Origin: a virus
Lineage: Duplodnaviria; Caudoviricetes
IMG/VR virus record: IMGVR_UViG_3300008448_000076
Span: 1 to 61,999 of that record
Strand: one strand, 5' to 3'
DNA length: 61,999 nt
Positions 1-61,999 of the stretch are shown piece after piece; the first letter of the stretch is position 1, and the number at the start of each line of letters is the position of its first letter. Below the pieces are notes generated by a model that was not told the origin of the DNA, did not search any database, and saw only the letters and a list, made by a program, of their open reading frames with translations. Position numbers and translations under genes: made by a program.

Positions 1-13
1 CGCCTGCCCCACC
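1..13. repeat. Terminal overlap CGCCTGCCCCACC, identical to 61987-61999
   Basis: Exact 13-nt match; merging the ends keeps the minus-strand ORF in frame. Confidence 0.9.
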
Positions 14-529
14 GCCACCACCTAAATTTGATTGTGCTGAAGGAACTGTTCCTCCACCAGCAATTCCACCATTTGCACCAGCCGTGCCTTGCGTTGAACC
101 AGAAGCATTGCCGCCAACGCCTGCTTCTCCAGCGCCGCCGCCGCCTGCTGAGTTAGAGGCAGAGCCACCAGAACCACCGCCTCCACCATACCCCGTCTGC
201 ACAGTGGTCATGACATTGCCGCCGAAGGTAGAGTTACCGCCACCGCCGCCGTTGCCGCCACCTGAGCCTGTGCCTGCCGTGCCGACAGTGCCGCCCGCTG
301 CTACGGAATAAGGTTCGGTCGTACCAAGGTCCGAAGCAAGATAGATGCGCTCAATGCGGGAAGCCCCACCGCCACCGCCACCGCCAGAGCCCGTTGTCCC
401 AACTGGGGATGCTTCGCCACCGCCTCCACCTCCACCTCCGCCAATCGTGATGACACGGACAAGGGTTGCACCGGACGGTTTTGTCCAGTTGCCGGATCCG
501 GATGTATATACTTTTACGTCCAGTGCCAT
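1..529 (-). CDS. Gly-rich virion/adhesin-like protein, paralogue A' (5' part; continues at 61622-61986 across the circular junction, ~297 aa in total)
   Basis: ATG at 529 gives MALDVKVYTSGSGNWTKPSG..., open to base 1 and colinear with 1548..2435; absent from the ORF track because it runs off the window edge. Confidence 0.85.
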   Translation of the reverse strand, partial: MALDVKVYTSGSGNWTKPSGATLVRVITIGGGGGGGGGEASPVGTTGSGGGGGGGASRIERIYLASDLGTTEPYSVAAGGTVGTAGTGSGGGNGGGGGNSTFGGNVMTTVQTGYGGGGGSGGSASNSAGGGGAGEAGVGGNASGSTQGTAGANGGIAGGGTVPSAQSNLGGGGGAG

Positions 530-540
530 TTTATTGCCCG

Positions 541-1551
541 TTAAATTACCGAGATCGAAACGATCTCTGATGGGTTTTCATAACTGATAACCCAAATTTC
601 GCCTCTGGCTCCTGCGCCGCCGTTGCCGCCGTCTGCTACACCACTTGTTCCTGCACCGCCGCCTCCTCCGCCTCCTCCGGGAGTGCCGCCATTGCCTCCG
701 TTACCGGCTTTGGTTACGGAATTGGAACCATCAGTACCACCCCCACCGCCTCCTCCTGACCCGGGTGCGGCGGCAAAACTATTTAAACCAGCGCCACCTT
801 GAATAGTTGTAGATGTTCCATTTCCTGTTCCTGCAGATCCGCCCGCAATGTAACGAGATGCACCACCAATACCACCACCTCCTATGAGGTTAACAGAAGA
901 CCGTCCGCCACCACTTGCTCCCGCACCAGCACCAAAAGGCGATGATCCACCGTTATATCCAACCTGCCCAAATGTATTTGATGTCCCACTTGCTCCTGCT
1001 CCACCCCCTTGAATCGATGTGGAGTTAGATGCGGCTGTTGTTCCTGCGCTTCCTGCAGAACCATTGTTGGCCCCCGCAGACCCCGCTGTTGCAGTTGTTG
1101 ATGAGCCTCCTGCCCCAGATAAACCAGCCCCACCTCCTCCACCAGAAGATCTAAAAACAGTTCCCCCTGCACCTCCTCCACCGCCATAAGCAATAAGCGT
1201 GGTGGTCCCAGAATTTGTTGTAAATGTTGTATTATTTCCTCCGGAGCCGTCTATACCACTGCCGCCGTTTGCAGTAGCTCCGCTTCCACCTAAAACAGAA
1301 GCTGCGACTGAATAAGATTCAGTAGCCCCAAATTGTGAAGCCGCAAGCGTTATATCAACAACACCCGCTCCGCCCCCACCAGCTCCACCGCCTCCGTAAC
1401 CTCCAGATCCCGTATTTGTTTTTGACCCCCCGCCTGCAGACCCACCCCCGCCGATCAGCACGAGACGGATGTATTGCGCCCATGGTTCTTTGGTCCATGT
1501 GCCGGAGCCGGATGTGAATTTTTCGACTTTAACCTGAGAAATGCTACTCAT
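541..1551 (-). CDS. Gly-rich virion/adhesin-like protein, paralogue B
   Basis: FTSGSGTWTK...LIGGGG...GARGEIWV pattern of phage glycine-rich domains; lies in the tail module. Confidence 0.8.
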   Translation of the reverse strand: MSSISQVKVEKFTSGSGTWTKEPWAQYIRLVLIGGGGSAGGGSKTNTGSGGYGGGGAGGGGAGVVDITLAASQFGATESYSVAASVLGGSGATANGGSGIDGSGGNNTTFTTNSGTTTLIAYGGGGGAGGTVFRSSGGGGGAGLSGAGGSSTTATAGSAGANNGSAGSAGTTAASNSTSIQGGGAGASGTSNTFGQVGYNGGSSPFGAGAGASGGGRSSVNLIGGGGIGGASRYIAGGSAGTGNGTSTTIQGGAGLNSFAAAPGSGGGGGGGTDGSNSVTKAGNGGNGGTPGGGGGGGGAGTSGVADGGNGGAGARGEIWVISYENPSEIVSISVI

Positions 1552-2435
1552 TCTGAGACCACAATGACAACGCCATCGCCCCCTGCGCCGCCAGCGCCTG
1601 CTGTGCTACCTGTAATCGTCCCGCCGCCACCGCCGCCGCCGCCTCCAAACAAGCCTCCTGCGCCCCCGCTTGCAGAACCTCCCGGAAAAGAAGTTCCGCC
1701 GCCTCCACCGGAACCGGCAAAAGTCATGTTTCCACGACCCCCGACAAAAGTTGCTGCGGCTGCATCAAGAATAGCTGTGCGGTTTTGACCTCCTACCCCA
1801 CCGCCTGTGTATATTGTGCCTGCCGTTTTAGAGCCGCCACCACCTCCGCCACCTGCTCCTAAAATAGAAGCTCCACCCAAAGAACCAGTAGAATTGCTAA
1901 CAGTTCCCCCACCGCCACCGCCGCCCAAGTTTGATTGAGCTGGAACAGGATTGTTTGTTGTCCCCGCAATCCCTCCGTTTGCGCCTGCTGCACCGACTGT
2001 TGCAACACCTCCGTTTCCACCAGCACCTGATAATCCAGCGCCACCGCCGCCTCCGGATGTGTTGGTTGTTCCCCCAGCTCCCCCGCCGCCGCCGTAAGCG
2101 TATTGCACAGTCGTCAGCACATTACCGCCAAACGACGATGTGCCGCCAATACCACCTGTGCCGCCTCCGGCTCCTGTTCCTGCGGTTCCAGCCGCTCCAC
2201 CTGCACCGACAGAATATGGCTCGGTAGAGCCAAGAGAAGATGCAAGATAAGTAGCACGGGTAAGAGCCGCTCCGCCTCCTCCACCTCCACCAGATGCTAA
2301 AGTTGTTGAAGCCCGCGTATCACCTCCGCCACCTCCGCCCCCGCCGCCAATGCAGGTGACCGTCACGAGTTTGGCCCATGACGGTTTGGTCCAGTTACCC
2401 GAACCTGACGTGAAGATTTGTACGTCTATGCTCAT
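1548..2435 (-). CDS. Gly-rich virion/adhesin-like protein, paralogue A
   Basis: IFTSGSGNWTKP...IGGGGGG...GGDGVVIV; ATGA-coupled to the next gene. Confidence 0.8.
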   Translation of the reverse strand: MSIDVQIFTSGSGNWTKPSWAKLVTVTCIGGGGGGGGGDTRASTTLASGGGGGGGAALTRATYLASSLGSTEPYSVGAGGAAGTAGTGAGGGTGGIGGTSSFGGNVLTTVQYAYGGGGGAGGTTNTSGGGGGAGLSGAGGNGGVATVGAAGANGGIAGTTNNPVPAQSNLGGGGGGGTVSNSTGSLGGASILGAGGGGGGGSKTAGTIYTGGGVGGQNRTAILDAAAATFVGGRGNMTFAGSGGGGGTSFPGGSASGGAGGLFGGGGGGGGGTITGSTAGAGGAGGDGVVIVVSE

Positions 2436-2731
2436 TATTCCTCCGGCGGAGGATCAGGCTGCGGAGCAGGTGTAACGTGTCCTGTAGCAAGGTCCATTGT
2501 GTCACCAATGTTCATCTGTGCATCGGGACGAACAGCCAGATAGGTAAACTCACGCGGAGGCGGCTTGATCTCGTAGTTGGCCGGAGGCGTTGGGTCAGGT
2601 TCACCATACTCACACGTGATGTATCGGCCATAGCCCGGCCAATAGGTCTGCGGATACGGATTATCCACTAAGATGCCATTCAATTTCACGCCGTTCTCAT
2701 CGAGCACAGCGTAACGCAATGCTTCTGTCAT
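2435..2731 (-). CDS. Small tail-associated protein, possible fibre assembly chaperone
   Basis: RYAVLDENG...IGD...APQP style; directly upstream of the Gly-rich genes, TAATG coupling. Confidence 0.5.
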   Translation of the reverse strand: MTEALRYAVLDENGVKLNGILVDNPYPQTYWPGYGRYITCEYGEPDPTPPANYEIKPPPREFTYLAVRPDAQMNIGDTMDLATGHVTPAPQPDPPPEE

Positions 2732-2748
2732 GACTCAACACTCCAGCG

Positions 2749-3207
2749 TTAAGCAATCCGGATGAGCGCGTTAGACGCATCTGCTGTCGGGAAGATAATG
2801 GTGAACGTACCCGAAGAGACCGTCTTGTCCGAACCGAAGTCCAGAACACAAACAGCCGGATCCGTAAGACCCAGACCGCTTGTCGGAGTTGAGTTGTAAA
2901 TCAACGCGCCGCGGGCAGTGAACGATGCCGAGGTCCACGAAACGTCAGCAAAATCCGTGAAGGCTGTCGTGCCGCTGCTTGTCGGATTGACATTTGTGAG
3001 CGTCTCGCCACCGGCAACATACGCCGAACCTGACGTATTGGTGATTTCGTTCGACGAAGAATAGGCCGTTGTCGATGCGTTCAGCGTGGCCGAATCCGTA
3101 TACAAGGCGATCTTGAACGTATCGCCGCCGCTACGAAAATCATGCGCGGCTTGCATAAGCTGCGTCTTGAAAGACGTAGTCATGTAGTTACCCGAGAATG
3201 CCATCAA
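2749..3207 (-). CDS. Virion structural protein
   Basis: Thr/Ser-rich beta-type sequence (FKIALYT...AFTDFAD...ARGALIYN...VLDFG) in the tail module. Confidence 0.7.
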   Translation of the reverse strand: MMAFSGNYMTTSFKTQLMQAAHDFRSGGDTFKIALYTDSATLNASTTAYSSSNEITNTSGSAYVAGGETLTNVNPTSSGTTAFTDFADVSWTSASFTARGALIYNSTPTSGLGLTDPAVCVLDFGSDKTVSSGTFTIIFPTADASNALIRIA

Positions 3208-3491
3208 ACTCTCCTAACAAAATCGGCAAGATGCCCGTTACCTGTTTCAACTAAGCTATTGACTAACATAGAATTGTTGTCCTTGATAGCTTCTTTGATG
3301 TAATACAGGATCATTGCTTCAATCTGATTCCTGTATGCAAGCGCCTGTTCCTTGATGAACGGCGGAGCTGTTTCGGAAACAGACACGATTTTACTCGTAG
3401 CCAGCTTCGCCCAAAACTCCGGGTTGTGACCACCACCTTCGGAGGTTGCCACATCCACGCTAATCTGTCCCATTCCAAGAGCATTAAACAT
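3204..3491 (-). CDS. Hypothetical protein, structural module
   Basis: Translationally coupled on both sides. Confidence 0.7.
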   Translation of the reverse strand: MFNALGMGQISVDVATSEGGGHNPEFWAKLATSKIVSVSETAPPFIKEQALAYRNQIEAMILYYIKEAIKDNNSMLVNSLVETGNGHLADFVRRV

Positions 3492-4126
3492 CAGTTCGCC
3501 TGTACCCTAATGAGGCCGTCGCGATAAGCATCGTCATTTTCGCGGCCTTCGCCATAGTTCTTGAGACGTGCCAGAGATTCATTGAACCGCTGGTTATAAA
3601 GATTAAGCAGATCAGGCTCACCCTTCATGAAGGTATAAGCCTCGACCAAGCAGCCATAGAGCAGTGCCTGTTGAGCATTGTCGCCAAGCCACGAAGTACC
3701 AGACGTGACAATGCTCGGTGGGCGATAATAATAATGGAGTTCTACCGAATAATTTCCAGCGGGAGTTGGTGCAATAAGGAAGTTGTCCACGTCAAAAAGC
3801 GCGTAATACTTCGGAACACCTGTCGCACCTGTCGGATTATACTCTTGCAGATACTCAACATCCTTCATCAAAAGGAAATTTGTCGAGCCATTTACCGTAA
3901 CACTAAGGCTGAACGGAGCAAGATAATCCCCCGGAACCGTCAGATACTTGTTGCCGGTGCTCATGCTTCCGGTCTGGTTCTTACGAAAAACTTCGAGATC
4001 GACAGCATAGAGCAGCCTTTCCTCAGCGTTCTGGATGAACGTGTCGATGTTATCGTTAAATGTTGTCTCGTCGTACTGAGTGAAGTCCTTGATGGCCTGC
4101 ACCAGCGTTGCATAAGTCCATGCCAT
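3491..4126 (-). CDS. Putative head-tail adaptor/neck protein
   Basis: MAWTYATL...FIQNAE...G.PKYY...APTP...LLYGCL pattern resembling podovirus adaptors. Confidence 0.55.
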   Translation of the reverse strand: MAWTYATLVQAIKDFTQYDETTFNDNIDTFIQNAEERLLYAVDLEVFRKNQTGSMSTGNKYLTVPGDYLAPFSLSVTVNGSTNFLLMKDVEYLQEYNPTGATGVPKYYALFDVDNFLIAPTPAGNYSVELHYYYRPPSIVTSGTSWLGDNAQQALLYGCLVEAYTFMKGEPDLLNLYNQRFNESLARLKNYGEGRENDDAYRDGLIRVQAN

Positions 4127-4431
4127 TAGGTGATCTCCACTCTAACTACACCCAACTGGGTCACTCCCTGTAGGAGATTGTTTTGCACAAATGGGAAAAT
4201 ATCATATCCGACCGGAACATCCATAGGTTCTTTACGATCCGGGCGTGGATAAAGCAGAGCCTGCGGTTCGGTCGGCGGGTAGATCGGATCAAGCTGCGGC
4301 TGCTTTGCTTCCCAGCATTCCGGGCAAGTGCGAAGTCCGTTCCACTCTTGACGCAACTGCAGGTAGTCATACTGGAACCCGCAACGGTCACAGATGGCCT
4401 GAGATCTTGCGCCTACAGCAAACCGCGTCAT
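4126..4431 (-). CDS. Small Zn-ribbon protein
   Basis: CDRC...CPEC pairs; coupled to both neighbours. Confidence 0.7.
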   Translation of the reverse strand: MTRFAVGARSQAICDRCGFQYDYLQLRQEWNGLRTCPECWEAKQPQLDPIYPPTEPQALLYPRPDRKEPMDVPVGYDIFPFVQNNLLQGVTQLGVVRVEIT

Positions 4432-5117
4432 CAGATCACCCTATACGAAGAACGCCCCGGTGTCAGGTTCAACGAAGCACGATCACGATCCTCAGCTGCG
4501 GCACGAATAAACTCTTCATCGTACATGGCCTTTAGCATCTGAGTACGCTCAGGAGCCTTCTTCATCGAGATATAGTAGGCAAGACCTGCAGCAAGGCACG
4601 GATAGAAACGGAACGGGATCTCCAGCGTATTCACGCCAGCCGATGCATCGTCCATTCGCACCAGCTTATTGACGACGAGATAATATGTCTGGTCCGGTGT
4701 CGGCCAGACCTTGATCACCGGAGTAATCTGACGATCCACGAAGTACTGGACAGGGCGCCCCTGTGTCAGCTTGTTCGGGATGTTGAGGTAGTATTCCCGG
4801 CTGATGCGATCCACAGTCAGGTCAGACTGGCTTGACGTACCAACCCCGTTGGCATTTCTGACAACAGCTTCGATCACATCAATGTCAGATGTTGCCAGTG
4901 TGTAGTCACTGACCCCGGCAGTCAAAGTAATGCTCTGCTCCTCAATCGTCCACTGATTGAGACCGCGATTGGCCCAGTCGGCAAGCAAAAGGTTCAGGCT
5001 ACGACGCGATGTGCGCTGGTCGTAACCCGTCTTGATCTCAAGGCCGCAGCGTTCCCACGCTTCTTCGATATACTCTGCGACATCAAGTTCAAACGATTTG
5101 GTGCCAGAAAGGGCCAT
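4431..5117 (-). CDS. Putative head-tail adaptor (tubular protein A-like)
   Basis: IEEAWERCG...RRSLNLL...G.P.QYF...WPTPD pattern and position. Confidence 0.55.
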   Translation of the reverse strand: MALSGTKSFELDVAEYIEEAWERCGLEIKTGYDQRTSRRSLNLLLADWANRGLNQWTIEEQSITLTAGVSDYTLATSDIDVIEAVVRNANGVGTSSQSDLTVDRISREYYLNIPNKLTQGRPVQYFVDRQITPVIKVWPTPDQTYYLVVNKLVRMDDASAGVNTLEIPFRFYPCLAAGLAYYISMKKAPERTQMLKAMYDEEFIRAAAEDRDRASLNLTPGRSSYRVI

Positions 5118-5125
5118 TACTTACC

Positions 5126-5563
5126 TCAATAAATTTTGCAGGGTTTGGATCGTGCGCCAGCTTTCCCGCTATTTGGTGTCACAGCAGAACGTGATCCTTT
5201 TGATGCCGACTTCGACACCATGCCGCCTTTTTTAAAGCCAAGGGCCGAACGTGCTCCACTCTGGGTCATCGGGGGAGGCGGAGCTCCACCTGAAAGCATC
5301 CCGACTGGGGGTACGCTAGGGCCAGAGGAAGAAGGCATGTTTGCAGGCATCGGAGGAGTTTGAGACGCCAGTTTACCTGCCATAACTGACAAGTTCGGCG
5401 GAGGAGCGGCGTTCTGAGGCATAACAGGCGTTATTACATCTGGACGACCAATACCCGGACGAACGGCCATCGGACCGCGACCGCGAAAGCCTTCGCGATT
5501 GTAGCCGCGATCCATTGAAGCACGGGGGCCTTGCATCTGTTTACCCATACCGGAGCGCATCAT
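5126..5563 (-). CDS. Low-complexity basic protein with FKKGG motif
   Basis: Pro/Met/Gly-rich; ATGA overlap with the upstream ORF. Confidence 0.75.
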   Translation of the reverse strand: MMRSGMGKQMQGPRASMDRGYNREGFRGRGPMAVRPGIGRPDVITPVMPQNAAPPPNLSVMAGKLASQTPPMPANMPSSSGPSVPPVGMLSGGAPPPPMTQSGARSALGFKKGGMVSKSASKGSRSAVTPNSGKAGARSKPCKIY

Positions 5564-5703
5564 TTGCGTTTTCCTTTTGCCATGCCGCCCTTTTTCATGG
5601 CGACGGGTTTCATCATTTTCTTGTCTGTCTTGGCTTGTTTCTTCGGCTTCTTTGAAGCCTTGTTAAACATTCCAAGAGCGAGCATTCCACTTGCGCCAGC
5701 CAT
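5560..5703 (-). CDS. 47-aa Lys-rich microprotein (MAGASG...AMKKGGMAKGKRK)
   Basis: Translated by hand; fills the gap between neighbours; below the ORF-track length cutoff. Confidence 0.75.
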   Translation of the reverse strand: MAGASGMLALGMFNKASKKPKKQAKTDKKMMKPVAMKKGGMAKGKRK

Positions 5704-5704
5704 A

Positions 5705-5977
5705 TCAGTACATCTTTCCTTTGCCCTTGCCTTTTACGGCCTTGCCACAACCACGGACCATGCCGCCTTTGGCATAGCCTTCAAACGGACTCTTCAGGTA
5801 AGGTCTGCCCTTCCTCTTTATCTTTTCAAGCTTTTCGACCCCTTCAAAATGTTTTTGAAGTCCTTTTATCCGACGTAGTTCTCTCAGTTTAGCCTCTTCA
5901 CGACCCTCAAAAGTATCCTCATACCTTTTATCGGTATCGCCAGATCCAATTTTACTGAAATCGATATCGTCTGCCAT
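5705..5977 (-). CDS. Small protein ending YAKGGMVRGCGKAVKGKGKGKMY
   Basis: ORF track; tight packing in the late operon. Confidence 0.75.
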   Translation of the reverse strand: MADDIDFSKIGSGDTDKRYEDTFEGREEAKLRELRRIKGLQKHFEGVEKLEKIKRKGRPYLKSPFEGYAKGGMVRGCGKAVKGKGKGKMY

Positions 5978-5978
5978 G

Positions 5979-6149
5979 TCACTTACCCTTCTTCTTGGGC
6001 TTGCTCATGCCAGCTTCTGACAGAGCGATTGCGATAGCTTGCTTAGGGTTCTTTACCACAGGACCCTTCTTACCGGAATGCAGGGTGCCGGACTTATATT
6101 CCCGCATCACCTTGCCAATCTTCTTCTGTGTCTTCGTAGGTTTCTTCAT
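5979..6149 (-). CDS. 56-aa basic microprotein, DUF6496-like
   Basis: Hand translation MKKPTKTQKKIGKVMREYKSGTLHSG...KQAIAIALSEAG; ATGA coupling. Confidence 0.75.
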   Translation of the reverse strand: MKKPTKTQKKIGKVMREYKSGTLHSGKKGPVVKNPKQAIAIALSEAGMSKPKKKGK

Positions 6150-6304
6150 TTCGACCTCGCAGCACGCATGTTATCGACGAGATTCGGGTAGGGACGACCG
6201 GCCTTTGCTGCCGCAGCTTTGGCCTTTGCCTTCTGGGCAGGGGTCAAAGACTTCGGCTTACCGAGTTTGGCAGGACGCTTTTTGTCCCAGACTGGCTTCT
6301 TCAT
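6146..6304 (-). CDS. 52-aa basic microprotein (MKKPVWDKKRP...GRPYPNLVDNMRAARSK)
   Basis: Hand translation; ATGA overlaps at both ends. Confidence 0.75.
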   Translation of the reverse strand: MKKPVWDKKRPAKLGKPKSLTPAQKAKAKAAAAKAGRPYPNLVDNMRAARSK

Positions 6305-6507
6305 TTGCCGCGGCCCTTTGGTTTGCCGATAGCAATCATGATAGCGACGCCCGGCTTCTTAGCCATGCCGCCCTTCTTCATACCCATCATCGGCTTCATG
6401 CCTTTCGACGGAGCCATGCCACCCATAGGCATCGAGGAGCCCATCTTCTTCGGCATCTTGGCCTTGTTCTTTGCAACACGGCCTTTGATTGTTGATTTCT
6501 TCATCAT
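6301..6507 (-). CDS. 68-aa Lys/Met/Gly-rich microprotein with MKKGG motif
   Basis: ORF track; ATGA overlaps. Confidence 0.75.
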   Translation of the reverse strand: MMKKSTIKGRVAKNKAKMPKKMGSSMPMGGMAPSKGMKPMMGMKKGGMAKKPGVAIMIAIGKPKGRGK

Positions 6508-6794
6508 GGTTTCATTCCTGCGATGCGGTCGATCTTCTCTTCCAAGCGATCAAAACGGGTGATCAACTGGTTCTGCGTATTCTGAAGATCTATCTTTGTG
6601 ACATAGGTCTTCGGAACATCTTCACGGTGCTCAGCCATCGACTTCCAGATCCTTTCAATCGATGCGCTGCTCGACTCCGCAATAGATGTAATGCGGTTAT
6701 TAAGGTACACCAAAATCCAGAAAAGGGGAATAAGAACAAGCGACAGAAGGCCGTTCCAAATGAGTTCAAAGGGGATGTTCATTTGCACCTCCAA
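6504..6794 (-). CDS. Single-TM plus coiled-coil protein
   Basis: N-terminal hydrophobic helix, then YVTK.D...RLEEKID. Confidence 0.7.
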   Translation of the reverse strand: MEVQMNIPFELIWNGLLSLVLIPLFWILVYLNNRITSIAESSSASIERIWKSMAEHREDVPKTYVTKIDLQNTQNQLITRFDRLEEKIDRIAGMKP

Positions 6795-7066
6795 CGCTTA
6801 CGTGCTTGCCGGAGGCGGCTGTTCGGATCCTTGGCTGCCTCAGGGAATTGTTTCATCTGGCCCTCAGACCGAGCACAGAAGGACTTACGGCGCTTTGCCC
6901 GGTCACCAGTAGGATTTGACTCGGTAACAGCGGTCTGAAGTTTTGATCCCGGATTGGCTTTCCGGTAAGCTTTGACACCTTTCTCCGTCATGCCAGCACC
7001 CTGCTTGGTCGGACGGAAGTTGCCTGATTTGACTGAGGTACGGATACCCATGCCCTTCTTAGCCAT
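6779..7066 (-). CDS. Basic conserved phage protein, DUF6321-like
   Basis: GMTEKG...NPGSKL...RRKSFCAR...DPNSRL...RWRC. Confidence 0.7.
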   Translation of the reverse strand: MAKKGMGIRTSVKSGNFRPTKQGAGMTEKGVKAYRKANPGSKLQTAVTESNPTGDRAKRRKSFCARSEGQMKQFPEAAKDPNSRLRQARKRWRCK

Positions 7067-7854
7067 TATGGTGTCCCCGCATCGTTCTTGATGAGAACAA
7101 AGTCGAACATGCTTGAGCAGGCATTGTTTGTTCCGGTGCCGATAGCTTGGGCCTCCATCGTTGTCTTCTCAGGAACGACAATTGGAAACTCAAACTTATA
7201 GTCAGCTGTGCCATTATTAACCGTTGTGACGGCAGCAGTGCGTCGAATATCACTTTCGTCGCGGGTCATCAGACGGCCCGTCACAGGGCCTGAGCCTGAA
7301 GACTGACCTGAAGAAAATAAGCCCTCTGTCAGATAAGCAGTGTACCCGGCAGGAACTGTAAAGCTGCCTGTAACACGAGAGTTATAATCGTACTGGATAA
7401 TATCATAAACCGTGGCCGGTACACCGGCAGTCACGACACCTGTTCCAAAGTAGATATTTCCGGCAGCGGAGTTTAGCGACCCGGCAGAAACAACGTAGCA
7501 GTTGTTTATGTGAATGTAGGACTTCGTCGTTGTGACTGCTGTCTGCCCGTTTAGGGTTACAATCTCAGAGATAACTTTGTGGTTGCTGTCCAATCCCTCA
7601 AGGTACACTGTCCTTGCACCTGTTCCAGCAGACGTGTCATTGACACTATCAGAACTTACCGAAAGTTGGATGGCGTTTGAGGGAAAGGTCAGAATGCCGC
7701 CATACGGCCACACCGTCTCAAGAGACGTATCAACATCGGAGTTATATCCGAAAACAACGTAACTTTGATGCCACGGGATTTGACCACGGCCTACCTGTAG
7801 CTCAAATGGCTCGTAAGCTCCGGTACGTGTAACTGAGGACGGGGCTCCGGCCAT
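7066..7854 (-). CDS. Putative virion structural protein
   Basis: Beta-rich, D...GTGARTV.LEGLD motif; downstream of capsid genes. Confidence 0.6.
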   Translation of the reverse strand: MAGAPSSVTRTGAYEPFELQVGRGQIPWHQSYVVFGYNSDVDTSLETVWPYGGILTFPSNAIQLSVSSDSVNDTSAGTGARTVYLEGLDSNHKVISEIVTLNGQTAVTTTKSYIHINNCYVVSAGSLNSAAGNIYFGTGVVTAGVPATVYDIIQYDYNSRVTGSFTVPAGYTAYLTEGLFSSGQSSGSGPVTGRLMTRDESDIRRTAAVTTVNNGTADYKFEFPIVVPEKTTMEAQAIGTGTNNACSSMFDFVLIKNDAGTP

Positions 7855-7866
7855 GGGTCAAAGGTC

Positions 7867-8124
7867 CTATTCGACTGGTGCTTCGTTCACTAACACGAGG
7901 CCATTTGTCCAGAGTTCTGAACCGAAATGAACCTGCTTAGGTATATCCGAATTTACGATTGTGTCCAAGACATCATTGTCGAAGGCACCGGACGAGATGT
8001 AATTTGTCACCGGAGGGTTGCCATCTGGCGAATAACCCGCCGTGAAGTATCCGTCCCCGACGAGGGCCTGCATGGCGGCCTGATCCGCAGCGGCAATGAT
8101 GACTGATGCGAAAGTGTAATCCAT
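7867..8124 (-). CDS. Hypothetical protein
   Basis: ORF in the late operon. Confidence 0.6.
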   Translation of the reverse strand: MDYTFASVIIAAADQAAMQALVGDGYFTAGYSPDGNPPVTNYISSGAFDNDVLDTIVNSDIPKQVHFGSELWTNGLVLVNEAPVE

Positions 8125-8125
8125 G

Positions 8126-10111
8126 TCAGTAAGCCTTCGTTTTGCCGTTCATCCACGTTTCCGTGTTGGTGATTTGGGTGTTGTCGAGGTTTGCGCCGAA
8201 GCGGATAATTGCGCCGTAAAGTCTGCCGTTGTAAGGGAGTGTACTTCCGCCACGACGACCGATGTAGAGTGTTTGCGCATTGAAATTACCGGAACCTTGG
8301 TCGGAGGTACGAGATGCGGCTTGAACACCATCCAATCTCAAAATCATGGTATCCGTTGAAATAGCAAAAATAGACGACATGACTTTTGTACTTGGAGCAA
8401 GAATAACAGATGAGGACGCTCCAGAAGCGACGGAAGCGGTGCCTCTTGAGTAGCAAGCAAAGTCTCCCGACGCCCCTGTATTGTTAGGCGCAAGAAGCAC
8501 AAACGCACCAGCATTTGTTCCTGAATTTGTACCAAGCTCAGTCAACACTCCAGTTGTTGCATCACTCAACTTCCGCACACCCGCAAACACCTGTGCCTTG
8601 TCGGTGCCTGGCGTGATCGTTCCCGTGAGCATGTAATCGTCCGAGCCGTCGAAGCGGAGGTACATTGGGAAGTTGGTGGTGTCGTAGTCGGTCGAAGTGT
8701 TGACGCGTTGGTAGACTGGGAGCGCAACGCCGTCGTTGGCTACACGGAGGTCTGCGCCCCAGATGTAGATGCCTGATGTATTATCGCCTGTATAGGTATT
8801 AAAGTTCCCCATCCCCGCAGGCAAAAGCATTCCAACGCTATTTGCAGTTGAGGAATTAGTTGCATCTGCGGTCACTGTAATAGAACAACGATACCAGTCA
8901 TTACCAACAGATGTGATTGATGCTGTTACGCCGCTTTGAACTTGTGTCGTTTGATTACTTAAATCAAACCAAGCAGTTCGGCCACTATCGGGGAACGCCT
9001 GCGTTTGATAATACATCGCAACGACATTTCTTCCTGCGCTTTTTATGTAACAACTTGCTGTGTATGCTGCCCCAGAGGTGAACGATATTGCCGTGTTAAA
9101 ATAAATCGTTGGCAAAACCGTGCCTGCGTTTTCTTTTAGTTTGTCGGCTGTTGTTGTTCCGTCAGGCGCGGTGGCGTCATTTGCAATTACCGTGCTAGTA
9201 GGAGTGCCGCCTTGGTTCCAAACCGCATCATCAAACTGCTCAGTCTTCGTCAGCAAATTATAACGCGCCGACAACACGGGGCGGGAGGCTGTGGCAGCGG
9301 ACGGGGTGTAGGCGTGGTTGCCTGCTTGGACGTTGTACCAAGTGTCAGTAACAGGCTGGTAGGTTGGAGACACGTTGGCATCCGCAGCGAGGCGGAGGTC
9401 TGCGCCCCAGATTAAAATCCCGTCTGTGCCATTTCCTGTCCAAGCCGAGACGTTACCGTTTGTTTGATCGCATGCTATATACAAACCACGCTGGCTTACT
9501 GATCCACCAGTAAACGTGAGGTCGCATTTATACCAACCATTTCCAACACTTGTGATTGTAGTTGTTGTGCCCGCAGTTTTATTTCCGGTAGTTCCGTTTG
9601 ACAGATTAAAATATCCATACGCGGAACCATATGCTTCGCCAATAAAAACAAAATTGTAACCATCAGCTTTTGCATAAACAGAGGCTGTGTAACTTCCTGA
9701 AGCATATGTTTGAGGTTGTTCTACATAATGCGTCCCGCTGACTGCGGTTGGAATCAACTTTTCAGCCGTTGTAGTTCCGTTTGGTGCAACAGCAGCATTT
9801 TGAGTGATGTTTACTCGAAACTTTGACCAAGCCGCATTATCAAACTCTTGAGTTCGCGTCAGCAAATTCAGACGACGCGTACCGTTCGTTCCAACGCCAT
9901 TCTTTGACTTATCGAGGATTACGGAGACAGGCTGTTCCACAGCGGAGACGGGTGTCGCTCCGTTGAAGTCCTGAAACATCGTGGACATATCGCTCGGATC
10001 GTACCACGCGCCGGGTTCGCTGGCCGAGAACAAGGAAAGCGGCGTGAAGGCAGAAAGGCCCGTATCAAAGAACGGGCTACGAAGCGCGATCTGATTAAAC
10101 GGGCTTTCCAT
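8126..10111 (-). CDS. Head fibre/spike-like protein with two copies of a carbohydrate-binding-like domain
   Basis: Internal duplication NLL...FD...W...AP.GT.TA.KL...SVGN.WY.C...IWGADLR; LamG-like C-terminus; ATG at 10111 preferred over 10135. Confidence 0.6.
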   Translation of the reverse strand: MESPFNQIALRSPFFDTGLSAFTPLSLFSASEPGAWYDPSDMSTMFQDFNGATPVSAVEQPVSVILDKSKNGVGTNGTRRLNLLTRTQEFDNAAWSKFRVNITQNAAVAPNGTTTAEKLIPTAVSGTHYVEQPQTYASGSYTASVYAKADGYNFVFIGEAYGSAYGYFNLSNGTTGNKTAGTTTTITSVGNGWYKCDLTFTGGSVSQRGLYIACDQTNGNVSAWTGNGTDGILIWGADLRLAADANVSPTYQPVTDTWYNVQAGNHAYTPSAATASRPVLSARYNLLTKTEQFDDAVWNQGGTPTSTVIANDATAPDGTTTADKLKENAGTVLPTIYFNTAISFTSGAAYTASCYIKSAGRNVVAMYYQTQAFPDSGRTAWFDLSNQTTQVQSGVTASITSVGNDWYRCSITVTADATNSSTANSVGMLLPAGMGNFNTYTGDNTSGIYIWGADLRVANDGVALPVYQRVNTSTDYDTTNFPMYLRFDGSDDYMLTGTITPGTDKAQVFAGVRKLSDATTGVLTELGTNSGTNAGAFVLLAPNNTGASGDFACYSRGTASVASGASSSVILAPSTKVMSSIFAISTDTMILRLDGVQAASRTSDQGSGNFNAQTLYIGRRGGSTLPYNGRLYGAIIRFGANLDNTQITNTETWMNGKTKAY

Positions 10112-10112
10112 A

Positions 10113-10397
10113 TTAGTCAGTATCCACGTACACAACTGCGCGGCGACCGCCGACAGGCTTTGCCCAGACGCGCTTTGCGCCCGACAAGGATGTCAAATCG
10201 GCCATGGCCTTTTGCAACTCACCAAGACCTTCAGGATATTCAATCCCGCGAGCCGCAGTTGGAGTCGTTGTATCAGTTGTGAACCGGACATAGATGTCCG
10301 AGGTCTGAACCTGAAAGGTGATTTCAGTGGCATCAGCATTGGTCAGCTGAGTCCAGACATTCGGTTCGCAATAAACAGTTGCTTGGTTCTGAGCCAT
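10113..10397 (-). CDS. Small structural-module protein
   Basis: ORF with GGGG RBS-like tract. Confidence 0.65.
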   Translation of the reverse strand: MAQNQATVYCEPNVWTQLTNADATEITFQVQTSDIYVRFTTDTTTPTAARGIEYPEGLGELQKAMADLTSLSGAKRVWAKPVGGRRAVVYVDTD

Positions 10398-10418
10398 ATC
10401 TAACCCCTGTGCTTAGAC

Positions 10419-10443
10419 AGAGGTAGCCTGTGAGGCTACCTCT
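10419..10443 (-). other. Perfect 11-bp intergenic hairpin
   Basis: AGAGGTAGCCT-GTG-AGGCTACCTCT; no U-tract. Confidence 0.55.
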
Positions 10444-10459
10444 ATCAAGATACATTCAA

Positions 10460-10933
10460 TCAAGGATTGATTGAACCGGGTTGGACATACGTCACAACGA
10501 GTGTACCAGCACCAGAGCCCGTGTTCGACGAGGTCACAACGATGCGGTTATCCGCTGTTCCGACGTTGACGAAGGCTGCGGTGCGCGTAGCGTCCGTGCC
10601 CGGGCCTACACTGACATCACCAATTGTGCCGCCAGCAACTGCACCAGCTGCCGTGAATTTCGTGGCAAGTGCTGTCGTGCCGATGCCGAGAGTCGAGGCT
10701 GCACCGGTCCATGCTGTCGTGACATAGAGCTTGATATCTGTGATGAGGCTGCCAGCCGGAACCACGATGCTCGTCGTGTAAACGCCAGCAACCGAACCGT
10801 TGGTTGCCTGTGTAATTGCTTCGGACTGAACTGTAGCAACCGTGCCGACGTTGGCAACATCTTGGCCGAGTGTCGTGCCGGTCGTGAACTTGATTGGGCC
10901 AGCTTTAATTGGTCCCGTGAACGTAGAAGCCAT
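10460..10933 (-). CDS. Putative capsid decoration protein
   Basis: MASTFTGPIKAG...VPAGS.I...VVTYVQ; immediately downstream of the major capsid gene. Confidence 0.55.
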   Translation of the reverse strand: MASTFTGPIKAGPIKFTTGTTLGQDVANVGTVATVQSEAITQATNGSVAGVYTTSIVVPAGSLITDIKLYVTTAWTGAASTLGIGTTALATKFTAAGAVAGGTIGDVSVGPGTDATRTAAFVNVGTADNRIVVTSSNTGSGAGTLVVTYVQPGSINP

Positions 10934-10939
10934 TGTAAT

Positions 10940-11015
10940 GTTCCTTATGCAGAAGTTTGGCCCTGTAGTCTCTGCATCGTCTGCCGGGACAGTCTACAAA
11001 GCCGGGTTGACCCGG
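10940..11015 (-). ncRNA. Structured element downstream of the capsid gene, resembling the Mu-gpT-DE RNA motif
   Basis: Stem 10994-11003/10959-10968 crossed by the pairing 10971-10977/10947-10953 next to the RBS; context matches the described motif (from memory). Confidence 0.55.
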
Positions 11016-11022
11016 ATAGAGG

Positions 11023-11048
11023 AGAGACCGGAGTTGCCCCCGGTCTCT
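11023..11048 (-). terminator. GCAA-tetraloop hairpin after the major capsid gene (weak terminator or stabiliser)
   Basis: AGAGACCGGGG-GCAA-CTCCGGTCTCT; lacks a U-tract. Confidence 0.45.
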
Positions 11049-11056
11049 TAGTCTTA

Positions 11057-11965
11057 TTAAGCGCCCTGCGAGCCGTAGATCGCGCGAGGATCCGACCAAC
11101 CGAACGAGTAACGCTCACGCGCCTTGTAGCGCACGTTGCCCGTTTCGAAGTCGCCTTCCATCGCCGTCTTGAGCGGCGAACGCACGAAGTGCTTGAGGCC
11201 ATTCGGTGCATCCGTCTTAACGAACCACGCATCAGGGTCAGTCAGGAAGTGATTGACCGCGAAGCCCTGCGGCAGGTAGCCGCCGGTCTTGATTGCGTTG
11301 ATGTCGTTATCTGATGTCGAAACGCGCTGTTCCGACTTCAGGATACGCTCTGCAGTGAACTGAAGTGCAGGCGGAATGATAAGCTTCATGCCGCGGGTTG
11401 CAATCTTCAGACCACGCTCGTCGATGAAGGCAGCAATATCAATGAGCGCCTGTTCAAGAGACGTTTCATTGAGGTCGGCCTGCGTAGCAAGCGTGTTCGA
11501 CCAGTTGCCACCACCCGTCGTCGGGTGAGCAGAGTTGATCAACGACACATTGTCGCCGCCCTTGTAGGACGAAGAGAACGCATTGTTGAGGACAGAGGCA
11601 GCCTTGACCTGCTTCGTGTTCGCCATAGAACGTGCGAGAGCACGGGTATAGCGAGCCGAGAGCTTGTCGTAGAGGTTGTCTTCAACCGCTTCTTCAGTGA
11701 TGGCGAATGCAAGAGCAATCGTCTCATGGGTGTAGCGAGCGGTGAAAGCTTCACCTGCCGTGTCATAAGCGATGGCAGAACCTTCGCCTTTGGTCGGAGC
11801 TTGGCCGAAGCCGGAGAGCATCACTTCTTCTTCGAATGCACGATCCGAGTTCTCCGTATCGAAGATCTCAGCGTGTTCGTTGTCGTAGCGATCATACTCC
11901 ATGCCGAACAAAGCGTTCAGACCGGGCTCAAGTTCCTTGAGGAGCTGTGAACGAGTAATAGCCAT
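11057..11965 (-). CDS. Major capsid protein (HK97 fold, Mu gpT-like)
   Basis: MAITRSQLLKELEPGLNALFG...KLIIPPAL...LTDPDAWF...RERYSFGWSDPR; AGGAG RBS. Confidence 0.9.
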   Translation of the reverse strand: MAITRSQLLKELEPGLNALFGMEYDRYDNEHAEIFDTENSDRAFEEEVMLSGFGQAPTKGEGSAIAYDTAGEAFTARYTHETIALAFAITEEAVEDNLYDKLSARYTRALARSMANTKQVKAASVLNNAFSSSYKGGDNVSLINSAHPTTGGGNWSNTLATQADLNETSLEQALIDIAAFIDERGLKIATRGMKLIIPPALQFTAERILKSEQRVSTSDNDINAIKTGGYLPQGFAVNHFLTDPDAWFVKTDAPNGLKHFVRSPLKTAMEGDFETGNVRYKARERYSFGWSDPRAIYGSQGA

Positions 11966-11978
11966 GGTTCATTACTCC

Positions 11979-12596
11979 TTAGACGCCAGCACCGGTGCCG
12001 TTAGCACCGTAGCGATAGAAGTGGTTGTTAAGCATAACAATCGCCAAACGACCAGCCGCCGCTGCATCCGAGTTCGCAGGAGTATCCTCGAAGCCGATGA
12101 TGCGGAGGTTGAGACTGTTTGTCGTGTTTGCCGTCGAAACAGCGAGTTCACCAGACGAGAGACCCGACACTGTGCTACCGCTGGTAGCTGTGGCGAAGTT
12201 TGCGTTTGCATGAACAAGCGCGTCAGCCGCTGCCGCATCGCAGTTGATGAGGAAGAGCTGATCTGGATGCGCAGCAATCTCTGCTGTTGCAACCGTGTTA
12301 GCCATAACCGAGGCTGTGCCCGGCCAGTACGGCGACCACTTGGGCTTGCCGGAAAGGTCGATGTAGTTGCAGCCGAGGAATGCGCCAAGGAGCGGAACAG
12401 TACCACCGTTGGCATTGCCGACGATATCAATCATACCGTTTGCGAGCGGAATAACAGGGGTGCCCTGATAAATTACGCTCGACGTGCCTGCCGTAGCAGC
12501 GGTCTGAATGGTATACGTTGCGTTACCATTGGTGTTAGCACCGGCTCCAAGCATGTTATACGGACGGAGTCCGAAAGCGGCATCAATATTTGCCAT
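11979..12596 (-). CDS. Minor capsid/cement-like protein
   Basis: MANIDAAFGLRP...G.F.GC.Y; directly upstream of the major capsid gene. Confidence 0.6.
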   Translation of the reverse strand: MANIDAAFGLRPYNMLGAGANTNGNATYTIQTAATAGTSSVIYQGTPVIPLANGMIDIVGNANGGTVPLLGAFLGCNYIDLSGKPKWSPYWPGTASVMANTVATAEIAAHPDQLFLINCDAAAADALVHANANFATATSGSTVSGLSSGELAVSTANTTNSLNLRIIGFEDTPANSDAAAAGRLAIVMLNNHFYRYGANGTGAGV

Positions 12597-12611
12597 TGCT
12601 TAGATCCTTAA

Positions 12612-13073
12612 TTATTCGGAGGAACGATTTCCACCGAAGGTGACACGGGATTGCCGTTCAGGTTTAATGATCGGCATAACTGGATTTTGATCTCTCATAA
12701 GATCGTTATCAACAGCAGCAAGCTGGTCATTTGTCTGCGTACGGTAGTACGCATTTCGTTGTTTTACCAACTCTTCCGGTATGCGGGCTAATACAAGACC
12801 CCCAACCGCAATGACACCGGCATGCTTGCCGTCGTTAATCGTAGGCAGATCATCACGATCTGGGTATTCATCTGCGCGAACAAGTTCAAAGCCCTCGCGT
12901 AGGCGTGCGGAGAGATTCTTCCGGTCGTCCATGCCACCAGATTCCATACGGATCCAGCGGTGTACAAATCCCGCCGGGGGCGGGGGTGCATCCAACGTAG
13001 ATGGTGGTTTCCATGCTACTGGACGGGTAGTCGTGTTGCGTGTCGAAGCAGCGCGTGGTGAGCGATCAACCAT
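12612..13073 (-). CDS. Conserved head-module protein
   Basis: W.PP..L.AP...RWIR...REG.ELV...GGL.LARIP. Confidence 0.7.
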   Translation of the reverse strand: MVDRSPRAASTRNTTTRPVAWKPPSTLDAPPPPAGFVHRWIRMESGGMDDRKNLSARLREGFELVRADEYPDRDDLPTINDGKHAGVIAVGGLVLARIPEELVKQRNAYYRTQTNDQLAAVDNDLMRDQNPVMPIIKPERQSRVTFGGNRSSE

Positions 13074-13984
13074 TATTCGGCCCTCTCTCTAGCGAGCTTC
13101 AACTGACGTTTGTAATCATCATAGCTTACGCCAAGACGACGTGCAATACTTTTCTGAGATTCCGTCAGTTCAGCATCAGTAGATGCTTTCTTAACCTGAG
13201 TAGGACGCCCAGAAGCGACAGCAGAAGCGGGTTTCTTTTGCACGATTTCCTTAAACTTGTTTGGAAACTCTTTACGCATACGCATGTCGAGTTCCTTGTA
13301 GTAATCATCAGCAGCACCATCGTACCCCTCGTTCATGAGATCATTGTGGATCTCATAAGCCGTGAAGGTCATGGCACGGTCTGAACCAAACCACTGGTTC
13401 CGATTTGCCCAGTCCTGAGCCTTTTTGTCAGGTCGAGGAGGGGGAGCGGGTGGAGTAACCGGGTTTTGTGGGACAGCCGTTTCCTGCTGTTCACGATAAA
13501 CCTTGTAGTTTCGCAGGCGCTCACGCTCAATTGCAAGCTGGGCAAGCGTCTGCTGGGCCTCGACCTGCTTATCAACATCACCGCTGTCAACGGCGAGCTT
13601 AAACTGGTCTTTCAGAAGCTGTTCTTGGGCCTTAAGGCGAACTTCCGCCTCAGTCTCAAGGTTCTTGCTGAGTTGCTGTTCACGTTTCTTGAGCGTGTCC
13701 AGCTCAGACTTTACGGCTTTCGCATACTCAAGAGCTTCTAATTCACGGCGCTCAAGTTCGCGAGACTTCGCTGTCAAACGGCCAATACGGCGTTGAACAG
13801 ACTTACTATATTGAGCAAGATCGTCGTCTTCGGACTCGTCAAAATCGTCTTCCGAGTCGTCATCCTTGTCATCTTCTACAGCAGATGCTTTGGTTTCCTT
13901 CTCACCGGACTCTTCTTCCGTTTCAAGTTCTTCCGTAACTTCAGTCTCTTTAACCTCTTCTTCAGAGGTGTCTTTATCAAGCAT
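13073..13984 (-). CDS. Putative capsid scaffolding protein
   Basis: Acidic N-terminus, long coiled coil, W...N.WFG, C-terminal IARRLGVS..DY; located between portal and capsid genes. Confidence 0.7.
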   Translation of the reverse strand: MLDKDTSEEEVKETEVTEELETEEESGEKETKASAVEDDKDDDSEDDFDESEDDDLAQYSKSVQRRIGRLTAKSRELERRELEALEYAKAVKSELDTLKKREQQLSKNLETEAEVRLKAQEQLLKDQFKLAVDSGDVDKQVEAQQTLAQLAIERERLRNYKVYREQQETAVPQNPVTPPAPPPRPDKKAQDWANRNQWFGSDRAMTFTAYEIHNDLMNEGYDGAADDYYKELDMRMRKEFPNKFKEIVQKKPASAVASGRPTQVKKASTDAELTESQKSIARRLGVSYDDYKRQLKLARERAE

Positions 13985-14014
13985 GGCTCATCTCCATGTG
14001 TTTGCGCGACGGCC

Positions 14015-14515
14015 TCAAACGCTGAGGACATCTGCGGGGTCAACGATGGTAGCGATAACTTCATCGTCATTAATAATCCGTACTTCTCCGCCCTCAATCC
14101 GGAAACGAGTTCCAGCATAGCGGCCAATCATGACCCAATCGCCCTTCTTGCACCACGGACCAGTAGGAAACTTTTCCTTATCCGCGTATGCTTCCGGGCC
14201 GACAGCGAGGACATAACCCACAACTGTGGCAAGAGAATTACGTTCGATGGTTTCGTCTGCCATGAGAACACCACCTTTTGTCTTACCCGTCCCTTTGTAA
14301 GGAAGGATAAGAATGCGCCAGCCTGTTGGCTGTGGCATGCGCTCCAAAGCTGATTGTGGCAGCTTTGACGGGTCCAAAGAACGTTCCTGTTCGGGAACAT
14401 AGGCTGAAGAAACGTCAATTGCTTCTGACTTCTCTTCGGTGCCCTCTTTGCTTTCTTCGACTTTCTTGGCCTTGATGGCCCTAGCAACGTGTTCTGGTAG
14501 AATGAGATTACTCAT
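14015..14515 (-). CDS. groES: Co-chaperonin GroES-like protein with N-terminal extension
   Basis: PTGWRILI...KTKGGV...VLAVGP...GDWV...YAGT...INDDEVIA. Confidence 0.9.
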   Translation of the reverse strand: MSNLILPEHVARAIKAKKVEESKEGTEEKSEAIDVSSAYVPEQERSLDPSKLPQSALERMPQPTGWRILILPYKGTGKTKGGVLMADETIERNSLATVVGYVLAVGPEAYADKEKFPTGPWCKKGDWVMIGRYAGTRFRIEGGEVRIINDDEVIATIVDPADVLSV

Positions 14516-14705
14516 CTTCCATACCTATCCTTTTAAGCAGAGAACGAATTTCAGATTCCATTGAAACCCAAGCTTCGTATTGGGAACGAAGTTTTAAGTA
14601 AGCATTGAAATCCGGAACAGATCCCTCTGTCATCTGTCCCACGAGGACCGAAGTCCTCTCCCGCACGAACTTAAGAATATTGTCGGCAATGTAAATACCG
14701 TCCAC
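14508..14705 (-). CDS. Small helical hypothetical protein
   Basis: GTG start with GGAG RBS; overlaps the groES start. Confidence 0.7.
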   Translation of the reverse strand: MDGIYIADNILKFVRERTSVLVGQMTEGSVPDFNAYLKLRSQYEAWVSMESEIRSLLKRIGMEDE

Positions 14706-14723
14706 GCACTTTCTCCACGTAAA

Positions 14724-15248
14724 TTACTTCATTGGGGTAGAATTATAGAGCAGCATGTCCTTGTTTTGGCTGCTGTTTGACGAGCCAAAGTAGAAAGAAA
14801 TGACCTGTTCAGCTTTTGCGGAAAGATATCCTATCAAGGTTCCGGCAAGAACAGAATCAACTTTTGTGTATCCGAGAAGTGTAGCCACAGTTACTGCTAC
14901 GAATGAGCAGAGGATGAAGATAGCCATGCTCGGAACAAGGTTTGTCCGAAGCGCCATCTGCATTTCACGGGCACTTTTGCGGTCGGCAACAACCAAAGCT
15001 TCAAGATCGATATCAAGCTGCTTCATCTTGATCTGAAAGTCAGAATCGATCCGCTTGATCTCTGTCACCTGATCGGGTGTTGCTGCGGCAAGGACTGCTG
15101 CAAGATCATCCGCCGTGCCGTCTTCACGGCCAAGCAGGCCGATAGACAGCGCACGAACAGCCATCCCGGCAACTGGACCGCCAAGAGCGGTCGCAATCGT
15201 CGGAGCAATCTGCCGAAGTAACGGGCCAAATGTCCCGAGGAGATTCAT
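14724..15248 (-). CDS. Putative holin (3-TM, GTA-type)
   Basis: APTIATALGGP...DRKSAR.M...hydrophobic helices...FYFGSS. Confidence 0.7.
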   Translation of the reverse strand: MNLLGTFGPLLRQIAPTIATALGGPVAGMAVRALSIGLLGREDGTADDLAAVLAAATPDQVTEIKRIDSDFQIKMKQLDIDLEALVVADRKSAREMQMALRTNLVPSMAIFILCSFVAVTVATLLGYTKVDSVLAGTLIGYLSAKAEQVISFYFGSSNSSQNKDMLLYNSTPMK

Positions 15249-15421
15249 TAGCGCACCACAAACTTCTGCGGGCGCATCATAGCCCCAAAGCCGCGAGCAG
15301 CTTGCTCACCGCGAGGTGCGGAAGGGACGCCAACAGATACTTCCTGCGCAAGCGGCACAGAACCTTGGTTCACAATTGTCTGCGAGGTTTCAACTGCAGG
15401 CATCTTGGACGGCTTCTTCAT
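15248..15421 (-). CDS. 57-aa protein (MKKPSKM...ARGFGAMMRPQKFVVR)
   Basis: Hand translation; AAGGAG RBS; TAATG coupling to the holin gene. Confidence 0.75.
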   Translation of the reverse strand: MKKPSKMPAVETSQTIVNQGSVPLAQEVSVGVPSAPRGEQAARGFGAMMRPQKFVVR

Positions 15422-15431
15422 CGGTAACTCC

Positions 15432-18347
15432 TTATGGATAGGCAGGGCTTAAAGTTTCGGTAGATAGACGAGGCGTGTAAGCACGACGCGTCAGATCCAT
15501 TCCGGTAGTATACACCGGAGGAGCGGGTTGCTCCACCTTCGGCTCTTTTTTAGAACCTGATGGAGCGCGGTATCTGTCAGCGGCATCTCGGCCACCGCCG
15601 CCGGTAGACAAAACCGGCATATCTCCCTCAAGAACATTCAAAGCGGATGGCGCTGCAGTAGCGACAGGAAGATCCGCGGTACCTTCTATCGCATCGATCT
15701 GCTCCTCGGTGTGACCGAGTGCCCGGAGCACGTCTCTGTAACCGGTCAAAGGTTCTTGAGGAGCGTTGTAGTTCTCACCCAAAACTTCGCTGCGAAGTCC
15801 GTTGAACGTGTAGTCGAGAAGATTTGAAAGCTTGCCTTCTCGTACCGCGGCCTGAGTTGCTTCTGGGGAGGTTACGCCCTTTGTCTGCGCCACCTGTGTT
15901 ACGCCAGCAGGAAGACCCCAGAGAGCCGCCTGCTTTTCTGTGAGACCTGTTTCCCAGCTTCCGCCAAGAGGTCTGTTACCACCAATGCGACGATCCATAA
16001 CATCGAGCGCACCGTAGACACCTTTTGGACCAGAGAAGTAGCCGCCCCAGTAATACTTGTCCGTGATCTCCGGATAGATCTGCTTCTGTATCTCGCGACC
16101 AACCATGGCTGGCTGCTCGTAGTTCGAGAAGAACACGGGGTTCTGATAGTTCGGAAGACGCTGGCCATCTGCAGTCATGATCGCCACGTCGAGCGCACGG
16201 CCTGTGGAGTGAACGCCAGTGTCTGCCGGGCGAACACCGGAAGTGAACTCGTAGTATTGACCAGCAGGAAGCGAAACAGATTCCTTCCGAGCAATATCAA
16301 GCAGACGAGGATCTACACCACGAGTTACTGCGGCATTTTCACGGACCTTAAATGGCCCTGTCCTGCTTTCCAAAGTACGACGTTGGCGTTCCGTCTCATC
16401 CAGAATGTTGTAGATCTGATCGGTGGACATGTTTGCAAGCGCACCGCTGATCTGTGCCGGGGTAGAATTAGCACTGATACCGGCAGCTTCAATGAACGCA
16501 GGGAGACCTGTTGGAGCAGGTGGCTGATACTGTCCCTCATACTGCATGGCAGCAGGCGTTTCCGGAAACGCTTTTGGTGACCCGGTTGGAACCTGAGCGA
16601 AAGTCGGAAGATTAACAGCGGCAGGCTGCTCAGGAGCAGTAATGCCGCGAGTGGTTGGAGCAGGAGGCGCATAACCGTACCCGCCAGATAAAATTTCGCT
16701 GCGGAGACCGGAAGGTTGCGGGCCTTCAACAAGGCTTGCCGATTTAGTTAAGTTTTCAAACTCTGCATCAAGAGATCGCGCAACATTCTGCGCAGCTTCA
16801 CTGCGGAAGCCCGGAGGACCAGCAACTTCGACTGGGGCTGGGGCTTCGGCTCCACGCTCAGGAGGCAGAGGGACAGGGCGCACATCAACAAACTGACGTG
16901 GGTCCAGTGTCATTTGGCCTGTAGAACCTTCCGGCATCTTTGATTGCGGGACGATGTATTGTCTGGCCGAAAGTTCAGCAACCTTTGCCATTTGTTCACC
17001 AGACGGCATACCGCCTTCTGTTGTCACAATGGACCCGTCTTCCGCAACCCTTAACCCGGCTAAGGGGAGATTTTTCATTATGCTCTGTGCAACCTGAGCA
17101 TCCGTTTGGTAATAATTTGTCGCTGGATTATCCGGTGTAAAGTACGCGGGATCGTTCGCGTATTTTGCAGGATTAACGTTAAATGTCGCCCCAAAAACTT
17201 TTGCGGGGACAGTAATGTCATTAAGAGCCTGACGGTACTGTTGGATAGCGGTCTGCATATCAAACGTACCGATGCGGCCCGGCGGCAAACCTTCCAGACT
17301 TAAGGCCGGAGCAGGAGCATTCATGGCTTCTTGCGCCGCTTCACTACGGAAGCCCGGGACATTAAACGAGGTTGTCGGCTGGATAGTAAGACCTATCGGC
17401 GTTACGACCTGATTACCAGTCTGTTCGACGGAAACAGGCGTACCATATTGGTCCTGAAACCGCTCGCGCTGCATTTCATTAAACATCTGCACTTCAGCAG
17501 GAGATACCATGCGGCCAGAGCCGCCCGGGTCAAGATACGCTGGTGTTGCAGGGGCAGTAGGGGTGAAATCATAGCCGCCTGTAGCAGCCTCACTGCGGAA
17601 ACCCGGTGTGCTCGGAGCCACTTGTTGTGGGGCAGAAAGCATGTCCCGAAGGGATACAATGCCGCGTCCTGCGAGATCGCCAAGTTGAGCAGCAGACGGA
17701 AGTTCCGGGGCAGATGGAATCATGCTTCCAAAATACTGCGATGGGTTCGCCATCATCTGGCGATACTGGCCGGTGCTGTAGTCACTGAAATCCAACAGAC
17801 CTTGGCCCGCAGATTGCGCAACATTCGACACAGACTGCATCGTGTTCGCAACAATCGTCGGAACACCGAGGCTTTGCATAAAGTTTGAAGAGTTGCCGCC
17901 ACCCATAGGCGCAAAACTGCCGCCACCAGAGCTGATCATAGTCGGTGTGCCTGCAGTAAGCATGCCACCGCCGCCACCACCTGTGTAAGATGGGCTCTGA
18001 TTGCTGCTGGATGAGTCTCGGCCACCACCGCTGGTATAGTAGCTCCCGCCCCCACCGCCACCAACAGAAGGGTTTGTAGCACCACTGCTACTTACTCCAC
18101 CGGGAGACGAGGACCCGCCGCCAAAGCCGCTTAGGCCCGGGCTAACGCTGTTGGAGGGTGCATCATACGCGCCCATGCCGGGGTTATCGAACTCAAGAAG
18201 TCCTGTTGCCGGGTTCACCGTCCCGCTGCCGCCCATGCGTTTAAGCATAGCTGCTTCTTCAGGCATGATGTGGGCGAGGATCTTATCTCCCCCACGCCCT
18301 TGGGCCTGAAGTTGCTGGGCAATAGCGCGGATGCCGGTGTTTTTCAT
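15432..18347 (-). CDS. 971-aa putative internal virion protein with an M15-like peptidase domain
   Basis: Follows the portal gene; N-terminal GRGGD..LAH domain; HSTGRALD (HxxxxxxD) motif; five G[FL]RSE repeats. Confidence 0.65.
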   Translation of the reverse strand: MKNTGIRAIAQQLQAQGRGGDKILAHIMPEEAAMLKRMGGSGTVNPATGLLEFDNPGMGAYDAPSNSVSPGLSGFGGGSSSPGGVSSSGATNPSVGGGGGGSYYTSGGGRDSSSSNQSPSYTGGGGGGMLTAGTPTMISSGGGSFAPMGGGNSSNFMQSLGVPTIVANTMQSVSNVAQSAGQGLLDFSDYSTGQYRQMMANPSQYFGSMIPSAPELPSAAQLGDLAGRGIVSLRDMLSAPQQVAPSTPGFRSEAATGGYDFTPTAPATPAYLDPGGSGRMVSPAEVQMFNEMQRERFQDQYGTPVSVEQTGNQVVTPIGLTIQPTTSFNVPGFRSEAAQEAMNAPAPALSLEGLPPGRIGTFDMQTAIQQYRQALNDITVPAKVFGATFNVNPAKYANDPAYFTPDNPATNYYQTDAQVAQSIMKNLPLAGLRVAEDGSIVTTEGGMPSGEQMAKVAELSARQYIVPQSKMPEGSTGQMTLDPRQFVDVRPVPLPPERGAEAPAPVEVAGPPGFRSEAAQNVARSLDAEFENLTKSASLVEGPQPSGLRSEILSGGYGYAPPAPTTRGITAPEQPAAVNLPTFAQVPTGSPKAFPETPAAMQYEGQYQPPAPTGLPAFIEAAGISANSTPAQISGALANMSTDQIYNILDETERQRRTLESRTGPFKVRENAAVTRGVDPRLLDIARKESVSLPAGQYYEFTSGVRPADTGVHSTGRALDVAIMTADGQRLPNYQNPVFFSNYEQPAMVGREIQKQIYPEITDKYYWGGYFSGPKGVYGALDVMDRRIGGNRPLGGSWETGLTEKQAALWGLPAGVTQVAQTKGVTSPEATQAAVREGKLSNLLDYTFNGLRSEVLGENYNAPQEPLTGYRDVLRALGHTEEQIDAIEGTADLPVATAAPSALNVLEGDMPVLSTGGGGRDAADRYRAPSGSKKEPKVEQPAPPVYTTGMDLTRRAYTPRLSTETLSPAYP

Positions 18348-20698
18348 TACTGCCTCTTTGTGGCTGCAACACGAGCCAATGCAACATTGGCACGAAGCTG
18401 GGCGATGTCCTCAAGCGACTGGGTCTTCTCACGATCCATCGCAATCTTCTGACGAGCCTTCTCGGCATCAAACTGCAGACGTTGCGCATCATTTTGCGAC
18501 TTCATCTGGAGTTCTTGTGCCTTCAACTGGAGGTTCTGCTGTTGGAGTTGGACCAACGGATCACCTTGTTGCGGCGGAGCAAGGCGCTGCATCAACTGCT
18601 GCATCATTGCTGCTTCAGCCTTTGCGACTTCAACCTGCATCTGATCCGCACTCAACGGTATCATGATACCGGCTTGCTGCATTTGCAGGACGACTTGCTG
18701 CTGTGCTGCAAGAGACATGTGCTCAAGGACGTGCGACATCAGAACGCCGTAAACAGGTGGCGACATCTGGACCAACGGCAACTGCATAAACATCAGATGC
18801 GTTTCCATATGCGCCAGATGATCCTGTTCAGGGAAAACCTTCAACGGTTGTCCACCGGACGGGATCACCATCGACCGCGCATTCTCCAGAGCAGGGCTTT
18901 CCGGCTGAGGCTGAGGAGGGGGCGGAAGAATAAGGTCAACATCCGTGACACCAAGCGCATTATACATGCGCCGATAGGCCTCATAGAGGTTGTGCATCTG
19001 CGGCGCTTGCTGTGCCAGTTGCAATTGCTGCTGGGCAAGCGTCACACGCTGCGTCATCGAGAAGATGTTCGGGTCGCTGACCGGAACGATGTCAATTCTG
19101 TCATCAAAATCCGCAGATTTGATGACACTCTCGCCACCAGACACCTCATACGGGTACTCAGGCGGCAGATATTCTGCAATAACCTTCGCAATAAGCTTGA
19201 GTTCCTGCATTTGTGCGTAGTGCAGGCGCTTGTGGACCGCCGACATGATGCGGCTGCCACGTTCAAGCATAGCCATTGCGGTGCCGACCGGCATTTCTTG
19301 GTTGGAATCACCCATTCCAAGGTCAGTCGTACCAATAAACTTCTGCGTAGCGTCGATACAGAAGCCCAAAAGCTGGAAAAGAGTACCTGACGGCTCCTTA
19401 TACGGCAGCGGAAGCAGACTCTGGGCCAAATCACCACCCGGAGCATCGACATCTCGCCACTCGCCCGGCTGAATAGGACTTTGGTCCTCTACTCGCAGGC
19501 CCTTTGCCTTGAAGCCAGCTGGCAAATTCGACAAAGTACCGGCATCAATCAGCTGACGGAGGATAGAAGTAGCCGAACGGGACAGGTTTCCAAGCAAATG
19601 GACGAGGCCGAAGCCATAAAAGCCCATGCCCGGCAGGAATTTGTAGTGAACGAAGTACTGTTTCTTCCGCTTCTGGGGGTCTGTTGGGTTCCAATTGCGG
19701 CGGATCGACAGAACTTTGTTCGATTTTGTCTCAAAAGTGACGATATACGGCAGCATAAGCCCCGTTTCCTCGTCATTTTCGTCCTTGTCCTCAAAGCCTT
19801 CGAGATCCAAGAAGCAATGGCACTCGTAAATCGTGTAGTCGTCCGGCTCTGCAGAGGGTTCTACCCCCTGAATTTTGTCCATCTTCTGCTGAATTGTGTC
19901 GGTATCAGAATAGGACGGCTTTCCTATATCGATATCGCGATAAAAACCGCTGAACTGGAGACGCTTCAACTCTGCCGGGCTATAATGCAGGACGTGTGTA
20001 ACACGCTCTGTGGTCATCAGATCACGGGCAGAGTACGGGACGATCAAGTCTTTGGGCAGAATATAGGGTGACGTTGCCCGGCCAAGGTAGCCGTCATACG
20101 AAACCTTCTTGAATGCCGAGCCGCCGTAGCCGACGAAGTACAGCATCTGATCGAAATCAGGGTCATACTCTTCCATGACCTGAGTGATCTGGTAATTCAT
20201 GAACGTCTTGACGCGTTCGGCCTGCGCTTCCTTCTCAGGGGTCACCTTGCCAAGGATCTGGGTACGAACAGGGCCGCCCGGCGGCAGCAGTTCCTTGTAG
20301 GACTGCGCCTGAAACTGGTTCACAGCCTCGTTCAGGATAGGATGTGTAACGCCCGTTGCGCCATCGAACGGCTCAGTGCGGTCATCATAGGTCAGACCGA
20401 GGAGATCCATCCCCTGCTCATAGACCTTTTCCCACTCTGCCCGGCTTGTCAGGTCATCTTCGATGAAGCCCTGAAGGTCCTTTGCCAGTTTGCCCAGCTT
20501 CCCGTCGTCAATGTACTCAGCAAGGTTGGCTTCAAAAGGAATGTTTGCCATCTCAAGGGCATCTTCCTCTTCCTCCGAAAGTTCGTAGGCTTCCTCTTCG
20601 GATTCCATGGACGCTTCTTCGTCCGTCAACTCATCCATATTTTCTTCTGGATCCGCATAAATCGGAGAGACGACGTTGTTAATCGGAGTTCTAGCCAT
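18347..20698 (-). CDS. Portal protein (P22-like)
   Basis: 783 aa directly after TerL; HPIL.EA..QFQA, GFYGFGL, PLPYKEPS; Gln-rich coiled-coil tail. Confidence 0.85.
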   Translation of the reverse strand: MARTPINNVVSPIYADPEENMDELTDEEASMESEEEAYELSEEEEDALEMANIPFEANLAEYIDDGKLGKLAKDLQGFIEDDLTSRAEWEKVYEQGMDLLGLTYDDRTEPFDGATGVTHPILNEAVNQFQAQSYKELLPPGGPVRTQILGKVTPEKEAQAERVKTFMNYQITQVMEEYDPDFDQMLYFVGYGGSAFKKVSYDGYLGRATSPYILPKDLIVPYSARDLMTTERVTHVLHYSPAELKRLQFSGFYRDIDIGKPSYSDTDTIQQKMDKIQGVEPSAEPDDYTIYECHCFLDLEGFEDKDENDEETGLMLPYIVTFETKSNKVLSIRRNWNPTDPQKRKKQYFVHYKFLPGMGFYGFGLVHLLGNLSRSATSILRQLIDAGTLSNLPAGFKAKGLRVEDQSPIQPGEWRDVDAPGGDLAQSLLPLPYKEPSGTLFQLLGFCIDATQKFIGTTDLGMGDSNQEMPVGTAMAMLERGSRIMSAVHKRLHYAQMQELKLIAKVIAEYLPPEYPYEVSGGESVIKSADFDDRIDIVPVSDPNIFSMTQRVTLAQQQLQLAQQAPQMHNLYEAYRRMYNALGVTDVDLILPPPPQPQPESPALENARSMVIPSGGQPLKVFPEQDHLAHMETHLMFMQLPLVQMSPPVYGVLMSHVLEHMSLAAQQQVVLQMQQAGIMIPLSADQMQVEVAKAEAAMMQQLMQRLAPPQQGDPLVQLQQQNLQLKAQELQMKSQNDAQRLQFDAEKARQKIAMDREKTQSLEDIAQLRANVALARVAATKRQ

Positions 20699-22182
20699 CA
20701 GTAATAAACCCTTCTTCCGACCTTCTCGACGCGCTCGACTTCAAAGTCATCCGGATGCGTCAAGAACCCGCCCTGCCTGAAACGCATAAGTGCCTGTGTC
20801 GCGGCGTCACAATGGTCATCATGCTCCGCATAAGGGAAAGATGCCATCTCTTCAATGACCTCTTCCGCCCAACTCGTTTCAGGATACCACACAAGACCCG
20901 CTTCAAACAATGGGGCAACGGAGTTCATGCGGCTAAACTTGTCGTTCCCGCGGCTCGGGGTAAAGTTCACGACCGGGATGCCCGTTGACCGGAGTTCCTG
21001 AGACAGTGGCAGACCGGCAGCCTTCGCTTCGATCAGGACCGTTTCCGGATCCCAGTATTTGTACTCTTCATATGCAATGCGCTTCAGGTCCGGGAACTCC
21101 CATCGCCCCTTCTTGGCATCCAGCAAAATCACATTCGGGGGACTGTCCTCTGTGGGATAGAACACGCCCCATGTGTGGATCGCACTGAAGTCGGCCCGGT
21201 TGCTTTTCAAGAAAGCCGTATCGTAGCTTTGCATGACATAGTGCAGACGAGGGACATCCGTTTTGTCCCACTTCTTCCACCAGTCACGTTTAATAATCGA
21301 CGCCGAGTCCGATGTCGGCGTTTGCATGTATTGGGCGTTCCACTTCGAGAGCGGAATCGAAGCCCTGACTTTTTCCAGTTCCTCAAGCTTCCAGTACTCA
21401 GGCCACAGCGGCTTGCCGCTCGGCAGGATGGCCGGGAACTCAATGATCTCCCACTGGTCAGCCTTCGGATCCTGAGCAGATTGTTTCAGCAGACGGGCGG
21501 TCAAATCATTGTCGCCCCATCGCGTCATAACAAGGATAATAGCACCACCGGGCTGAAGACGCTGACGAGGACCAGCAGTATACCAATCCCAAGCGTTTTC
21601 AAGCGCAGTGGGGGACTGGGCGTCTTGTTCGGAGTGGGGGTCATCGACAATAAAGAGATCAGCACCGCGACCAGCAATGTTGCCTCCGACACCTGAAGCG
21701 TAATATTCACCACCGCCATCCGTTTCCCAGCGATACGCTGCTTTACTGTCTGAACGAAGCTTGACCCCGAAAACCTCCTGGTAGTCTTCCTGCTCCATAA
21801 GGTTCTTCACCTTACGACCGAAACGCACGGACAGATCAGCGGTGTGGGTTGCCTGCATGATCTTCAACTCAGGCCTGCGCCCGATCATCCACGCCGGAAA
21901 CAGGAAACTTGCGAACTCTGACTTCGTATGACGAGGAGGGAGGTTAATGATCACGCGCTTCAACTCACCGCGGGCAATCGCCTCAAACTTCTCGGCGATC
22001 ATCTTGTGATGTGCGCCAGCAATAAAGTTCGGCCACACAAACTTCACGAAATCCAAGAAGCTGTCGCGAGCCTTCTCTTCCTTCGTCTTGACGACAGCGT
22101 AGTCCAAAAGATTCGCAAATTTCTTCAAGACCTCTTCAGGCACAGAAGAAAGGTCAGAGGTCAAAGGAGAGATGTCAGTCAT
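20698..22182 (-). CDS. terL: Terminase large subunit
   Basis: INLPPRHTKS (Walker A variant), IVDDP (Walker B), MTRW, QSYDTA, HDDHCDA nuclease motif. Confidence 0.95.
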   Translation of the reverse strand: MTDISPLTSDLSSVPEEVLKKFANLLDYAVVKTKEEKARDSFLDFVKFVWPNFIAGAHHKMIAEKFEAIARGELKRVIINLPPRHTKSEFASFLFPAWMIGRRPELKIMQATHTADLSVRFGRKVKNLMEQEDYQEVFGVKLRSDSKAAYRWETDGGGEYYASGVGGNIAGRGADLFIVDDPHSEQDAQSPTALENAWDWYTAGPRQRLQPGGAIILVMTRWGDNDLTARLLKQSAQDPKADQWEIIEFPAILPSGKPLWPEYWKLEELEKVRASIPLSKWNAQYMQTPTSDSASIIKRDWWKKWDKTDVPRLHYVMQSYDTAFLKSNRADFSAIHTWGVFYPTEDSPPNVILLDAKKGRWEFPDLKRIAYEEYKYWDPETVLIEAKAAGLPLSQELRSTGIPVVNFTPSRGNDKFSRMNSVAPLFEAGLVWYPETSWAEEVIEEMASFPYAEHDDHCDAATQALMRFRQGGFLTHPDDFEVERVEKVGRRVYY

Positions 22183-22910
22183 TAACGAGGACCCATCGGA
22201 CGACCACGGCGCTTTAACTCTTCAGCTGCCATTCTCTCAAGCTCATTCAGGAAATCCATATTTTCCATGAGATAGACCGTACCCTGATTGATCTGTGTCG
22301 GGTCACCTTTCAGCTCACCCTCACTCTCAATGTCGCCGTAATACTTCTGCATTAAAGCGCGAACTGCAATCTCATTCTCGGAGTAATTCTTTCTTGCGTT
22401 AATGCGCTCAAGCTTCTTTGCTTTCTCGGGGTCGTAGTCAGAATATATCAGCTCATCAATGCCACGGTGAATCCCTTCATGGGTGGGCGTCGAGCCAGAG
22501 TTACGCGGGTCACGCTTGCTGTAAGTATAGTCCCCAAGGTAGAACCCGGCTGTGTTAACCAGAGGAGGGGTTTTACCAACGTCTTCCGAAAGAACCGTCT
22601 TGCTGGGCTCAAAGCCAAGGGCTGCAATACCGCTGCGTCGGGACGCAATGTAGTTCCGCATCAGATATTCGCGGCGCTGTTCATCCATAGGTTTCCTACG
22701 GATCTCTGCTTCCAGCAAAGCCTTTATCCGACGTTTCTCGTCATCCGTCTGGGCAACGTCAAACGCCAACTCTTTCGCCGACATTTGAAGCATCGATGCT
22801 GTGGGGCTATCCGCTCCTCGACGAAGTTCTCCTGCGGCATCCATTCCATAAGTCGCGTCATACTTGTCCCAAAGAGCGACATCTTCTTTTGTCGGGAAAT
22901 CACTTGCCAT
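22182..22910 (-). CDS. Putative zincin (HExxH) protein
   Basis: THEGIHRG with downstream NE; TAATG-coupled to terL; start could be 22922. Confidence 0.55.
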   Translation of the reverse strand: MASDFPTKEDVALWDKYDATYGMDAAGELRRGADSPTASMLQMSAKELAFDVAQTDDEKRRIKALLEAEIRRKPMDEQRREYLMRNYIASRRSGIAALGFEPSKTVLSEDVGKTPPLVNTAGFYLGDYTYSKRDPRNSGSTPTHEGIHRGIDELIYSDYDPEKAKKLERINARKNYSENEIAVRALMQKYYGDIESEGELKGDPTQINQGTVYLMENMDFLNELERMAAEELKRRGRPMGPR

Positions 22911-22964
22911 AGGTGTGTCCAAGGTCAGAGGGCAAAGGATAGTGGTTGATTATCAGCATAACAT

Positions 22965-23468
22965 ATGGATAAGTTTCAAGCCATGCGTATTGATCTTTAC
23001 GACATTGCACGGTTCTTTTCCAGAGTGGAAGTGAAAAAGCAGCCGAACTGCTGGGTGTACAAAGGTTCCGTCAAGTACGACGGATACCCGTCCTTCAGTC
23101 TCAACGGGGGAAGTATCGGCGGTCATCGGTTCTGTTACATGGTGTTCCATGGACCAATTCCAGAGGATATGGTCGTTCGACATCGGTGCGACAATCCGCG
23201 GTGCGTTAACCCCTATCATCTGGAGACTGGCACCCAACAAGATAACATGATGGACAAATTTGTCCGGGGACGTACCGCAAAAGGTACACGGAACGGGAAT
23301 GCAAAGCTGACTGAGGCTGACGTTAGAAAGATAGTCGAGGACAAGCGATACTACTGGGAGATCGCCAAGGACTACGGTGTCTGCCCAGACTCAGTCAAGA
23401 ACATAAAGTCCGGGAAGAACTGGTCACATGTAACCGGGATCAAGCCGAAGAAGATTCGCAAAAAATAA
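22965..23468 (+). CDS. HNH endonuclease with C-terminal HTH (homing-type)
   Basis: CW...GY...HR...VRHRCDNPRCVNPYHL..GT..DN..D; AKLTE HTH. Confidence 0.9.
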   Translation: MDKFQAMRIDLYDIARFFSRVEVKKQPNCWVYKGSVKYDGYPSFSLNGGSIGGHRFCYMVFHGPIPEDMVVRHRCDNPRCVNPYHLETGTQQDNMMDKFVRGRTAKGTRNGNAKLTEADVRKIVEDKRYYWEIAKDYGVCPDSVKNIKSGKNWSHVTGIKPKKIRKK

Positions 23469-23842
23469 TATACCCCCGGGGGTGGGGGACCCTTGTCGGC
23501 TTCACCGTTTTAGGGGGTCGGCATAATTTTGGTTTTTGCTCATAATCCGTGAAAAATCGGGTATACAGTGGGCGACGTATCAATGGGGGGTCGATTAGGG
23601 GGGTCGTGGTCTGTTCGGCTGCCGAAACCGAAACCGAGAGCGGGGATAGGGACCCGTGGCAGTGGGCAGGGCGCGACGCGGCAGGGACCGAAGGCAGTGG
23701 GCAGTGCACAGCGTATGATGCGCAGGGAGCATTGCGTTATGCGCACAGCAGACATGCGCAATATAAGTTGATTTATTTTTGACAATATGATTACATGATC
23801 ATGCCGAGACCAAATCAGTCCGGCTGATAGGGAGCAATAACA

Positions 23843-24181
23843 ATGTCTGATTTTGAATTCGAAGAAGAGACTGAAGTTGATGAACGCCCATACATCGGGC
23901 CATGGGTTGTGTGCATGTTCTTAGTTGACATGGCCTATGGTGGCGGAGAGGAGGGCGGGTGGTGGTACACGTACGGGGATCCCGTGCTTACATCGCATAT
24001 GCGAGTATTCACTGATCACGCCGAGGCCATGGCCTATGTTCAAGGCCTTGACGCTGAACTTGACCGGATGAACGAAAAACGTCCAAAGATTACCAGTACC
24101 AAATCCATTGGTCGGTTTGAGGCTCGGATCTGCGAGGGGTGGCCCAAAGCTTTCCCTAGCCGGATCCCGCGTTACTCTTAA
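23843..24181 (+). CDS. Early hypothetical protein (AYGGGEEGGWWY)
   Basis: GGGAG RBS. Confidence 0.8.
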   Translation: MSDFEFEEETEVDERPYIGPWVVCMFLVDMAYGGGEEGGWWYTYGDPVLTSHMRVFTDHAEAMAYVQGLDAELDRMNEKRPKITSTKSIGRFEARICEGWPKAFPSRIPRYS

Positions 24182-24192
24182 AGTTTAGAATA

Positions 24193-24217
24193 CAGGCGCG
24201 GCATGGTGTCGCGCCTG
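24193..24217 (+). repeat. Intergenic hairpin CAGGCGCGGCA-TGG-TGTCGCGCCTG
   Basis: Same core as the hairpins at 24455 and 24743, with compensatory changes in the outer pairs. Confidence 0.75.
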
Positions 24218-24242
24218 CCCATTGTCCAGAGGAGAAAGAGCA

Positions 24243-24440
24243 ATGGACACTTTCACAGCATGCATGATCGTCGAAGGCGTAGAAGAAGCAGAAGAGTATG
24301 AGATCATTAACGCGTGGCAATATCTGATCGACACTGGCGTCGTTTGGACTTTGCAGGGGTTCTATGGTCGCATGGCTCGGGATCTGATCGAGCGTGGGAT
24401 CTGCTACCTTAACAATGCAGAAGAAGAAGCTTTTGCTTAA
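24243..24440 (+). CDS. Early hypothetical protein (AWQYLIDTG..W.LQG.YGR)
   Basis: GAGGAG RBS; ATG at 24243. Confidence 0.8.
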   Translation: MDTFTACMIVEGVEEAEEYEIINAWQYLIDTGVVWTLQGFYGRMARDLIERGICYLNNAEEEAFA

Positions 24441-24441
24441 C

Positions 24442-24479
24442 AATTGCCACTTATCCGGCGCGGCATAGTGTCGCGTCGG
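24442..24479 (+). repeat. 23-bp repeat copy 1 (AATTGCCACTTATCCGGCGCGGC) plus hairpin
   Basis: Exact copies start at 24442, 24730 and 24957. Confidence 0.9.
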
Positions 24480-24500
24480 TTTATCACAGGGAGAAATAAG

Positions 24501-24728
24501 ATGCGTCCTATCTATGAAATAGCACATGAGATTAGCAGGGACTGGAAAAAGCCCTACTTCGGCGCAGTGCCATATCTTGACGCAATGCGTTCATTAAACA
24601 GCGTGACCGATAGCTTCTATCAGGACAGCGCAAAGTCAGTTGTGCTTTACTTTCTGTCCAATGCGAACACATGGCGCGGCGAGACTGCTAAACGCGTGAA
24701 GGCCGAACTCAAGGCAATGGTGAAATAA
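24501..24728 (+). CDS. Early hypothetical protein (MRPIYEIA...YFGAVPYL...WRGE)
   Basis: GGGAG RBS; ATG at 24501. Confidence 0.8.
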   Translation: MRPIYEIAHEISRDWKKPYFGAVPYLDAMRSLNSVTDSFYQDSAKSVVLYFLSNANTWRGETAKRVKAELKAMVK

Positions 24729-24729
24729 T

Positions 24730-24769
24730 AATTGCCACTTATCCGGCGCGGCACAATGTCGCGTCGGAT
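24730..24769 (+). repeat. 23-bp repeat copy 2 plus hairpin
   Basis: Exact repeat; ATCCGGCGCGGCA-CAA-TGTCGCGTCGGAT. Confidence 0.9.
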
Positions 24770-24790
24770 TTGTTTTTAGGGAGAAAGAAC

Positions 24791-24955
24791 ATGGCGTGGG
24801 TTATCGTGAATACAGAAGAACCTGACTTATGCTGGTCTAATACCGATGGATGGGTCGAAGATAACTATGACACATTCAGTGACGAAGAACGCGAGATACT
24901 GCACTTGCCAATAGGCGGTGCATGGGAGCGCGTTCCTTGGCAAAAGAAAGATTAA
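24791..24955 (+). CDS. Early microprotein (LCWSNTDGW...LHLPIGG.W)
   Basis: GGGAG RBS; ATG at 24791. Confidence 0.75.
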   Translation: MAWVIVNTEEPDLCWSNTDGWVEDNYDTFSDEEREILHLPIGGAWERVPWQKKD

Positions 24956-24956
24956 T

Positions 24957-25003
24957 AATTGCCACTTATCCGGCGCGGCCCGTGCTTTGTCGGCGCGGGT
25001 CGC
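24957..25003 (+). repeat. 23-bp repeat copy 3 plus a variant hairpin
   Basis: Exact repeat; GCGGCCCGTGC pairs with GCGCGGGTCGC. Confidence 0.85.
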
Positions 25004-25026
25004 ATTTAATGCATACCTGCTATGAT

Positions 25027-25055
25027 TTGATTTTTATTTGACCATTTCCTATATT
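25027..25055 (+). promoter_or_regulatory. Putative sigma70 promoter
   Basis: TTGATT-17 nt-TATATT. Confidence 0.5.
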
Positions 25056-25089
25056 CCATTTTGTCATGTCCAATAGAAAGGGAGAAAAC

Positions 25090-25737
25090 ATGATCACTTT
25101 GAAAGAAGCACATGAGGCAGGAAAAGTCTCAGTATCCAATGGCAAAATGCCAGGGTCCACTTTTGCGATATCTGCCCGGGCTTGCAATGTCGGGGGGAAA
25201 CTTGCCGAACTCAAGGGTTCAGTTTGCCACAAATGCTATGCCCTGAAATTGCAGAACTTGAGACCTTCAGTAAATACCGGCTGGACTGGAAACTTAGATA
25301 AGGCCGTCCGCATGATCAATTCTGATCCGGCGCGATGGGTCGCGTTCATGGCCTTTCAAATAAACAAGGCCTATGAAAAAACCGGCGAGGCCTTCCATCG
25401 GTGGTTTGACAGTGGAGACCTGCAATCTGTCCAGATGCTAGACGCGATATGCGAAGTGGCCCGCGCTACCCCGCAGATCAAGCATTGGCTCCCGACGCGT
25501 GAGGGCAAAATTCTAAAGGCCTTTACCGGCTCACTGCCCGACAATCTCGTGATCCGCGTATCAAGTCCCATGATCGACGACAAGCCCATGGCGGGTTACA
25601 TCTGGACAAGCACAGTCCACAAGCACAGTGAGCCAGAAGGCCATGTGTGCCCTGCCCGTCATCAAGGCAATTCATGCGGATCCTGCCGCGCTTGCTGGTC
25701 AGACGCTGTTCGCAATATTTCCTATCCCCTCCACTAG
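25090..25737 (+). CDS. Gp88-family Cys-rich protein (radical-SAM-like)
   Basis: KMPG...C...CHKCYA...RWFDSGD...HWLPTRE...CPA...CGSCRACW. Confidence 0.75.
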   Translation: MITLKEAHEAGKVSVSNGKMPGSTFAISARACNVGGKLAELKGSVCHKCYALKLQNLRPSVNTGWTGNLDKAVRMINSDPARWVAFMAFQINKAYEKTGEAFHRWFDSGDLQSVQMLDAICEVARATPQIKHWLPTREGKILKAFTGSLPDNLVIRVSSPMIDDKPMAGYIWTSTVHKHSEPEGHVCPARHQGNSCGSCRACWSDAVRNISYPLH

Positions 25738-25745
25738 GGGATAGG
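25721..25745. other. Perfect 10-bp hairpin overlapping the stop codon
   Basis: CCTATCCCCT-CCACT-AGGGGATAGG. Confidence 0.55.
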
Positions 25746-25814
25746 TTATAACAGTTTCCGGCGCGTTGATGCGTGGCAACCCTCCCTTGCCTTCTATCGC
25801 TCCGCGCCCACCTT

Positions 25815-25851
25815 GGCCCCGTGTTGGTTTTACCGGCACGGGGTCTTTTTT
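25815..25851 (+). terminator. Rho-independent terminator
   Basis: GGCCCCGTGTTGGT-TTT-ACCGGCACGGGGTC followed by a T run. Confidence 0.85.
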
Positions 25852-25853
25852 AT

Positions 25854-26030
25854 TGCCACTTGACCGGCGCAGATTCTGCTTATCCGGCGCGATGTTTCAC
25901 GTGAAACAATTCCTACTTGACCGGCGCGTCAGTCATCAAGATCCTACTTGACCGGCGCGTCAGTCATTACCGGCTCTCAAACCACAGTTTTAAATGGTCA
26001 AATAACAAATGCCACTTGACCGGCGCAGAT
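25854..26030 (+). repeat. Cluster of CTT(GA/AT)CCGGCGC repeats
   Basis: 21-bp pair 25854-25874/26010-26030; 26-bp pair 25911-25936/25942-25967; another copy at 25879-25891. Confidence 0.9.
25893..25908. promoter_or_regulatory. parS: Consensus chromosomal parS site
   Basis: Perfect palindrome TGTTTCACGTGAAACA; intergenic. Confidence 0.8.
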
Positions 26031-26374
26031 AAGACCAATTCCGGCTGACAACTGCCCTTTGTCGCCAGTTCAAGCAGAGATTTGCATGAATAAATTTCTA
26101 CGGTTTGAGCCCGTGGACGGCTAACCAAGTTCCAGACGTTCGGGAAAATTAACGATCTCCTTGTTTGCCATGCAATCTGCGCAGGTCGCCATAAAGATAT
26201 GTCTATATCATTGTTGGTCTTGCATACCTTGTTTTCGAGCCAAAACTCTCCGAATTCCGCGGCCCCGTTCACGTCCGGCATGCCCGCTCCGGCCCATGCT
26301 TCAACTCTCGTCCAGTGGACCTCTAGCGGGCTCGATTTCAAGGACTGCCACATCTTCTTTTCGGTCTGAAACAG
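25967..26374 (-). CDS. PD-(D/E)xK nuclease (Holliday-junction resolvase/VRR-NUC-like)
   Basis: RVE...GMPD...WLENK...RPAQIAW; start is either CTG 26374 or ATG 26353. Confidence 0.75.
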   Translation of the reverse strand: MFQTEKKMWQSLKSSPLEVHWTRVEAWAGAGMPDVNGAAEFGEFWLENKVCKTNNDIDISLWRPAQIAWQTRRSLIFPNVWNLVSRPRAQTVEIYSCKSLLELATKGSCQPELVLSAPVKWHLLFDHLKLWFESR

Positions 26375-26891
26375 GGTTGATCTCCTTCATCTTGGCGAGG
26401 TTGGCAAGTGCAGGGAATTCCTGCGTAAGCTTCTGGATCTCTCGAAGCACCTCATCTTTGCTCATCTGGTCGATCCGGCCCACAAGGATCTCGGAGCGGG
26501 AGATGTACAGGCCCGCCGCCATGCCTCGCTGTTTCTCCGCGGCCACTGCCGCCGCTGTCTGCCCGTTCTGCAATGCGATGTCGCGGATCTTGGCAAGTTC
26601 CGTAATGTGGTTGTCGTATGTGACTTCGTACTTCTTCGCCAGTTCTGCTTTGATCTCGCGGATGCGGGCGACGATGTTCGGGTGGTCTCGGCCATTCAAA
26701 AACTTAGAGGCTTGTGTGGCCGCGTCCACGTATCCGGCGAGCCGTGCCGCCTCGGTCTGGGTCACGTTCTGGGTCGCGTAGATCTGGCAGAATTTCTCCT
26801 GCATCTCCGTGATCCCGTAATCCAAAAGAGGAATTGCTGAGGGATCTGAAGTACTTACCTTAACTTTGTGCGTTCGCTTTCTATCCGTCAC
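26301..26891 (-). CDS. terS: Terminase small subunit
   Basis: QEKFC..Y...TEAARLAGY...AS..L...I...I; AAVAAE..RG..AGLY; GTG start with AAGGA RBS. Confidence 0.75.
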   Translation of the reverse strand: MTDRKRTHKVKVSTSDPSAIPLLDYGITEMQEKFCQIYATQNVTQTEAARLAGYVDAATQASKFLNGRDHPNIVARIREIKAELAKKYEVTYDNHITELAKIRDIALQNGQTAAAVAAEKQRGMAAGLYISRSEILVGRIDQMSKDEVLREIQKLTQEFPALANLAKMKEINPVSDRKEDVAVLEIEPARGPLDES

Positions 26892-27014
26892 AGAGGATTC
26901 CTTTCCTACACAGGACTGCTGTCCTATTTCCAGTATTAAGGCCAAAAACCAAATGGAAAAAAAATTTATATCGGAACAAAAAATGATGTCGGTCGGGCGG
27001 ATCAGATGGTTTGT

Positions 27015-27213
27015 GGTATCAAAGGTATCAAACTGGTATCAAAAAATATAGCGATATTATCCTTATATATCAATAGGGTATCAAAATATACGGAGTATAT
27101 TCTGTATAGAGAATATCCCTATAAAAAATCTCCATTTGGGCCCTTGTCAAGCCATGGTTTGGGTATCAAAACGTGTTTTCTGGAAATCAGAATATATTTG
27201 ATACTTTGATACC
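27015..27213. repeat. GGTATCAAA iteron-like repeats in an AT-rich tract
   Basis: Direct copies at 27015, 27024, 27035, 27077, 27162; inverted copies at 27197 (8/9) and 27205. Confidence 0.85.
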
Positions 27214-27399
27214 GTCTCAATGATTTCAATGACTTAGGACATAAAAGCTTATTGAAAGTTTGATGTCTTATATGGATTTGAAAAATATACCCCGTGGCAG
27301 TGGACAAAGGACAACTGACCCTCGACATCCCCCATCGATCACACTACCTTGATCCCTGCTTGAGACATTCGGGATAATGAACCAAGCTTCCACACCTGA

Positions 27400-27600
27400 G
27401 CGGGCCATCTTCACGGGTGGCCCGTTTCTCTTTCTGTTATCCGCAAAACCCTGTTTTGGGCATACGTCATTGGCGTATAGTCCCGCGAGCCGAAGCCCGC
27501 GGGGATCGCCGACGCATCGAACGATGTTGATGTGGGTGGTCGGTCTGACGCTGTTCTGCTTCGACCGACCCAGATCCGGAAACAGCAAAAACGGATCGCC
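27400..27600 (-). ncRNA. Candidate structured non-coding RNA or leader
   Basis: Several stems, including a cUUCGg-capped extended hairpin at 27462-27517. Confidence 0.45.
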
Positions 27601-27798
27601 CCGCCAACAATAAAGCATATTTTTTGGCGGCCTCCAATTGTCAGGCCCCTATAAATTTTGCTTTATTGAAATCTGACAGTTGCCCGACATTGCCAGTTTC
27701 TGTTGGGCAAGGCTTTTTGGAAAACTGGCAGTCTAAAAACTTGCTCTGACTTTTTAGACTAAATGGTAGTTATGCAAAAAACGCATACCAGCCATGAT

Positions 27799-27827
27799 TT
27801 GACATCTTAATCACATCCCACTATGTT
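27799..27827 (+). promoter_or_regulatory. Sigma70 promoter of the main early operon
   Basis: TTGACA-17 nt-TATGTT. Confidence 0.75.
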
Positions 27828-27881
27828 CTCGATGTTGGCAGGGAGAAAGTGCCAAGGACAAATGACATTGGAGAAAGAACA

Positions 27882-28091
27882 ATGCGTTATGCGATCTACA
27901 TCAACACATACGTCGAGAACGAAACAGCGATGTATGAGTTCTCTGAAAGTTTTGCGGATTTGGCTCAGGCCGAGAAAAAGGCCGACTACATCAACCGCAT
28001 GACAATTCTTGACGCGATCATCATTCCCGTCTTTTCGGAAGGCCAGACGGTTGACCTGTTTGTAGGCACAAAGCTTGTTGAGGCCGCCTGA
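27882..28091 (+). CDS. Early hypothetical protein
   Basis: GGAG RBS; ATG at 27882. Confidence 0.7.
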   Translation: MRYAIYINTYVENETAMYEFSESFADLAQAEKKADYINRMTILDAIIIPVFSEGQTVDLFVGTKLVEAA

Positions 28092-28112
28092 ACGGATAAT
28101 GCACCAGTAATC

Positions 28113-28134
28113 GCGGGGGGCTTCGGCTCCCCGC
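28113..28134 (+). other. cUUCGg intergenic hairpin
   Basis: GCGGGGGGC-TTCG-GCTCCCCGC; no U-tract. Confidence 0.6.
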
Positions 28135-28155
28135 CCATTCCATAGGAGAAAGATT

Positions 28156-28575
28156 ATGGGACTCGATATGTATCTGTATGCGCGTAAGCATTTCTGGCGC
28201 GATGAAGACAAGCCAAAGGTTAACGACATCCCAGAGGGCTATGAACCGTGGTCTGTCGATGTGAAGGTTTTGTATTGGCGGAAGGCAAATGCCATTCACC
28301 AGTGGTTCGTGGACAACGTGCAGGACGGCATCGACAACTGCCAAGAGTACTATGTCCGGCGTGAACAGTTAGAGTCTCTCCGGAACCTTTGTATTGAGGT
28401 TTTGGACGGGGCTCCCCCAGAGGATCGCTTGCCCACAAAATCCGGTTTCTTCTTCGGTTCGACCGAATACGATCAGGGTTATCGGGACGACCTGCACCAG
28501 ACAGTGATTGGTATTGATCGGGCTTTGACGGATTTCAACGACGAGTGGGAATTCCGGTATTCATCATCGTGGTAA
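28156..28575 (+). CDS. Conserved phage early protein (MGLDMYL...YWRKANAIH.WF)
   Basis: Recognisable phage motif; AGGAG RBS. Confidence 0.85.
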   Translation: MGLDMYLYARKHFWRDEDKPKVNDIPEGYEPWSVDVKVLYWRKANAIHQWFVDNVQDGIDNCQEYYVRREQLESLRNLCIEVLDGAPPEDRLPTKSGFFFGSTEYDQGYRDDLHQTVIGIDRALTDFNDEWEFRYSSSW

Positions 28576-28589
28576 AGGACAAAGAGCAA

Positions 28590-28835
28590 ATGACAGAGGA
28601 CATTGCAAAGTTATGGTCTGACAAGGTCGCCAAGGCACTGGTGGGCAAGACCATCGTGAAGGTTGACTACATCACCAACCTCGATGCCAAGGCTATGGGA
28701 TGGCGTGGGCGTAGTATCGCCCTGATCCTGAATGATGGCTCGGTGCTGTACCCCAGTGCCGACGACGAGGGCAACGAGGCAGGGGCGTTGTTCACGACGA
28801 TCCCCGACCTCGAAACGATTCCAGTGATTGGCTGA
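28590..28835 (+). CDS. Hypothetical protein (PSADDEGNEAGALF)
   Basis: Packed ORF in the early operon. Confidence 0.75.
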   Translation: MTEDIAKLWSDKVAKALVGKTIVKVDYITNLDAKAMGWRGRSIALILNDGSVLYPSADDEGNEAGALFTTIPDLETIPVIG

Positions 28836-28848
28836 GGAGAATATAGCA

Positions 28849-29103
28849 ATGGCACGTAAAGCAGTGAAGAAGCCCGTAAAGCGGGCGGTCGTGAAGAAAC
28901 AGTATGTTGTTGGTTACAGTGGTCGTTTTTCGAGCAGTGACCAAATTGAATTTATCAATGGCGTGTATGACACGCTCGACAAGGCCAAGAGAGAAGCGGA
29001 AGAGAGTTACGACGACGGCGACAAGTTCTTTATCTTCGAGGCGAAGCGCGTGTTGCAGTCAGAAGATCCCGTTCCTTCGAAACTGAATTGGAAGAGCAAA
29101 TGA
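28849..29103 (+). CDS. Hypothetical protein
   Basis: GAGGAG RBS. Confidence 0.7.
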   Translation: MARKAVKKPVKRAVVKKQYVVGYSGRFSSSDQIEFINGVYDTLDKAKREAEESYDDGDKFFIFEAKRVLQSEDPVPSKLNWKSK

Positions 29104-29177
29104 CAATGGACACCTATATTTTGGCATTCATGGCCGGAGTCCTTCTCGTTATGGCCGCGAACAGTGGGGGACGTTAA

Positions 29178-29474
29178 ATGACAGAGGTCAGAGTTCAAAC
29201 CATCGAGGTCCGTAATGGCGACGAGTGGCGACCGGAGTATCAGGTCGGCGAGTTCAGGGACGGGAACCCAGATAACTACGAGAAGGGTAACTTCTACTGG
29301 AAGACGGTTGTCTGGGCCATCGAGGACAAATGGTCTCGTGCCAATGCTCACGACAGGGTGTTGCACACAAACGGTGGACACTTCAATATCTATAAGTTCC
29401 GCTTTGTCGAGATGCCCTTCGATCCAGAGAAGCATCACCTTCAAGAACCACCAAGAGAGTACCGTGGGGTTTAA
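29178..29474 (+). CDS. Hypothetical protein
   Basis: Packed ORF. Confidence 0.65.
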   Translation: MTEVRVQTIEVRNGDEWRPEYQVGEFRDGNPDNYEKGNFYWKTVVWAIEDKWSRANAHDRVLHTNGGHFNIYKFRFVEMPFDPEKHHLQEPPREYRGV

Positions 29475-29475
29475 G

Positions 29476-29706
29476 ATGACAAAGGTCATTGATTACAAGG
29501 AGCAGTACAAAGCCCAGAGTTTTGTTGTCAAACATCTGGTGTCGGTCGTGGAGGAGCAGAAGAAGGAGATCGAAAAATTGTCTGAGACTGTTCGACAGCA
29601 AGACAAGGCGATCTTCAATCTCAAGTCAGAGATAGAAAGCATCGACCCGCTTCCGTACCCACAGCACTACTTGGTAATTCGTGGAGAAGATCATGGAACA
29701 CTTTGA
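29476..29706 (+). CDS. Small coiled-coil protein
   Basis: Packed ORF; ATG at 29476. Confidence 0.65.
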   Translation: MTKVIDYKEQYKAQSFVVKHLVSVVEEQKKEIEKLSETVRQQDKAIFNLKSEIESIDPLPYPQHYLVIRGEDHGTL

Positions 29707-29980
29707 AGTACAGCACTACACACTGGTTGATGGTTGGGTGAATTGTTGGACGACGATTGATGCAGAAGGCAACGAAAGCCCGACGACCTACGAGACCTTC
29801 AACGCCGCGATCTTCGATCTCGACGATATGTTTGACGAGCAGGACTACGAGGTTAAGGCAAAGATCATGGAACCAGAGCACCGCCACTCTGAAGACGAGT
29901 ATCGGATCGTGCGAATTGAGGACGGTGCTGTGAGAGATATCTACCCGTATCAATGGTTAAGAAAGGCAGAGGACAAATGA
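29693..29980 (+). CDS. Hypothetical protein (EVQHYTLVDGWVNCW)
   Basis: GGAG RBS. Confidence 0.7.
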   Translation: MEHFEVQHYTLVDGWVNCWTTIDAEGNESPTTYETFNAAIFDLDDMFDEQDYEVKAKIMEPEHRHSEDEYRIVRIEDGAVRDIYPYQWLRKAEDK

Positions 29981-30258
29981 CATACGGCATGAGCATCGAG
30001 GACAAGCTTGATAACTGGGCGAAGTATTCGACAGCCGGACAGAAGGCCGTGCTTGAAGAGGCTTCGTGGACGATCAGGAAATTGCGTCGTCTCAACAAGA
30101 CGAATAATGATTGGGGAATAACGCTTTTTCAGGCCTTGGAGAATTTGTACAACGACTACGCATCGTACTATCCAAGCGCGATTGAAAACAGTCCGGCAAT
30201 GAAGGCCGCGTATGAACTGATCAACGAGGACATCGAGGAAGAGATGCAGGGGAATTGA
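29977..30258 (+). CDS. Hypothetical protein
   Basis: GAGG RBS; ATGA overlap. Confidence 0.7.
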   Translation: MTYGMSIEDKLDNWAKYSTAGQKAVLEEASWTIRKLRRLNKTNNDWGITLFQALENLYNDYASYYPSAIENSPAMKAAYELINEDIEEEMQGN

Positions 30259-30261
30259 GCG

Positions 30262-30519
30262 ATGGATATCAACGAAGGATACTATCGACAGGCTTTGTAT
30301 GGCAACGATGTCAGAGATCCGAGGATCAAGAGCCTTGAAAAAGAAATGGAACGGTTGCGGGAGGCGTTGAAGATATTTGCTATTTACGCAGATTATCTTG
30401 ACGAAAATTATGGAGACCACCCTGACCATTATGTCTCTAAGGGGTTTAGAGGTGAAATAATTACGTTTGGAGATTTTCGCAAAGCCCGTTCCGCCCTTCA
30501 ACAAAAGGAGAGTGAGTGA
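30262..30519 (+). CDS. Hypothetical protein (ERLREALK...QQKESE)
   Basis: Shares DNA repeats with the next gene. Confidence 0.7.
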   Translation: MDINEGYYRQALYGNDVRDPRIKSLEKEMERLREALKIFAIYADYLDENYGDHPDHYVSKGFRGEIITFGDFRKARSALQQKESE

Positions 30520-30710
30520 TGGATATGACGCGTCACTACCATGATTTGTATGGCGATGAATCAAAAGATCAGAAGATCAAACGTCTGTATGCCGAGAATG
30601 AGCGGTTGCGGGAGGCGTTGAAAGAAACGCTTGCGGTGGCAAGACGCAATGAAATCGGAGATTACATTCAGCGGGCAGAAGCCCTTCTTCAACAAAAGGA
30701 AACTGAGTGA
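30516..30710 (+). CDS. Hypothetical protein (ERLREALK...QQKETE)
   Basis: Partial paralogue of the previous gene. Confidence 0.7.
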   Translation: MMDMTRHYHDLYGDESKDQKIKRLYAENERLREALKETLAVARRNEIGDYIQRAEALLQQKETE

Positions 30711-31156
30711 TGGACATTAATCTTTTGATAACGGCTGAACGGACGTTCAACGATCTGCTCCGTGAGTACATTGATTACCGCTACCCGAAGCCTTTGCTGA
30801 GAAAGCCCAAGAAGAACGAGGACACCCCGCAGATGCGAGAACTTCTCCGGTATCAGCATGAAAGGTCAATGGACCTATGGCAGAAGACAGTGGACGATGT
30901 CCTCCGCCAGACGATGATCAATGATTTGACGATAGAAGGCATCTACGGGGCCATTGATCGCACTATACGGATGATAAAGGACGCTGAGTATCTGGCAACG
31001 GACGTGACAGAACTGGTCAAGCGCAGGAGATTGTTTGAGCAGATCAAATCCATTATCCACATCAGCCCTGCCTATCCGAAGGATGCGGCGCGGAGACTGG
31101 TTAACCTGAACAAGAAACTCGTAGCAGAGCCTCGCTCTTACGCATATGGAGATTAA
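30707..31156 (+). CDS. Hypothetical protein
   Basis: AAGGA RBS; coupled. Confidence 0.7.
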   Translation: MMDINLLITAERTFNDLLREYIDYRYPKPLLRKPKKNEDTPQMRELLRYQHERSMDLWQKTVDDVLRQTMINDLTIEGIYGAIDRTIRMIKDAEYLATDVTELVKRRRLFEQIKSIIHISPAYPKDAARRLVNLNKKLVAEPRSYAYGD

Positions 31157-31424
31157 GATGAGTTGGAAGCACACAGATTCTTTTGATTACGTTGGCCCAA
31201 GGACAAAGGGCACACAGTTTGCGAAGCTTGTTTACGACCAAGTGTCGGGGGAAGCAGACGTGATGGCAAACGAGGCTTACAGGGATATGCCAGATGCCAT
31301 GAAGCTTGATGTGCTGGGCGATGCTATTGGGATGTTGCAACGGGAACGCAACTACATCGTGTCAAAAATGGCACGTTCGCATATCAGCTATGCAAAAATG
31401 TCAGATGACAAAGGTCAACAATAG
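31146..31424 (+). CDS. Hypothetical protein
   Basis: Packed ORF; start may be 31158. Confidence 0.65.
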   Translation: MEIKMSWKHTDSFDYVGPRTKGTQFAKLVYDQVSGEADVMANEAYRDMPDAMKLDVLGDAIGMLQRERNYIVSKMARSHISYAKMSDDKGQQ

Positions 31425-31551
31425 GTTTACATCTACCACATATCCGGTGGGTGTCCTGTGCCGTCCACGATTGCGGCAACCAGTGTGCTTGCTAGACACT
31501 CCGTAAGCCTCCGTGGTGGGCCGGATAGATGACCAACAGAAAGGGTCAGTC

Positions 31552-31743
31552 ATGGAAAGATTAATGTCGCATATCGTCGATCTTCGTGATCGGCTGAGGG
31601 AAGTAGATGCGCGGGACCAAGAAGAGTCTGATGCTATTGCCCGTGAGGTCTGGGACGATTGGGTCGAGGCCTTGTGGTGGGACTTGCAGGAAGAAGTTCA
31701 GGATTATCTGAAGAAGAGAAACGAAAATGTCTCATCGCTTTAA
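31552..31743 (+). CDS. Small acidic protein
   Basis: ATG at 31552 after AAGGG. Confidence 0.6.
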   Translation: MERLMSHIVDLRDRLREVDARDQEESDAIAREVWDDWVEALWWDLQEEVQDYLKKRNENVSSL

Positions 31744-32005
31744 ACAAATGGAGTCTGGTGCGATTGATGTGCGGGATCAAGATGCTACGTACATCATCTC
31801 GCATTACGATGCTGAGATTATTGTGTTGGCTCTCGGTAACTATAGAAGACTCCTTGAAAAAAGATGGGACGATAACCCGAACCACAGCCTGACAAGGAAG
31901 ATCGAGGATCTGGAGTATATCTACGAGGCTTTCACTGAGATCGTAGGTACAAAGAATACCATTCAAGATATCGCTCGCAAGAAAATCAAACTGAAGGAAG
32001 TGTAA
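31727..32005 (+). CDS. Hypothetical protein
   Basis: Packed ORF. Confidence 0.65.
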   Translation: MSHRFKQMESGAIDVRDQDATYIISHYDAEIIVLALGNYRRLLEKRWDDNPNHSLTRKIEDLEYIYEAFTEIVGTKNTIQDIARKKIKLKEV

Positions 32006-32006
32006 A

Positions 32007-32219
32007 ATGACAAAGGACAGTGAAAAGAAATCAGAGCGCGTCGTGATGAACGTGCTTCAGCTTACGCCATCCGACTCGGCATTCATTGCAATGGTGTTGG
32101 AGATGTACGCAAAGGAGATGGAGCGAGCGATTGAAAAGCTTAGCCCGTCGAATGCAATTGGCAAAGGTATCATCAGCCGTGACATCGCTGATGCAAAGCG
32201 TCTCGTGGAGATCCTATGA
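32007..32219 (+). CDS. Hypothetical protein
   Basis: AAGGA RBS. Confidence 0.65.
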   Translation: MTKDSEKKSERVVMNVLQLTPSDSAFIAMVLEMYAKEMERAIEKLSPSNAIGKGIISRDIADAKRLVEIL

Positions 32220-32226
32220 GGTTATT

Positions 32227-32966
32227 ATGGAAACAATAGCAGTTTGGTTTTCTTGCGGGGCCGCCAGTGCGGTAGCCGCAAAAAGGACAGTAGAAAAGTA
32301 CGGCTCGACACATAAAATAAGGGTTTTGAACAACCCTATTTTAGAGGAAGATGAGGACAATCAAAGATTTTTAAAGGATGTGGAAAAATGGGTTGGTATT
32401 GAAGTAGAAACCGTGGTCTCAAAAAATACCCGTCTCAATCCGCAGTAGAGGTGTGGGACAGAAGAAAATTTATGAGCGGTCCTTCCGGAGCTCCCTGTAC
32501 ACTGGAGTTAAAAAAGTATGCGCGTCAAGAATGGGAAAAAAATAACGAGGTTGACTGGCACGTTCTTGGGTTTACAGCTGATGAAGTAAAAAGACATGAA
32601 CGATTTGTGCTCACAGAAAGATCTAATGTTCTCCCTATCTTGATTGAGGACAACATAACAAAATCCGATTGCTACACCATACTTCGGGAGAACGGGCTGT
32701 TACTGCCTCGTATTTATTCTATGGGGTATCCGAATGCAAACTGCATCGGTTGTGTAAAGGCAACCTCCCCCACTTATTGGTCCCACGTAAGAAATGTTCA
32801 CCCAGAGGTGTTTGAAAAGAGATCCACTCAATCAAGAGAAATAGGGGCTAGACTTGTTCGCTATAAGGGAAAAAGAATTTTTTTAGACGAGTTGCCAGAA
32901 GGTGCAACAGGCAGATCTATGAAAAACATGGACTTTGAATGCGGTGTTTTTTGTGAGGAAAAGTGA
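32227..32966 (+). pseudogene. PAPS-reductase/PP-loop (adenine nucleotide alpha-hydrolase) family gene split by a 1-nt frameshift
   Basis: WFSCGAASA in one frame; GAPCT.ELK...LGFTADE..R...NANCIGCVK...ECGVFC in the -1 frame; the frames join at the A6 run 32421-32426. Confidence 0.75.
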
Positions 32967-32975
32967 GGAGATCCT

Positions 32976-33332
32976 ATGATCATGCAAGCTTATCTTATTG
33001 ATCCAAAGGCTCGAACTGTCGAGTCATGTGATTACAGCAATGACTGGAAAGACATTGCAGGTTTGATCGAGTGCAACACATTCGATGTTGCAGGGACGGA
33101 TAAACTCTCGGTGTATGTCGATGACGAAGGTTTGTTTGCACCGGAGCGTCACTTCTTCATGGTCGATGGGTTTCCTCAACCGTTGTGTAACAAGGGTTTG
33201 TTGCTCGGTCCTGTGGACTACGACACAGGCGAAACTCTTGAGGCTCCGTGGACATTGGAACAGGCACAGGCACTTGTGAAGTTCGTGTCCCTCGAAGAGG
33301 CTTTGGTAATTGCGAAAGGATTACGCGAGTGA
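32976..33332 (+). CDS. DUF3846-like protein
   Basis: AYLIDP...VYVDDEGL...G.GL..G. Confidence 0.7.
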   Translation: MIMQAYLIDPKARTVESCDYSNDWKDIAGLIECNTFDVAGTDKLSVYVDDEGLFAPERHFFMVDGFPQPLCNKGLLLGPVDYDTGETLEAPWTLEQAQALVKFVSLEEALVIAKGLRE

Positions 33333-33334
33333 CA

Positions 33335-33508
33335 ATGGGCCACAAGGAAAAGTTAAAGGGCGGTGATGAGTACGACTTCCTGACAAGGGCTCGTCGTTAC
33401 TACCATCACAAGGCCGGACAGATCCGAAAGGTCAAGCGTAAGTTCTGGAAGAGACAAAGGGCAGAGGTCAGAGATCATATGAAAGGGGACAACAATGAGG
33501 AAGATTAG
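33335..33508 (+). CDS. Basic microprotein (KLKGGDEYD.L...KRKF.KR.R)
   Basis: ATG at 33335. Confidence 0.65.
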   Translation: MGHKEKLKGGDEYDFLTRARRYYHHKAGQIRKVKRKFWKRQRAEVRDHMKGDNNEED

Positions 33509-33630
33509 ACTGTGGATTTTCTTGAGCGCGATCTGGGTTGCAAAGAAGGCTTGCTACAATGGTCTTTGCTACGACGACCTTAACGAGGCTAAGAAGACAG
33601 AGTGGCAACACTATAATTGGATACGTGAAG

Positions 33631-34080
33631 ATGACGACTATTACGATCCAACCATCTAAGTGGGACAAGAGGTTCATCGAACTGGCAGAGTTCATTGGGC
33701 AGTGGTCAAAGGATCCATCGACGCAGGTCGGTGCGGTGATTGTCCGACCGGACAAGACGATTGCTTCGGTCGGATACAATGGCTTCCCTCGTGGCACGGA
33801 TGACGGTGCTCATCTCTACGAGGAGAAGGAAGTAAAGTACGCACGGATTGTTCATGCGGAGATTAACGCTTTGATCTCCGCACAGAATGCGGATTTTAAA
33901 GGATGCACTATCTACGTGTCGCCTCTGTACCCATGCCCACAATGTGCGGCGGCATTGATACAGGCGGGGATCACACGGGTTGTTGCTCGATTGAGCAACA
34001 GACCAGACTGGAAGGATCGTTTCGCTATCTCGAAGCAGTTGATGCGGGAAGCGGGTGTTGAATTTGTAACGGTGGGGTGA
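33631..34080 (+). CDS. dCMP deaminase-family protein
   Basis: SKDPSTQVGA, GYNGFP, HAEINA, PCPQC. Confidence 0.92.
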   Translation: MTTITIQPSKWDKRFIELAEFIGQWSKDPSTQVGAVIVRPDKTIASVGYNGFPRGTDDGAHLYEEKEVKYARIVHAEINALISAQNADFKGCTIYVSPLYPCPQCAAALIQAGITRVVARLSNRPDWKDRFAISKQLMREAGVEFVTVG

Positions 34081-34083
34081 GCG

Positions 34084-34230
34084 ATGAACGAGCGAATCAA
34101 GAAGGCAATGAGAGATGCATTTGAAGATCTTTTCCTACCAGTGTTCATGGTCACATGGGCAGTCGGCCTCGGGGTTGTGTCATTTTTGCTAATGATATCA
34201 ACGCTTTGGACGGTGTTCAGCTTCTTTTGA
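34084..34230 (+). CDS. 48-aa membrane microprotein
   Basis: Hand translation; hydrophobic C-terminal half. Confidence 0.55.
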   Translation: MNERIKKAMRDAFEDLFLPVFMVTWAVGLGVVSFLLMISTLWTVFSFF

Positions 34231-34284
34231 TTGACTCAGGCGGTGTCTTCAACGACACTGCCTGCCCCGAAACGGCAGAAGGAC

Positions 34285-34692
34285 ATGAGGATGAGAGCCC
34301 TAGCAATCATCGCAGTGGCATTTGCTTTCCCTGCAATAGCAGGAACATCAGTTGATCAAATGTTAAATGATGCCGCAGACAGGCACGGGATCCCAAGGGA
34401 CATCGTACACGCTGTGGCAATGGTTGAAAGTACGAAGCGGTGCGGAGCCAGAAACGGACCACACCGAGGTATACTACAAGTCTCTCGTGGCGCGGTCGAG
34501 GAAGTCGGAATGCAATGGCCCCCTCGAAGTTGTTACGAAGAGATCGAGGCCGGAGTTCGCTACCTTAAGAAAGCAATAGACAGAGGTGGACTCGGATGCA
34601 AAGGTGTTACTCTCTACAACACCGGAATATATGCAAAACCCCACTGCTCTGCATACGGCAGAAAGGTAATGCGTAAAAGGACTGAGGCATGA
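34285..34692 (+). CDS. SLT-domain lytic transglycosylase with signal peptide
   Basis: AA..HGIP...AVAMVES...GILQV...AGVRYL...YN.G; N-terminal MRALAIIAVAFAFPAIA. Confidence 0.8.
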   Translation: MRMRALAIIAVAFAFPAIAGTSVDQMLNDAADRHGIPRDIVHAVAMVESTKRCGARNGPHRGILQVSRGAVEEVGMQWPPRSCYEEIEAGVRYLKKAIDRGGLGCKGVTLYNTGIYAKPHCSAYGRKVMRKRTEA

Positions 34693-34889
34693 ACAGAGAG
34701 CAGCTGATAGATGCCCTTGTTTGTATCGGCATTGATCAAGTCCGACAGATGGAAACCCATCAATGGCTTGGTGTTATCAGAACTCTTATGAATCTCGTGT
34801 TTAGTTCAATGACTGATGAAGAATTATTGGCGCATTACAAAGATGCAATGGAGAAAGAAGATGACAACGGACAACCAACTGCCAGCTGA
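34689..34889 (+). CDS. Hypothetical protein
   Basis: ATGA overlap. Confidence 0.65.
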   Translation: MNREQLIDALVCIGIDQVRQMETHQWLGVIRTLMNLVFSSMTDEELLAHYKDAMEKEDDNGQPTAS

Positions 34890-35133
34890 AGACGACCTTC
34901 AAAACATAAGTGATAAATTGTTTCATGCTTATGTCGATCTGACATACACTTCGATGAAGGAACTTGCTGAAAAGTACAGTGGTCATGTGGCAATGAGCAT
35001 TGTGCTTATGACAGCAGCAAACTTTGCAGTGCAGTCACACCTCGCTGCAGGCATGACGAAGGACATGGTTCTCGATCTTATCAAAGGTGCTATCGACGAT
35101 GCCGAAGACGAAAAAGAAGTTGCGCCACACTAA
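34861..35133 (+). CDS. Hypothetical protein
   Basis: GGAG RBS; ATG at 34861. Confidence 0.65.
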   Translation: MTTDNQLPAEDDLQNISDKLFHAYVDLTYTSMKELAEKYSGHVAMSIVLMTAANFAVQSHLAAGMTKDMVLDLIKGAIDDAEDEKEVAPH

Positions 35134-35173
35134 AAGTTGATATAGTCTTTACCGCAGAAAGGGCAGAGGACAA

Positions 35174-35488
35174 ATGACAGAAGTCATTCAAGGTGAGTTC
35201 GCATATCCTTTTGAGGTTGATCTTAAGGAGCCGCGTCCAATCAATGTATCTGGCACAGCTGTTATCAAGTACGAGGCTGAACGGTACAGCAAAGAGGACG
35301 GTTGGTTTATTGAGGATATCTCCGTTTCAGAAATGACAATTGATGAGGCTTACAATGAAGAAGGTGATGCAACAGGTGTGGGCTCGGACGAAGTCCTTAT
35401 CCTTGCGAATTATATTAGCACTCAAAGCTACGATGACTTGGTTTATCGGGCTATTGAAGACTCTCATGAGAGGTCTTTCTACGGTTAG
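35174..35488 (+). CDS. Acidic hypothetical protein
   Basis: GAGG RBS. Confidence 0.7.
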   Translation: MTEVIQGEFAYPFEVDLKEPRPINVSGTAVIKYEAERYSKEDGWFIEDISVSEMTIDEAYNEEGDATGVGSDEVLILANYISTQSYDDLVYRAIEDSHERSFYG

Positions 35489-35744
35489 TTTATCCTACAT
35501 TCGTCGTAGCATTGGCGAGACCTTTGTGTATGTCGGCAACAAGATCTCCGGTCGCAGCCGTTACATGGAACCTGTGATCGATCTTGTGTTCAAAGATGAG
35601 AGCAAGGAAGAGTTTGCTTACAGGGTTTCGTTAACAACAAGGCGGTACGATATCGAGGTCGGCGTCTTCGATACTTACGAAGAGGCTGGTCAGATATGCG
35701 ACAACATCGAGAAGACAGTGAAGGAATTGAACAATGCAAACTGA
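35466..35744 (+). CDS. Hypothetical protein
   Basis: Packed ORF; start uncertain. Confidence 0.55.
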   Translation: MRGLSTVSLSYIRRSIGETFVYVGNKISGRSRYMEPVIDLVFKDESKEEFAYRVSLTTRRYDIEVGVFDTYEEAGQICDNIEKTVKELNNAN

Positions 35745-35943
35745 CATGTTTGATAAACCTATAGCCGAGTTACGTGTTGTGCAGGTCGTGAACAGACAGA
35801 CGGGCGATGCACTCAGTTGGTCTCTGGAGTTTCGATTTATGTCAGAGGACAGATGGCATCCGGTAAAGGTCGAAGTTTTCGGTGCCACTTTAGTAGAGAA
35901 TAGTAATGAACCAGATTCACCAGTTACAGAAGAAGATCGATAA
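35734..35943 (+). CDS. Hypothetical protein
   Basis: AAGGA RBS. Confidence 0.6.
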   Translation: MQTDMFDKPIAELRVVQVVNRQTGDALSWSLEFRFMSEDRWHPVKVEVFGATLVENSNEPDSPVTEEDR

Positions 35944-36274
35944 GCTAGAGAAAGAACTTCTCCACTACAGGGCTTTGTTTGAAAGAGGCGGAAATGATGC
36001 TCGTTTCTCTCTGGCTTTCAAGGCTCCGGCGCAATTGGCCGCGGTGATCAAGGCTCTCTATATGTTTCCGATTGTCGGATACGATTCATTGATCGCCATT
36101 GCTGATAGCCATGGTCACACGAAGGATCACGATCACACCTATGTGCGGATGATGATCTATCGTACTCGAAGAATTCTAGAGAAGCATAAGATAGAGATCG
36201 AATCTCGACCGCTGTTTGGCTACTCGATTGATGCAAAAGGTAAGGCAAAAATTAAGGAGATGATCGGTGAATGA
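35906..36274 (+). CDS. Coiled coil plus OmpR/PhoB-type winged-helix DNA-binding protein, no receiver domain
   Basis: VRMMIYRTRRIL...IEIES...FGYSI matches the V..I..LR.KL...I.T..G.GY pattern. Confidence 0.65.
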   Translation: MNQIHQLQKKIDKLEKELLHYRALFERGGNDARFSLAFKAPAQLAAVIKALYMFPIVGYDSLIAIADSHGHTKDHDHTYVRMMIYRTRRILEKHKIEIESRPLFGYSIDAKGKAKIKEMIGE

Positions 36275-36782
36275 TCTTGCGTTTGTTGAAAACTACAAGA
36301 GGATTCGTAATCGGTTTAACCAACCCCAAAAGAAAGTTGTCGCTGTAAAACCCGTCGAGGAAACAGTCCCGACTGTCGAGTCTCCGTCTTACCGACCGCC
36401 GGAAAACATAACCACCTTAAAGGTTATGCAGGATCCGGAACTGCGAGGGTACCTTCGCAAGATCGTGCTTCTGGAGGAAGGGATAACATATCGACAGGCT
36501 CTCCTGAAAGGTGCGGAAGATGTCCCGAAGCGGATCAAGCTTGCCGTGCTTCCTATTCTCGAAGAGACGAACTTCAGTTGGGGTGAGTTGTTCGGGAAGG
36601 ACAAGGAGACCAAGCGAAATGCTCGGTGTACCGAGGCTGTTCAGGTGAAGTGGCAGATCTTCAAGGAACTGCACCACATTCACGGGATAGGCCCGACCCA
36701 GATCGCAAGCTGGTGCAAGATGGATCATACGTCAGTCCTGTATGGGCTGGGTAAATTGAAGAAGAGGGTAAAGAGCAAATGA
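36267..36782 (+). CDS. Protein with C-terminal DnaA domain IV-like HTH
   Basis: IGPTQIASWCKMDHTSVLYG resembles the DnaA signature IG..F..RDHTTV. Confidence 0.7.
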   Translation: MNDLAFVENYKRIRNRFNQPQKKVVAVKPVEETVPTVESPSYRPPENITTLKVMQDPELRGYLRKIVLLEEGITYRQALLKGAEDVPKRIKLAVLPILEETNFSWGELFGKDKETKRNARCTEAVQVKWQIFKELHHIHGIGPTQIASWCKMDHTSVLYGLGKLKKRVKSK

Positions 36783-37039
36783 CAGAGGTCAACGAACTGC
36801 TATCAGAACGTGAGAAGACACACGGTAGATTTGCCGATGTCTCGTATATAGCCCAAGAATTAAAGGATACTCTTCGGAGATCCCCTAACTGGAAGAACAT
36901 AAAGTCCAGACAGAGAGAAGCCCTTGACATGATCTGCAATAAGATGGGACGTTTACTATCTGGTAACCCCAACTTCGAGGATCACTCGGACGACATTGTT
37001 GGGTACGCGGTACTTTTGCGGAGGGCTTTAGATGATTGA
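36779..37039 (+). CDS. DUF6378-like helical protein (all-alpha NTP pyrophosphatase-like)
   Basis: ER..THG.F...EALDMI..K..R...G...DH..DI.GYA.L. Confidence 0.7.
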   Translation: MTEVNELLSEREKTHGRFADVSYIAQELKDTLRRSPNWKNIKSRQREALDMICNKMGRLLSGNPNFEDHSDDIVGYAVLLRRALDD

Positions 37040-37122
37040 AAGAGTAATGGCTTTCTTCGTGTTTCTGCCTGTGGCCCTGTCACTTATTGTACTGTCGTTC
37101 AACATCAGGAGGGAGTTCTTGT

Positions 37123-37413
37123 ATGGCACGGATCACGATGTGTTCCGGAGAGACTTGTTCTCTGGCAAAAACCTGTCACAGATCTCCCTTGAGCGGGACA
37201 CCGATAAGTGAAAATCAGGAGTGGTTCATAGAGGAACCATATTGGCGAGATGGAACAGCAAACCCCACAATCTGCGACGAATACTGGCCCAAAAAAGAAG
37301 CGGGCTGCGCCCCGTTACCTTACTCGTACGTGGATCGAGGGGTCGCAGCTGATCCTTTGCACCAACGAGCAACAGTTCAAGAGGGTTCTCAAGAAGACTG
37401 GGCAGAAGGATGA
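37123..37413 (+). CDS. Small Cys-rich protein (ITMC.G..C....C.R)
   Basis: GGAG RBS; 3' end overlaps the next ORF. Confidence 0.55.
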   Translation: MARITMCSGETCSLAKTCHRSPLSGTPISENQEWFIEEPYWRDGTANPTICDEYWPKKEAGCAPLPYSYVDRGVAADPLHQRATVQEGSQEDWAEG

Positions 37414-37699
37414 TCTGTTCTTGGATGAGGGAGCCCTCGCCATGACGCATAGCTTCAAGCACAACAATGATTCGTTATGCATTGTGTGCATGCCTATCTA
37501 CAATGACATGGATGCTGCCGACGTGATCGGCTTACTTGTACATGAAGCTGTACATGTTTGGCAGTATCACTGCGAGTACATCGGGGAAACAAAGCCCGGG
37601 GAAGAGCAGGAAGCGTACTGTATCCAAGCGATTACGACCTTCCTTTTTAGGGATTATCTCAGACAAAAGGGGATCGAGGACGATGGAAAGACACGCTGA
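37250..37699 (+). CDS. Small zincin-like (HExxH) protein
   Basis: LVHEAVHVWQ...EQEAY; start uncertain. Confidence 0.7.
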   Translation: MEQQTPQSATNTGPKKKRAAPRYLTRTWIEGSQLILCTNEQQFKRVLKKTGQKDDLFLDEGALAMTHSFKHNNDSLCIVCMPIYNDMDAADVIGLLVHEAVHVWQYHCEYIGETKPGEEQEAYCIQAITTFLFRDYLRQKGIEDDGKTR

Positions 37700-37892
37700 C
37701 TCAGAAACAATCGATCACATTATTGCACTGCGAAAAGAGATTGAGCAGTTGCAAAAAGAAAACCAGAACTACAGGAACTACGTCTCGATGGTGTACAATA
37801 CCCTGATCGAGATCCGTTTAATCATTCGGCATTGCGACGACCCGAATCAGGCCGTACTCGATGCTATCAAAGATGCTATCAAGAGGCTGTGA
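37683..37892 (+). CDS. Small coiled-coil protein
   Basis: GAGG RBS; ATG at 37683. Confidence 0.65.
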   Translation: MERHADSETIDHIIALRKEIEQLQKENQNYRNYVSMVYNTLIEIRLIIRHCDDPNQAVLDAIKDAIKRL

Positions 37893-37975
37893 TGGAAGTT
37901 TTATTGGTTTGGCTGGCGGTCTTCGGATTATGTGCTATCCTCTACTGGTCAGCCCTGTACCCGTAGGAGGGAACA

Positions 37976-38197
37976 ATGTTCGTCATGGTCTTGGTTGCCG
38001 TGTATTATATCGGCGAAGCTGATCCTCCGATTGCGGCCATCACAAGATCGACGATAGAACATTACCCCACGATGGAAGCGTGTGGCGCAGATGCTGAGAA
38101 GCAGATGAAGAAGTTCGCGAACGGAGTGCCTCCGAAGGCAATTGGTTTCGCGGCGAAGTGTGTAGAAGTAACAGGTCCGGCAGGACAAAAGGCATAG
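37976..38197 (+). CDS. Small protein with hydrophobic N-terminus and a Cys pair
   Basis: AGGAGG RBS. Confidence 0.7.
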   Translation: MFVMVLVAVYYIGEADPPIAAITRSTIEHYPTMEACGADAEKQMKKFANGVPPKAIGFAAKCVEVTGPAGQKA

Positions 38198-38331
38198 GTC
38201 AATGGTTAGAAAGCAAGGAACACTCGTGCGCTTTGAGTACGAGGACAACAATGTGACGGCACTTTGGCAGGACAGCGACGGCAATCGTTGGTATGAGATC
38301 ATTGTCAAGAACGGGATTGTTCAATTCTAAC

Positions 38332-38360
38332 TTGACAGAATAACCACGGGCTCCTAGCTT
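38332..38360 (+). promoter_or_regulatory. Sigma70 promoter of the replication operon
   Basis: TTGACA-17 nt-TAGCTT; the -10 box lies within a hairpin at 38344-38364. Confidence 0.7.
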
Positions 38361-38386
38361 GTGGCCTCATACGGAGAAAGAAAGCC

Positions 38387-38701
38387 GTGACGGTTTATAT
38401 TACGCAGGAAGTTCGAGGACGTGATCTGTCCGATGCTTTAGAGTTCGGTGATCTCGAAGTCATTATCCCTGCAAAGGATCAGATCAGTTTGTCTGCCATG
38501 CCTACGGTTCGGCGCATGCAGAGGAAGCTGGCTAAGTTTAATGACGACGATTTCTTGGTGCTTGCCGGAGATCCAGTCTGCATCGGTATTGCTTGCGCTC
38601 TTGCGGCATCAGCCAATAGAGGTAAGTTTAAAGTTCTGAAGTGGGACAGAATAGATAACAAGTATTATCCCATTCAAGTAAGTCTCTATGGAAAGGAGTA
38701 G
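38387..38701 (+). CDS. Conserved hypothetical protein (VY.TQE...FG...GDP...LKWD)
   Basis: First gene of the replication operon. Confidence 0.8.
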   Translation: MTVYITQEVRGRDLSDALEFGDLEVIIPAKDQISLSAMPTVRRMQRKLAKFNDDDFLVLAGDPVCIGIACALAASANRGKFKVLKWDRIDNKYYPIQVSLYGKE

Positions 38702-38704
38702 AAA

Positions 38705-39262
38705 GTGTCCTTGCTAGATAGTCTTGAACAATATGCAACGGATGTTGCAGGAATGAATGAGAGCGGGCTGTCTCGTGTATCATCTTTGGTACGTAAACAG
38801 ATTGCTCTTGAGAAGCGCGTCGAGGATCTTGAAGAAGAGCTGAAGGCTGCGAAGGAAGACCTCCGCACAGTTGCTGAACAAGATCTTCCGAATGCGTTGC
38901 ATGAGATGGGCATGAAGGAAGTGAAGATGGAAGACGGCAGTGTCGTATCTGTCTCGAACTTCTATAATGTCTCGATCCCCAAGGACAAAACAGATCAGGC
39001 CTTTGATTGGCTTCGGACCAACGGTCACGGGGATCTGGTAAAGAATGTTGTCTCGGCGACCTTCGGTCGTGCAGAGGATAACGTAGCAAAAGACTTGATC
39101 GGGAAGCTTTCCGATGAAGGTTATAATGTATCCCAAAAGCAGTGGGTTGAGCCAATGACACTCAAGGCTTTTGCAAAGGAACAGGTCGAGCAGGGAACAG
39201 ATATCCCTACCGAATTGTTTGGTTTGTACATTGGCGAAAAAGCAAAGATCCGGAGAAAGTAA
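38705..39262 (+). CDS. Conserved replication-module protein
   Basis: Coiled coil, AF.WLR.NG.GD..KN, VEPMTLKAF. Confidence 0.8.
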   Translation: MSLLDSLEQYATDVAGMNESGLSRVSSLVRKQIALEKRVEDLEEELKAAKEDLRTVAEQDLPNALHEMGMKEVKMEDGSVVSVSNFYNVSIPKDKTDQAFDWLRTNGHGDLVKNVVSATFGRAEDNVAKDLIGKLSDEGYNVSQKQWVEPMTLKAFAKEQVEQGTDIPTELFGLYIGEKAKIRRK

Positions 39263-40063
39263 ATGGCTAAGACAGCTGTTGCAGTAGCAGAACCAAAGGC
39301 AAACGGCCTTTCGGTAATCGGTGGAATTGATCTCGAACAGTTCGCAGGTGCGGGCTTGCAGGAAGTGAAGGCTACGGATCTTGCGATCCCGTTCCTCCGC
39401 ATTCTTGCGCAGCTTTCACCGCAAGTGAACAAGCGCGATGGCGCATATGTTCAGGGTGCAGAAGCAGGTGACATCTACCACACCGTTTCGAACACTGTGT
39501 TCAAGGGTGCAGATGGTATCACGGTTGTTCCGTGTTACTTCCAACACCGCTTTCTTGAGTGGAAGCCGCGTGAAAAGGGTGGCGGCTTCGTCGGCACACA
39601 TCGTGCGGATGACCCTATCGTGAAGACAACGCGCCGCGATGATCGTGGCAATGATGTTCTTCCGAATGGAAACTACCTCGTCAACACATACCAGTTCTTC
39701 GTTCTTTTGCTGACTGAAGAAGGGCCTCAGCGTTGCATGATTGCGATGTCAAGCTCGCAGGTCACGAAGGCAAAGAAGTGGCTGACCGTTATGGAGAGCC
39801 AGACTTTCCGTAGCTCGACGGGTAATCTTCTGACGTACCCGATGTTCTACAACAGGTATAAGCTTGTGACTGTACCACAGCAGAACGACAAAGGCTCGTG
39901 GTATGGATGGGAGATCCAGAAGATCGGACCTCTCGGAGAGAGTGAAGCGCACATCTTCCAGATGGGTGCGCAGTTTATGAAGGCAATCAGTGCAGGTGAT
40001 GTTGTGGTCCGAGAGGATCACGAAGAACATGCTGCGCCGTCTTCACATAACGACATCCTTTAA
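39263..40063 (+). CDS. Putative ssDNA-binding/annealing protein
   Basis: DL.IP.L.I.AQLSP...EW.PR..GG...NDKGSWYGW; acidic C-terminus; upstream of the primase gene. Confidence 0.55.
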   Translation: MAKTAVAVAEPKANGLSVIGGIDLEQFAGAGLQEVKATDLAIPFLRILAQLSPQVNKRDGAYVQGAEAGDIYHTVSNTVFKGADGITVVPCYFQHRFLEWKPREKGGGFVGTHRADDPIVKTTRRDDRGNDVLPNGNYLVNTYQFFVLLLTEEGPQRCMIAMSSSQVTKAKKWLTVMESQTFRSSTGNLLTYPMFYNRYKLVTVPQQNDKGSWYGWEIQKIGPLGESEAHIFQMGAQFMKAISAGDVVVREDHEEHAAPSSHNDIL

Positions 40064-40071
40064 TCAGGGAC

Positions 40072-40093
40072 GGGGGAGGATCCAACCTCCCCC
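40072..40093 (+). other. Intergenic GC-rich hairpin
   Basis: GGGGGAGG-ATCCAA-CCTCCCCC; no U-tract. Confidence 0.5.
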
Positions 40094-40110
40094 ACATCTG
40101 GAGCCTAACA

Positions 40111-41640
40111 GTGGATCTCAGCCAAGAATTTTTTGATCTCTTTACTGGGAGCGACATTGCTCACGGTACGTTCGAGATCAACTCAGAAAGAATGACAGAT
40201 GGCAAACGACAAGGAACCGCTCGCGTCCTTCGCGAGGCTACCACTTTGGATCATTGGCGCAGCCACCTCGACGGCAAAGTTGGCCTCGGAATTATTCCTA
40301 TCAACAGTCAGAACACTGTACGGTGGTGCGCCATCGACGTTGACGTATACAGTCTCGACCACGCGTCGCTCGCGCGGAAACTCACCTCGCTCAAAATCAA
40401 AAGCGTCCTCTGCCGGAGCAAGTCCGGAGGCGGTCACCTTTACTTTTTCCTCGCTGAACCAATTGCAGCGGGAGATGCCATGGCAAAACTTGGAGCCATT
40501 GCCTCACTCCTCGGTTACGGTAACTGTGAAATTTTCCCCAAGCAGTCATCCCTTCTTCTTGAGCGAGGAGATACTGGCAACTTCCTCAACATGCCCTACT
40601 TCGCCAGTGGCCGAAGCACCCGCTACGCCTTCGACGGAACAGGCGCAAGCTTAAGCGCAGAAGAGTTTATCTCCTTTGCCAAGTCTCAGGTGATGACACC
40701 TGACGAGTTTTTTGCCGTCAAGACACGCGACGACACCTACGACCAGAACCTTCCGGAAGGACCGCCGTGCTTACAGCATCTGGCATCCCAAGGATTTGGC
40801 GAAGGCAGTCGCAACAATGCTCTGTTCAACCTCGGTGTCTATGCTCGACAGGCTAACCCAGAAGGCTGGGAAGAGCAGGTCAAGAAGATGAACGAGAAGA
40901 TGGTTGTCCCTCCGCTCGAAGCGCGTGAGGTCGAGGCCGTCATCAAGCAGCTGAAGAAGAAAGAATATTTCTACAAGTGCAGTGATCAACCTATCGCTCC
41001 GTTCTGCAACAAAGAGATTTGCAAGACGCGCAAGTTTGGCGTGGGCGAAGGCAATGCAACAGTGGACATTGGATCACTGACAAAGATCAACGGTGATCCG
41101 CCAATCTGGATCATGACCGTTGATGGTGATCGCCTTGAACTCAGCACGGATTCATTGCATTCGCAGACCATGTTCCAGAAAGCATGTATCTCGCAGATCA
41201 ATAAGTTCCCTCCGATGATGAGTGCTCCGGCATGGCAACGTCGTGTGTCTGCACTTCTCTCGACAGCAACCATTGTTGAAGTCCCGCCAGATACGACGAT
41301 GCGCGGGGAGTTCGAAGATCTGTTCACGTCCTTCTGCTGTGATCGTGCTCGTGGCAATGAGCGTCCGGAAATCTTGCAGGGCATCGCCGTGTGGATGGAA
41401 GGTCGCGTCTACTTCCAGATCAAGGATCTTAAAAAACATCTGACGGTCAACGGGTTTAGTTCCTACTCTTCAAACAAAATCGGTTTGATCATCAAGGAAA
41501 TTGATGGTGCCGACAAAACATTCTGGAAGATCCGCAACAAAGGCGTTCATGTGTGGAGCGTTCCGGAGAAGTACTTTGGGGAAATGGTGAACACACCTGT
41601 CCGTGAATTGCCCAAGATGCGTGGCGAGGATCTCCTCTGA
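40111..41640 (+). CDS. AEP-type primase with PriCT-like domain
   Basis: IDVD, RSKSGGGH.Y, EIFPKQ, GN..N.PY, GPPCL...EGSRNNALF. Confidence 0.8.
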   Translation: MDLSQEFFDLFTGSDIAHGTFEINSERMTDGKRQGTARVLREATTLDHWRSHLDGKVGLGIIPINSQNTVRWCAIDVDVYSLDHASLARKLTSLKIKSVLCRSKSGGGHLYFFLAEPIAAGDAMAKLGAIASLLGYGNCEIFPKQSSLLLERGDTGNFLNMPYFASGRSTRYAFDGTGASLSAEEFISFAKSQVMTPDEFFAVKTRDDTYDQNLPEGPPCLQHLASQGFGEGSRNNALFNLGVYARQANPEGWEEQVKKMNEKMVVPPLEAREVEAVIKQLKKKEYFYKCSDQPIAPFCNKEICKTRKFGVGEGNATVDIGSLTKINGDPPIWIMTVDGDRLELSTDSLHSQTMFQKACISQINKFPPMMSAPAWQRRVSALLSTATIVEVPPDTTMRGEFEDLFTSFCCDRARGNERPEILQGIAVWMEGRVYFQIKDLKKHLTVNGFSSYSSNKIGLIIKEIDGADKTFWKIRNKGVHVWSVPEKYFGEMVNTPVRELPKMRGEDLL

Positions 41641-43142
41641 TGCACATCATTCTCGGTCCCCCGGGGACAGGCAAAACAACAAAGCTTCTGACACTGGTCG
41701 AAGGATATCTGGAAGCAGGTGTCCCACCAGATCGCATTGGGTATTTCGCATTCTCTCGTCGCGCCGCGCACGAGGCAGTGACCCGTGCATCTGCACGTTT
41801 CAAGATGGGGACAAGCGAGTTCCCATTCTTTCGGACGCTGCATTCTCTTGCGTTCCGTCAGATGCAGATCTCTCCGCGGAACATCATGACCCGCAATCAC
41901 TACGATGAGGTTGCGAACTGGTTGAAGATCCCTCCGTTCCATGGATACGAGGTGGAGGACGGGCCCTTCATCGACTTCGGTATGGGCGACAAGTATCTTG
42001 AAGTCATCGACATGGCTCGCATCTGCTGCATCCCTTTGCAGGAAGCGTATCTTCGTTCTGGTGCAAACAAACGTGTTGACTGGTCGATGATCGAGATGGT
42101 TGATCGGGCTCTTCGCAAGTTCAAGAAAGAAAAGCAGCTGTTCGATTACACCGATATGCTTGAGCAATTCGTTGCGCATGACCTTGCGCCCAGTCTTGAT
42201 GTTGCATTCATCGACGAGGCGCAGGATCTGTCTCCGCTCCAATGGAAGATGGCAGATCTCATCGAGAAGAGTTCAGGCGAAACGTACATTGCAGGTGACG
42301 ATGACCAAGCAATCTACCGTTGGGCCGGAGCCGATGTCGAATACTTCATCCGCCTCGACGGCAAGATCGAGGTCTTAAACCAAAGCTATCGTATCCCGCA
42401 AAAGCACCACGAGATCTCGCAGAACCTGATCAACCGCGTGTCTTCTCGCCGCACCAAAGTCTTCCGCCCCCGTGATGAGACAGGCGTTGTGATGTGGCAC
42501 CCGAACAGCGACTCCGTTGATTTGTCAGAGGGCAACTGGCTTCTGCTTGCCCGCACTAAACAGTTGGTCAAGCATCTCGAAGCAGAGGTTCAGACCAAGG
42601 GTCATCTCTACACCAGTAAACTCAACAGCAACACGACATCTGATATCATGCAAGCGATTGAAATCTGGGAAGACCTACGCTCCGGAGGATCTCGCATCGC
42701 TGCTGATGTGCGTATCGCCTACAAGTACATGGGTCTTAAAACACAGGTGGCACATGGCTATAAGACATTACCGAATGTGGACGAAGAAAGATTTCTTTCT
42801 ATCCAAGATCTCCGCACAGAGTTCGGTCTTCTCCACGAAGAGCCGTGGACTACGGGCCTCTCCCGTATCCCGTCCGAGCAACGTCAGTATCTTGAAGCTT
42901 GCATCAAGAAAGGGGAGAAGATCGGGGGCAAACCTCGTATCCACATCTCTACGATCCATGGGGCCAAAGGGGCCGAGGCAGACAATGTCCTTCTTCTGAC
43001 AGACTATTCCCCGCCCTCCAAGGCCCTGCAAGAAAAACATCACGCTGACGATGAAAAGCGTGTATTCTATGTCGGCCTGACGAGAGCGAAGCAGAATCTT
43101 CACCTCGTTCATCCAATGTTCACAGCGGGGTTCAAGATATGA
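41640..43142 (+). CDS. UvrD/Rep-family SF1 helicase
   Basis: GPPGTGKT, TLHS, DEAQD, GDDDQAIY, QSYR, STIHGAKGAEAD, YVGLTRAK. Confidence 0.93.
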   Translation: MHIILGPPGTGKTTKLLTLVEGYLEAGVPPDRIGYFAFSRRAAHEAVTRASARFKMGTSEFPFFRTLHSLAFRQMQISPRNIMTRNHYDEVANWLKIPPFHGYEVEDGPFIDFGMGDKYLEVIDMARICCIPLQEAYLRSGANKRVDWSMIEMVDRALRKFKKEKQLFDYTDMLEQFVAHDLAPSLDVAFIDEAQDLSPLQWKMADLIEKSSGETYIAGDDDQAIYRWAGADVEYFIRLDGKIEVLNQSYRIPQKHHEISQNLINRVSSRRTKVFRPRDETGVVMWHPNSDSVDLSEGNWLLLARTKQLVKHLEAEVQTKGHLYTSKLNSNTTSDIMQAIEIWEDLRSGGSRIAADVRIAYKYMGLKTQVAHGYKTLPNVDEERFLSIQDLRTEFGLLHEEPWTTGLSRIPSEQRQYLEACIKKGEKIGGKPRIHISTIHGAKGAEADNVLLLTDYSPPSKALQEKHHADDEKRVFYVGLTRAKQNLHLVHPMFTAGFKI

Positions 43143-43432
43143 TCGACGTAGGTATGGATCCGGAGCGGGTCGAAGCTCAGTTTAAAATCCAGATGCTGAT
43201 GAACGCTATGATGCAGTCCTTGGTAGATCGCGTTCTGGATGCAGCGGAGGAGAACTTTGCAGATGTCATGGAGGAAGAAGAGGTCGATGTCATTATCGCT
43301 CTGTCATTTATTCGTGCAGCTTCCGAGATTGCAGTCTTTGGGGAAATCGAGAAGGAAGACTTCATGAGCATGTGCGAACAGATCTACGATACTGTAAGCC
43401 TAAACTTAAGCATTCCGGCTGGGAACGCATGA
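43139..43432 (+). CDS. Acidic hypothetical protein
   Basis: ATGA overlap with the helicase gene. Confidence 0.7.
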   Translation: MIDVGMDPERVEAQFKIQMLMNAMMQSLVDRVLDAAEENFADVMEEEEVDVIIALSFIRAASEIAVFGEIEKEDFMSMCEQIYDTVSLNLSIPAGNA

Positions 43433-43656
43433 TAACGGCAGTATGTGAGTGCAAGAAAGAAACACTAGAATTTACAACTGAGCAGCTCTCAAACAGGTGG
43501 CCTACCTGTGCGTGTGGGCAATTTATGAAGGTGACTAAGAATGAATTGGTTCGTGAAACCGCCAGAGACAGAATGGGTAATGCCAACAGAGATTCCAGAT
43601 CTCAGCGGAGCGACGACAATCTGCATCGACCTCGAAACATACGACCCAGATCTTAA
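43429..43656 (+). CDS. Possible small Zn-ribbon protein (CEC...CACG)
   Basis: ATGA overlap upstream; 3' end overlaps the polymerase gene. Confidence 0.45.
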   Translation: MITAVCECKKETLEFTTEQLSNRWPTCACGQFMKVTKNELVRETARDRMGNANRDSRSQRSDDNLHRPRNIRPRS

Positions 43657-45421
43657 GACAAAGGGCAGTGGATGGCCGACAAAGACCGGTCATGTCGTTG
43701 GCTTTGCTATCGCTGTCGATGGTCTGTCGATCTATCTGCCTGTTCGCCACGGCATCGGTGACAACTTACCTTTGTCCATGGTCAAGAACTACATGAAGGA
43801 TCTCTGCTCAAACCCTGACGCAGTGTATGTGTTCCACAACGCATCGTATGACGTGGGTTGGTTGAGGGCAGAGGGCATCGAGGTAAAGGGCCGCATCGTC
43901 GATACGATGGTCGCCGCTCCTTTGCTCGACGAGAACCGCTACAGCTACTCGCTCAACAATCTCGGCAAGGATTACTTGTTCGAGAAGAAGGACGAGCGTC
44001 TGTTGAAAGATGCGGCCAAAGAGTTTGGTCTCGATCCGAAAGCAGAACTGCACAAGCTTCCGGCAATGTATGTCGGCAAGTATGCCGAGCAGGATGCGGC
44101 ATTGACGCTTCGTCTTTGGCATCACTTCAAAGGCATGATCGAGAACGAAGGTATCGAAGACATCCTCGATCTTGAACTTGACGTGTTGAAGATCACCATC
44201 GAGATGCGAAGCAAGGGCGTTCGCATCGATCTTGAAGGTGCGGAGAATGCTGGTAAGTCTTTGATAAAGCAGGAGAAAGAAGTTCTCCATGCGGTGAAGA
44301 AAGAGTACGGCGTTGACGTGGACATCTGGGCGGCAGCCTCTGTTGCCAAGGCCTTCGACAAGGTCGGTCTGGAATATCCGCGTACCGCAAAAGGTGCGCC
44401 AAGCTTTACGAAGGACTTCTTGAAGACCCATGTGCATCCGATGGCTCAGTCTATCGTGAAGGCTCGTGAGTTGAACAAGGCTCACTCGACATTCATCGAA
44501 ACAATTATGCGCCACCAACACAATGGCCGCATTCATCCTGACATCCACTCACTTCGCAGTGATGATGGGGGCACAGTCACGGGGCGCTTCAGCTATTCGA
44601 ACCCGAACCTTCAGCAGATTCCATCGCGTGACGAAAACATCTCGTCGATGATCCGCTCTCTGTTCCTGCCGGAAGAAGGTGATCGTTGGGGCTCGTTCGA
44701 CTACTCGTCACAAGAGCCGCGTCTCGTTGTGCATTACGCATATGGTCTCAACATTTATGGTGCTGAGAACTTTGTCGAAGCGTTTAACGAAGATCCGCGC
44801 ACTGACTTCCATCAGATGGCCGCTGACCTCATGAAGATTTCTCGTAAAGATGCAAAGACAGTTGGTCTTGGTATCATCTACGGCATGGGCGTGAACAAGC
44901 TTTCACATCAGCTTGGTGTATCAGTGGATGAAGCACGAGACACAATGAAGCTGTACCATGCGAAGGTTCCATTCTTGAAGGAACTCAGCAACATGTGCAT
45001 GAACCGTGCGAGCAGTGCGCCTTACTATGTTCGTACCATCTTGCACCGCCGTTGCCGGTTCCCACTTTGGGAACCGAAGTGGACAGCGAACAGCGAGTCT
45101 AGCCGCACACCGTTCCCTCGCACGAAGGCCGCGGAAGAGTATGGTGAGAACAACATCAAGGTTGCCTACACCTACAAGGCTTTGAACCGTGTGATCCAAG
45201 GCAGTGCCGCAGATCAAACGAAGAAGGCAATGGTTGAGTTGTATAAAGAAGGTCTGCTACCACTCATCCAGATCCACGACGAACTTGCGATGTCTGTTCC
45301 AGACAAAGCAACGGCAGACAAAATCGAAACGATCATGCAGGAATGCGTCAAGCTGCATGTTCCCTCCGTAGTTGACGCTGAGTTCGGACCAAACTGGGGA
45401 CACTTGAAAACCGGTTGGTAA
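43541..45421 (+). CDS. polA: Family A DNA polymerase with 3'-5' exonuclease domain
   Basis: DLET, HNASYD, YAEQDA, TGRFS..NPNLQQIP, DYSSQEPR, R..AK...LG..YG, IQGSAAD, QIHDE. Confidence 0.95.
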   Translation: MNWFVKPPETEWVMPTEIPDLSGATTICIDLETYDPDLKTKGSGWPTKTGHVVGFAIAVDGLSIYLPVRHGIGDNLPLSMVKNYMKDLCSNPDAVYVFHNASYDVGWLRAEGIEVKGRIVDTMVAAPLLDENRYSYSLNNLGKDYLFEKKDERLLKDAAKEFGLDPKAELHKLPAMYVGKYAEQDAALTLRLWHHFKGMIENEGIEDILDLELDVLKITIEMRSKGVRIDLEGAENAGKSLIKQEKEVLHAVKKEYGVDVDIWAAASVAKAFDKVGLEYPRTAKGAPSFTKDFLKTHVHPMAQSIVKARELNKAHSTFIETIMRHQHNGRIHPDIHSLRSDDGGTVTGRFSYSNPNLQQIPSRDENISSMIRSLFLPEEGDRWGSFDYSSQEPRLVVHYAYGLNIYGAENFVEAFNEDPRTDFHQMAADLMKISRKDAKTVGLGIIYGMGVNKLSHQLGVSVDEARDTMKLYHAKVPFLKELSNMCMNRASSAPYYVRTILHRRCRFPLWEPKWTANSESSRTPFPRTKAAEEYGENNIKVAYTYKALNRVIQGSAADQTKKAMVELYKEGLLPLIQIHDELAMSVPDKATADKIETIMQECVKLHVPSVVDAEFGPNWGHLKTGW

Positions 45422-45449
45422 TCTTGCCGTAAGAAAGGGCAAAGGTCAG

Positions 45450-46889
45450 ATGTTAAGGTACAAGTTTAAGCACAAGCCGTATGCACACCAGCTTACAGCA
45501 CTTGAGAAATGTTGGGACAAGGAAGAGTACGCGCTCTTCTGCGAGATGGGTACTGGTAAATCCAAGATCCTGATCGACAACTTCTCGATGCTGTATGATC
45601 AGGGAAAGATTGACGCTGTCCTCGTTGTTGCGCCGAAGGGCGTGTACAAGAACTGGCAGAAGAAAGAAATCCCGCAGCATCTGCCGGATCATATCGTTGC
45701 AGATATCATCGTGTGGTCACCCAATCACACAAAGAAGCAGCTTGAGCATCTCGACCTTGCCTTCAAGGACGACGATAACCTGAAGGTTCTTGTCATGAAT
45801 GTTGAAGCATTCTCGACAGAGAAGGGTGTCCAGTTCGCGATGAAGTTTATGTCTCGTAAGAAGTGCTTCATGGCAATCGACGAAAGCACGACGATCAAGA
45901 ACCGTGGCGCAAAAAGGACAAAGAACATCGTGAAGGCTGGCAGTCTTGCGAAGTTCCGTCGTATTGCGACAGGCTCTCCGATTACAAAGACACCGATGGA
46001 TCTCTATTCACAGTGCGACTTTCTTGACCCGCACTTGCTGGGCTTCGGATCCTTCTTCACGTTTCAGTCTCGCTACTGCAAGATCTGGAGAAGGTCAGTT
46101 GGCACACACTCATTCAACCAAGTTGTTGGATACCAGAACCTCGACGAACTCACCGAAAAGCTTGACCGGTTTAGTTACCGTATCTTGAAGAAAGACTGTC
46201 TCGATCTGCCCGAAAAAATCTACATCAAGCGTATCGTTGAACTCACGCCCGAACAGCGTCGTGTCTACGAACAACTCAAAGCAATCGCACTGGCCGTGCT
46301 CCAAGAGGGGGTTGTCACGGCGGCAAATGCACTTACTCAAATCTTGCGGCTTCAACAGGTCTGCTCCGGCTTTGTTAAAACTGACGATGGGAAGATGCAG
46401 ATCCTCCCGTCAGAGAAGCTTACAGAACTGATGGAAGTTTTGGAAGAGGTCGATGGCAAAGTTATTATCTGGGCGAACTACACCCACGACATCGAAGCCA
46501 TCACGAAGGAACTTGCAAAGAAGTACGGCGCTGAAACTGTTCGGTCCTACTACGGAGACACAAAGGCAGATGACAGACAGCAGATTGTAACGGACTTCCA
46601 AGATCCGGATAACCCGCTACGATTCTTTGTCGGTCAACCAAGGACAGGTGGCTATGGTCTGACACTGACTGAGGCTAAAACTGTCATATATTACAGCAAT
46701 AGTTATGACTTAGAAGTCAGACTTCAATCTGAGGACCGCGCTCACCGCATAGGTCAGAAGAACAACGTGACATACATCGACATCGTCACTGAAGGAACGG
46801 TCGATGAAAAGATCCTTCATGCACTGCGCGACAAGATTGATGTTGCCGCGACAGTGTTGAAGGAAGGTTACAAGCAGTGGATTGTTTAG
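45450..46889 (+). CDS. SNF2-like SF2 helicase
   Basis: EMGTGKS, IDES, TGSP, GGYGLTL, QSEDRAHRIGQ. Confidence 0.93.
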   Translation: MLRYKFKHKPYAHQLTALEKCWDKEEYALFCEMGTGKSKILIDNFSMLYDQGKIDAVLVVAPKGVYKNWQKKEIPQHLPDHIVADIIVWSPNHTKKQLEHLDLAFKDDDNLKVLVMNVEAFSTEKGVQFAMKFMSRKKCFMAIDESTTIKNRGAKRTKNIVKAGSLAKFRRIATGSPITKTPMDLYSQCDFLDPHLLGFGSFFTFQSRYCKIWRRSVGTHSFNQVVGYQNLDELTEKLDRFSYRILKKDCLDLPEKIYIKRIVELTPEQRRVYEQLKAIALAVLQEGVVTAANALTQILRLQQVCSGFVKTDDGKMQILPSEKLTELMEVLEEVDGKVIIWANYTHDIEAITKELAKKYGAETVRSYYGDTKADDRQQIVTDFQDPDNPLRFFVGQPRTGGYGLTLTEAKTVIYYSNSYDLEVRLQSEDRAHRIGQKNNVTYIDIVTEGTVDEKILHALRDKIDVAATVLKEGYKQWIV

Positions 46890-47344
46890 ACTGGATAGTC
46901 ACGCCACGTCAGCTGGAAGTGAGGACCATCCGCGAACTTCGGAAGGTCCACTTCTACCACCGGTCCATTGCCATTTAACAAGCGCCAGAGGCCGCCCCAT
47001 TCAACGGGGACTTCAAGCTGTTCTGCAGCCTGACGGAAAGCCTCTGCGATCTTGAAGTAAAAAGGCCAGTCCCAACGAACAGCTTCGTTGGGATCCTTCA
47101 TGTTATCGCCGTCAAGATCAATATATGCAGCCACATCGACAGCATGCCCCGTAAGATGGCGGGACTTCAGTGTCTTTGATGCACCGGCAGCAAGCAATTG
47201 CTTCTGGCGTTCAAGTGTGCGCAGTCCTTCCGTGATAATAAACGGAACAGGGCAAAGCTGAAGGGCGATCTGAGCCACTTCAACAAGGTCATCATGCACA
47301 CCAACGAGGCGGCTCTTCGAGCGAGCGTCAAACTCTTTCATCAT
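46886..47344 (-). CDS. Endolysin, peptidase M15 (L-Ala-D-Glu peptidase-like)
   Basis: EGLRT..RQ, SRHLTGHAVD, WGG.W, DGPHFQL. Confidence 0.9.
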   Translation of the reverse strand: MMKEFDARSKSRLVGVHDDLVEVAQIALQLCPVPFIITEGLRTLERQKQLLAAGASKTLKSRHLTGHAVDVAAYIDLDGDNMKDPNEAVRWDWPFYFKIAEAFRQAAEQLEVPVEWGGLWRLLNGNGPVVEVDLPKFADGPHFQLTWRDYPV

Positions 47345-50300
47345 TCATATCCGTATTGACGACCGAACTTGAAGGCTTGTTCTGCCGTTTGGTTTTTAAC
47401 ATTGCGAAGAGCGGTAAGGCGCTTGGACTTCTCGTCACCAGAAAGATTCGGATCCAAGCGAATGGACTTCATCTGCTTGTTGATCTCTGTAATCTGGTTC
47501 TCAGCCTTGTTCAAGACCTTGTAGACAGCCTCAGCTGCAGGATCATCCTTCAGCTTTTCCTTCAAGATTTCGAAGTTATTGGTGACACCGGCATCATCGA
47601 TGGACGTAACAACCTGCGTCACGGAAGACTTCATGTCGTAGAAGTCCTTGACGAAGCGGTTTCGCATCAACTCCGGATCCTTGACAAAGCGGCTAAGACC
47701 CGTGGCATTCGCCCCGATGCCGACGAGAGATGTCGGATCTCCGAAGTAGCCGGAAGGACGGGTGCCTGCGCCAGAGAAGATGCCGTCTACCATCGAGGCA
47801 AAGACTGAGCCCATCGTTCCGAAGTAACCGCGGAGCAAAACGTCTGCCTGTTTCGGAGAGATCACAGGGACAACGTAGTTTGCGAGAGCCTTCGCAATCT
47901 CTGTAGTGTTCTCGTCAGCGCGTTCTTCCTGCGGGCGACGCTTGTCAGCGATGGTTTCGATGTCTTGCCAAGTGAACATGTCCTTGTTCACCACGACTTC
48001 TGCGATGGGCTTCACCGCTTGCGGGATCGGGTTGAACAGGAACGTCGAGGACATAATCTGAAGAAGGCCGTCAGTGAACTGAGCGCCTTCTTTTTCACGG
48101 ATCGAGTCCATCATGAGCGCAGGAATAGCGCCAAAGACAGAACCAATTTCGAATGCTCGCGGCGCTGCAATGACTGTGTCACCAACACGAAAGTAGTTGT
48201 TTGCAATCTTGTCTTCGACCGACAGCTTCTTATACCAATCGTCGTCGCCGTAGATCATGTTGAGGGCAAGTTCGATTGCGGTGAGTTGAAGGCCGCGGAT
48301 AACGAGCGCCTTCGGGATACCAATGGTGCCCTTTGCAAGCCAAGATTCTGGAGCGCCTGCTGTGCCACGCTCGATCAAACGATAGAGACCTTGAACACGG
48401 GCATTCAAGAATGGGATCATCGGGATAAGGTGCATAAGGATGTTACCTGCAACACCACCACCGGCACCAGAACGATTGAAGTTTGTCAGGTTGACAGCTT
48501 CATACGCAGCCGTTGTCGGATCCATCCCCTTCTTCTTGACGAGATAGTCAAAGTACGTGACGCGTGAAGCCATTTCGGTTGCTTCACCGATGTGCTCCAA
48601 CTTGTCGAGGGCCTTCATCGCAAGACCCCAAGGCTTGGAGATATCAGCAGACGTGTACGCACGACGCATGAACTCTGCCTGATCACGGAAGCCTGCACCG
48701 TATCCGTAACCACCGAAACCTGTCGCAGCAAGAATCGCCTGATACGATGGGCCTTTGCGGTACACTTCACGGAAGTTTCTGAATGTGCCAGCGATCAAGT
48801 CCGTGATCGGCATACCTGTCTTGACGTATGTATCGATGATACCGCGCCACAAGTTTGCGATCTGGAACGGAGGCGCAATCGTAACACCTGTACGCAGGAC
48901 GTTTGCAACCTTCGACGCAGCCTCAACAGCCGCACCAAGTTGCTTCGGAGACATCGCCGACAATGCTTGGAACATCGGCACGTCGTTGATCTTAAGGAAC
49001 TGATCGCCGCCGTTTACCCGGTATGTGATGACGCCATCAGCACCCGGCTTGCCGACCTTCTGCGCAATGCTGGGATCGCCGTAAGCAATGGCTGCCTCAG
49101 CCACCTTGTTGTAGGCAATGTTCTTAAGGCCTGCCGCAACAATGCTGCTGTAGTTGCGCAGTGTGTTGTCGTAGAATCCTTGCTCAATTGCACCACCCGC
49201 TGACACGGCTTGGTTGAAAGCCGTGATGTTGCGGGGATTGTCCAAGGCTTTTGTGATCGCAGGATGCAACGTACCGTTCGGATCACCCTTTTCTTGGGCA
49301 CGATAGAACGGGGTGTAGAACATCGACATGAAGCGTTCGCCGAGTTCTTGCGGGATCAGGCCGCTGTTGATTGCAAACTGAACCATGCCTTTGTTGAAGG
49401 CTTGGAACTCATCAGCGACTTCTTTGAAGTGAGCGGGAGCAGACCGAACAATCTCTTCAAGTTCAGCGTCGGTGAAAGGTTTCCCCGTCACAGGATTCTT
49501 GTAGCCGAAGCCGGAGTAACCAGCCTTCCTGCGCAGATCAAGTTCACGTCGAGCAATGGCGTACTGCTGGAAAGCGTTTTCGTCTCTTGTACCAATGCGG
49601 TCGAATATCTTGATCAAACCACCGTTTGTATTATCAAAGCGCATGTCGCCCGTCTTCTTGTCGTAGACAAGAAAGCCGCTGTTCAAAAGACCAGCAACGC
49701 GGCCTTGTACGTTTTGCATGCGCTCAAGTGTTTGACCCACACCTTCGAAACCAGCACGGTTCATGAACGGAATTGCAGATGCCACACTGTTTCTGAAGAT
49801 GGCTTGAGCATGAGACTCACCTTCTTCACGACCAGTGATTGCATCGAACAAGCGGCCCCACACACCCTTTTGTTTAGTGGCAGTGGTGAACTGACCGAGT
49901 TGCTGGATCTCAACAGGGACATCATTGCCGATAAGAGCAGGGTTGACACCGAGATCTTTGACATCTGCCTCTGTGAGAGGATGCGCTTCGCTCACAAGAC
50001 GGTCGCCGGTAGAAGTGTAGCCGGGTTCGACACGCGTAACGATAGCGCCTTCTGGTGTAGTAGCTTCCTGTGCAGTATCTACAGCGCTAGAGAGAGGTGT
50101 CCTCTTGCCCGCCTTCGCAGCAGCCTTTGCTTTAGCCTTGGCTGACGGTGTTGCACCATAGGTCACACCCTTCAAAGGAACTCCCGCAGCAGTGGCTTCC
50201 TTCTGGGCATCAAAAACATTCGCATATCTACGCGTGATATTCTTCTCAGGGGTAGCCTCGACATTACCCCACATCTCGGAGAGCAGCTGCTCGAACGCAC

Positions 50301-52737
50301 CTTGCGATGGCTCGACCCCGAAGAACTTCGAGATCTCGTAGTAGAGAGTACGGAGATTGTCGTAGAGTTTCTTGAACGCCGAGTCCAACTTGCTGTCTAC
50401 TTTACGAGCAGATCCAGCAACCCACTCAGCGCCCTTCTCTGCGATCCATTCGCTGAAGCCAAAGTAATACTCAGCATCTTTTGCTTTGGTAAGATCCCAG
50501 CCCGTACCACCGGCTTGAGTCGGATCTTTAAACCGCACTTCACCGTTCTTCACGACAAAGTGTTTCTTTAGATAAGCCGCAGGATTTTTCATCATGTCCT
50601 TAGACATGGTGCCCTGATTGATGGCGGATTGAATCTTTGTTTGAGCAATACGGCGTGATGCTGAAGGTACAGATTCTTTCACGTACTGCTGGATGATAGC
50701 GTTAAGCTGATCCTTCGGAAGATCTGTCAGCCACGTAAACTCCATGACGTGAAACATTTCATGGAACAGTGTACGTACAGCCTTCTCTGGACTTTTAAGT
50801 GCGCCAAGAGAGAAGTTCAACGCGAAGGTTTTCTTCCCAGCGTACTGCGTAGGATGCATGTATCCATAGCTGTCAGGATCTTCTTTCGCAGAGACCATAA
50901 AAGTCAGTCCCGGGAACAGTCTTTCCTGCACCGTGCGAAGAACATCAGAGAACCCGGGGAAAGCAGTTTCGATTTTCTGCTTTGCGTTACCGACGTAGTT
51001 TGTCTTTGTGTCAGCGATGATCTTGTCCAGCTTCGCCCGTTGCTGGGGATCTGTAGTGTTGACATCGATACCGGCAATCTTGTTTATCTCAAGTTTGGCG
51101 GGGAATGTTGCAACAGTTGCTCTGCCAGACACATCCGGAGCAATGATGCGCTCAGTAGCGCCACGCTTTGTTTGACCAACATCTTCCTTTACTCGGGCAA
51201 GATACTCGTCAACCTTTGTCTCGACCTCTTTGCTCTTCGCATCAATCTCGTCTTGTGCCATGCCAAGACCCTGCGTCAGATACTCCTTCGCAAGATTAAC
51301 ATCTTCAGGGTTTGCGTTTTTGGCAATCGCATACAAAGCCTTATCAACCATGTTTGCGAATGTCGCCGGTGCCTTTAATCCTTCGCGGTAATCGTAGTCT
51401 TGAGCGGTCTGCAGGAGACCTTGTTCTTCCTGCGGATCGGCAACCTTAAAGATTGTGGCGGCCTGATCTGTTTTAAGATTGACCGTGTCAGGGACATCAA
51501 CAAAGCGGATTGTCTGTGCGCCAGCCTGTGCAAGAGCAGCAGGATCCTTATTGTACGTGAATGTTCCATCCGCTTCTGCTGTAGACGGATCATAGAACAG
51601 GCGCATTTTTCCGGTCTCTACCTTCGGTGGCAGAGTGCCCTGTGCCTCAGTAACCTGAGTTTGAATTGGCGTTTCATTAAACGCCTGAAGTCTTTCGCGA
51701 TTGGCTTTGACCCAATCGTTCTCTGCCAAAGGTTCATCCGACGTGATCGGCGGAACAACAGGCGGTGTGCCCGGCTGCACGGGAGGTGTGCCCGGCTGTG
51801 TCGGCGGAGTTCCGGGTTGTGTCGGAGGTGTGCCCGGTTGCGGGGTAGGGGTTGTCGGTGTCGTCGGAGCAGGAGGAGTTTCTTGCTGCTTGTTTGTTGC
51901 ACCGCCAACAGCACCAAAGCCTGCGCCAAGAATACCACCGGCAACGGCTGCCTCAAGAAGTTCAGAGCGAACTTCAGGCGAAAACTCAAGAAGCTTTTCA
52001 GGATCTGCTTGCGCAATCTCGAGTGCCTGCTGCGCACTTTCAGTCAACGCTTCTGTTCTGCCGCCGCGGAGACCTTGAGTCACCGTGCGTTTAAGCAATG
52101 AGCCTGTCGTAGCACGGCCAAGACCCGGGATATAACGAGTGATGATTGCATCAAGAGCGGCCTGTGGAACAGCAACAGCCGTAGCCTTTGTCAGGCTGGC
52201 GCTCTCAAGAGTTTCACCTTCTTGGATCTGCCGCTCAATATTTGAACCTGCGAATGTTGGAACACCCGCTACTGTGGCACCAACACCTGCGCCAACAGGA
52301 CCGCCGACAATACCGCCGACGATTGCACCGGCAACAGGGGCAGCCATGTACGGAATACTTTCGGCAGCCTTCTCGTAGGCATAACGAGCAGCACTCGAAG
52401 GACCGGTAATATCTGTGAACGACGGAACTTCAGGCTTGTAGCGTTGAGCAATGTCTTCTTGGCGAGCCTGTGCTGCAGCAAGTTGTTCTTTTGCAGCGTC
52501 CTCAAAACCAAGACGCTCAAGACCTGCGGCACCGAGAGTTTGCAGAGACGACTTGAGACCGGCAACGCCAGTCTCAAAAGGAGTTGCCCTTTCACCTTTG
52601 CCAAAAAGGCGGAGCATGTAGTCAAACCTGTCCTGATCCTTACCGAACTTTTTATACAAGGCTTCGGCCAAGGCATCGTCGGATACGCTGTCGTATTCCG
52701 GATATGCCTCACGGATCGTTTGGAATGGGGTAGCCAT
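47341..52737 (-). CDS. Large polyvalent (ejected) protein with zincin and LPD38-like C-terminal domain
   Basis: 1798 aa; N-terminal hydrophobic GxxxG helices; QPGTPP repeats; LFHEMFH...SEWIAE; IPFLNARVQG...P.AFEIG...NKD.FT. Confidence 0.75.
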   Translation of the reverse strand: MATPFQTIREAYPEYDSVSDDALAEALYKKFGKDQDRFDYMLRLFGKGERATPFETGVAGLKSSLQTLGAAGLERLGFEDAAKEQLAAAQARQEDIAQRYKPEVPSFTDITGPSSAARYAYEKAAESIPYMAAPVAGAIVGGIVGGPVGAGVGATVAGVPTFAGSNIERQIQEGETLESASLTKATAVAVPQAALDAIITRYIPGLGRATTGSLLKRTVTQGLRGGRTEALTESAQQALEIAQADPEKLLEFSPEVRSELLEAAVAGGILGAGFGAVGGATNKQQETPPAPTTPTTPTPQPGTPPTQPGTPPTQPGTPPVQPGTPPVVPPITSDEPLAENDWVKANRERLQAFNETPIQTQVTEAQGTLPPKVETGKMRLFYDPSTAEADGTFTYNKDPAALAQAGAQTIRFVDVPDTVNLKTDQAATIFKVADPQEEQGLLQTAQDYDYREGLKAPATFANMVDKALYAIAKNANPEDVNLAKEYLTQGLGMAQDEIDAKSKEVETKVDEYLARVKEDVGQTKRGATERIIAPDVSGRATVATFPAKLEINKIAGIDVNTTDPQQRAKLDKIIADTKTNYVGNAKQKIETAFPGFSDVLRTVQERLFPGLTFMVSAKEDPDSYGYMHPTQYAGKKTFALNFSLGALKSPEKAVRTLFHEMFHVMEFTWLTDLPKDQLNAIIQQYVKESVPSASRRIAQTKIQSAINQGTMSKDMMKNPAAYLKKHFVVKNGEVRFKDPTQAGGTGWDLTKAKDAEYYFGFSEWIAEKGAEWVAGSARKVDSKLDSAFKKLYDNLRTLYYEISKFFGVEPSQGAFEQLLSEMWGNVEATPEKNITRRYANVFDAQKEATAAGVPLKGVTYGATPSAKAKAKAAAKAGKRTPLSSAVDTAQEATTPEGAIVTRVEPGYTSTGDRLVSEAHPLTEADVKDLGVNPALIGNDVPVEIQQLGQFTTATKQKGVWGRLFDAITGREEGESHAQAIFRNSVASAIPFMNRAGFEGVGQTLERMQNVQGRVAGLLNSGFLVYDKKTGDMRFDNTNGGLIKIFDRIGTRDENAFQQYAIARRELDLRRKAGYSGFGYKNPVTGKPFTDAELEEIVRSAPAHFKEVADEFQAFNKGMVQFAINSGLIPQELGERFMSMFYTPFYRAQEKGDPNGTLHPAITKALDNPRNITAFNQAVSAGGAIEQGFYDNTLRNYSSIVAAGLKNIAYNKVAEAAIAYGDPSIAQKVGKPGADGVITYRVNGGDQFLKINDVPMFQALSAMSPKQLGAAVEAASKVANVLRTGVTIAPPFQIANLWRGIIDTYVKTGMPITDLIAGTFRNFREVYRKGPSYQAILAATGFGGYGYGAGFRDQAEFMRRAYTSADISKPWGLAMKALDKLEHIGEATEMASRVTYFDYLVKKKGMDPTTAAYEAVNLTNFNRSGAGGGVAGNILMHLIPMIPFLNARVQGLYRLIERGTAGAPESWLAKGTIGIPKALVIRGLQLTAIELALNMIYGDDDWYKKLSVEDKIANNYFRVGDTVIAAPRAFEIGSVFGAIPALMMDSIREKEGAQFTDGLLQIMSSTFLFNPIPQAVKPIAEVVVNKDMFTWQDIETIADKRRPQEERADENTTEIAKALANYVVPVISPKQADVLLRGYFGTMGSVFASMVDGIFSGAGTRPSGYFGDPTSLVGIGANATGLSRFVKDPELMRNRFVKDFYDMKSSVTQVVTSIDDAGVTNNFEILKEKLKDDPAAEAVYKVLNKAENQITEINKQMKSIRLDPNLSGDEKSKRLTALRNVKNQTAEQAFKFGRQYGYE
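51755..51845 (-). repeat. Degenerate 21-nt coding tandem repeat (QPGTPP[T/V], four units)
   Basis: Visible in both protein and DNA. Confidence 0.8.
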
Positions 52738-52752
52738 ATGTACTTACTCCGC

Positions 52753-54300
52753 TTACTCGCCAAACAAAGATAGCGGGTCAGATGATCCAGAGCCAGAGCC
52801 TAATGTGTAATCGTTAAAGAAAACCCGGGTAAACTGATCTTCCAGTTTTCTCTTATAGGCCATCCTCTCTTCAGGAAGAGCCATGCTTCCTTCTTGAGTT
52901 TCAAGCCACTTTGCGTAGGCCTTCTCGGCCTCAATTGCACCCTTCTGCTTTGCGGCAGAAAGAGACTGAGCAAGACGTGCCTTACGTTGTTCGTCGGCAT
53001 CCTTCAATTTGCTTTCCATGATGCCGTAGTACTTTTCCTTCGCAGCCAACTCACGCTCTGCAAGATCAGATGTGCGGCGATCTTTTTGCAGTGCGCTGAA
53101 TGCCTGAAGACCGGAGATGCCACCGGCAGCAATGTTCTTCAAAGCGTTGGGGCTTTCACCGGCAGCCATCGCAAGACCTGCCTGCAAGAGAGCCATGTTA
53201 ATGTCGTCTTGGCGATCTGTCTCACGCTGACGCTTGATGTCATTCAATGTTGTAGCAATTCCCTTCGGAGCAGCAGCGTCTGCGGTAGGGGTTTTCGGAG
53301 CAGCCTGAGATTTTGCAGGTGCCTCATAGACATCGCGGGCAGCAGCACGAGCACGAGCAAATCCTGCCAGTGAACCAATGCCTTCTTGAGCAGAGGCAGT
53401 GAATTGAGGCTCACTTGATTTTTCTTCAATAGCTTTTAACGCAGCCTTTTGTTCTTCCTGTTGACGGGCCCGTTCCTCCGCTGGAATCTCAGTGAAGATA
53501 CTTGCTACAGGGTTTTCCTTGATCGCCTTACTACGTTCCTCTTCCTCTTTGAAAAACTGTTCACGTTCTTGCTTACCACGAGCGTAATCGCGAGCTTGAT
53601 CGCGGCGAAGCTTAAGATCCGCAGCAATTTCTTCTTTGCTCGGCTCGACCCGAAATGGATTTAAGGATTGAAGGCCACGACCAATAGGTGTTTTAGCAGT
53701 AGACTCTTTGTATCTACCTGATTCAGTCAAGAAAATTGTTTCTGCCAACCGTTCAAGTTCAGCATCTGACATTGTTTCAATCGGCGGCATTTCCTCATAC
53801 GGAGAACGTTCCCGGGCAGGGCTTAGGTCACGCGCTGTCGGACCATAATCAATTGCCGATGTTCCTGTGCCGCCGATGCGGAGGCCAATGTCAGGCATTG
53901 TGTAGATAGCGTTTTCACCCGCCGCAATTGTAGGACGAACAGGAGTAACACCTTGTGGTCCAGTGCCTTCTGCAAAGCGTTGCACATACCCACCGTCAGC
54001 CATGCCAACAGGACGGAAACCCATGGCCTGCATCTGAGCCATCTGCTGCTGAGTGTTTGGCTGCGGCGCTTGCGGCTGCCCTGTTGCAACGGGACGGAAC
54101 ACGCCCGGGCGGCTTTGCTCAGACAATGTCTTGTAGTTTTCCGGGTTCTGCCGTTCCTTCGCAGCAGCCAGCATTTCCATTGCTTGCTTCTTACGGCGCT
54201 CGTAATCCGATTCACCTTTTACAAGCGAGACAACGCCTTCCGATGGAGGCGCTGCTTCAACCTTACGAAACATATCACGGTCAAGAACGGGATCACGCAT
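52753..54300 (-). CDS. Putative ejection/internal virion protein
   Basis: Helical; ALLQAGLAMAAG segment; MADGG motif; lies between tail genes and the polyvalent gene. Confidence 0.6.
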   Translation of the reverse strand: MRDPVLDRDMFRKVEAAPPSEGVVSLVKGESDYERRKKQAMEMLAAAKERQNPENYKTLSEQSRPGVFRPVATGQPQAPQPNTQQQMAQMQAMGFRPVGMADGGYVQRFAEGTGPQGVTPVRPTIAAGENAIYTMPDIGLRIGGTGTSAIDYGPTARDLSPARERSPYEEMPPIETMSDAELERLAETIFLTESGRYKESTAKTPIGRGLQSLNPFRVEPSKEEIAADLKLRRDQARDYARGKQEREQFFKEEEERSKAIKENPVASIFTEIPAEERARQQEEQKAALKAIEEKSSEPQFTASAQEGIGSLAGFARARAAARDVYEAPAKSQAAPKTPTADAAAPKGIATTLNDIKRQRETDRQDDINMALLQAGLAMAAGESPNALKNIAAGGISGLQAFSALQKDRRTSDLAERELAAKEKYYGIMESKLKDADEQRKARLAQSLSAAKQKGAIEAEKAYAKWLETQEGSMALPEERMAYKRKLEDQFTRVFFNDYTLGSGSGSSDPLSLFGE

Positions 54301-54309
54301 TGCGAAACC

Positions 54310-55242
54310 TTACTTATTAAACATGTTGTACGCGCCAAGACCTGCAAGACCAACGCCTGCAATCTGCGAGAACGGCGACGGAGATGGGGCAGATGTCTGT
54401 GTCGTCGTACTCTGGCCCGATGGAGTACGGTTAAGAATATCACCGTAATAAGACAGACGCTGATAAGGCTCTTGGTTGTAGAGCATCTGGTTCATGCGCT
54501 GCGCTTCCAACTCACGCTGGTTCTGCTGCTGCACGTTCTGACCGAGGTTATACTGGAACGAGGCTTCGCCTTGTCCAAGGGCAGAGGTCATCTGACCGAG
54601 GTTGGCGTATTGCTGTCCGAGGCCAGCGATCCCCTGACCAGCGTTCATTGCCATTGCACCAGCATTCTGCATACGAGCCTGCTGGTTTTGGAATGCTGAC
54701 ATTGCAGCCTGCTGCGCCTGCGAATAGTTCTGTGCGTAGTCTTGGAAGATCCGTTGAGATTGGACATCTGCCAGATTACGACCGAGTTCTGCCTGTTGAA
54801 CACCGTAGCGTGAACCGCCGAAGGCTCCGCCACGAACAGCCTGAGCTGCAACGCCCTGCCGCTGAATAGCAGCCTGACGGTTCATTTCTTCAAGAGCCTT
54901 CTGGGTAACGGCTTCTTGGTACGGGTTCATATATGAGCCAGCAGAGTACGGGTTGTACTCACTAGCACCCATCATGCCGAGACCGGCACCTGTTTGATAA
55001 GCACCTGCCGCCTGACCATATGCGCCACCTGCCTGTTGCAAATAAGGTTGGTATGCACCGATGCCCTGCCGGGCAAGTTGAAGAGCAGTAACTTGCTCGG
55101 GAGCAAAACCTGCAACCTGATACTCGGCTACCGGGACAGCTGTTTTGGTTACGTCACGAACATCTTCGATGAGACCTTTTCGATAGGCCTCCATCCATTC
55201 TGGTTCGCGAACAATCTGTTCCTGTGTCGTAACTTCAGCCAT
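54310..55242 (-). CDS. Putative ejection (pilot-like) protein
   Basis: Gln/Ala/Gly-rich; YMNPY...GAFGGSR; C-terminal GxG hydrophobic helix. Confidence 0.65.
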   Translation of the reverse strand: MAEVTTQEQIVREPEWMEAYRKGLIEDVRDVTKTAVPVAEYQVAGFAPEQVTALQLARQGIGAYQPYLQQAGGAYGQAAGAYQTGAGLGMMGASEYNPYSAGSYMNPYQEAVTQKALEEMNRQAAIQRQGVAAQAVRGGAFGGSRYGVQQAELGRNLADVQSQRIFQDYAQNYSQAQQAAMSAFQNQQARMQNAGAMAMNAGQGIAGLGQQYANLGQMTSALGQGEASFQYNLGQNVQQQNQRELEAQRMNQMLYNQEPYQRLSYYGDILNRTPSGQSTTTQTSAPSPSPFSQIAGVGLAGLGAYNMFNK

Positions 55243-55244
55243 TG

Positions 55245-56618
55245 TCAGGCCCTCTTCTCAAATTTATGCATCATGTCGTACATGCGTTTGGCACCCTTCA
55301 TTCGGCTGCCACCACCTGCACCACGAACAGCCTTTGCAGTCATCACAAATTCACCGTCAGAAAGACGGGCTGGAATGCTGTCGCTTGTCCCTGTGCCCGG
55401 CCCGCTCAAATGACCGCCACGGCGAGCATCGATCTCACCGCCCTGTGCAGCATATGCCGGAGAATAGGTCGGGACAACGTTAACCTTTGGTGCCTGATAG
55501 ACTTGGAATGTTCCGGGGGCGAAACGTATGCCCTCAACATTCCGCTCTTCTATCTTGGCCTGCTTTTCTTCCGGCGTCATGGCCGACGCCAGAGCAAGGC
55601 CAGCAAGGCCTGCGCCGCCGACAGCGTACATTGGGTTCTTGGCAATCCAATCCTTTGCGGCTTGGAACATACCCGGGGATGACGGGGCCGCGGCAGTTCC
55701 GGCAGCAGCGGCTGGCGCTGTCCCAGAAGCCGCAACAGAACTTGGGATGTCGCTGAAGTAAGATCCAGACGGGGTAACTGCGGGAGCACCTGCCGCTGGG
55801 GTTGCGAACATCGCCTGCATGCCGGTAGGCAATCCGCCAATAACCCCCTGCATAAAGCCTTTATTTTGTAGCCAGCTTTGAGCGCCACTGAACAAGGCAC
55901 CGCCAGCACCGCCGACGAGGCCTGCAGTCAAAGCTTGGGCAGGACTTGCACCGTTAATCAGGGCTGCAACTCCAGACCCAACGGCACCGCCAATGATTGG
56001 GCCAAATGGAATACTCAAAGCAATAGGGAGAACAACGCCCGCAGCCTTTTTCAAAAAGCCGCCGATGCTTTTAAAGATACCGCCGAGGAAGTATTCTTTG
56101 AGGCCAGTTTCTGGGTTTGTGGTACCAGAGCCGCCCATCGAACGCAAAGTTTCTGCACTCTTCGGGCTGAGATGCGCCAGCATCGTGTCGCCTTTACGCC
56201 CTGCCTTTGCAAGACGCTTGGCTTTACGGTTCAAAGAAGCAATGCCGCCGCGAGCAAATTGCTGCGGGGCACCGCCGGACATAGCATCATCAACCATGCT
56301 GGACAGGATGCTAAAAAATACGGGGTCATAATCAGGGGGCAAATCACCCGGCTCAACCAAGCCCTGACGAATGACGGCCTGAACGGCTGCGTCATACTGG
56401 TCACTACGGCGATTCAAGAAGTCAATGACCTGTTTCAGGGCGGTCAGTTCTTCTTGGCTCATTTCCCGGAGATCATCAGCAAGTTCACGAAGAGACTCAA
56501 TCTCTTCCTCGGAAAGGTTATTAAACGCCTGTCCGAGCTGTTGAACAGCTTCTTGTGGATACTGAGAGGCGGGATCTTCCCGACCAGAAGCCTGAAGTGA
56601 TTCTATGCCTTGCACCAT
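55245..56618 (-). CDS. Putative ejection protein with TM-like GxxxG segments
   Basis: FARGG, GRKGDT.LAH domain, GPGTGTSDSIPARLSDGEFV. Confidence 0.65.
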   Translation of the reverse strand: MVQGIESLQASGREDPASQYPQEAVQQLGQAFNNLSEEEIESLRELADDLREMSQEELTALKQVIDFLNRRSDQYDAAVQAVIRQGLVEPGDLPPDYDPVFFSILSSMVDDAMSGGAPQQFARGGIASLNRKAKRLAKAGRKGDTMLAHLSPKSAETLRSMGGSGTTNPETGLKEYFLGGIFKSIGGFLKKAAGVVLPIALSIPFGPIIGGAVGSGVAALINGASPAQALTAGLVGGAGGALFSGAQSWLQNKGFMQGVIGGLPTGMQAMFATPAAGAPAVTPSGSYFSDIPSSVAASGTAPAAAAGTAAAPSSPGMFQAAKDWIAKNPMYAVGGAGLAGLALASAMTPEEKQAKIEERNVEGIRFAPGTFQVYQAPKVNVVPTYSPAYAAQGGEIDARRGGHLSGPGTGTSDSIPARLSDGEFVMTAKAVRGAGGGSRMKGAKRMYDMMHKFEKRA

Positions 56619-56679
56619 GGATATACCCTTGGATGTTAATCTTTATGCAGGGGGCCAAACCTGTAGCAAAGGCTCCTGC

Positions 56680-56708
56680 AAGATACCGTTTTACCTACAA
56701 AATTACAA
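56680..56708 (-). promoter_or_regulatory. Possible promoter for the ejection-protein genes
   Basis: TTGTAA-17 nt-TATCTT on the minus strand in a 93-nt gap. Confidence 0.4.
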
Positions 56709-56711
56709 GTC

Positions 56712-57008
56712 TTAGACCGTTGTTACCGTGACCGACCCCACAGATCCGGAAGCAGATACTCCGCTCAAGTACGGAGCATTAAGAAGAGACACCCTTAAAA
56801 CCCCGCCTACAACAAAGATCGTGCCCGGCTCAAGACCGTAATCAGCCGTCGCAAGATTGGTCAGAACTATTGTCGTATTACGACCTTCGCCCGGAGCCCT
56901 TAACAGAGTCATGAGCTGATCGAGTTTACGTGTTAGATCGTCAAAGTACGCTCGACTATACTCGTTAGGAGCATTACCAAAAACAGGTAGATTAAGCCTG
57001 CGGTCCAT
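56712..57008 (-). CDS. Small tail-associated protein
   Basis: Coupled to the nozzle gene. Confidence 0.65.
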   Translation of the reverse strand: MDRRLNLPVFGNAPNEYSRAYFDDLTRKLDQLMTLLRAPGEGRNTTIVLTNLATADYGLEPGTIFVVGGVLRVSLLNAPYLSGVSASGSVGSVTVTTV

Positions 57009-58876
57009 TATCGCTTCCCGTCCGGCTGAATCTCAATGCGTGGTGTGCCGAGCGTCCAGAACGTACCTTCTGTATTGCTACTGATTTTAAACGACAGCTG
57101 CCTACCGCGAAGACGAACAAAAGCCTGATCTGTAAACTGCTCAATCGGAATTGTTGCAGTCTGAGAGATCGCAGAGTTTGTGGTGTCCTGATAGTTTGCG
57201 CCCGGGAAATTCTGGGTCTTGAGTGTCATCGTGACATGAGGTGCCGCAGACGTTGAATCATAGAACCCGATGTCAGGTATGATGCGCTTGATAAAGGCAA
57301 AGCGGTCACCGCTCTCGATTTCAATCGGAGAGCTTTCAATGTGCGTAAGAAGCGGGGAGGGCGGGTTTGTGCTTCCGTCATCAAGACCAATTTCATGGTT
57401 GTACAAATAACTGTCAGCACTTGCAGCAATTGGGTACGGCTCAGATCCGCTATCCACCCAAGCAGTTCGTGACAAGGTGCCGTATGTCCATGCCTTCTCA
57501 GCGTAGTTATATGTGACATAAACATCGTTTTCAAAAGAATTGGCAGACGGATAGAACCAAGTCACCTCATTAAACTTGCTGTTCACTGCCGCATGTAACT
57601 TGTCGGACTGTTCATAATTAAAGTTATTGAACACGTACTTGCTTACGGGACACGGCAACTCGCTTGTTCTGCCGTCATACACGTAGAACTTTCCATTGCC
57701 CATCCAGAAGACAACATCATCGACGTTTGCAAAGGAGTTGAAGCCCAGAACCGTTGTGTTTGAGGCAAGCTGGTTAATGCCGTAGGTATAGGGAGGGCCC
57801 AAATACTGCATCGAGTACATAGCCACGTCTGTCCAAATCAGGATCTCACGTTTTGTTTCCACGGCATGGACAATTTTTGTACCGGCACCGAGACGCAGAT
57901 CACCCGCAGTGTTTGTGGCTGACGGGGACCAAACAGTATAGTCTTCCTGAGTGCTCCACTTGACCAGAAGCGGATCTTGGGCACTGTTGATTGTCCCGTC
58001 ATTGTTATAATAATTGTTGCCGCCGAACACGATAACGTGACGATCTTGATCAGATGTTCGAACAAGAGTTGCGACTGTCGGACAGGCTGGATCGGTTGAC
58101 AGAGAGTCAAGATCAACGCCTCTCGCTCCACCGCCATAAGTCGGAGACCAGTAGTAGATACCGCCGTTTCTTACGTTGAATATAAGGTCCTGACCAAAGT
58201 TGTCCGAAGACCAAAGTCGCAATGAGTTACCGGTACTGACTGTTCTGGCTGTACCCCATGTGCCTGCGCCCCATGTGCCTGCGCCCCAACCGACACCACC
58301 AACCTGCGTATCAAGACCAATGTTGATTTGATAAGCAGCTGTCACGGTTCCGCCACCTCCGGTGTCAGAGGAGTTTGCTGTTACGGAGAGAGTGATTGTG
58401 TAGCTATCTGCATCAATAACGGAGCTGATCTGGTACTCTTTGTTTAAAACCGCAGCAGTAACATTTCCCCCGAGAGAGGTCGCTCCTGAAAAAGTTACAA
58501 AGTCCCCGTCAACACAACCATGATTAACGTCCGTTACAACCAGATCAGAACTTCCATCTGTGGCTGAGAATGGGTCAGTCAATGTCGCTGTTTCACGTAA
58601 AGGTGTAATGTCTACGAGAGACCCGCCATCTTCAAGATAGTACTTGGTGGTTGTCCCGATCCCGATATACTCTTTCCCGTCAAGACCAATCCACGTAATC
58701 AGATCACGGCATGTCCCGTTAAATTGTGAATCAAGAAACTTTTGCCATCCGCCAATTGGTTGAGGAAATCCGTTCTTGAAGCGAACAAGATTGCAGTCAT
58801 ACCACCCGCCAGAGCTTGTGTAGGCAGGGACATCTCGGATAATGCCGGGCCGAAACTGGAGTTTTTGAAGCGGCAC
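57008..58876 (-). CDS. Tail nozzle/stabilisation protein (P22 gp10/tubular B-like)
   Basis: 622 aa, beta-propeller-like; .KWS.QED...W, FNEV.WFY, R.RGRQ. Confidence 0.7.
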   Translation of the reverse strand: MPLQKLQFRPGIIRDVPAYTSSGGWYDCNLVRFKNGFPQPIGGWQKFLDSQFNGTCRDLITWIGLDGKEYIGIGTTTKYYLEDGGSLVDITPLRETATLTDPFSATDGSSDLVVTDVNHGCVDGDFVTFSGATSLGGNVTAAVLNKEYQISSVIDADSYTITLSVTANSSDTGGGGTVTAAYQINIGLDTQVGGVGWGAGTWGAGTWGTARTVSTGNSLRLWSSDNFGQDLIFNVRNGGIYYWSPTYGGGARGVDLDSLSTDPACPTVATLVRTSDQDRHVIVFGGNNYYNNDGTINSAQDPLLVKWSTQEDYTVWSPSATNTAGDLRLGAGTKIVHAVETKREILIWTDVAMYSMQYLGPPYTYGINQLASNTTVLGFNSFANVDDVVFWMGNGKFYVYDGRTSELPCPVSKYVFNNFNYEQSDKLHAAVNSKFNEVTWFYPSANSFENDVYVTYNYAEKAWTYGTLSRTAWVDSGSEPYPIAASADSYLYNHEIGLDDGSTNPPSPLLTHIESSPIEIESGDRFAFIKRIIPDIGFYDSTSAAPHVTMTLKTQNFPGANYQDTTNSAISQTATIPIEQFTDQAFVRLRGRQLSFKISSNTEGTFWTLGTPRIEIQPDGKR

Positions 58877-58891
58877 GTTACCTACTCGCTA

Positions 58892-60226
58892 TTAAGGAAT
58901 ACCAAACAAGGTTACTTGGATACCAGAACTTGTGGATCCCATAGAAAATTGTACAGCATCGATGACCCCAGTAATAACAGACTCTGTCCCAACTGTTGTA
59001 TAAACCCCATTTAAATCAAGGACGGCTGGAGTAATTGTTTTATTTCCAACGACGTTCGTACCAGAAATCGTTACAGATCCTGTGTATGGTTCATACGTTA
59101 CGTCTTGGTTGTTACTGATATTAATAGGCGAGCCGTAAGACGAGCCGTTGTCAGAACTCAAAGCAACACGAAGTCTTTGGTTTGTCCCTGTGTTGATACG
59201 AACACTTACAATAGCAAGAAGTGACGAAAAGCTCGGTATGTTAGTAAACGTCACGTTGCCGTTGTATGCAGCACCTATTCCAATAAGTACAGCGCGGGAA
59301 AGAGAAGAGCTGCTCCAAGTCGTGCCGTTTGAAGTCAAGACATTTCCGGAAGTTCCCGGTGCGACGACCTGCACAGCAGATGTGCCGTTCCCGAGAAGAA
59401 CATTGTTTGCTGTGAGTGATGTCGCTCCCGTGCCACCGTTTGCAACAGGCAGAGTTCCGGACACATCATCCGCAAGACGAACGGTCAGGGTATTGTTTGC
59501 ACCGTTGATCGTTTTGTTTGTCAGCGTGTCCGTTGTCGCACGGCCAACAAGTGTATCTGTCGATGTCGGAAGCGTGAGTGTTCCGGTGTTAGCAATCGTA
59601 GCGATGACAGGAGCAGTCAGTGTTTTGTTGGTCAGGGTCTGACTGTCGCTTGTTCCAACAACTGCGCCGGTCGGAATAGCCTTCTGAGAAGCCGCACCGT
59701 CGATGTTCCCGGAGCCATTCGAAAGAACAAAACTCGATGCAGCAATTCCGCTGATCGTATTGTTGTCTACGCTGATTGTTTTATTCGTAAGTGTTTGCGT
59801 CGCTGTTTCTGTCACGGGGGCATTAGCCACCTCGATGACATCTGTACCGTTATTGTAGACAACTGCCTTTTTGCCATTGGCAACTGTGACGCCTGTCTGG
59901 CCCGAGACCTTTACGGTAACAGAATACCCGCCAGTTGTGTTGTTGTAGATTATGTAAGGCTTTTGGATTGCTGGAACAATGAGGTTTCTGTTTGCAGAAA
60001 GAAGACCCGTCAACTCAAGCACGTAGTTACGTGCCGTGGAACTGACGCCATCAGCAATAGTCAATACGGTATCTGATCCGTCCGTAATGGTTTGGGTCGC
60101 ATACCCGACGACTGCCTGTTCCAACAAGGTTCCCAAATTGGTGTTGGTCTTGGTGCCCCATGTACCGGAGTTCTCACCCGTAGTCATGAGTTCCAGTTTT
60201 AAGTTGGTTGAATAGGTACTCGGCAT
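58892..60226 (-). CDS. Tail fibre-like protein
   Basis: GENSGTWG..TNTN N-terminus; repeated T[QD]TLTNKT; GTLPVANGGTG. Confidence 0.7.
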   Translation of the reverse strand: MPSTYSTNLKLELMTTGENSGTWGTKTNTNLGTLLEQAVVGYATQTITDGSDTVLTIADGVSSTARNYVLELTGLLSANRNLIVPAIQKPYIIYNNTTGGYSVTVKVSGQTGVTVANGKKAVVYNNGTDVIEVANAPVTETATQTLTNKTISVDNNTISGIAASSFVLSNGSGNIDGAASQKAIPTGAVVGTSDSQTLTNKTLTAPVIATIANTGTLTLPTSTDTLVGRATTDTLTNKTINGANNTLTVRLADDVSGTLPVANGGTGATSLTANNVLLGNGTSAVQVVAPGTSGNVLTSNGTTWSSSSLSRAVLIGIGAAYNGNVTFTNIPSFSSLLAIVSVRINTGTNQRLRVALSSDNGSSYGSPINISNNQDVTYEPYTGSVTISGTNVVGNKTITPAVLDLNGVYTTVGTESVITGVIDAVQFSMGSTSSGIQVTLFGIP

Positions 60227-60236
60227 GGGTAAACCT

Positions 60237-61625
60237 CTAGATGCTTATCGGTGTCCAGCCCGGAGACTGGTTCGGGTTTATATCTGTCCAATTCGGTGTT
60301 TGAGAAGGAATAATTTGACCCCAAACCAACGGTGAACTGACATATCCTGTTGCAGTAACGCCTGTCACTAGGAATACCATATCATAGGCAGTAAGAACAG
60401 AGCCGACTGATGCAGTAGCAAAGAGTCCGGTGACAGATGCGCTCGCTGAAACAGCCCCTACGACTGAGCCAACGGACGCTGTAGCCTCGACACCTGTGAC
60501 AGGAACATCCGCACCAATGGAAAGGGCCACGGTGCCTATTAGACCAGTAGCCTCGACACCTGTGACATCATTCGTCGAGTCGAAGAAGACTTCAATGGAA
60601 CCTAAGGCAGATGTTCCTTCGACACCGGACACGGTGACATCTGCCCCGAGGCCAATGGACACGGAACCAACAGACGTTGTTCCGACAACACCTACATTTT
60701 CAGGCTGGGATGCGTATTCAATAATCCAAAGTTCGCCGCGAGCACCTGCGCCGCCCGTACCAGCTGCACCTCCGGTTACTACTGTTCCCCCGCCTCCTCC
60801 ACCGCCGCCGGGAGTACCGCCGCTGCCGCCGTTTCCAGCCGCAACAGCGTTTCCAGCACCGCCTCCACCTCCAGAACCCGGAGCAGCGGATTTGCTGTCA
60901 GTGCCTGCTGTACCATTTAATGTCCCGCCTACGATGCCGCCTGCGCCGCCAGCAATATCACGAGAGGCACCACCTGTGCCGCCATTAAAATATACGTTAG
61001 GTGTAGCCGAACTTTTACCGCCACCCGAAGCGCCGCCGCCTGCACCAAATGGTGAAGAACCGCCAACAAGACCTGAGCCGCCGCTTGCCCCACCCGCCCC
61101 ACTTCCACCGCCACCTTGTATAGAAGTGCTAGTAGCGCCAACAGCCCCAGTTGAACTAGATGCTCCGTTGTTTTCGCCCCCAGCCCCCCCAGAAGCAAGA
61201 TTTGCTGATTGACCTGATCCAGATAACCCGGCTCCGCCGCCGCCACGGACGTTGGCTGTCGTTCCCGTGCTGCCGCCGCCGCCGCCATAAGCAGTTAGCG
61301 TCGCAGCACCGTTATTGATTGTAAATGTCGTAGAATTGCCTTGTGAGCCGTTTACGTTTGCAGCGCCTCCACTTACAGGGGCTGCTACAGAATAGGTTTC
61401 AGTATTTCCTAACTGACTGGCGGCTAAAGTAATATCTACAACGCCTGCTCCACCGCCGCCTCCACCTCCACTCAATCCATTTGCGGCACTCCCAACAGTT
61501 CCACCACCACCACTTCCCCCACCACCGATGAGGATCAGGCGCACATATTGCGTCCAAGATTCCTTGGAGAATGTCGAAGAGCCAGAGGTTAGTTTTGTGA
61601 CTTTTACTTTGGATTGGGAGATCAT
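60237..61625 (-). CDS. Gly-rich paralogue B' fused to a V.GV.A.G.VG repeat anchor
   Basis: N-terminal ~300 aa parallel 541..1551; C-terminal beta-repeats ending WTPISI. Confidence 0.8.
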   Translation of the reverse strand: MISQSKVKVTKLTSGSSTFSKESWTQYVRLILIGGGGSGGGGTVGSAANGLSGGGGGGGAGVVDITLAASQLGNTETYSVAAPVSGGAANVNGSQGNSTTFTINNGAATLTAYGGGGGSTGTTANVRGGGGAGLSGSGQSANLASGGAGGENNGASSSTGAVGATSTSIQGGGGSGAGGASGGSGLVGGSSPFGAGGGASGGGKSSATPNVYFNGGTGGASRDIAGGAGGIVGGTLNGTAGTDSKSAAPGSGGGGGAGNAVAAGNGGSGGTPGGGGGGGGTVVTGGAAGTGGAGARGELWIIEYASQPENVGVVGTTSVGSVSIGLGADVTVSGVEGTSALGSIEVFFDSTNDVTGVEATGLIGTVALSIGADVPVTGVEATASVGSVVGAVSASASVTGLFATASVGSVLTAYDMVFLVTGVTATGYVSSPLVWGQIIPSQTPNWTDINPNQSPGWTPISI

Positions 61626-61999
61626 ACGCTAATCACGATGACCACGCCATCGCCTCCCTTGCCACCGCTACCTGCTGTTCCTGTGTTTAAAGAACCGCCG
61701 CCACCACCACCACCGCCGCCCGGAAAGCCACCTGCGCCGCCTGCTGAAGCTACCGTAGCAGAGGCAGCGCCACCTCCACCGCCTGCTCCACAAAATCCGA
61801 GCATGGCCGTGCTGCCAGCAAATGTTGCAGCAGGAGCGTCAAGCATAGATGCACGGGATTGGCCTCCAATTCCGCCGCCAAAATAAAGTGGCGTTGGGCT
61901 ATTAGCAGATTTTCCGCCGCCGCCGCCGCCGCCACTACCCCCTAAAATAGATGCGCCTCCAGCTTGGCCAGAAGTTGTTGCGCTCCCGCCTGCCCCACC
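61622..61999 (-). CDS. Gly-rich paralogue A' (3' part of the gene that starts at 529)
   Basis: Frame is open from 61999 to the stop at 61622; colinear with the C-terminal half of 1548..2435. Confidence 0.85.
   Translation of the reverse strand, partial: GGAGGSATTSGQAGGASILGGSGGGGGGGKSANSPTPLYFGGGIGGQSRASMLDAPAATFAGSTAMLGFCGAGGGGGAASATVASAGGAGGFPGGGGGGGGGSLNTGTAGSGGKGGDGVVIVISV

Follow-up and report, generated by a model that had tools for sequence, protein, structure and literature searches.

The DNA analysed here (hereafter, the window) comprises the whole of an IMG/VR virus record of 61,999 b, with a CheckV completeness of 100% and no end repeats. It encodes a primase, helicases, a family A DNA polymerase, and portal, terminase, and tail proteins. 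Its nearest named relatives, as judged by the large terminase subunit (TerL), are HTVC027P (62% identity), 023Pt_psg01 (60%), HTVC023P (57%), and DSL-LC04 (57%). HTVC027P and HTVC023P are Pelagibacter phages, and DSL-LC04 is a freshwater phage. A megablast search of positions 15000–37000 against a phage collection gave no match, and a tRNA scan detected no tRNA genes in the window, so that no host hint is available from that source.

The locus of concern to this report lies between two convergent units. The plus-strand unit ends with a gene for a GP88-like protein and is closed by a terminator-like hairpin, while the minus-strand unit carries the gene for the small terminase subunit (TerS) followed by an ORF of 128 codons. 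The product of this ORF is possibly a small nuclease, a prediction to which its HTVC027P homologue adds a sub-threshold match to the Hjc resolvase (E 0.072). Coordinates of these and other features are given in Table 1.

Table 1. Features at and around the parS palindrome, numbered from the first base of the window.
Feature	Position	Strand	Evidence or remark
Portal gene	18347-20698	-	
Large terminase subunit (TerL)	20698..22182	-	phrog_38, E 6e-111
GP88-like protein, Cys-rich C-terminus	25066..25737	+	PF17338, E 6.4e-19; convergent with the TerS unit
Terminator-like hairpin, 14 pairs, then TTTTTTATTG	25815..25845	+	Consensus scan only
Direct repeat R1 (TGCCACTTGACCGGCGCAGAT)	25854..25874	+	19 nt ahead of parS
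Variant repeat core TTATCCGGCGCG	25880..25891	+	1 nt ahead of parS
parS palindrome TGTTTCACGTGAAACA	25893..25908	none	Exact match; consensus from PMC7022226 Table 1
Direct repeats R2 and R3 (TCCTACTTGACCGGCGCGTCAGTCAT), identical, 26 nt each	25911-25936, 25942-25967	+	R2 begins 3 nt after parS
128-aa ORF downstream of TerS	25967..26353	-	phrog_2165 (label "DNA helicase"), E 1.2e-13; no Pfam match
Direct repeat R4, identical to R1	26010..26030	+	Within the 3' part of the 128-aa ORF
Small terminase subunit (TerS)	26301..26945	-	PF03592, E 7.4e-7; phrog_51, E 5.9e-15

In the intergenic space, 48 nt past the hairpin, lies a perfect 16-bp palindrome, TGTTTCACGTGAAACA, that agrees at 16 of 16 positions with the chromosomal parS consensus, TGTTNCACGTGAAACA. 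It is the sole match in the window at ≤3 mismatches, and only 1.3e-5 exact copies would be expected by chance given the base composition of the window. The preliminary description of this DNA had reported a perfect host-type parS, situated past a terminator between convergent units, in a phage devoid of parA, parB, and integrase genes, and all of these claims were borne out. For the last of them, six-frame searches of the window for the ParB_N, HTH_ParB, AAA_31, CbiA, Phage_integrase, and Resolvase families gave no match at E ≤ 1, and the same searches did give matches in control genomes. ParB_N and HTH_ParB are likewise absent from the other complete parS-bearing genomes, namely HTVC027P, G058, and G102.

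At the looser level of ≤3 mismatches, a shuffle test is not significant by itself (mean of 0.44 matches, with at least one match in 35 of 100 shuffles), and parS half-sites are not enriched in the window (6 found versus 10.3 expected). The site is present as a single copy, whereas clustered copies are usual for chromosomal parS, and the window is a phage genome rather than the origin region of a parAB-encoding replicon. The palindrome is situated 393 nt beyond the end of TerS, adjacent to that gene as a terminase recognition site would be, and 3.7 kb upstream of the TerL start.

Direct repeats border the palindrome on both sides (Table 1). The repeat core TTATCCGGCGCG is also found at 24451, 24739, and 24966, giving 5 matches versus 0.20 expected; the flanking-repeat motif recurs 1–1.5 kb away, between small genes, without parS. 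A reading of the flanking repeats, ACTT(G/A)(A/T)CCGGCGC, as sigma-70 promoters did not fit, and the consensus scan found none there.

The same 16-mer is found in relatives of the window phage, HTVC023P-type podophages with TerL proteins 54–95% identical to that of the window. A scan of IMG/VR for TGTTNCACGTGNAACA returned at least 119 stretches, while a palindromic control word of the same composition was present in 59 stretches of all IMG/VR, every one a single copy. Since the control word is found this often, single matches in a large collection can be due to chance. Kin of the window phage, identified by tblastn with the window ORFs, nevertheless make up 22 of the 119 parS matches listed versus 2 of the 59 control loci (Fisher p 0.003). 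Twenty of these 22 listed kin show identities of 54–65% in TerL, 45–55% in portal, 40–44% in TerS, or 43–47% in GP88; L070 and L108 are weak kin within the set. A ParB_N match of any sort is present in only 7 of the 119 parS-bearing records among the matches listed.

Loci chosen by protein homology gave a similar picture. For example, among 80 loci picked by TerL alone (737 kb), the exact word is present in 7 and a version with ≤2 mismatches in 12. In a set of 114 protein-selected loci (958,786 b), only 12 distinct perfect 16-bp palindromes exist, and parS is the commonest of them, at 7 loci. Two reversed control words had 0 matches in these 114 loci, and about 2e-4 exact copies of parS would be expected by chance in the 959 kb versus the 7 observed. 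With respect to named phages, HTVC027P carries CGTTTCACGTGAAACA, a 15/16 match, and nothing at ≤2 mismatches was found in HTVC023P, 023Pt_psg01, DSL-LC04, or Synechococcus phage MinM2.

Closer relatives permit a comparison at the syntenic spot. Three viral contigs (L002, L003, and L004) encode a TerS that is 83–85% identical to that of the window. L002 has TGTTCCACGTGGAACA at the syntenic place, which is a symmetric double change. L003, with a TerS of 85% identity, has no palindrome, and its sequence looks as though the stretch between two flanking-repeat copies had been deleted. L004 stops before the spot and gives no call on parS. A further 18 metagenome contigs were picked by the 128-aa protein only, and 15 of them extend at least 100 nt downstream. 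The exact 16-mer is present in 4 of the 15 (L321, L323, L325, and L326), 19–45 nt beyond the end of the protein match, and L322 and L324 each hold three parS half-sites (GTGGAACA plus two of TGTTCCAC) inside about 50 nt. The juxtaposition of repeat and parS observed in the window is also maintained: read on the minus strand, the repeat GCGCCGGT(C/A)AAGTAGGA stands 1–3 nt before the palindrome in the window and in the four metagenome contigs with the exact word, and its counterpart in L002, GCGCCGGATAAGTAGA, is placed in the same way. A search of viral contigs based on GP88 yielded 3 new loci, with 0 syntenic and 0 with parS.

The preliminary description had proposed that related phages be searched for parS at the syntenic position, and the outcome is mixed, in that most relatives, including L003, are without the site, while its recurrence in others is far above chance. 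For instance, when TerL-selected loci are required to extend 5 kb or more upstream, 4 of 22 have a site at ≤2 mismatches, and with a requirement of 1.5 kb or more the figure is 9 of 53. One of the 34 loci selected by TerS has the site, as does one of the five named relatives. Such patchy presence indicates that the site is dispensable.

Where the site is present, its location is far from random. In all listed parS loci that are at least 45% identical to any window protein, it is found beside TerS, TerL, portal, GP88, or the first head genes, and in none of them beside replication or tail genes, which are equally conserved and detectable. In most relatives parS is 0–1.5 kb upstream of TerL (many at 0–350 bp, others at 0.9–1.5 kb), whereas the distance is about 3.7–4 kb in the window, HTVC027P, and L090; in a few relatives the site is immediately past TerL or the portal gene. 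Judged from these comparisons, HTVC023P-like virulent podophages repeatedly, though patchily, keep parS near the terminase and portal genes.

The surroundings of the word are diverse. When ±80-nt flanks were clustered by identity (background median 0.46, threshold 0.58), the 35 family sites fell into 20 contexts, and thus the 16-mer alone is common to them. In one context with six members, identity is 72% in the flanks and 100% in the 16-mer. Several contexts lie within genes. In HTVC027P, for example, parS corresponds to residues 66–71 of an unannotated 123-aa ORF, in the frame F-H-V-K, and this ORF is homologous to the 128-aa ORF of the window (35% identity, E 3e-14); 023Pt_psg01 has merely a half-site at that position. 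In L093 and L106, the word specifies V-(P/S)-R-E-T early in a gene located after the portal gene. As read by eye, these two show no synonymous change at four same-residue codons in the word, while most flanking same-residue codons have changed. In L052, the word is again inside a coding sequence, in a Q/P-rich linker and in the frame V-S/P-R-E-T. The presence of the word in the coding sequences of different genes and in different frames suggests that the DNA word as such is under selection.

A different overlap is observed in group A (L167–L174 and L181), where a small HNH gene directly precedes TerL and the word overlaps both the ribosome site and the start codon of the HNH gene. L173 and L174 have CATATG in place of the central CACGTG, a change that turns the GTG start into ATG and departs from chromosomal variation. 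Translation may contribute to the word's conservation in this group. At the other extreme, the distant kin L147 and L075 each possess a centromere-like array in which five perfect copies, spread over about 0.9 kb, lie at TerL or immediately upstream of it. The TerL proteins of both are 27–28% identical to that of the window, and in L147 the portal (35%) and capsid (41%) are related as well.

Variation among the phage copies is mostly confined to positions 1, 5, 12, and 16, as in TGTTCCACGTGGAACA, TGTTTCACGTGGAACA, GGTTTCACGTGAAACA, and CGTTTCACGTGAAACA. The chromosomal parS sites TGTTNCACGTGAAACA, TGTTCCACGTGGAACA, NGTTNCACGTGAAACN, and GTTTCACGTGAAAC, as given in Table 1 of PMC7022226, differ at the same four positions. 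Changes of T5/A12 to C5/G12 preserve pairing, and a second palindrome in relatives covaries likewise, while L093 carries an asymmetric variant that disrupts pairing. The word is unchanged across family phages of 35% to 54% GC, and only a weak trend links GC content to parS variant. Among window ORFs of 80 aa or more, none is exclusive to the parS-bearing complete genomes. The constancy of the word over this GC range, together with the lack of phage ParB families and of a co-occurring ORF in the genomes searched, favours a conserved reader supplied by the host. Recurrence in many contexts, the five-copy arrays, and the chromosomal type of variation favour the same conclusion, with ParB as the candidate. 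Host ParB is the obvious candidate for this reader, and its binding is what we infer from the sequences.

The 16-mer of the window is, then, probably an orphan host-type parS, that is, a putative loading site for the chromosomal ParB of the host. The borrowing of host ParB put forward in the preliminary description is made plausible by the recurrence of the site, the arrays, the chromosomal-type variation, and the precedent of phi29 (see below); the two consequences that the description derived from it, segregation in a carrier state and ParB titration, are putative. Host ParB, a CTP-dependent clamp, would nucleate and load on phage DNA at the orphan parS. As the preferred consequence, ParB-loaded phage genomes would be engaged by the host ParA machinery (and that of the pole or SMC), and could acquire a defined position or be inherited by both daughter cells while an infected, slow-growing host still divides. 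This partition role would be the non-sporulating counterpart of the Spo0J-dependent spore entrapment of phi29. Host ParB would also be drawn off the host origin by titration, an effect that should be unavoidable as the phage copy number rises. What the phage gains may be that its genomes are positioned or segregated, that ParB is titrated, or that events at the terminase locus are controlled. Neither simple partition nor titration would predict the bias toward the terminase locus, which hints at an added local role and would be in keeping with an element for packaging or regulation.

The carrier or episomal state envisaged earlier can be considered separately. TerL peptide patterns were compared with about 185,000 species genomes, in a scan that detects close relatives only, and no close prophage or episomal relative was found; the single match was one 29%-identical fragment. 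This result lends no support to a stable carrier state.

Four other explanations of the palindrome bear consideration. The palindrome could be read by a phage protein, either TerS, with the site as part of a pac/cos region and the repeats as binding sites, or a late-gene regulator, such that its identity with parS would be convergent or irrelevant. The site is near terminase genes in essentially all family members, often 0–350 bp upstream of TerL or an HNH-TerL unit, and in the window direct repeats in the same orientation surround it shortly past the end of the TerS operon, with a repeat-parS spacing that is maintained in relatives. In this respect the array of the window may resemble packaging sites made up of repeats. 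On the other hand, TerS is universal in the family, yet the word is missing in 33 of the 34 loci selected by TerS and in 44 of the 53 selected by TerL that reach 1.5 kb or more upstream, and even in L003 despite its 85% identical TerS. Conversely, the word is invariant though TerS diverges to 40% identity. Further, no window ORF co-occurs solely with the site, the repeat motif is also found 1–1.5 kb away without parS, and a phage-specific site would hardly be expected to agree with the bacterial consensus at every one of its 16 positions in 20 contexts, with variation of the chromosomal type. A phage protein as the reader is therefore considered unlikely. A role in nucleic acid structure, as a cruciform or as a hairpin in the 3' untranslated part of the TerS operon transcript, with effects on RNA stability, termination, or translation control, is highly improbable. 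It would account for a perfect palindrome beside a terminator, for symmetric double substitutions that keep pairing (as in the other covarying palindrome of relatives), and for the overlap with a start codon in group A. However, any paired sequence would serve such a purpose, yet the same word is present in 20 contexts. As read from the sequence, a stem with a minimal loop would consist of six mostly A-T pairs only, the asymmetric variant of L093 breaks pairing, and five spaced identical copies, as in L147 and L075, are ill-suited to a terminator.

That the palindrome has no function, and is a chance word or a neutral remnant of captured host DNA, is in keeping with its absence from most relatives and with the 59 occurrences of a same-composition control word in IMG/VR. 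This explanation is nonetheless very unlikely given the seven exact copies, to be set against the chance expectations cited above for the window and for 959 kb of relatives, and given the enrichment of the family over the control word. In addition, the word is conserved while its flanks diverge (100% versus 72% in the six-member context), and those flanks are phage-specific repeats and not host-like DNA. A chimeric join with host DNA at the site, the assembly problem mentioned in the preliminary description, can be almost entirely discounted. Logan contigs from two runs, either of which is possibly the source sample of the window, span parS with 0 differences (X1 record 1, 24800-25986; X2 record 6, 25375-25967), and parS is also covered by a contig of a freshwater run from a separate study (X6 record 13, 25717-25914). 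No supporting evidence for an artefact was found, although run contigs do break within the repeats at about 25960-26030. Since no joint is reported in the bridging contigs, nothing suggests a chimeric assembly, and the same arrangement is present in the independent metagenome contigs L321, L323, L325, and L326. The runs that carry the stretch are labelled as fungus, freshwater, and soil metagenomes, with no RNA run listed among them.

An orphan host-type parS of this kind would be of interest for several reasons. ParB-parS is the most widespread system of bacterial chromosome segregation, and if a second, unrelated lineage retains the host word, the borrowing of ParB becomes a more general phage strategy. 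The lineage is also ecologically important, as HTVC023P-type pelagiphage relatives are among the most abundant marine phages, and the HTVC023P-like group includes abundant ocean and freshwater phages along with the cultured HTVC027P. HTVC027P, whose 15/16 site is intragenic, provides a starting point in culture. The hypothesis predicts persistence of a lytic phage through host division, host cell-cycle arrest, or an effect on packaging timing. Finally, an orphan parS near a terminase gene is a simple genomic marker with which phage collections can be screened.

Compared with chromosomal parS, the site of the window is an identical 16-bp palindrome, and the phage copies show most of their variation at the positions that also vary in chromosomal sites. 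It differs in being away from an origin or parAB operon, on a lytic phage, and in single copy, with ParB as its presumed reader. Plasmid prophages, such as P1 (parABS) and N15 (sopABC), encode their own ParA and ParB and have their own distinct sites. They resemble the window phage in having a centromere-like site on phage DNA, which serves segregation in P1 and N15, but a cassette of their type, with an adjacent ParA ATPase and ParB/SopB, is not found in the window, which has the host-type word instead. The genomic island SGI1, according to PMC10954446, hijacks the parABS of the IncC plasmid that acts as its helper. Like the window phage, SGI1 as portrayed there is a parasitic element that exploits a partition system encoded elsewhere. 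Unlike the window phage, it is an integrative mobilisable island, and its target is the system of a helper plasmid and not that of the host chromosome.

The closest parallel is phi29, and to our knowledge the only documented use of ParB-parS by a virulent phage is its spore entrapment. In the literature searched, phi29 was the only lytic phage for which a host-type parS was found, and neither parS nor ParB is mentioned in the main text of the HTVC023P-type genome paper (PMC9599517), whose supplements may hold annotations. According to PMC2731898, which cites Meijer et al. 2005, the phi29 genome bears five parS sites recognised by host Spo0J (ParB), and the segregation apparatus of the host is exploited to entrap that genome in the spore; PMC9437464 makes the same statement; parS sites are also used via Spo0J in Bacillus phage Nf, according to PMC2731898. 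The preliminary description regarded the locus as a candidate for an undescribed system, a claim that does not stand, as virulent phi29 already has its five sites and the system is thus not undescribed in kind. In the phi29 genome (NC_011048), four copies of TGTTTCACGTGGAACA plus one site at 3 mismatches were found, versus 0.21 expected. This variant is also present in L061 and L115 of the window family. The phi29 copy at 17243 directly follows the packaging ATPase gene, beside a bidirectional terminator between convergent units, and is thus placed much as the parS of the window. Both phages are virulent podophages without their own ParA, ParB, or integrase, and both have host-type parS far above chance.

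There are clear differences as well. Phage phi29 has a 19-kb genome and protein-primed replication, whereas the window phage has a 62-kb genome with a family A DNA polymerase, primase, and helicases, and the lineages are unrelated. In phi29 the five sites are scattered, while the window has one perfect site and its family keeps sites near the terminase and portal genes. Phage phi29 has Spo0A boxes, sites for a host master regulator that suspends the lytic cycle; a search of the window for a counterpart, covering the alphaproteobacterial CtrA-type box (TTAA-N7-TTAA), gave 0 matches versus 0.49 expected. The sole cultured host known for the HTVC023P-type family is Pelagibacter, which is not known to form spores, and spore entrapment is thus an unlikely purpose. 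The 119 parS loci listed from IMG/VR form two large clusters, one of 33 loci that comprises the window family and its distant kin, and another of 25 loci, 20 of which have phi29 homologues. These two large unrelated clusters indicate that the window represents a second lineage with the phi29-type trait. It is tentatively conceivable, though rather doubtful, that capture of host ParB via an orphan parS is a convergent strategy of virulent podophages, reached by the phi29 group and the HTVC023P-like group, with a new role at the terminase locus in the latter, whose hosts are presumably non-sporulating. Under one option, unpackaged genomes would ride the host ParABS system through division, which would provide carrier-state infection in slow-growing oligotrophs with a molecular basis. 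Alternatively, titration of ParB might act as a timer that delays terminase expression or packaging until enough genome copies are present.

The parS site of the window lies within a cluster of short direct repeats of the form ACTT(G/A)(A/T)CCGGCGC, all in the same orientation, with eight matches in the window against 1.5 expected. These copies are found only within a 1.6-kb accessory block between the small (TerS) and large (TerL) terminase genes. The three left copies are each preceded by a stop codon, and each forms the 5′ half of a + strand hairpin, G-T pairs included. Copies of the GCGCCGGTAAAGT type are spread across the corresponding region in relatives, and the loss of parS in one relative whose TerS is 85% identical (L003) looks, from sequence comparison, like a deletion between two repeat copies.

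Coordinates of features in the window and in related contigs
Feature	Position	Strand or orientation
Direct repeat copies	window 24449, 24737, 24964, 25858, 25880, 25915, 25946, 26014	same orientation
Accessory block holding the repeats	window 24449-26030	
TerS-TerL interval	window 22182-26300	
Oppositely oriented block of small genes	window 23843-25737	
Non-coding stretch	window 23440-23840	
1,798-aa ORF	window 47341-52737	-
123-aa ORF of HTVC027P	L240:1305-1676 (record about 16216-16587)	+
Five-copy parS arrays	L147:10535-11462; L075:2657-3444	
Second palindrome, ~1.9 kb upstream of TerL	L176:3901, L179:3083, L177:6001, L180:5380	

In the window, the two terminase genes lie ~4 kb apart, with small genes between them that include an oppositely oriented block, and the corresponding interval of the cultured Pelagibacter phage HTVC027P (gp30-gp39) is variable. 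A non-coding stretch of roughly 400 nt separates the divergent - strand structural block from the + strand small genes. Its direct repeats are rich in G (three copies of GGGGGTCG, two of GGCAGTGGGCAG and three of ATGCGCA). The stretch ends in an A+T-rich promoter-like sequence and could be an origin or control region.

Site number and form vary among relatives. In two distant kin, L147 and L075, five perfect copies of TGTTTCACGTGAAACA apiece fall within ~0.9 kb that is largely non-coding and lies at TerL or upstream of it. Both contigs are fragments (21% and 11% complete), and neither matched ParB_N or HTH_ParB. In L322 and L324, the full parS is replaced by three half-sites within ~50 nt (one GTGGAACA and two tandem TGTTCCAC), ~60-110 nt beyond the homologue of the window's 128-aa ORF. 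The HTVC027P homologue of that ORF contains in frame a parS matching at 15 of 16 positions; the GenBank record leaves it without annotation, listing gp31 and gp32 as the surrounding genes, and its match to Hjc resolvase is below threshold (E 0.072). A different perfect 16-bp palindrome occurs in the L176/L179/L177/L180 clade. It covaries symmetrically (TCCGCGATATCGCGGA versus TCGGCGATATCGCCGA), which suggests another dyad-symmetric protein site or stem.

Elsewhere in the window, the N-terminus of the 1,798-aa ORF matches a family of virion structural proteins, and the last 680 residues hit PHROGs whose function is unknown. The product is probably a protein internal to the virion or ejected from it.

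Among the IMG/VR parS matches listed, at least 25 loci (within L038-L153) form a phi29-like group, with many contigs of 11-19 kb that bear 1-4 exact parS words each; several are flagged for inverted terminal repeats. The parS trait of phi29, an unrelated virulent phage with sites for host Spo0J/ParB, thus reaches its uncultivated relatives.
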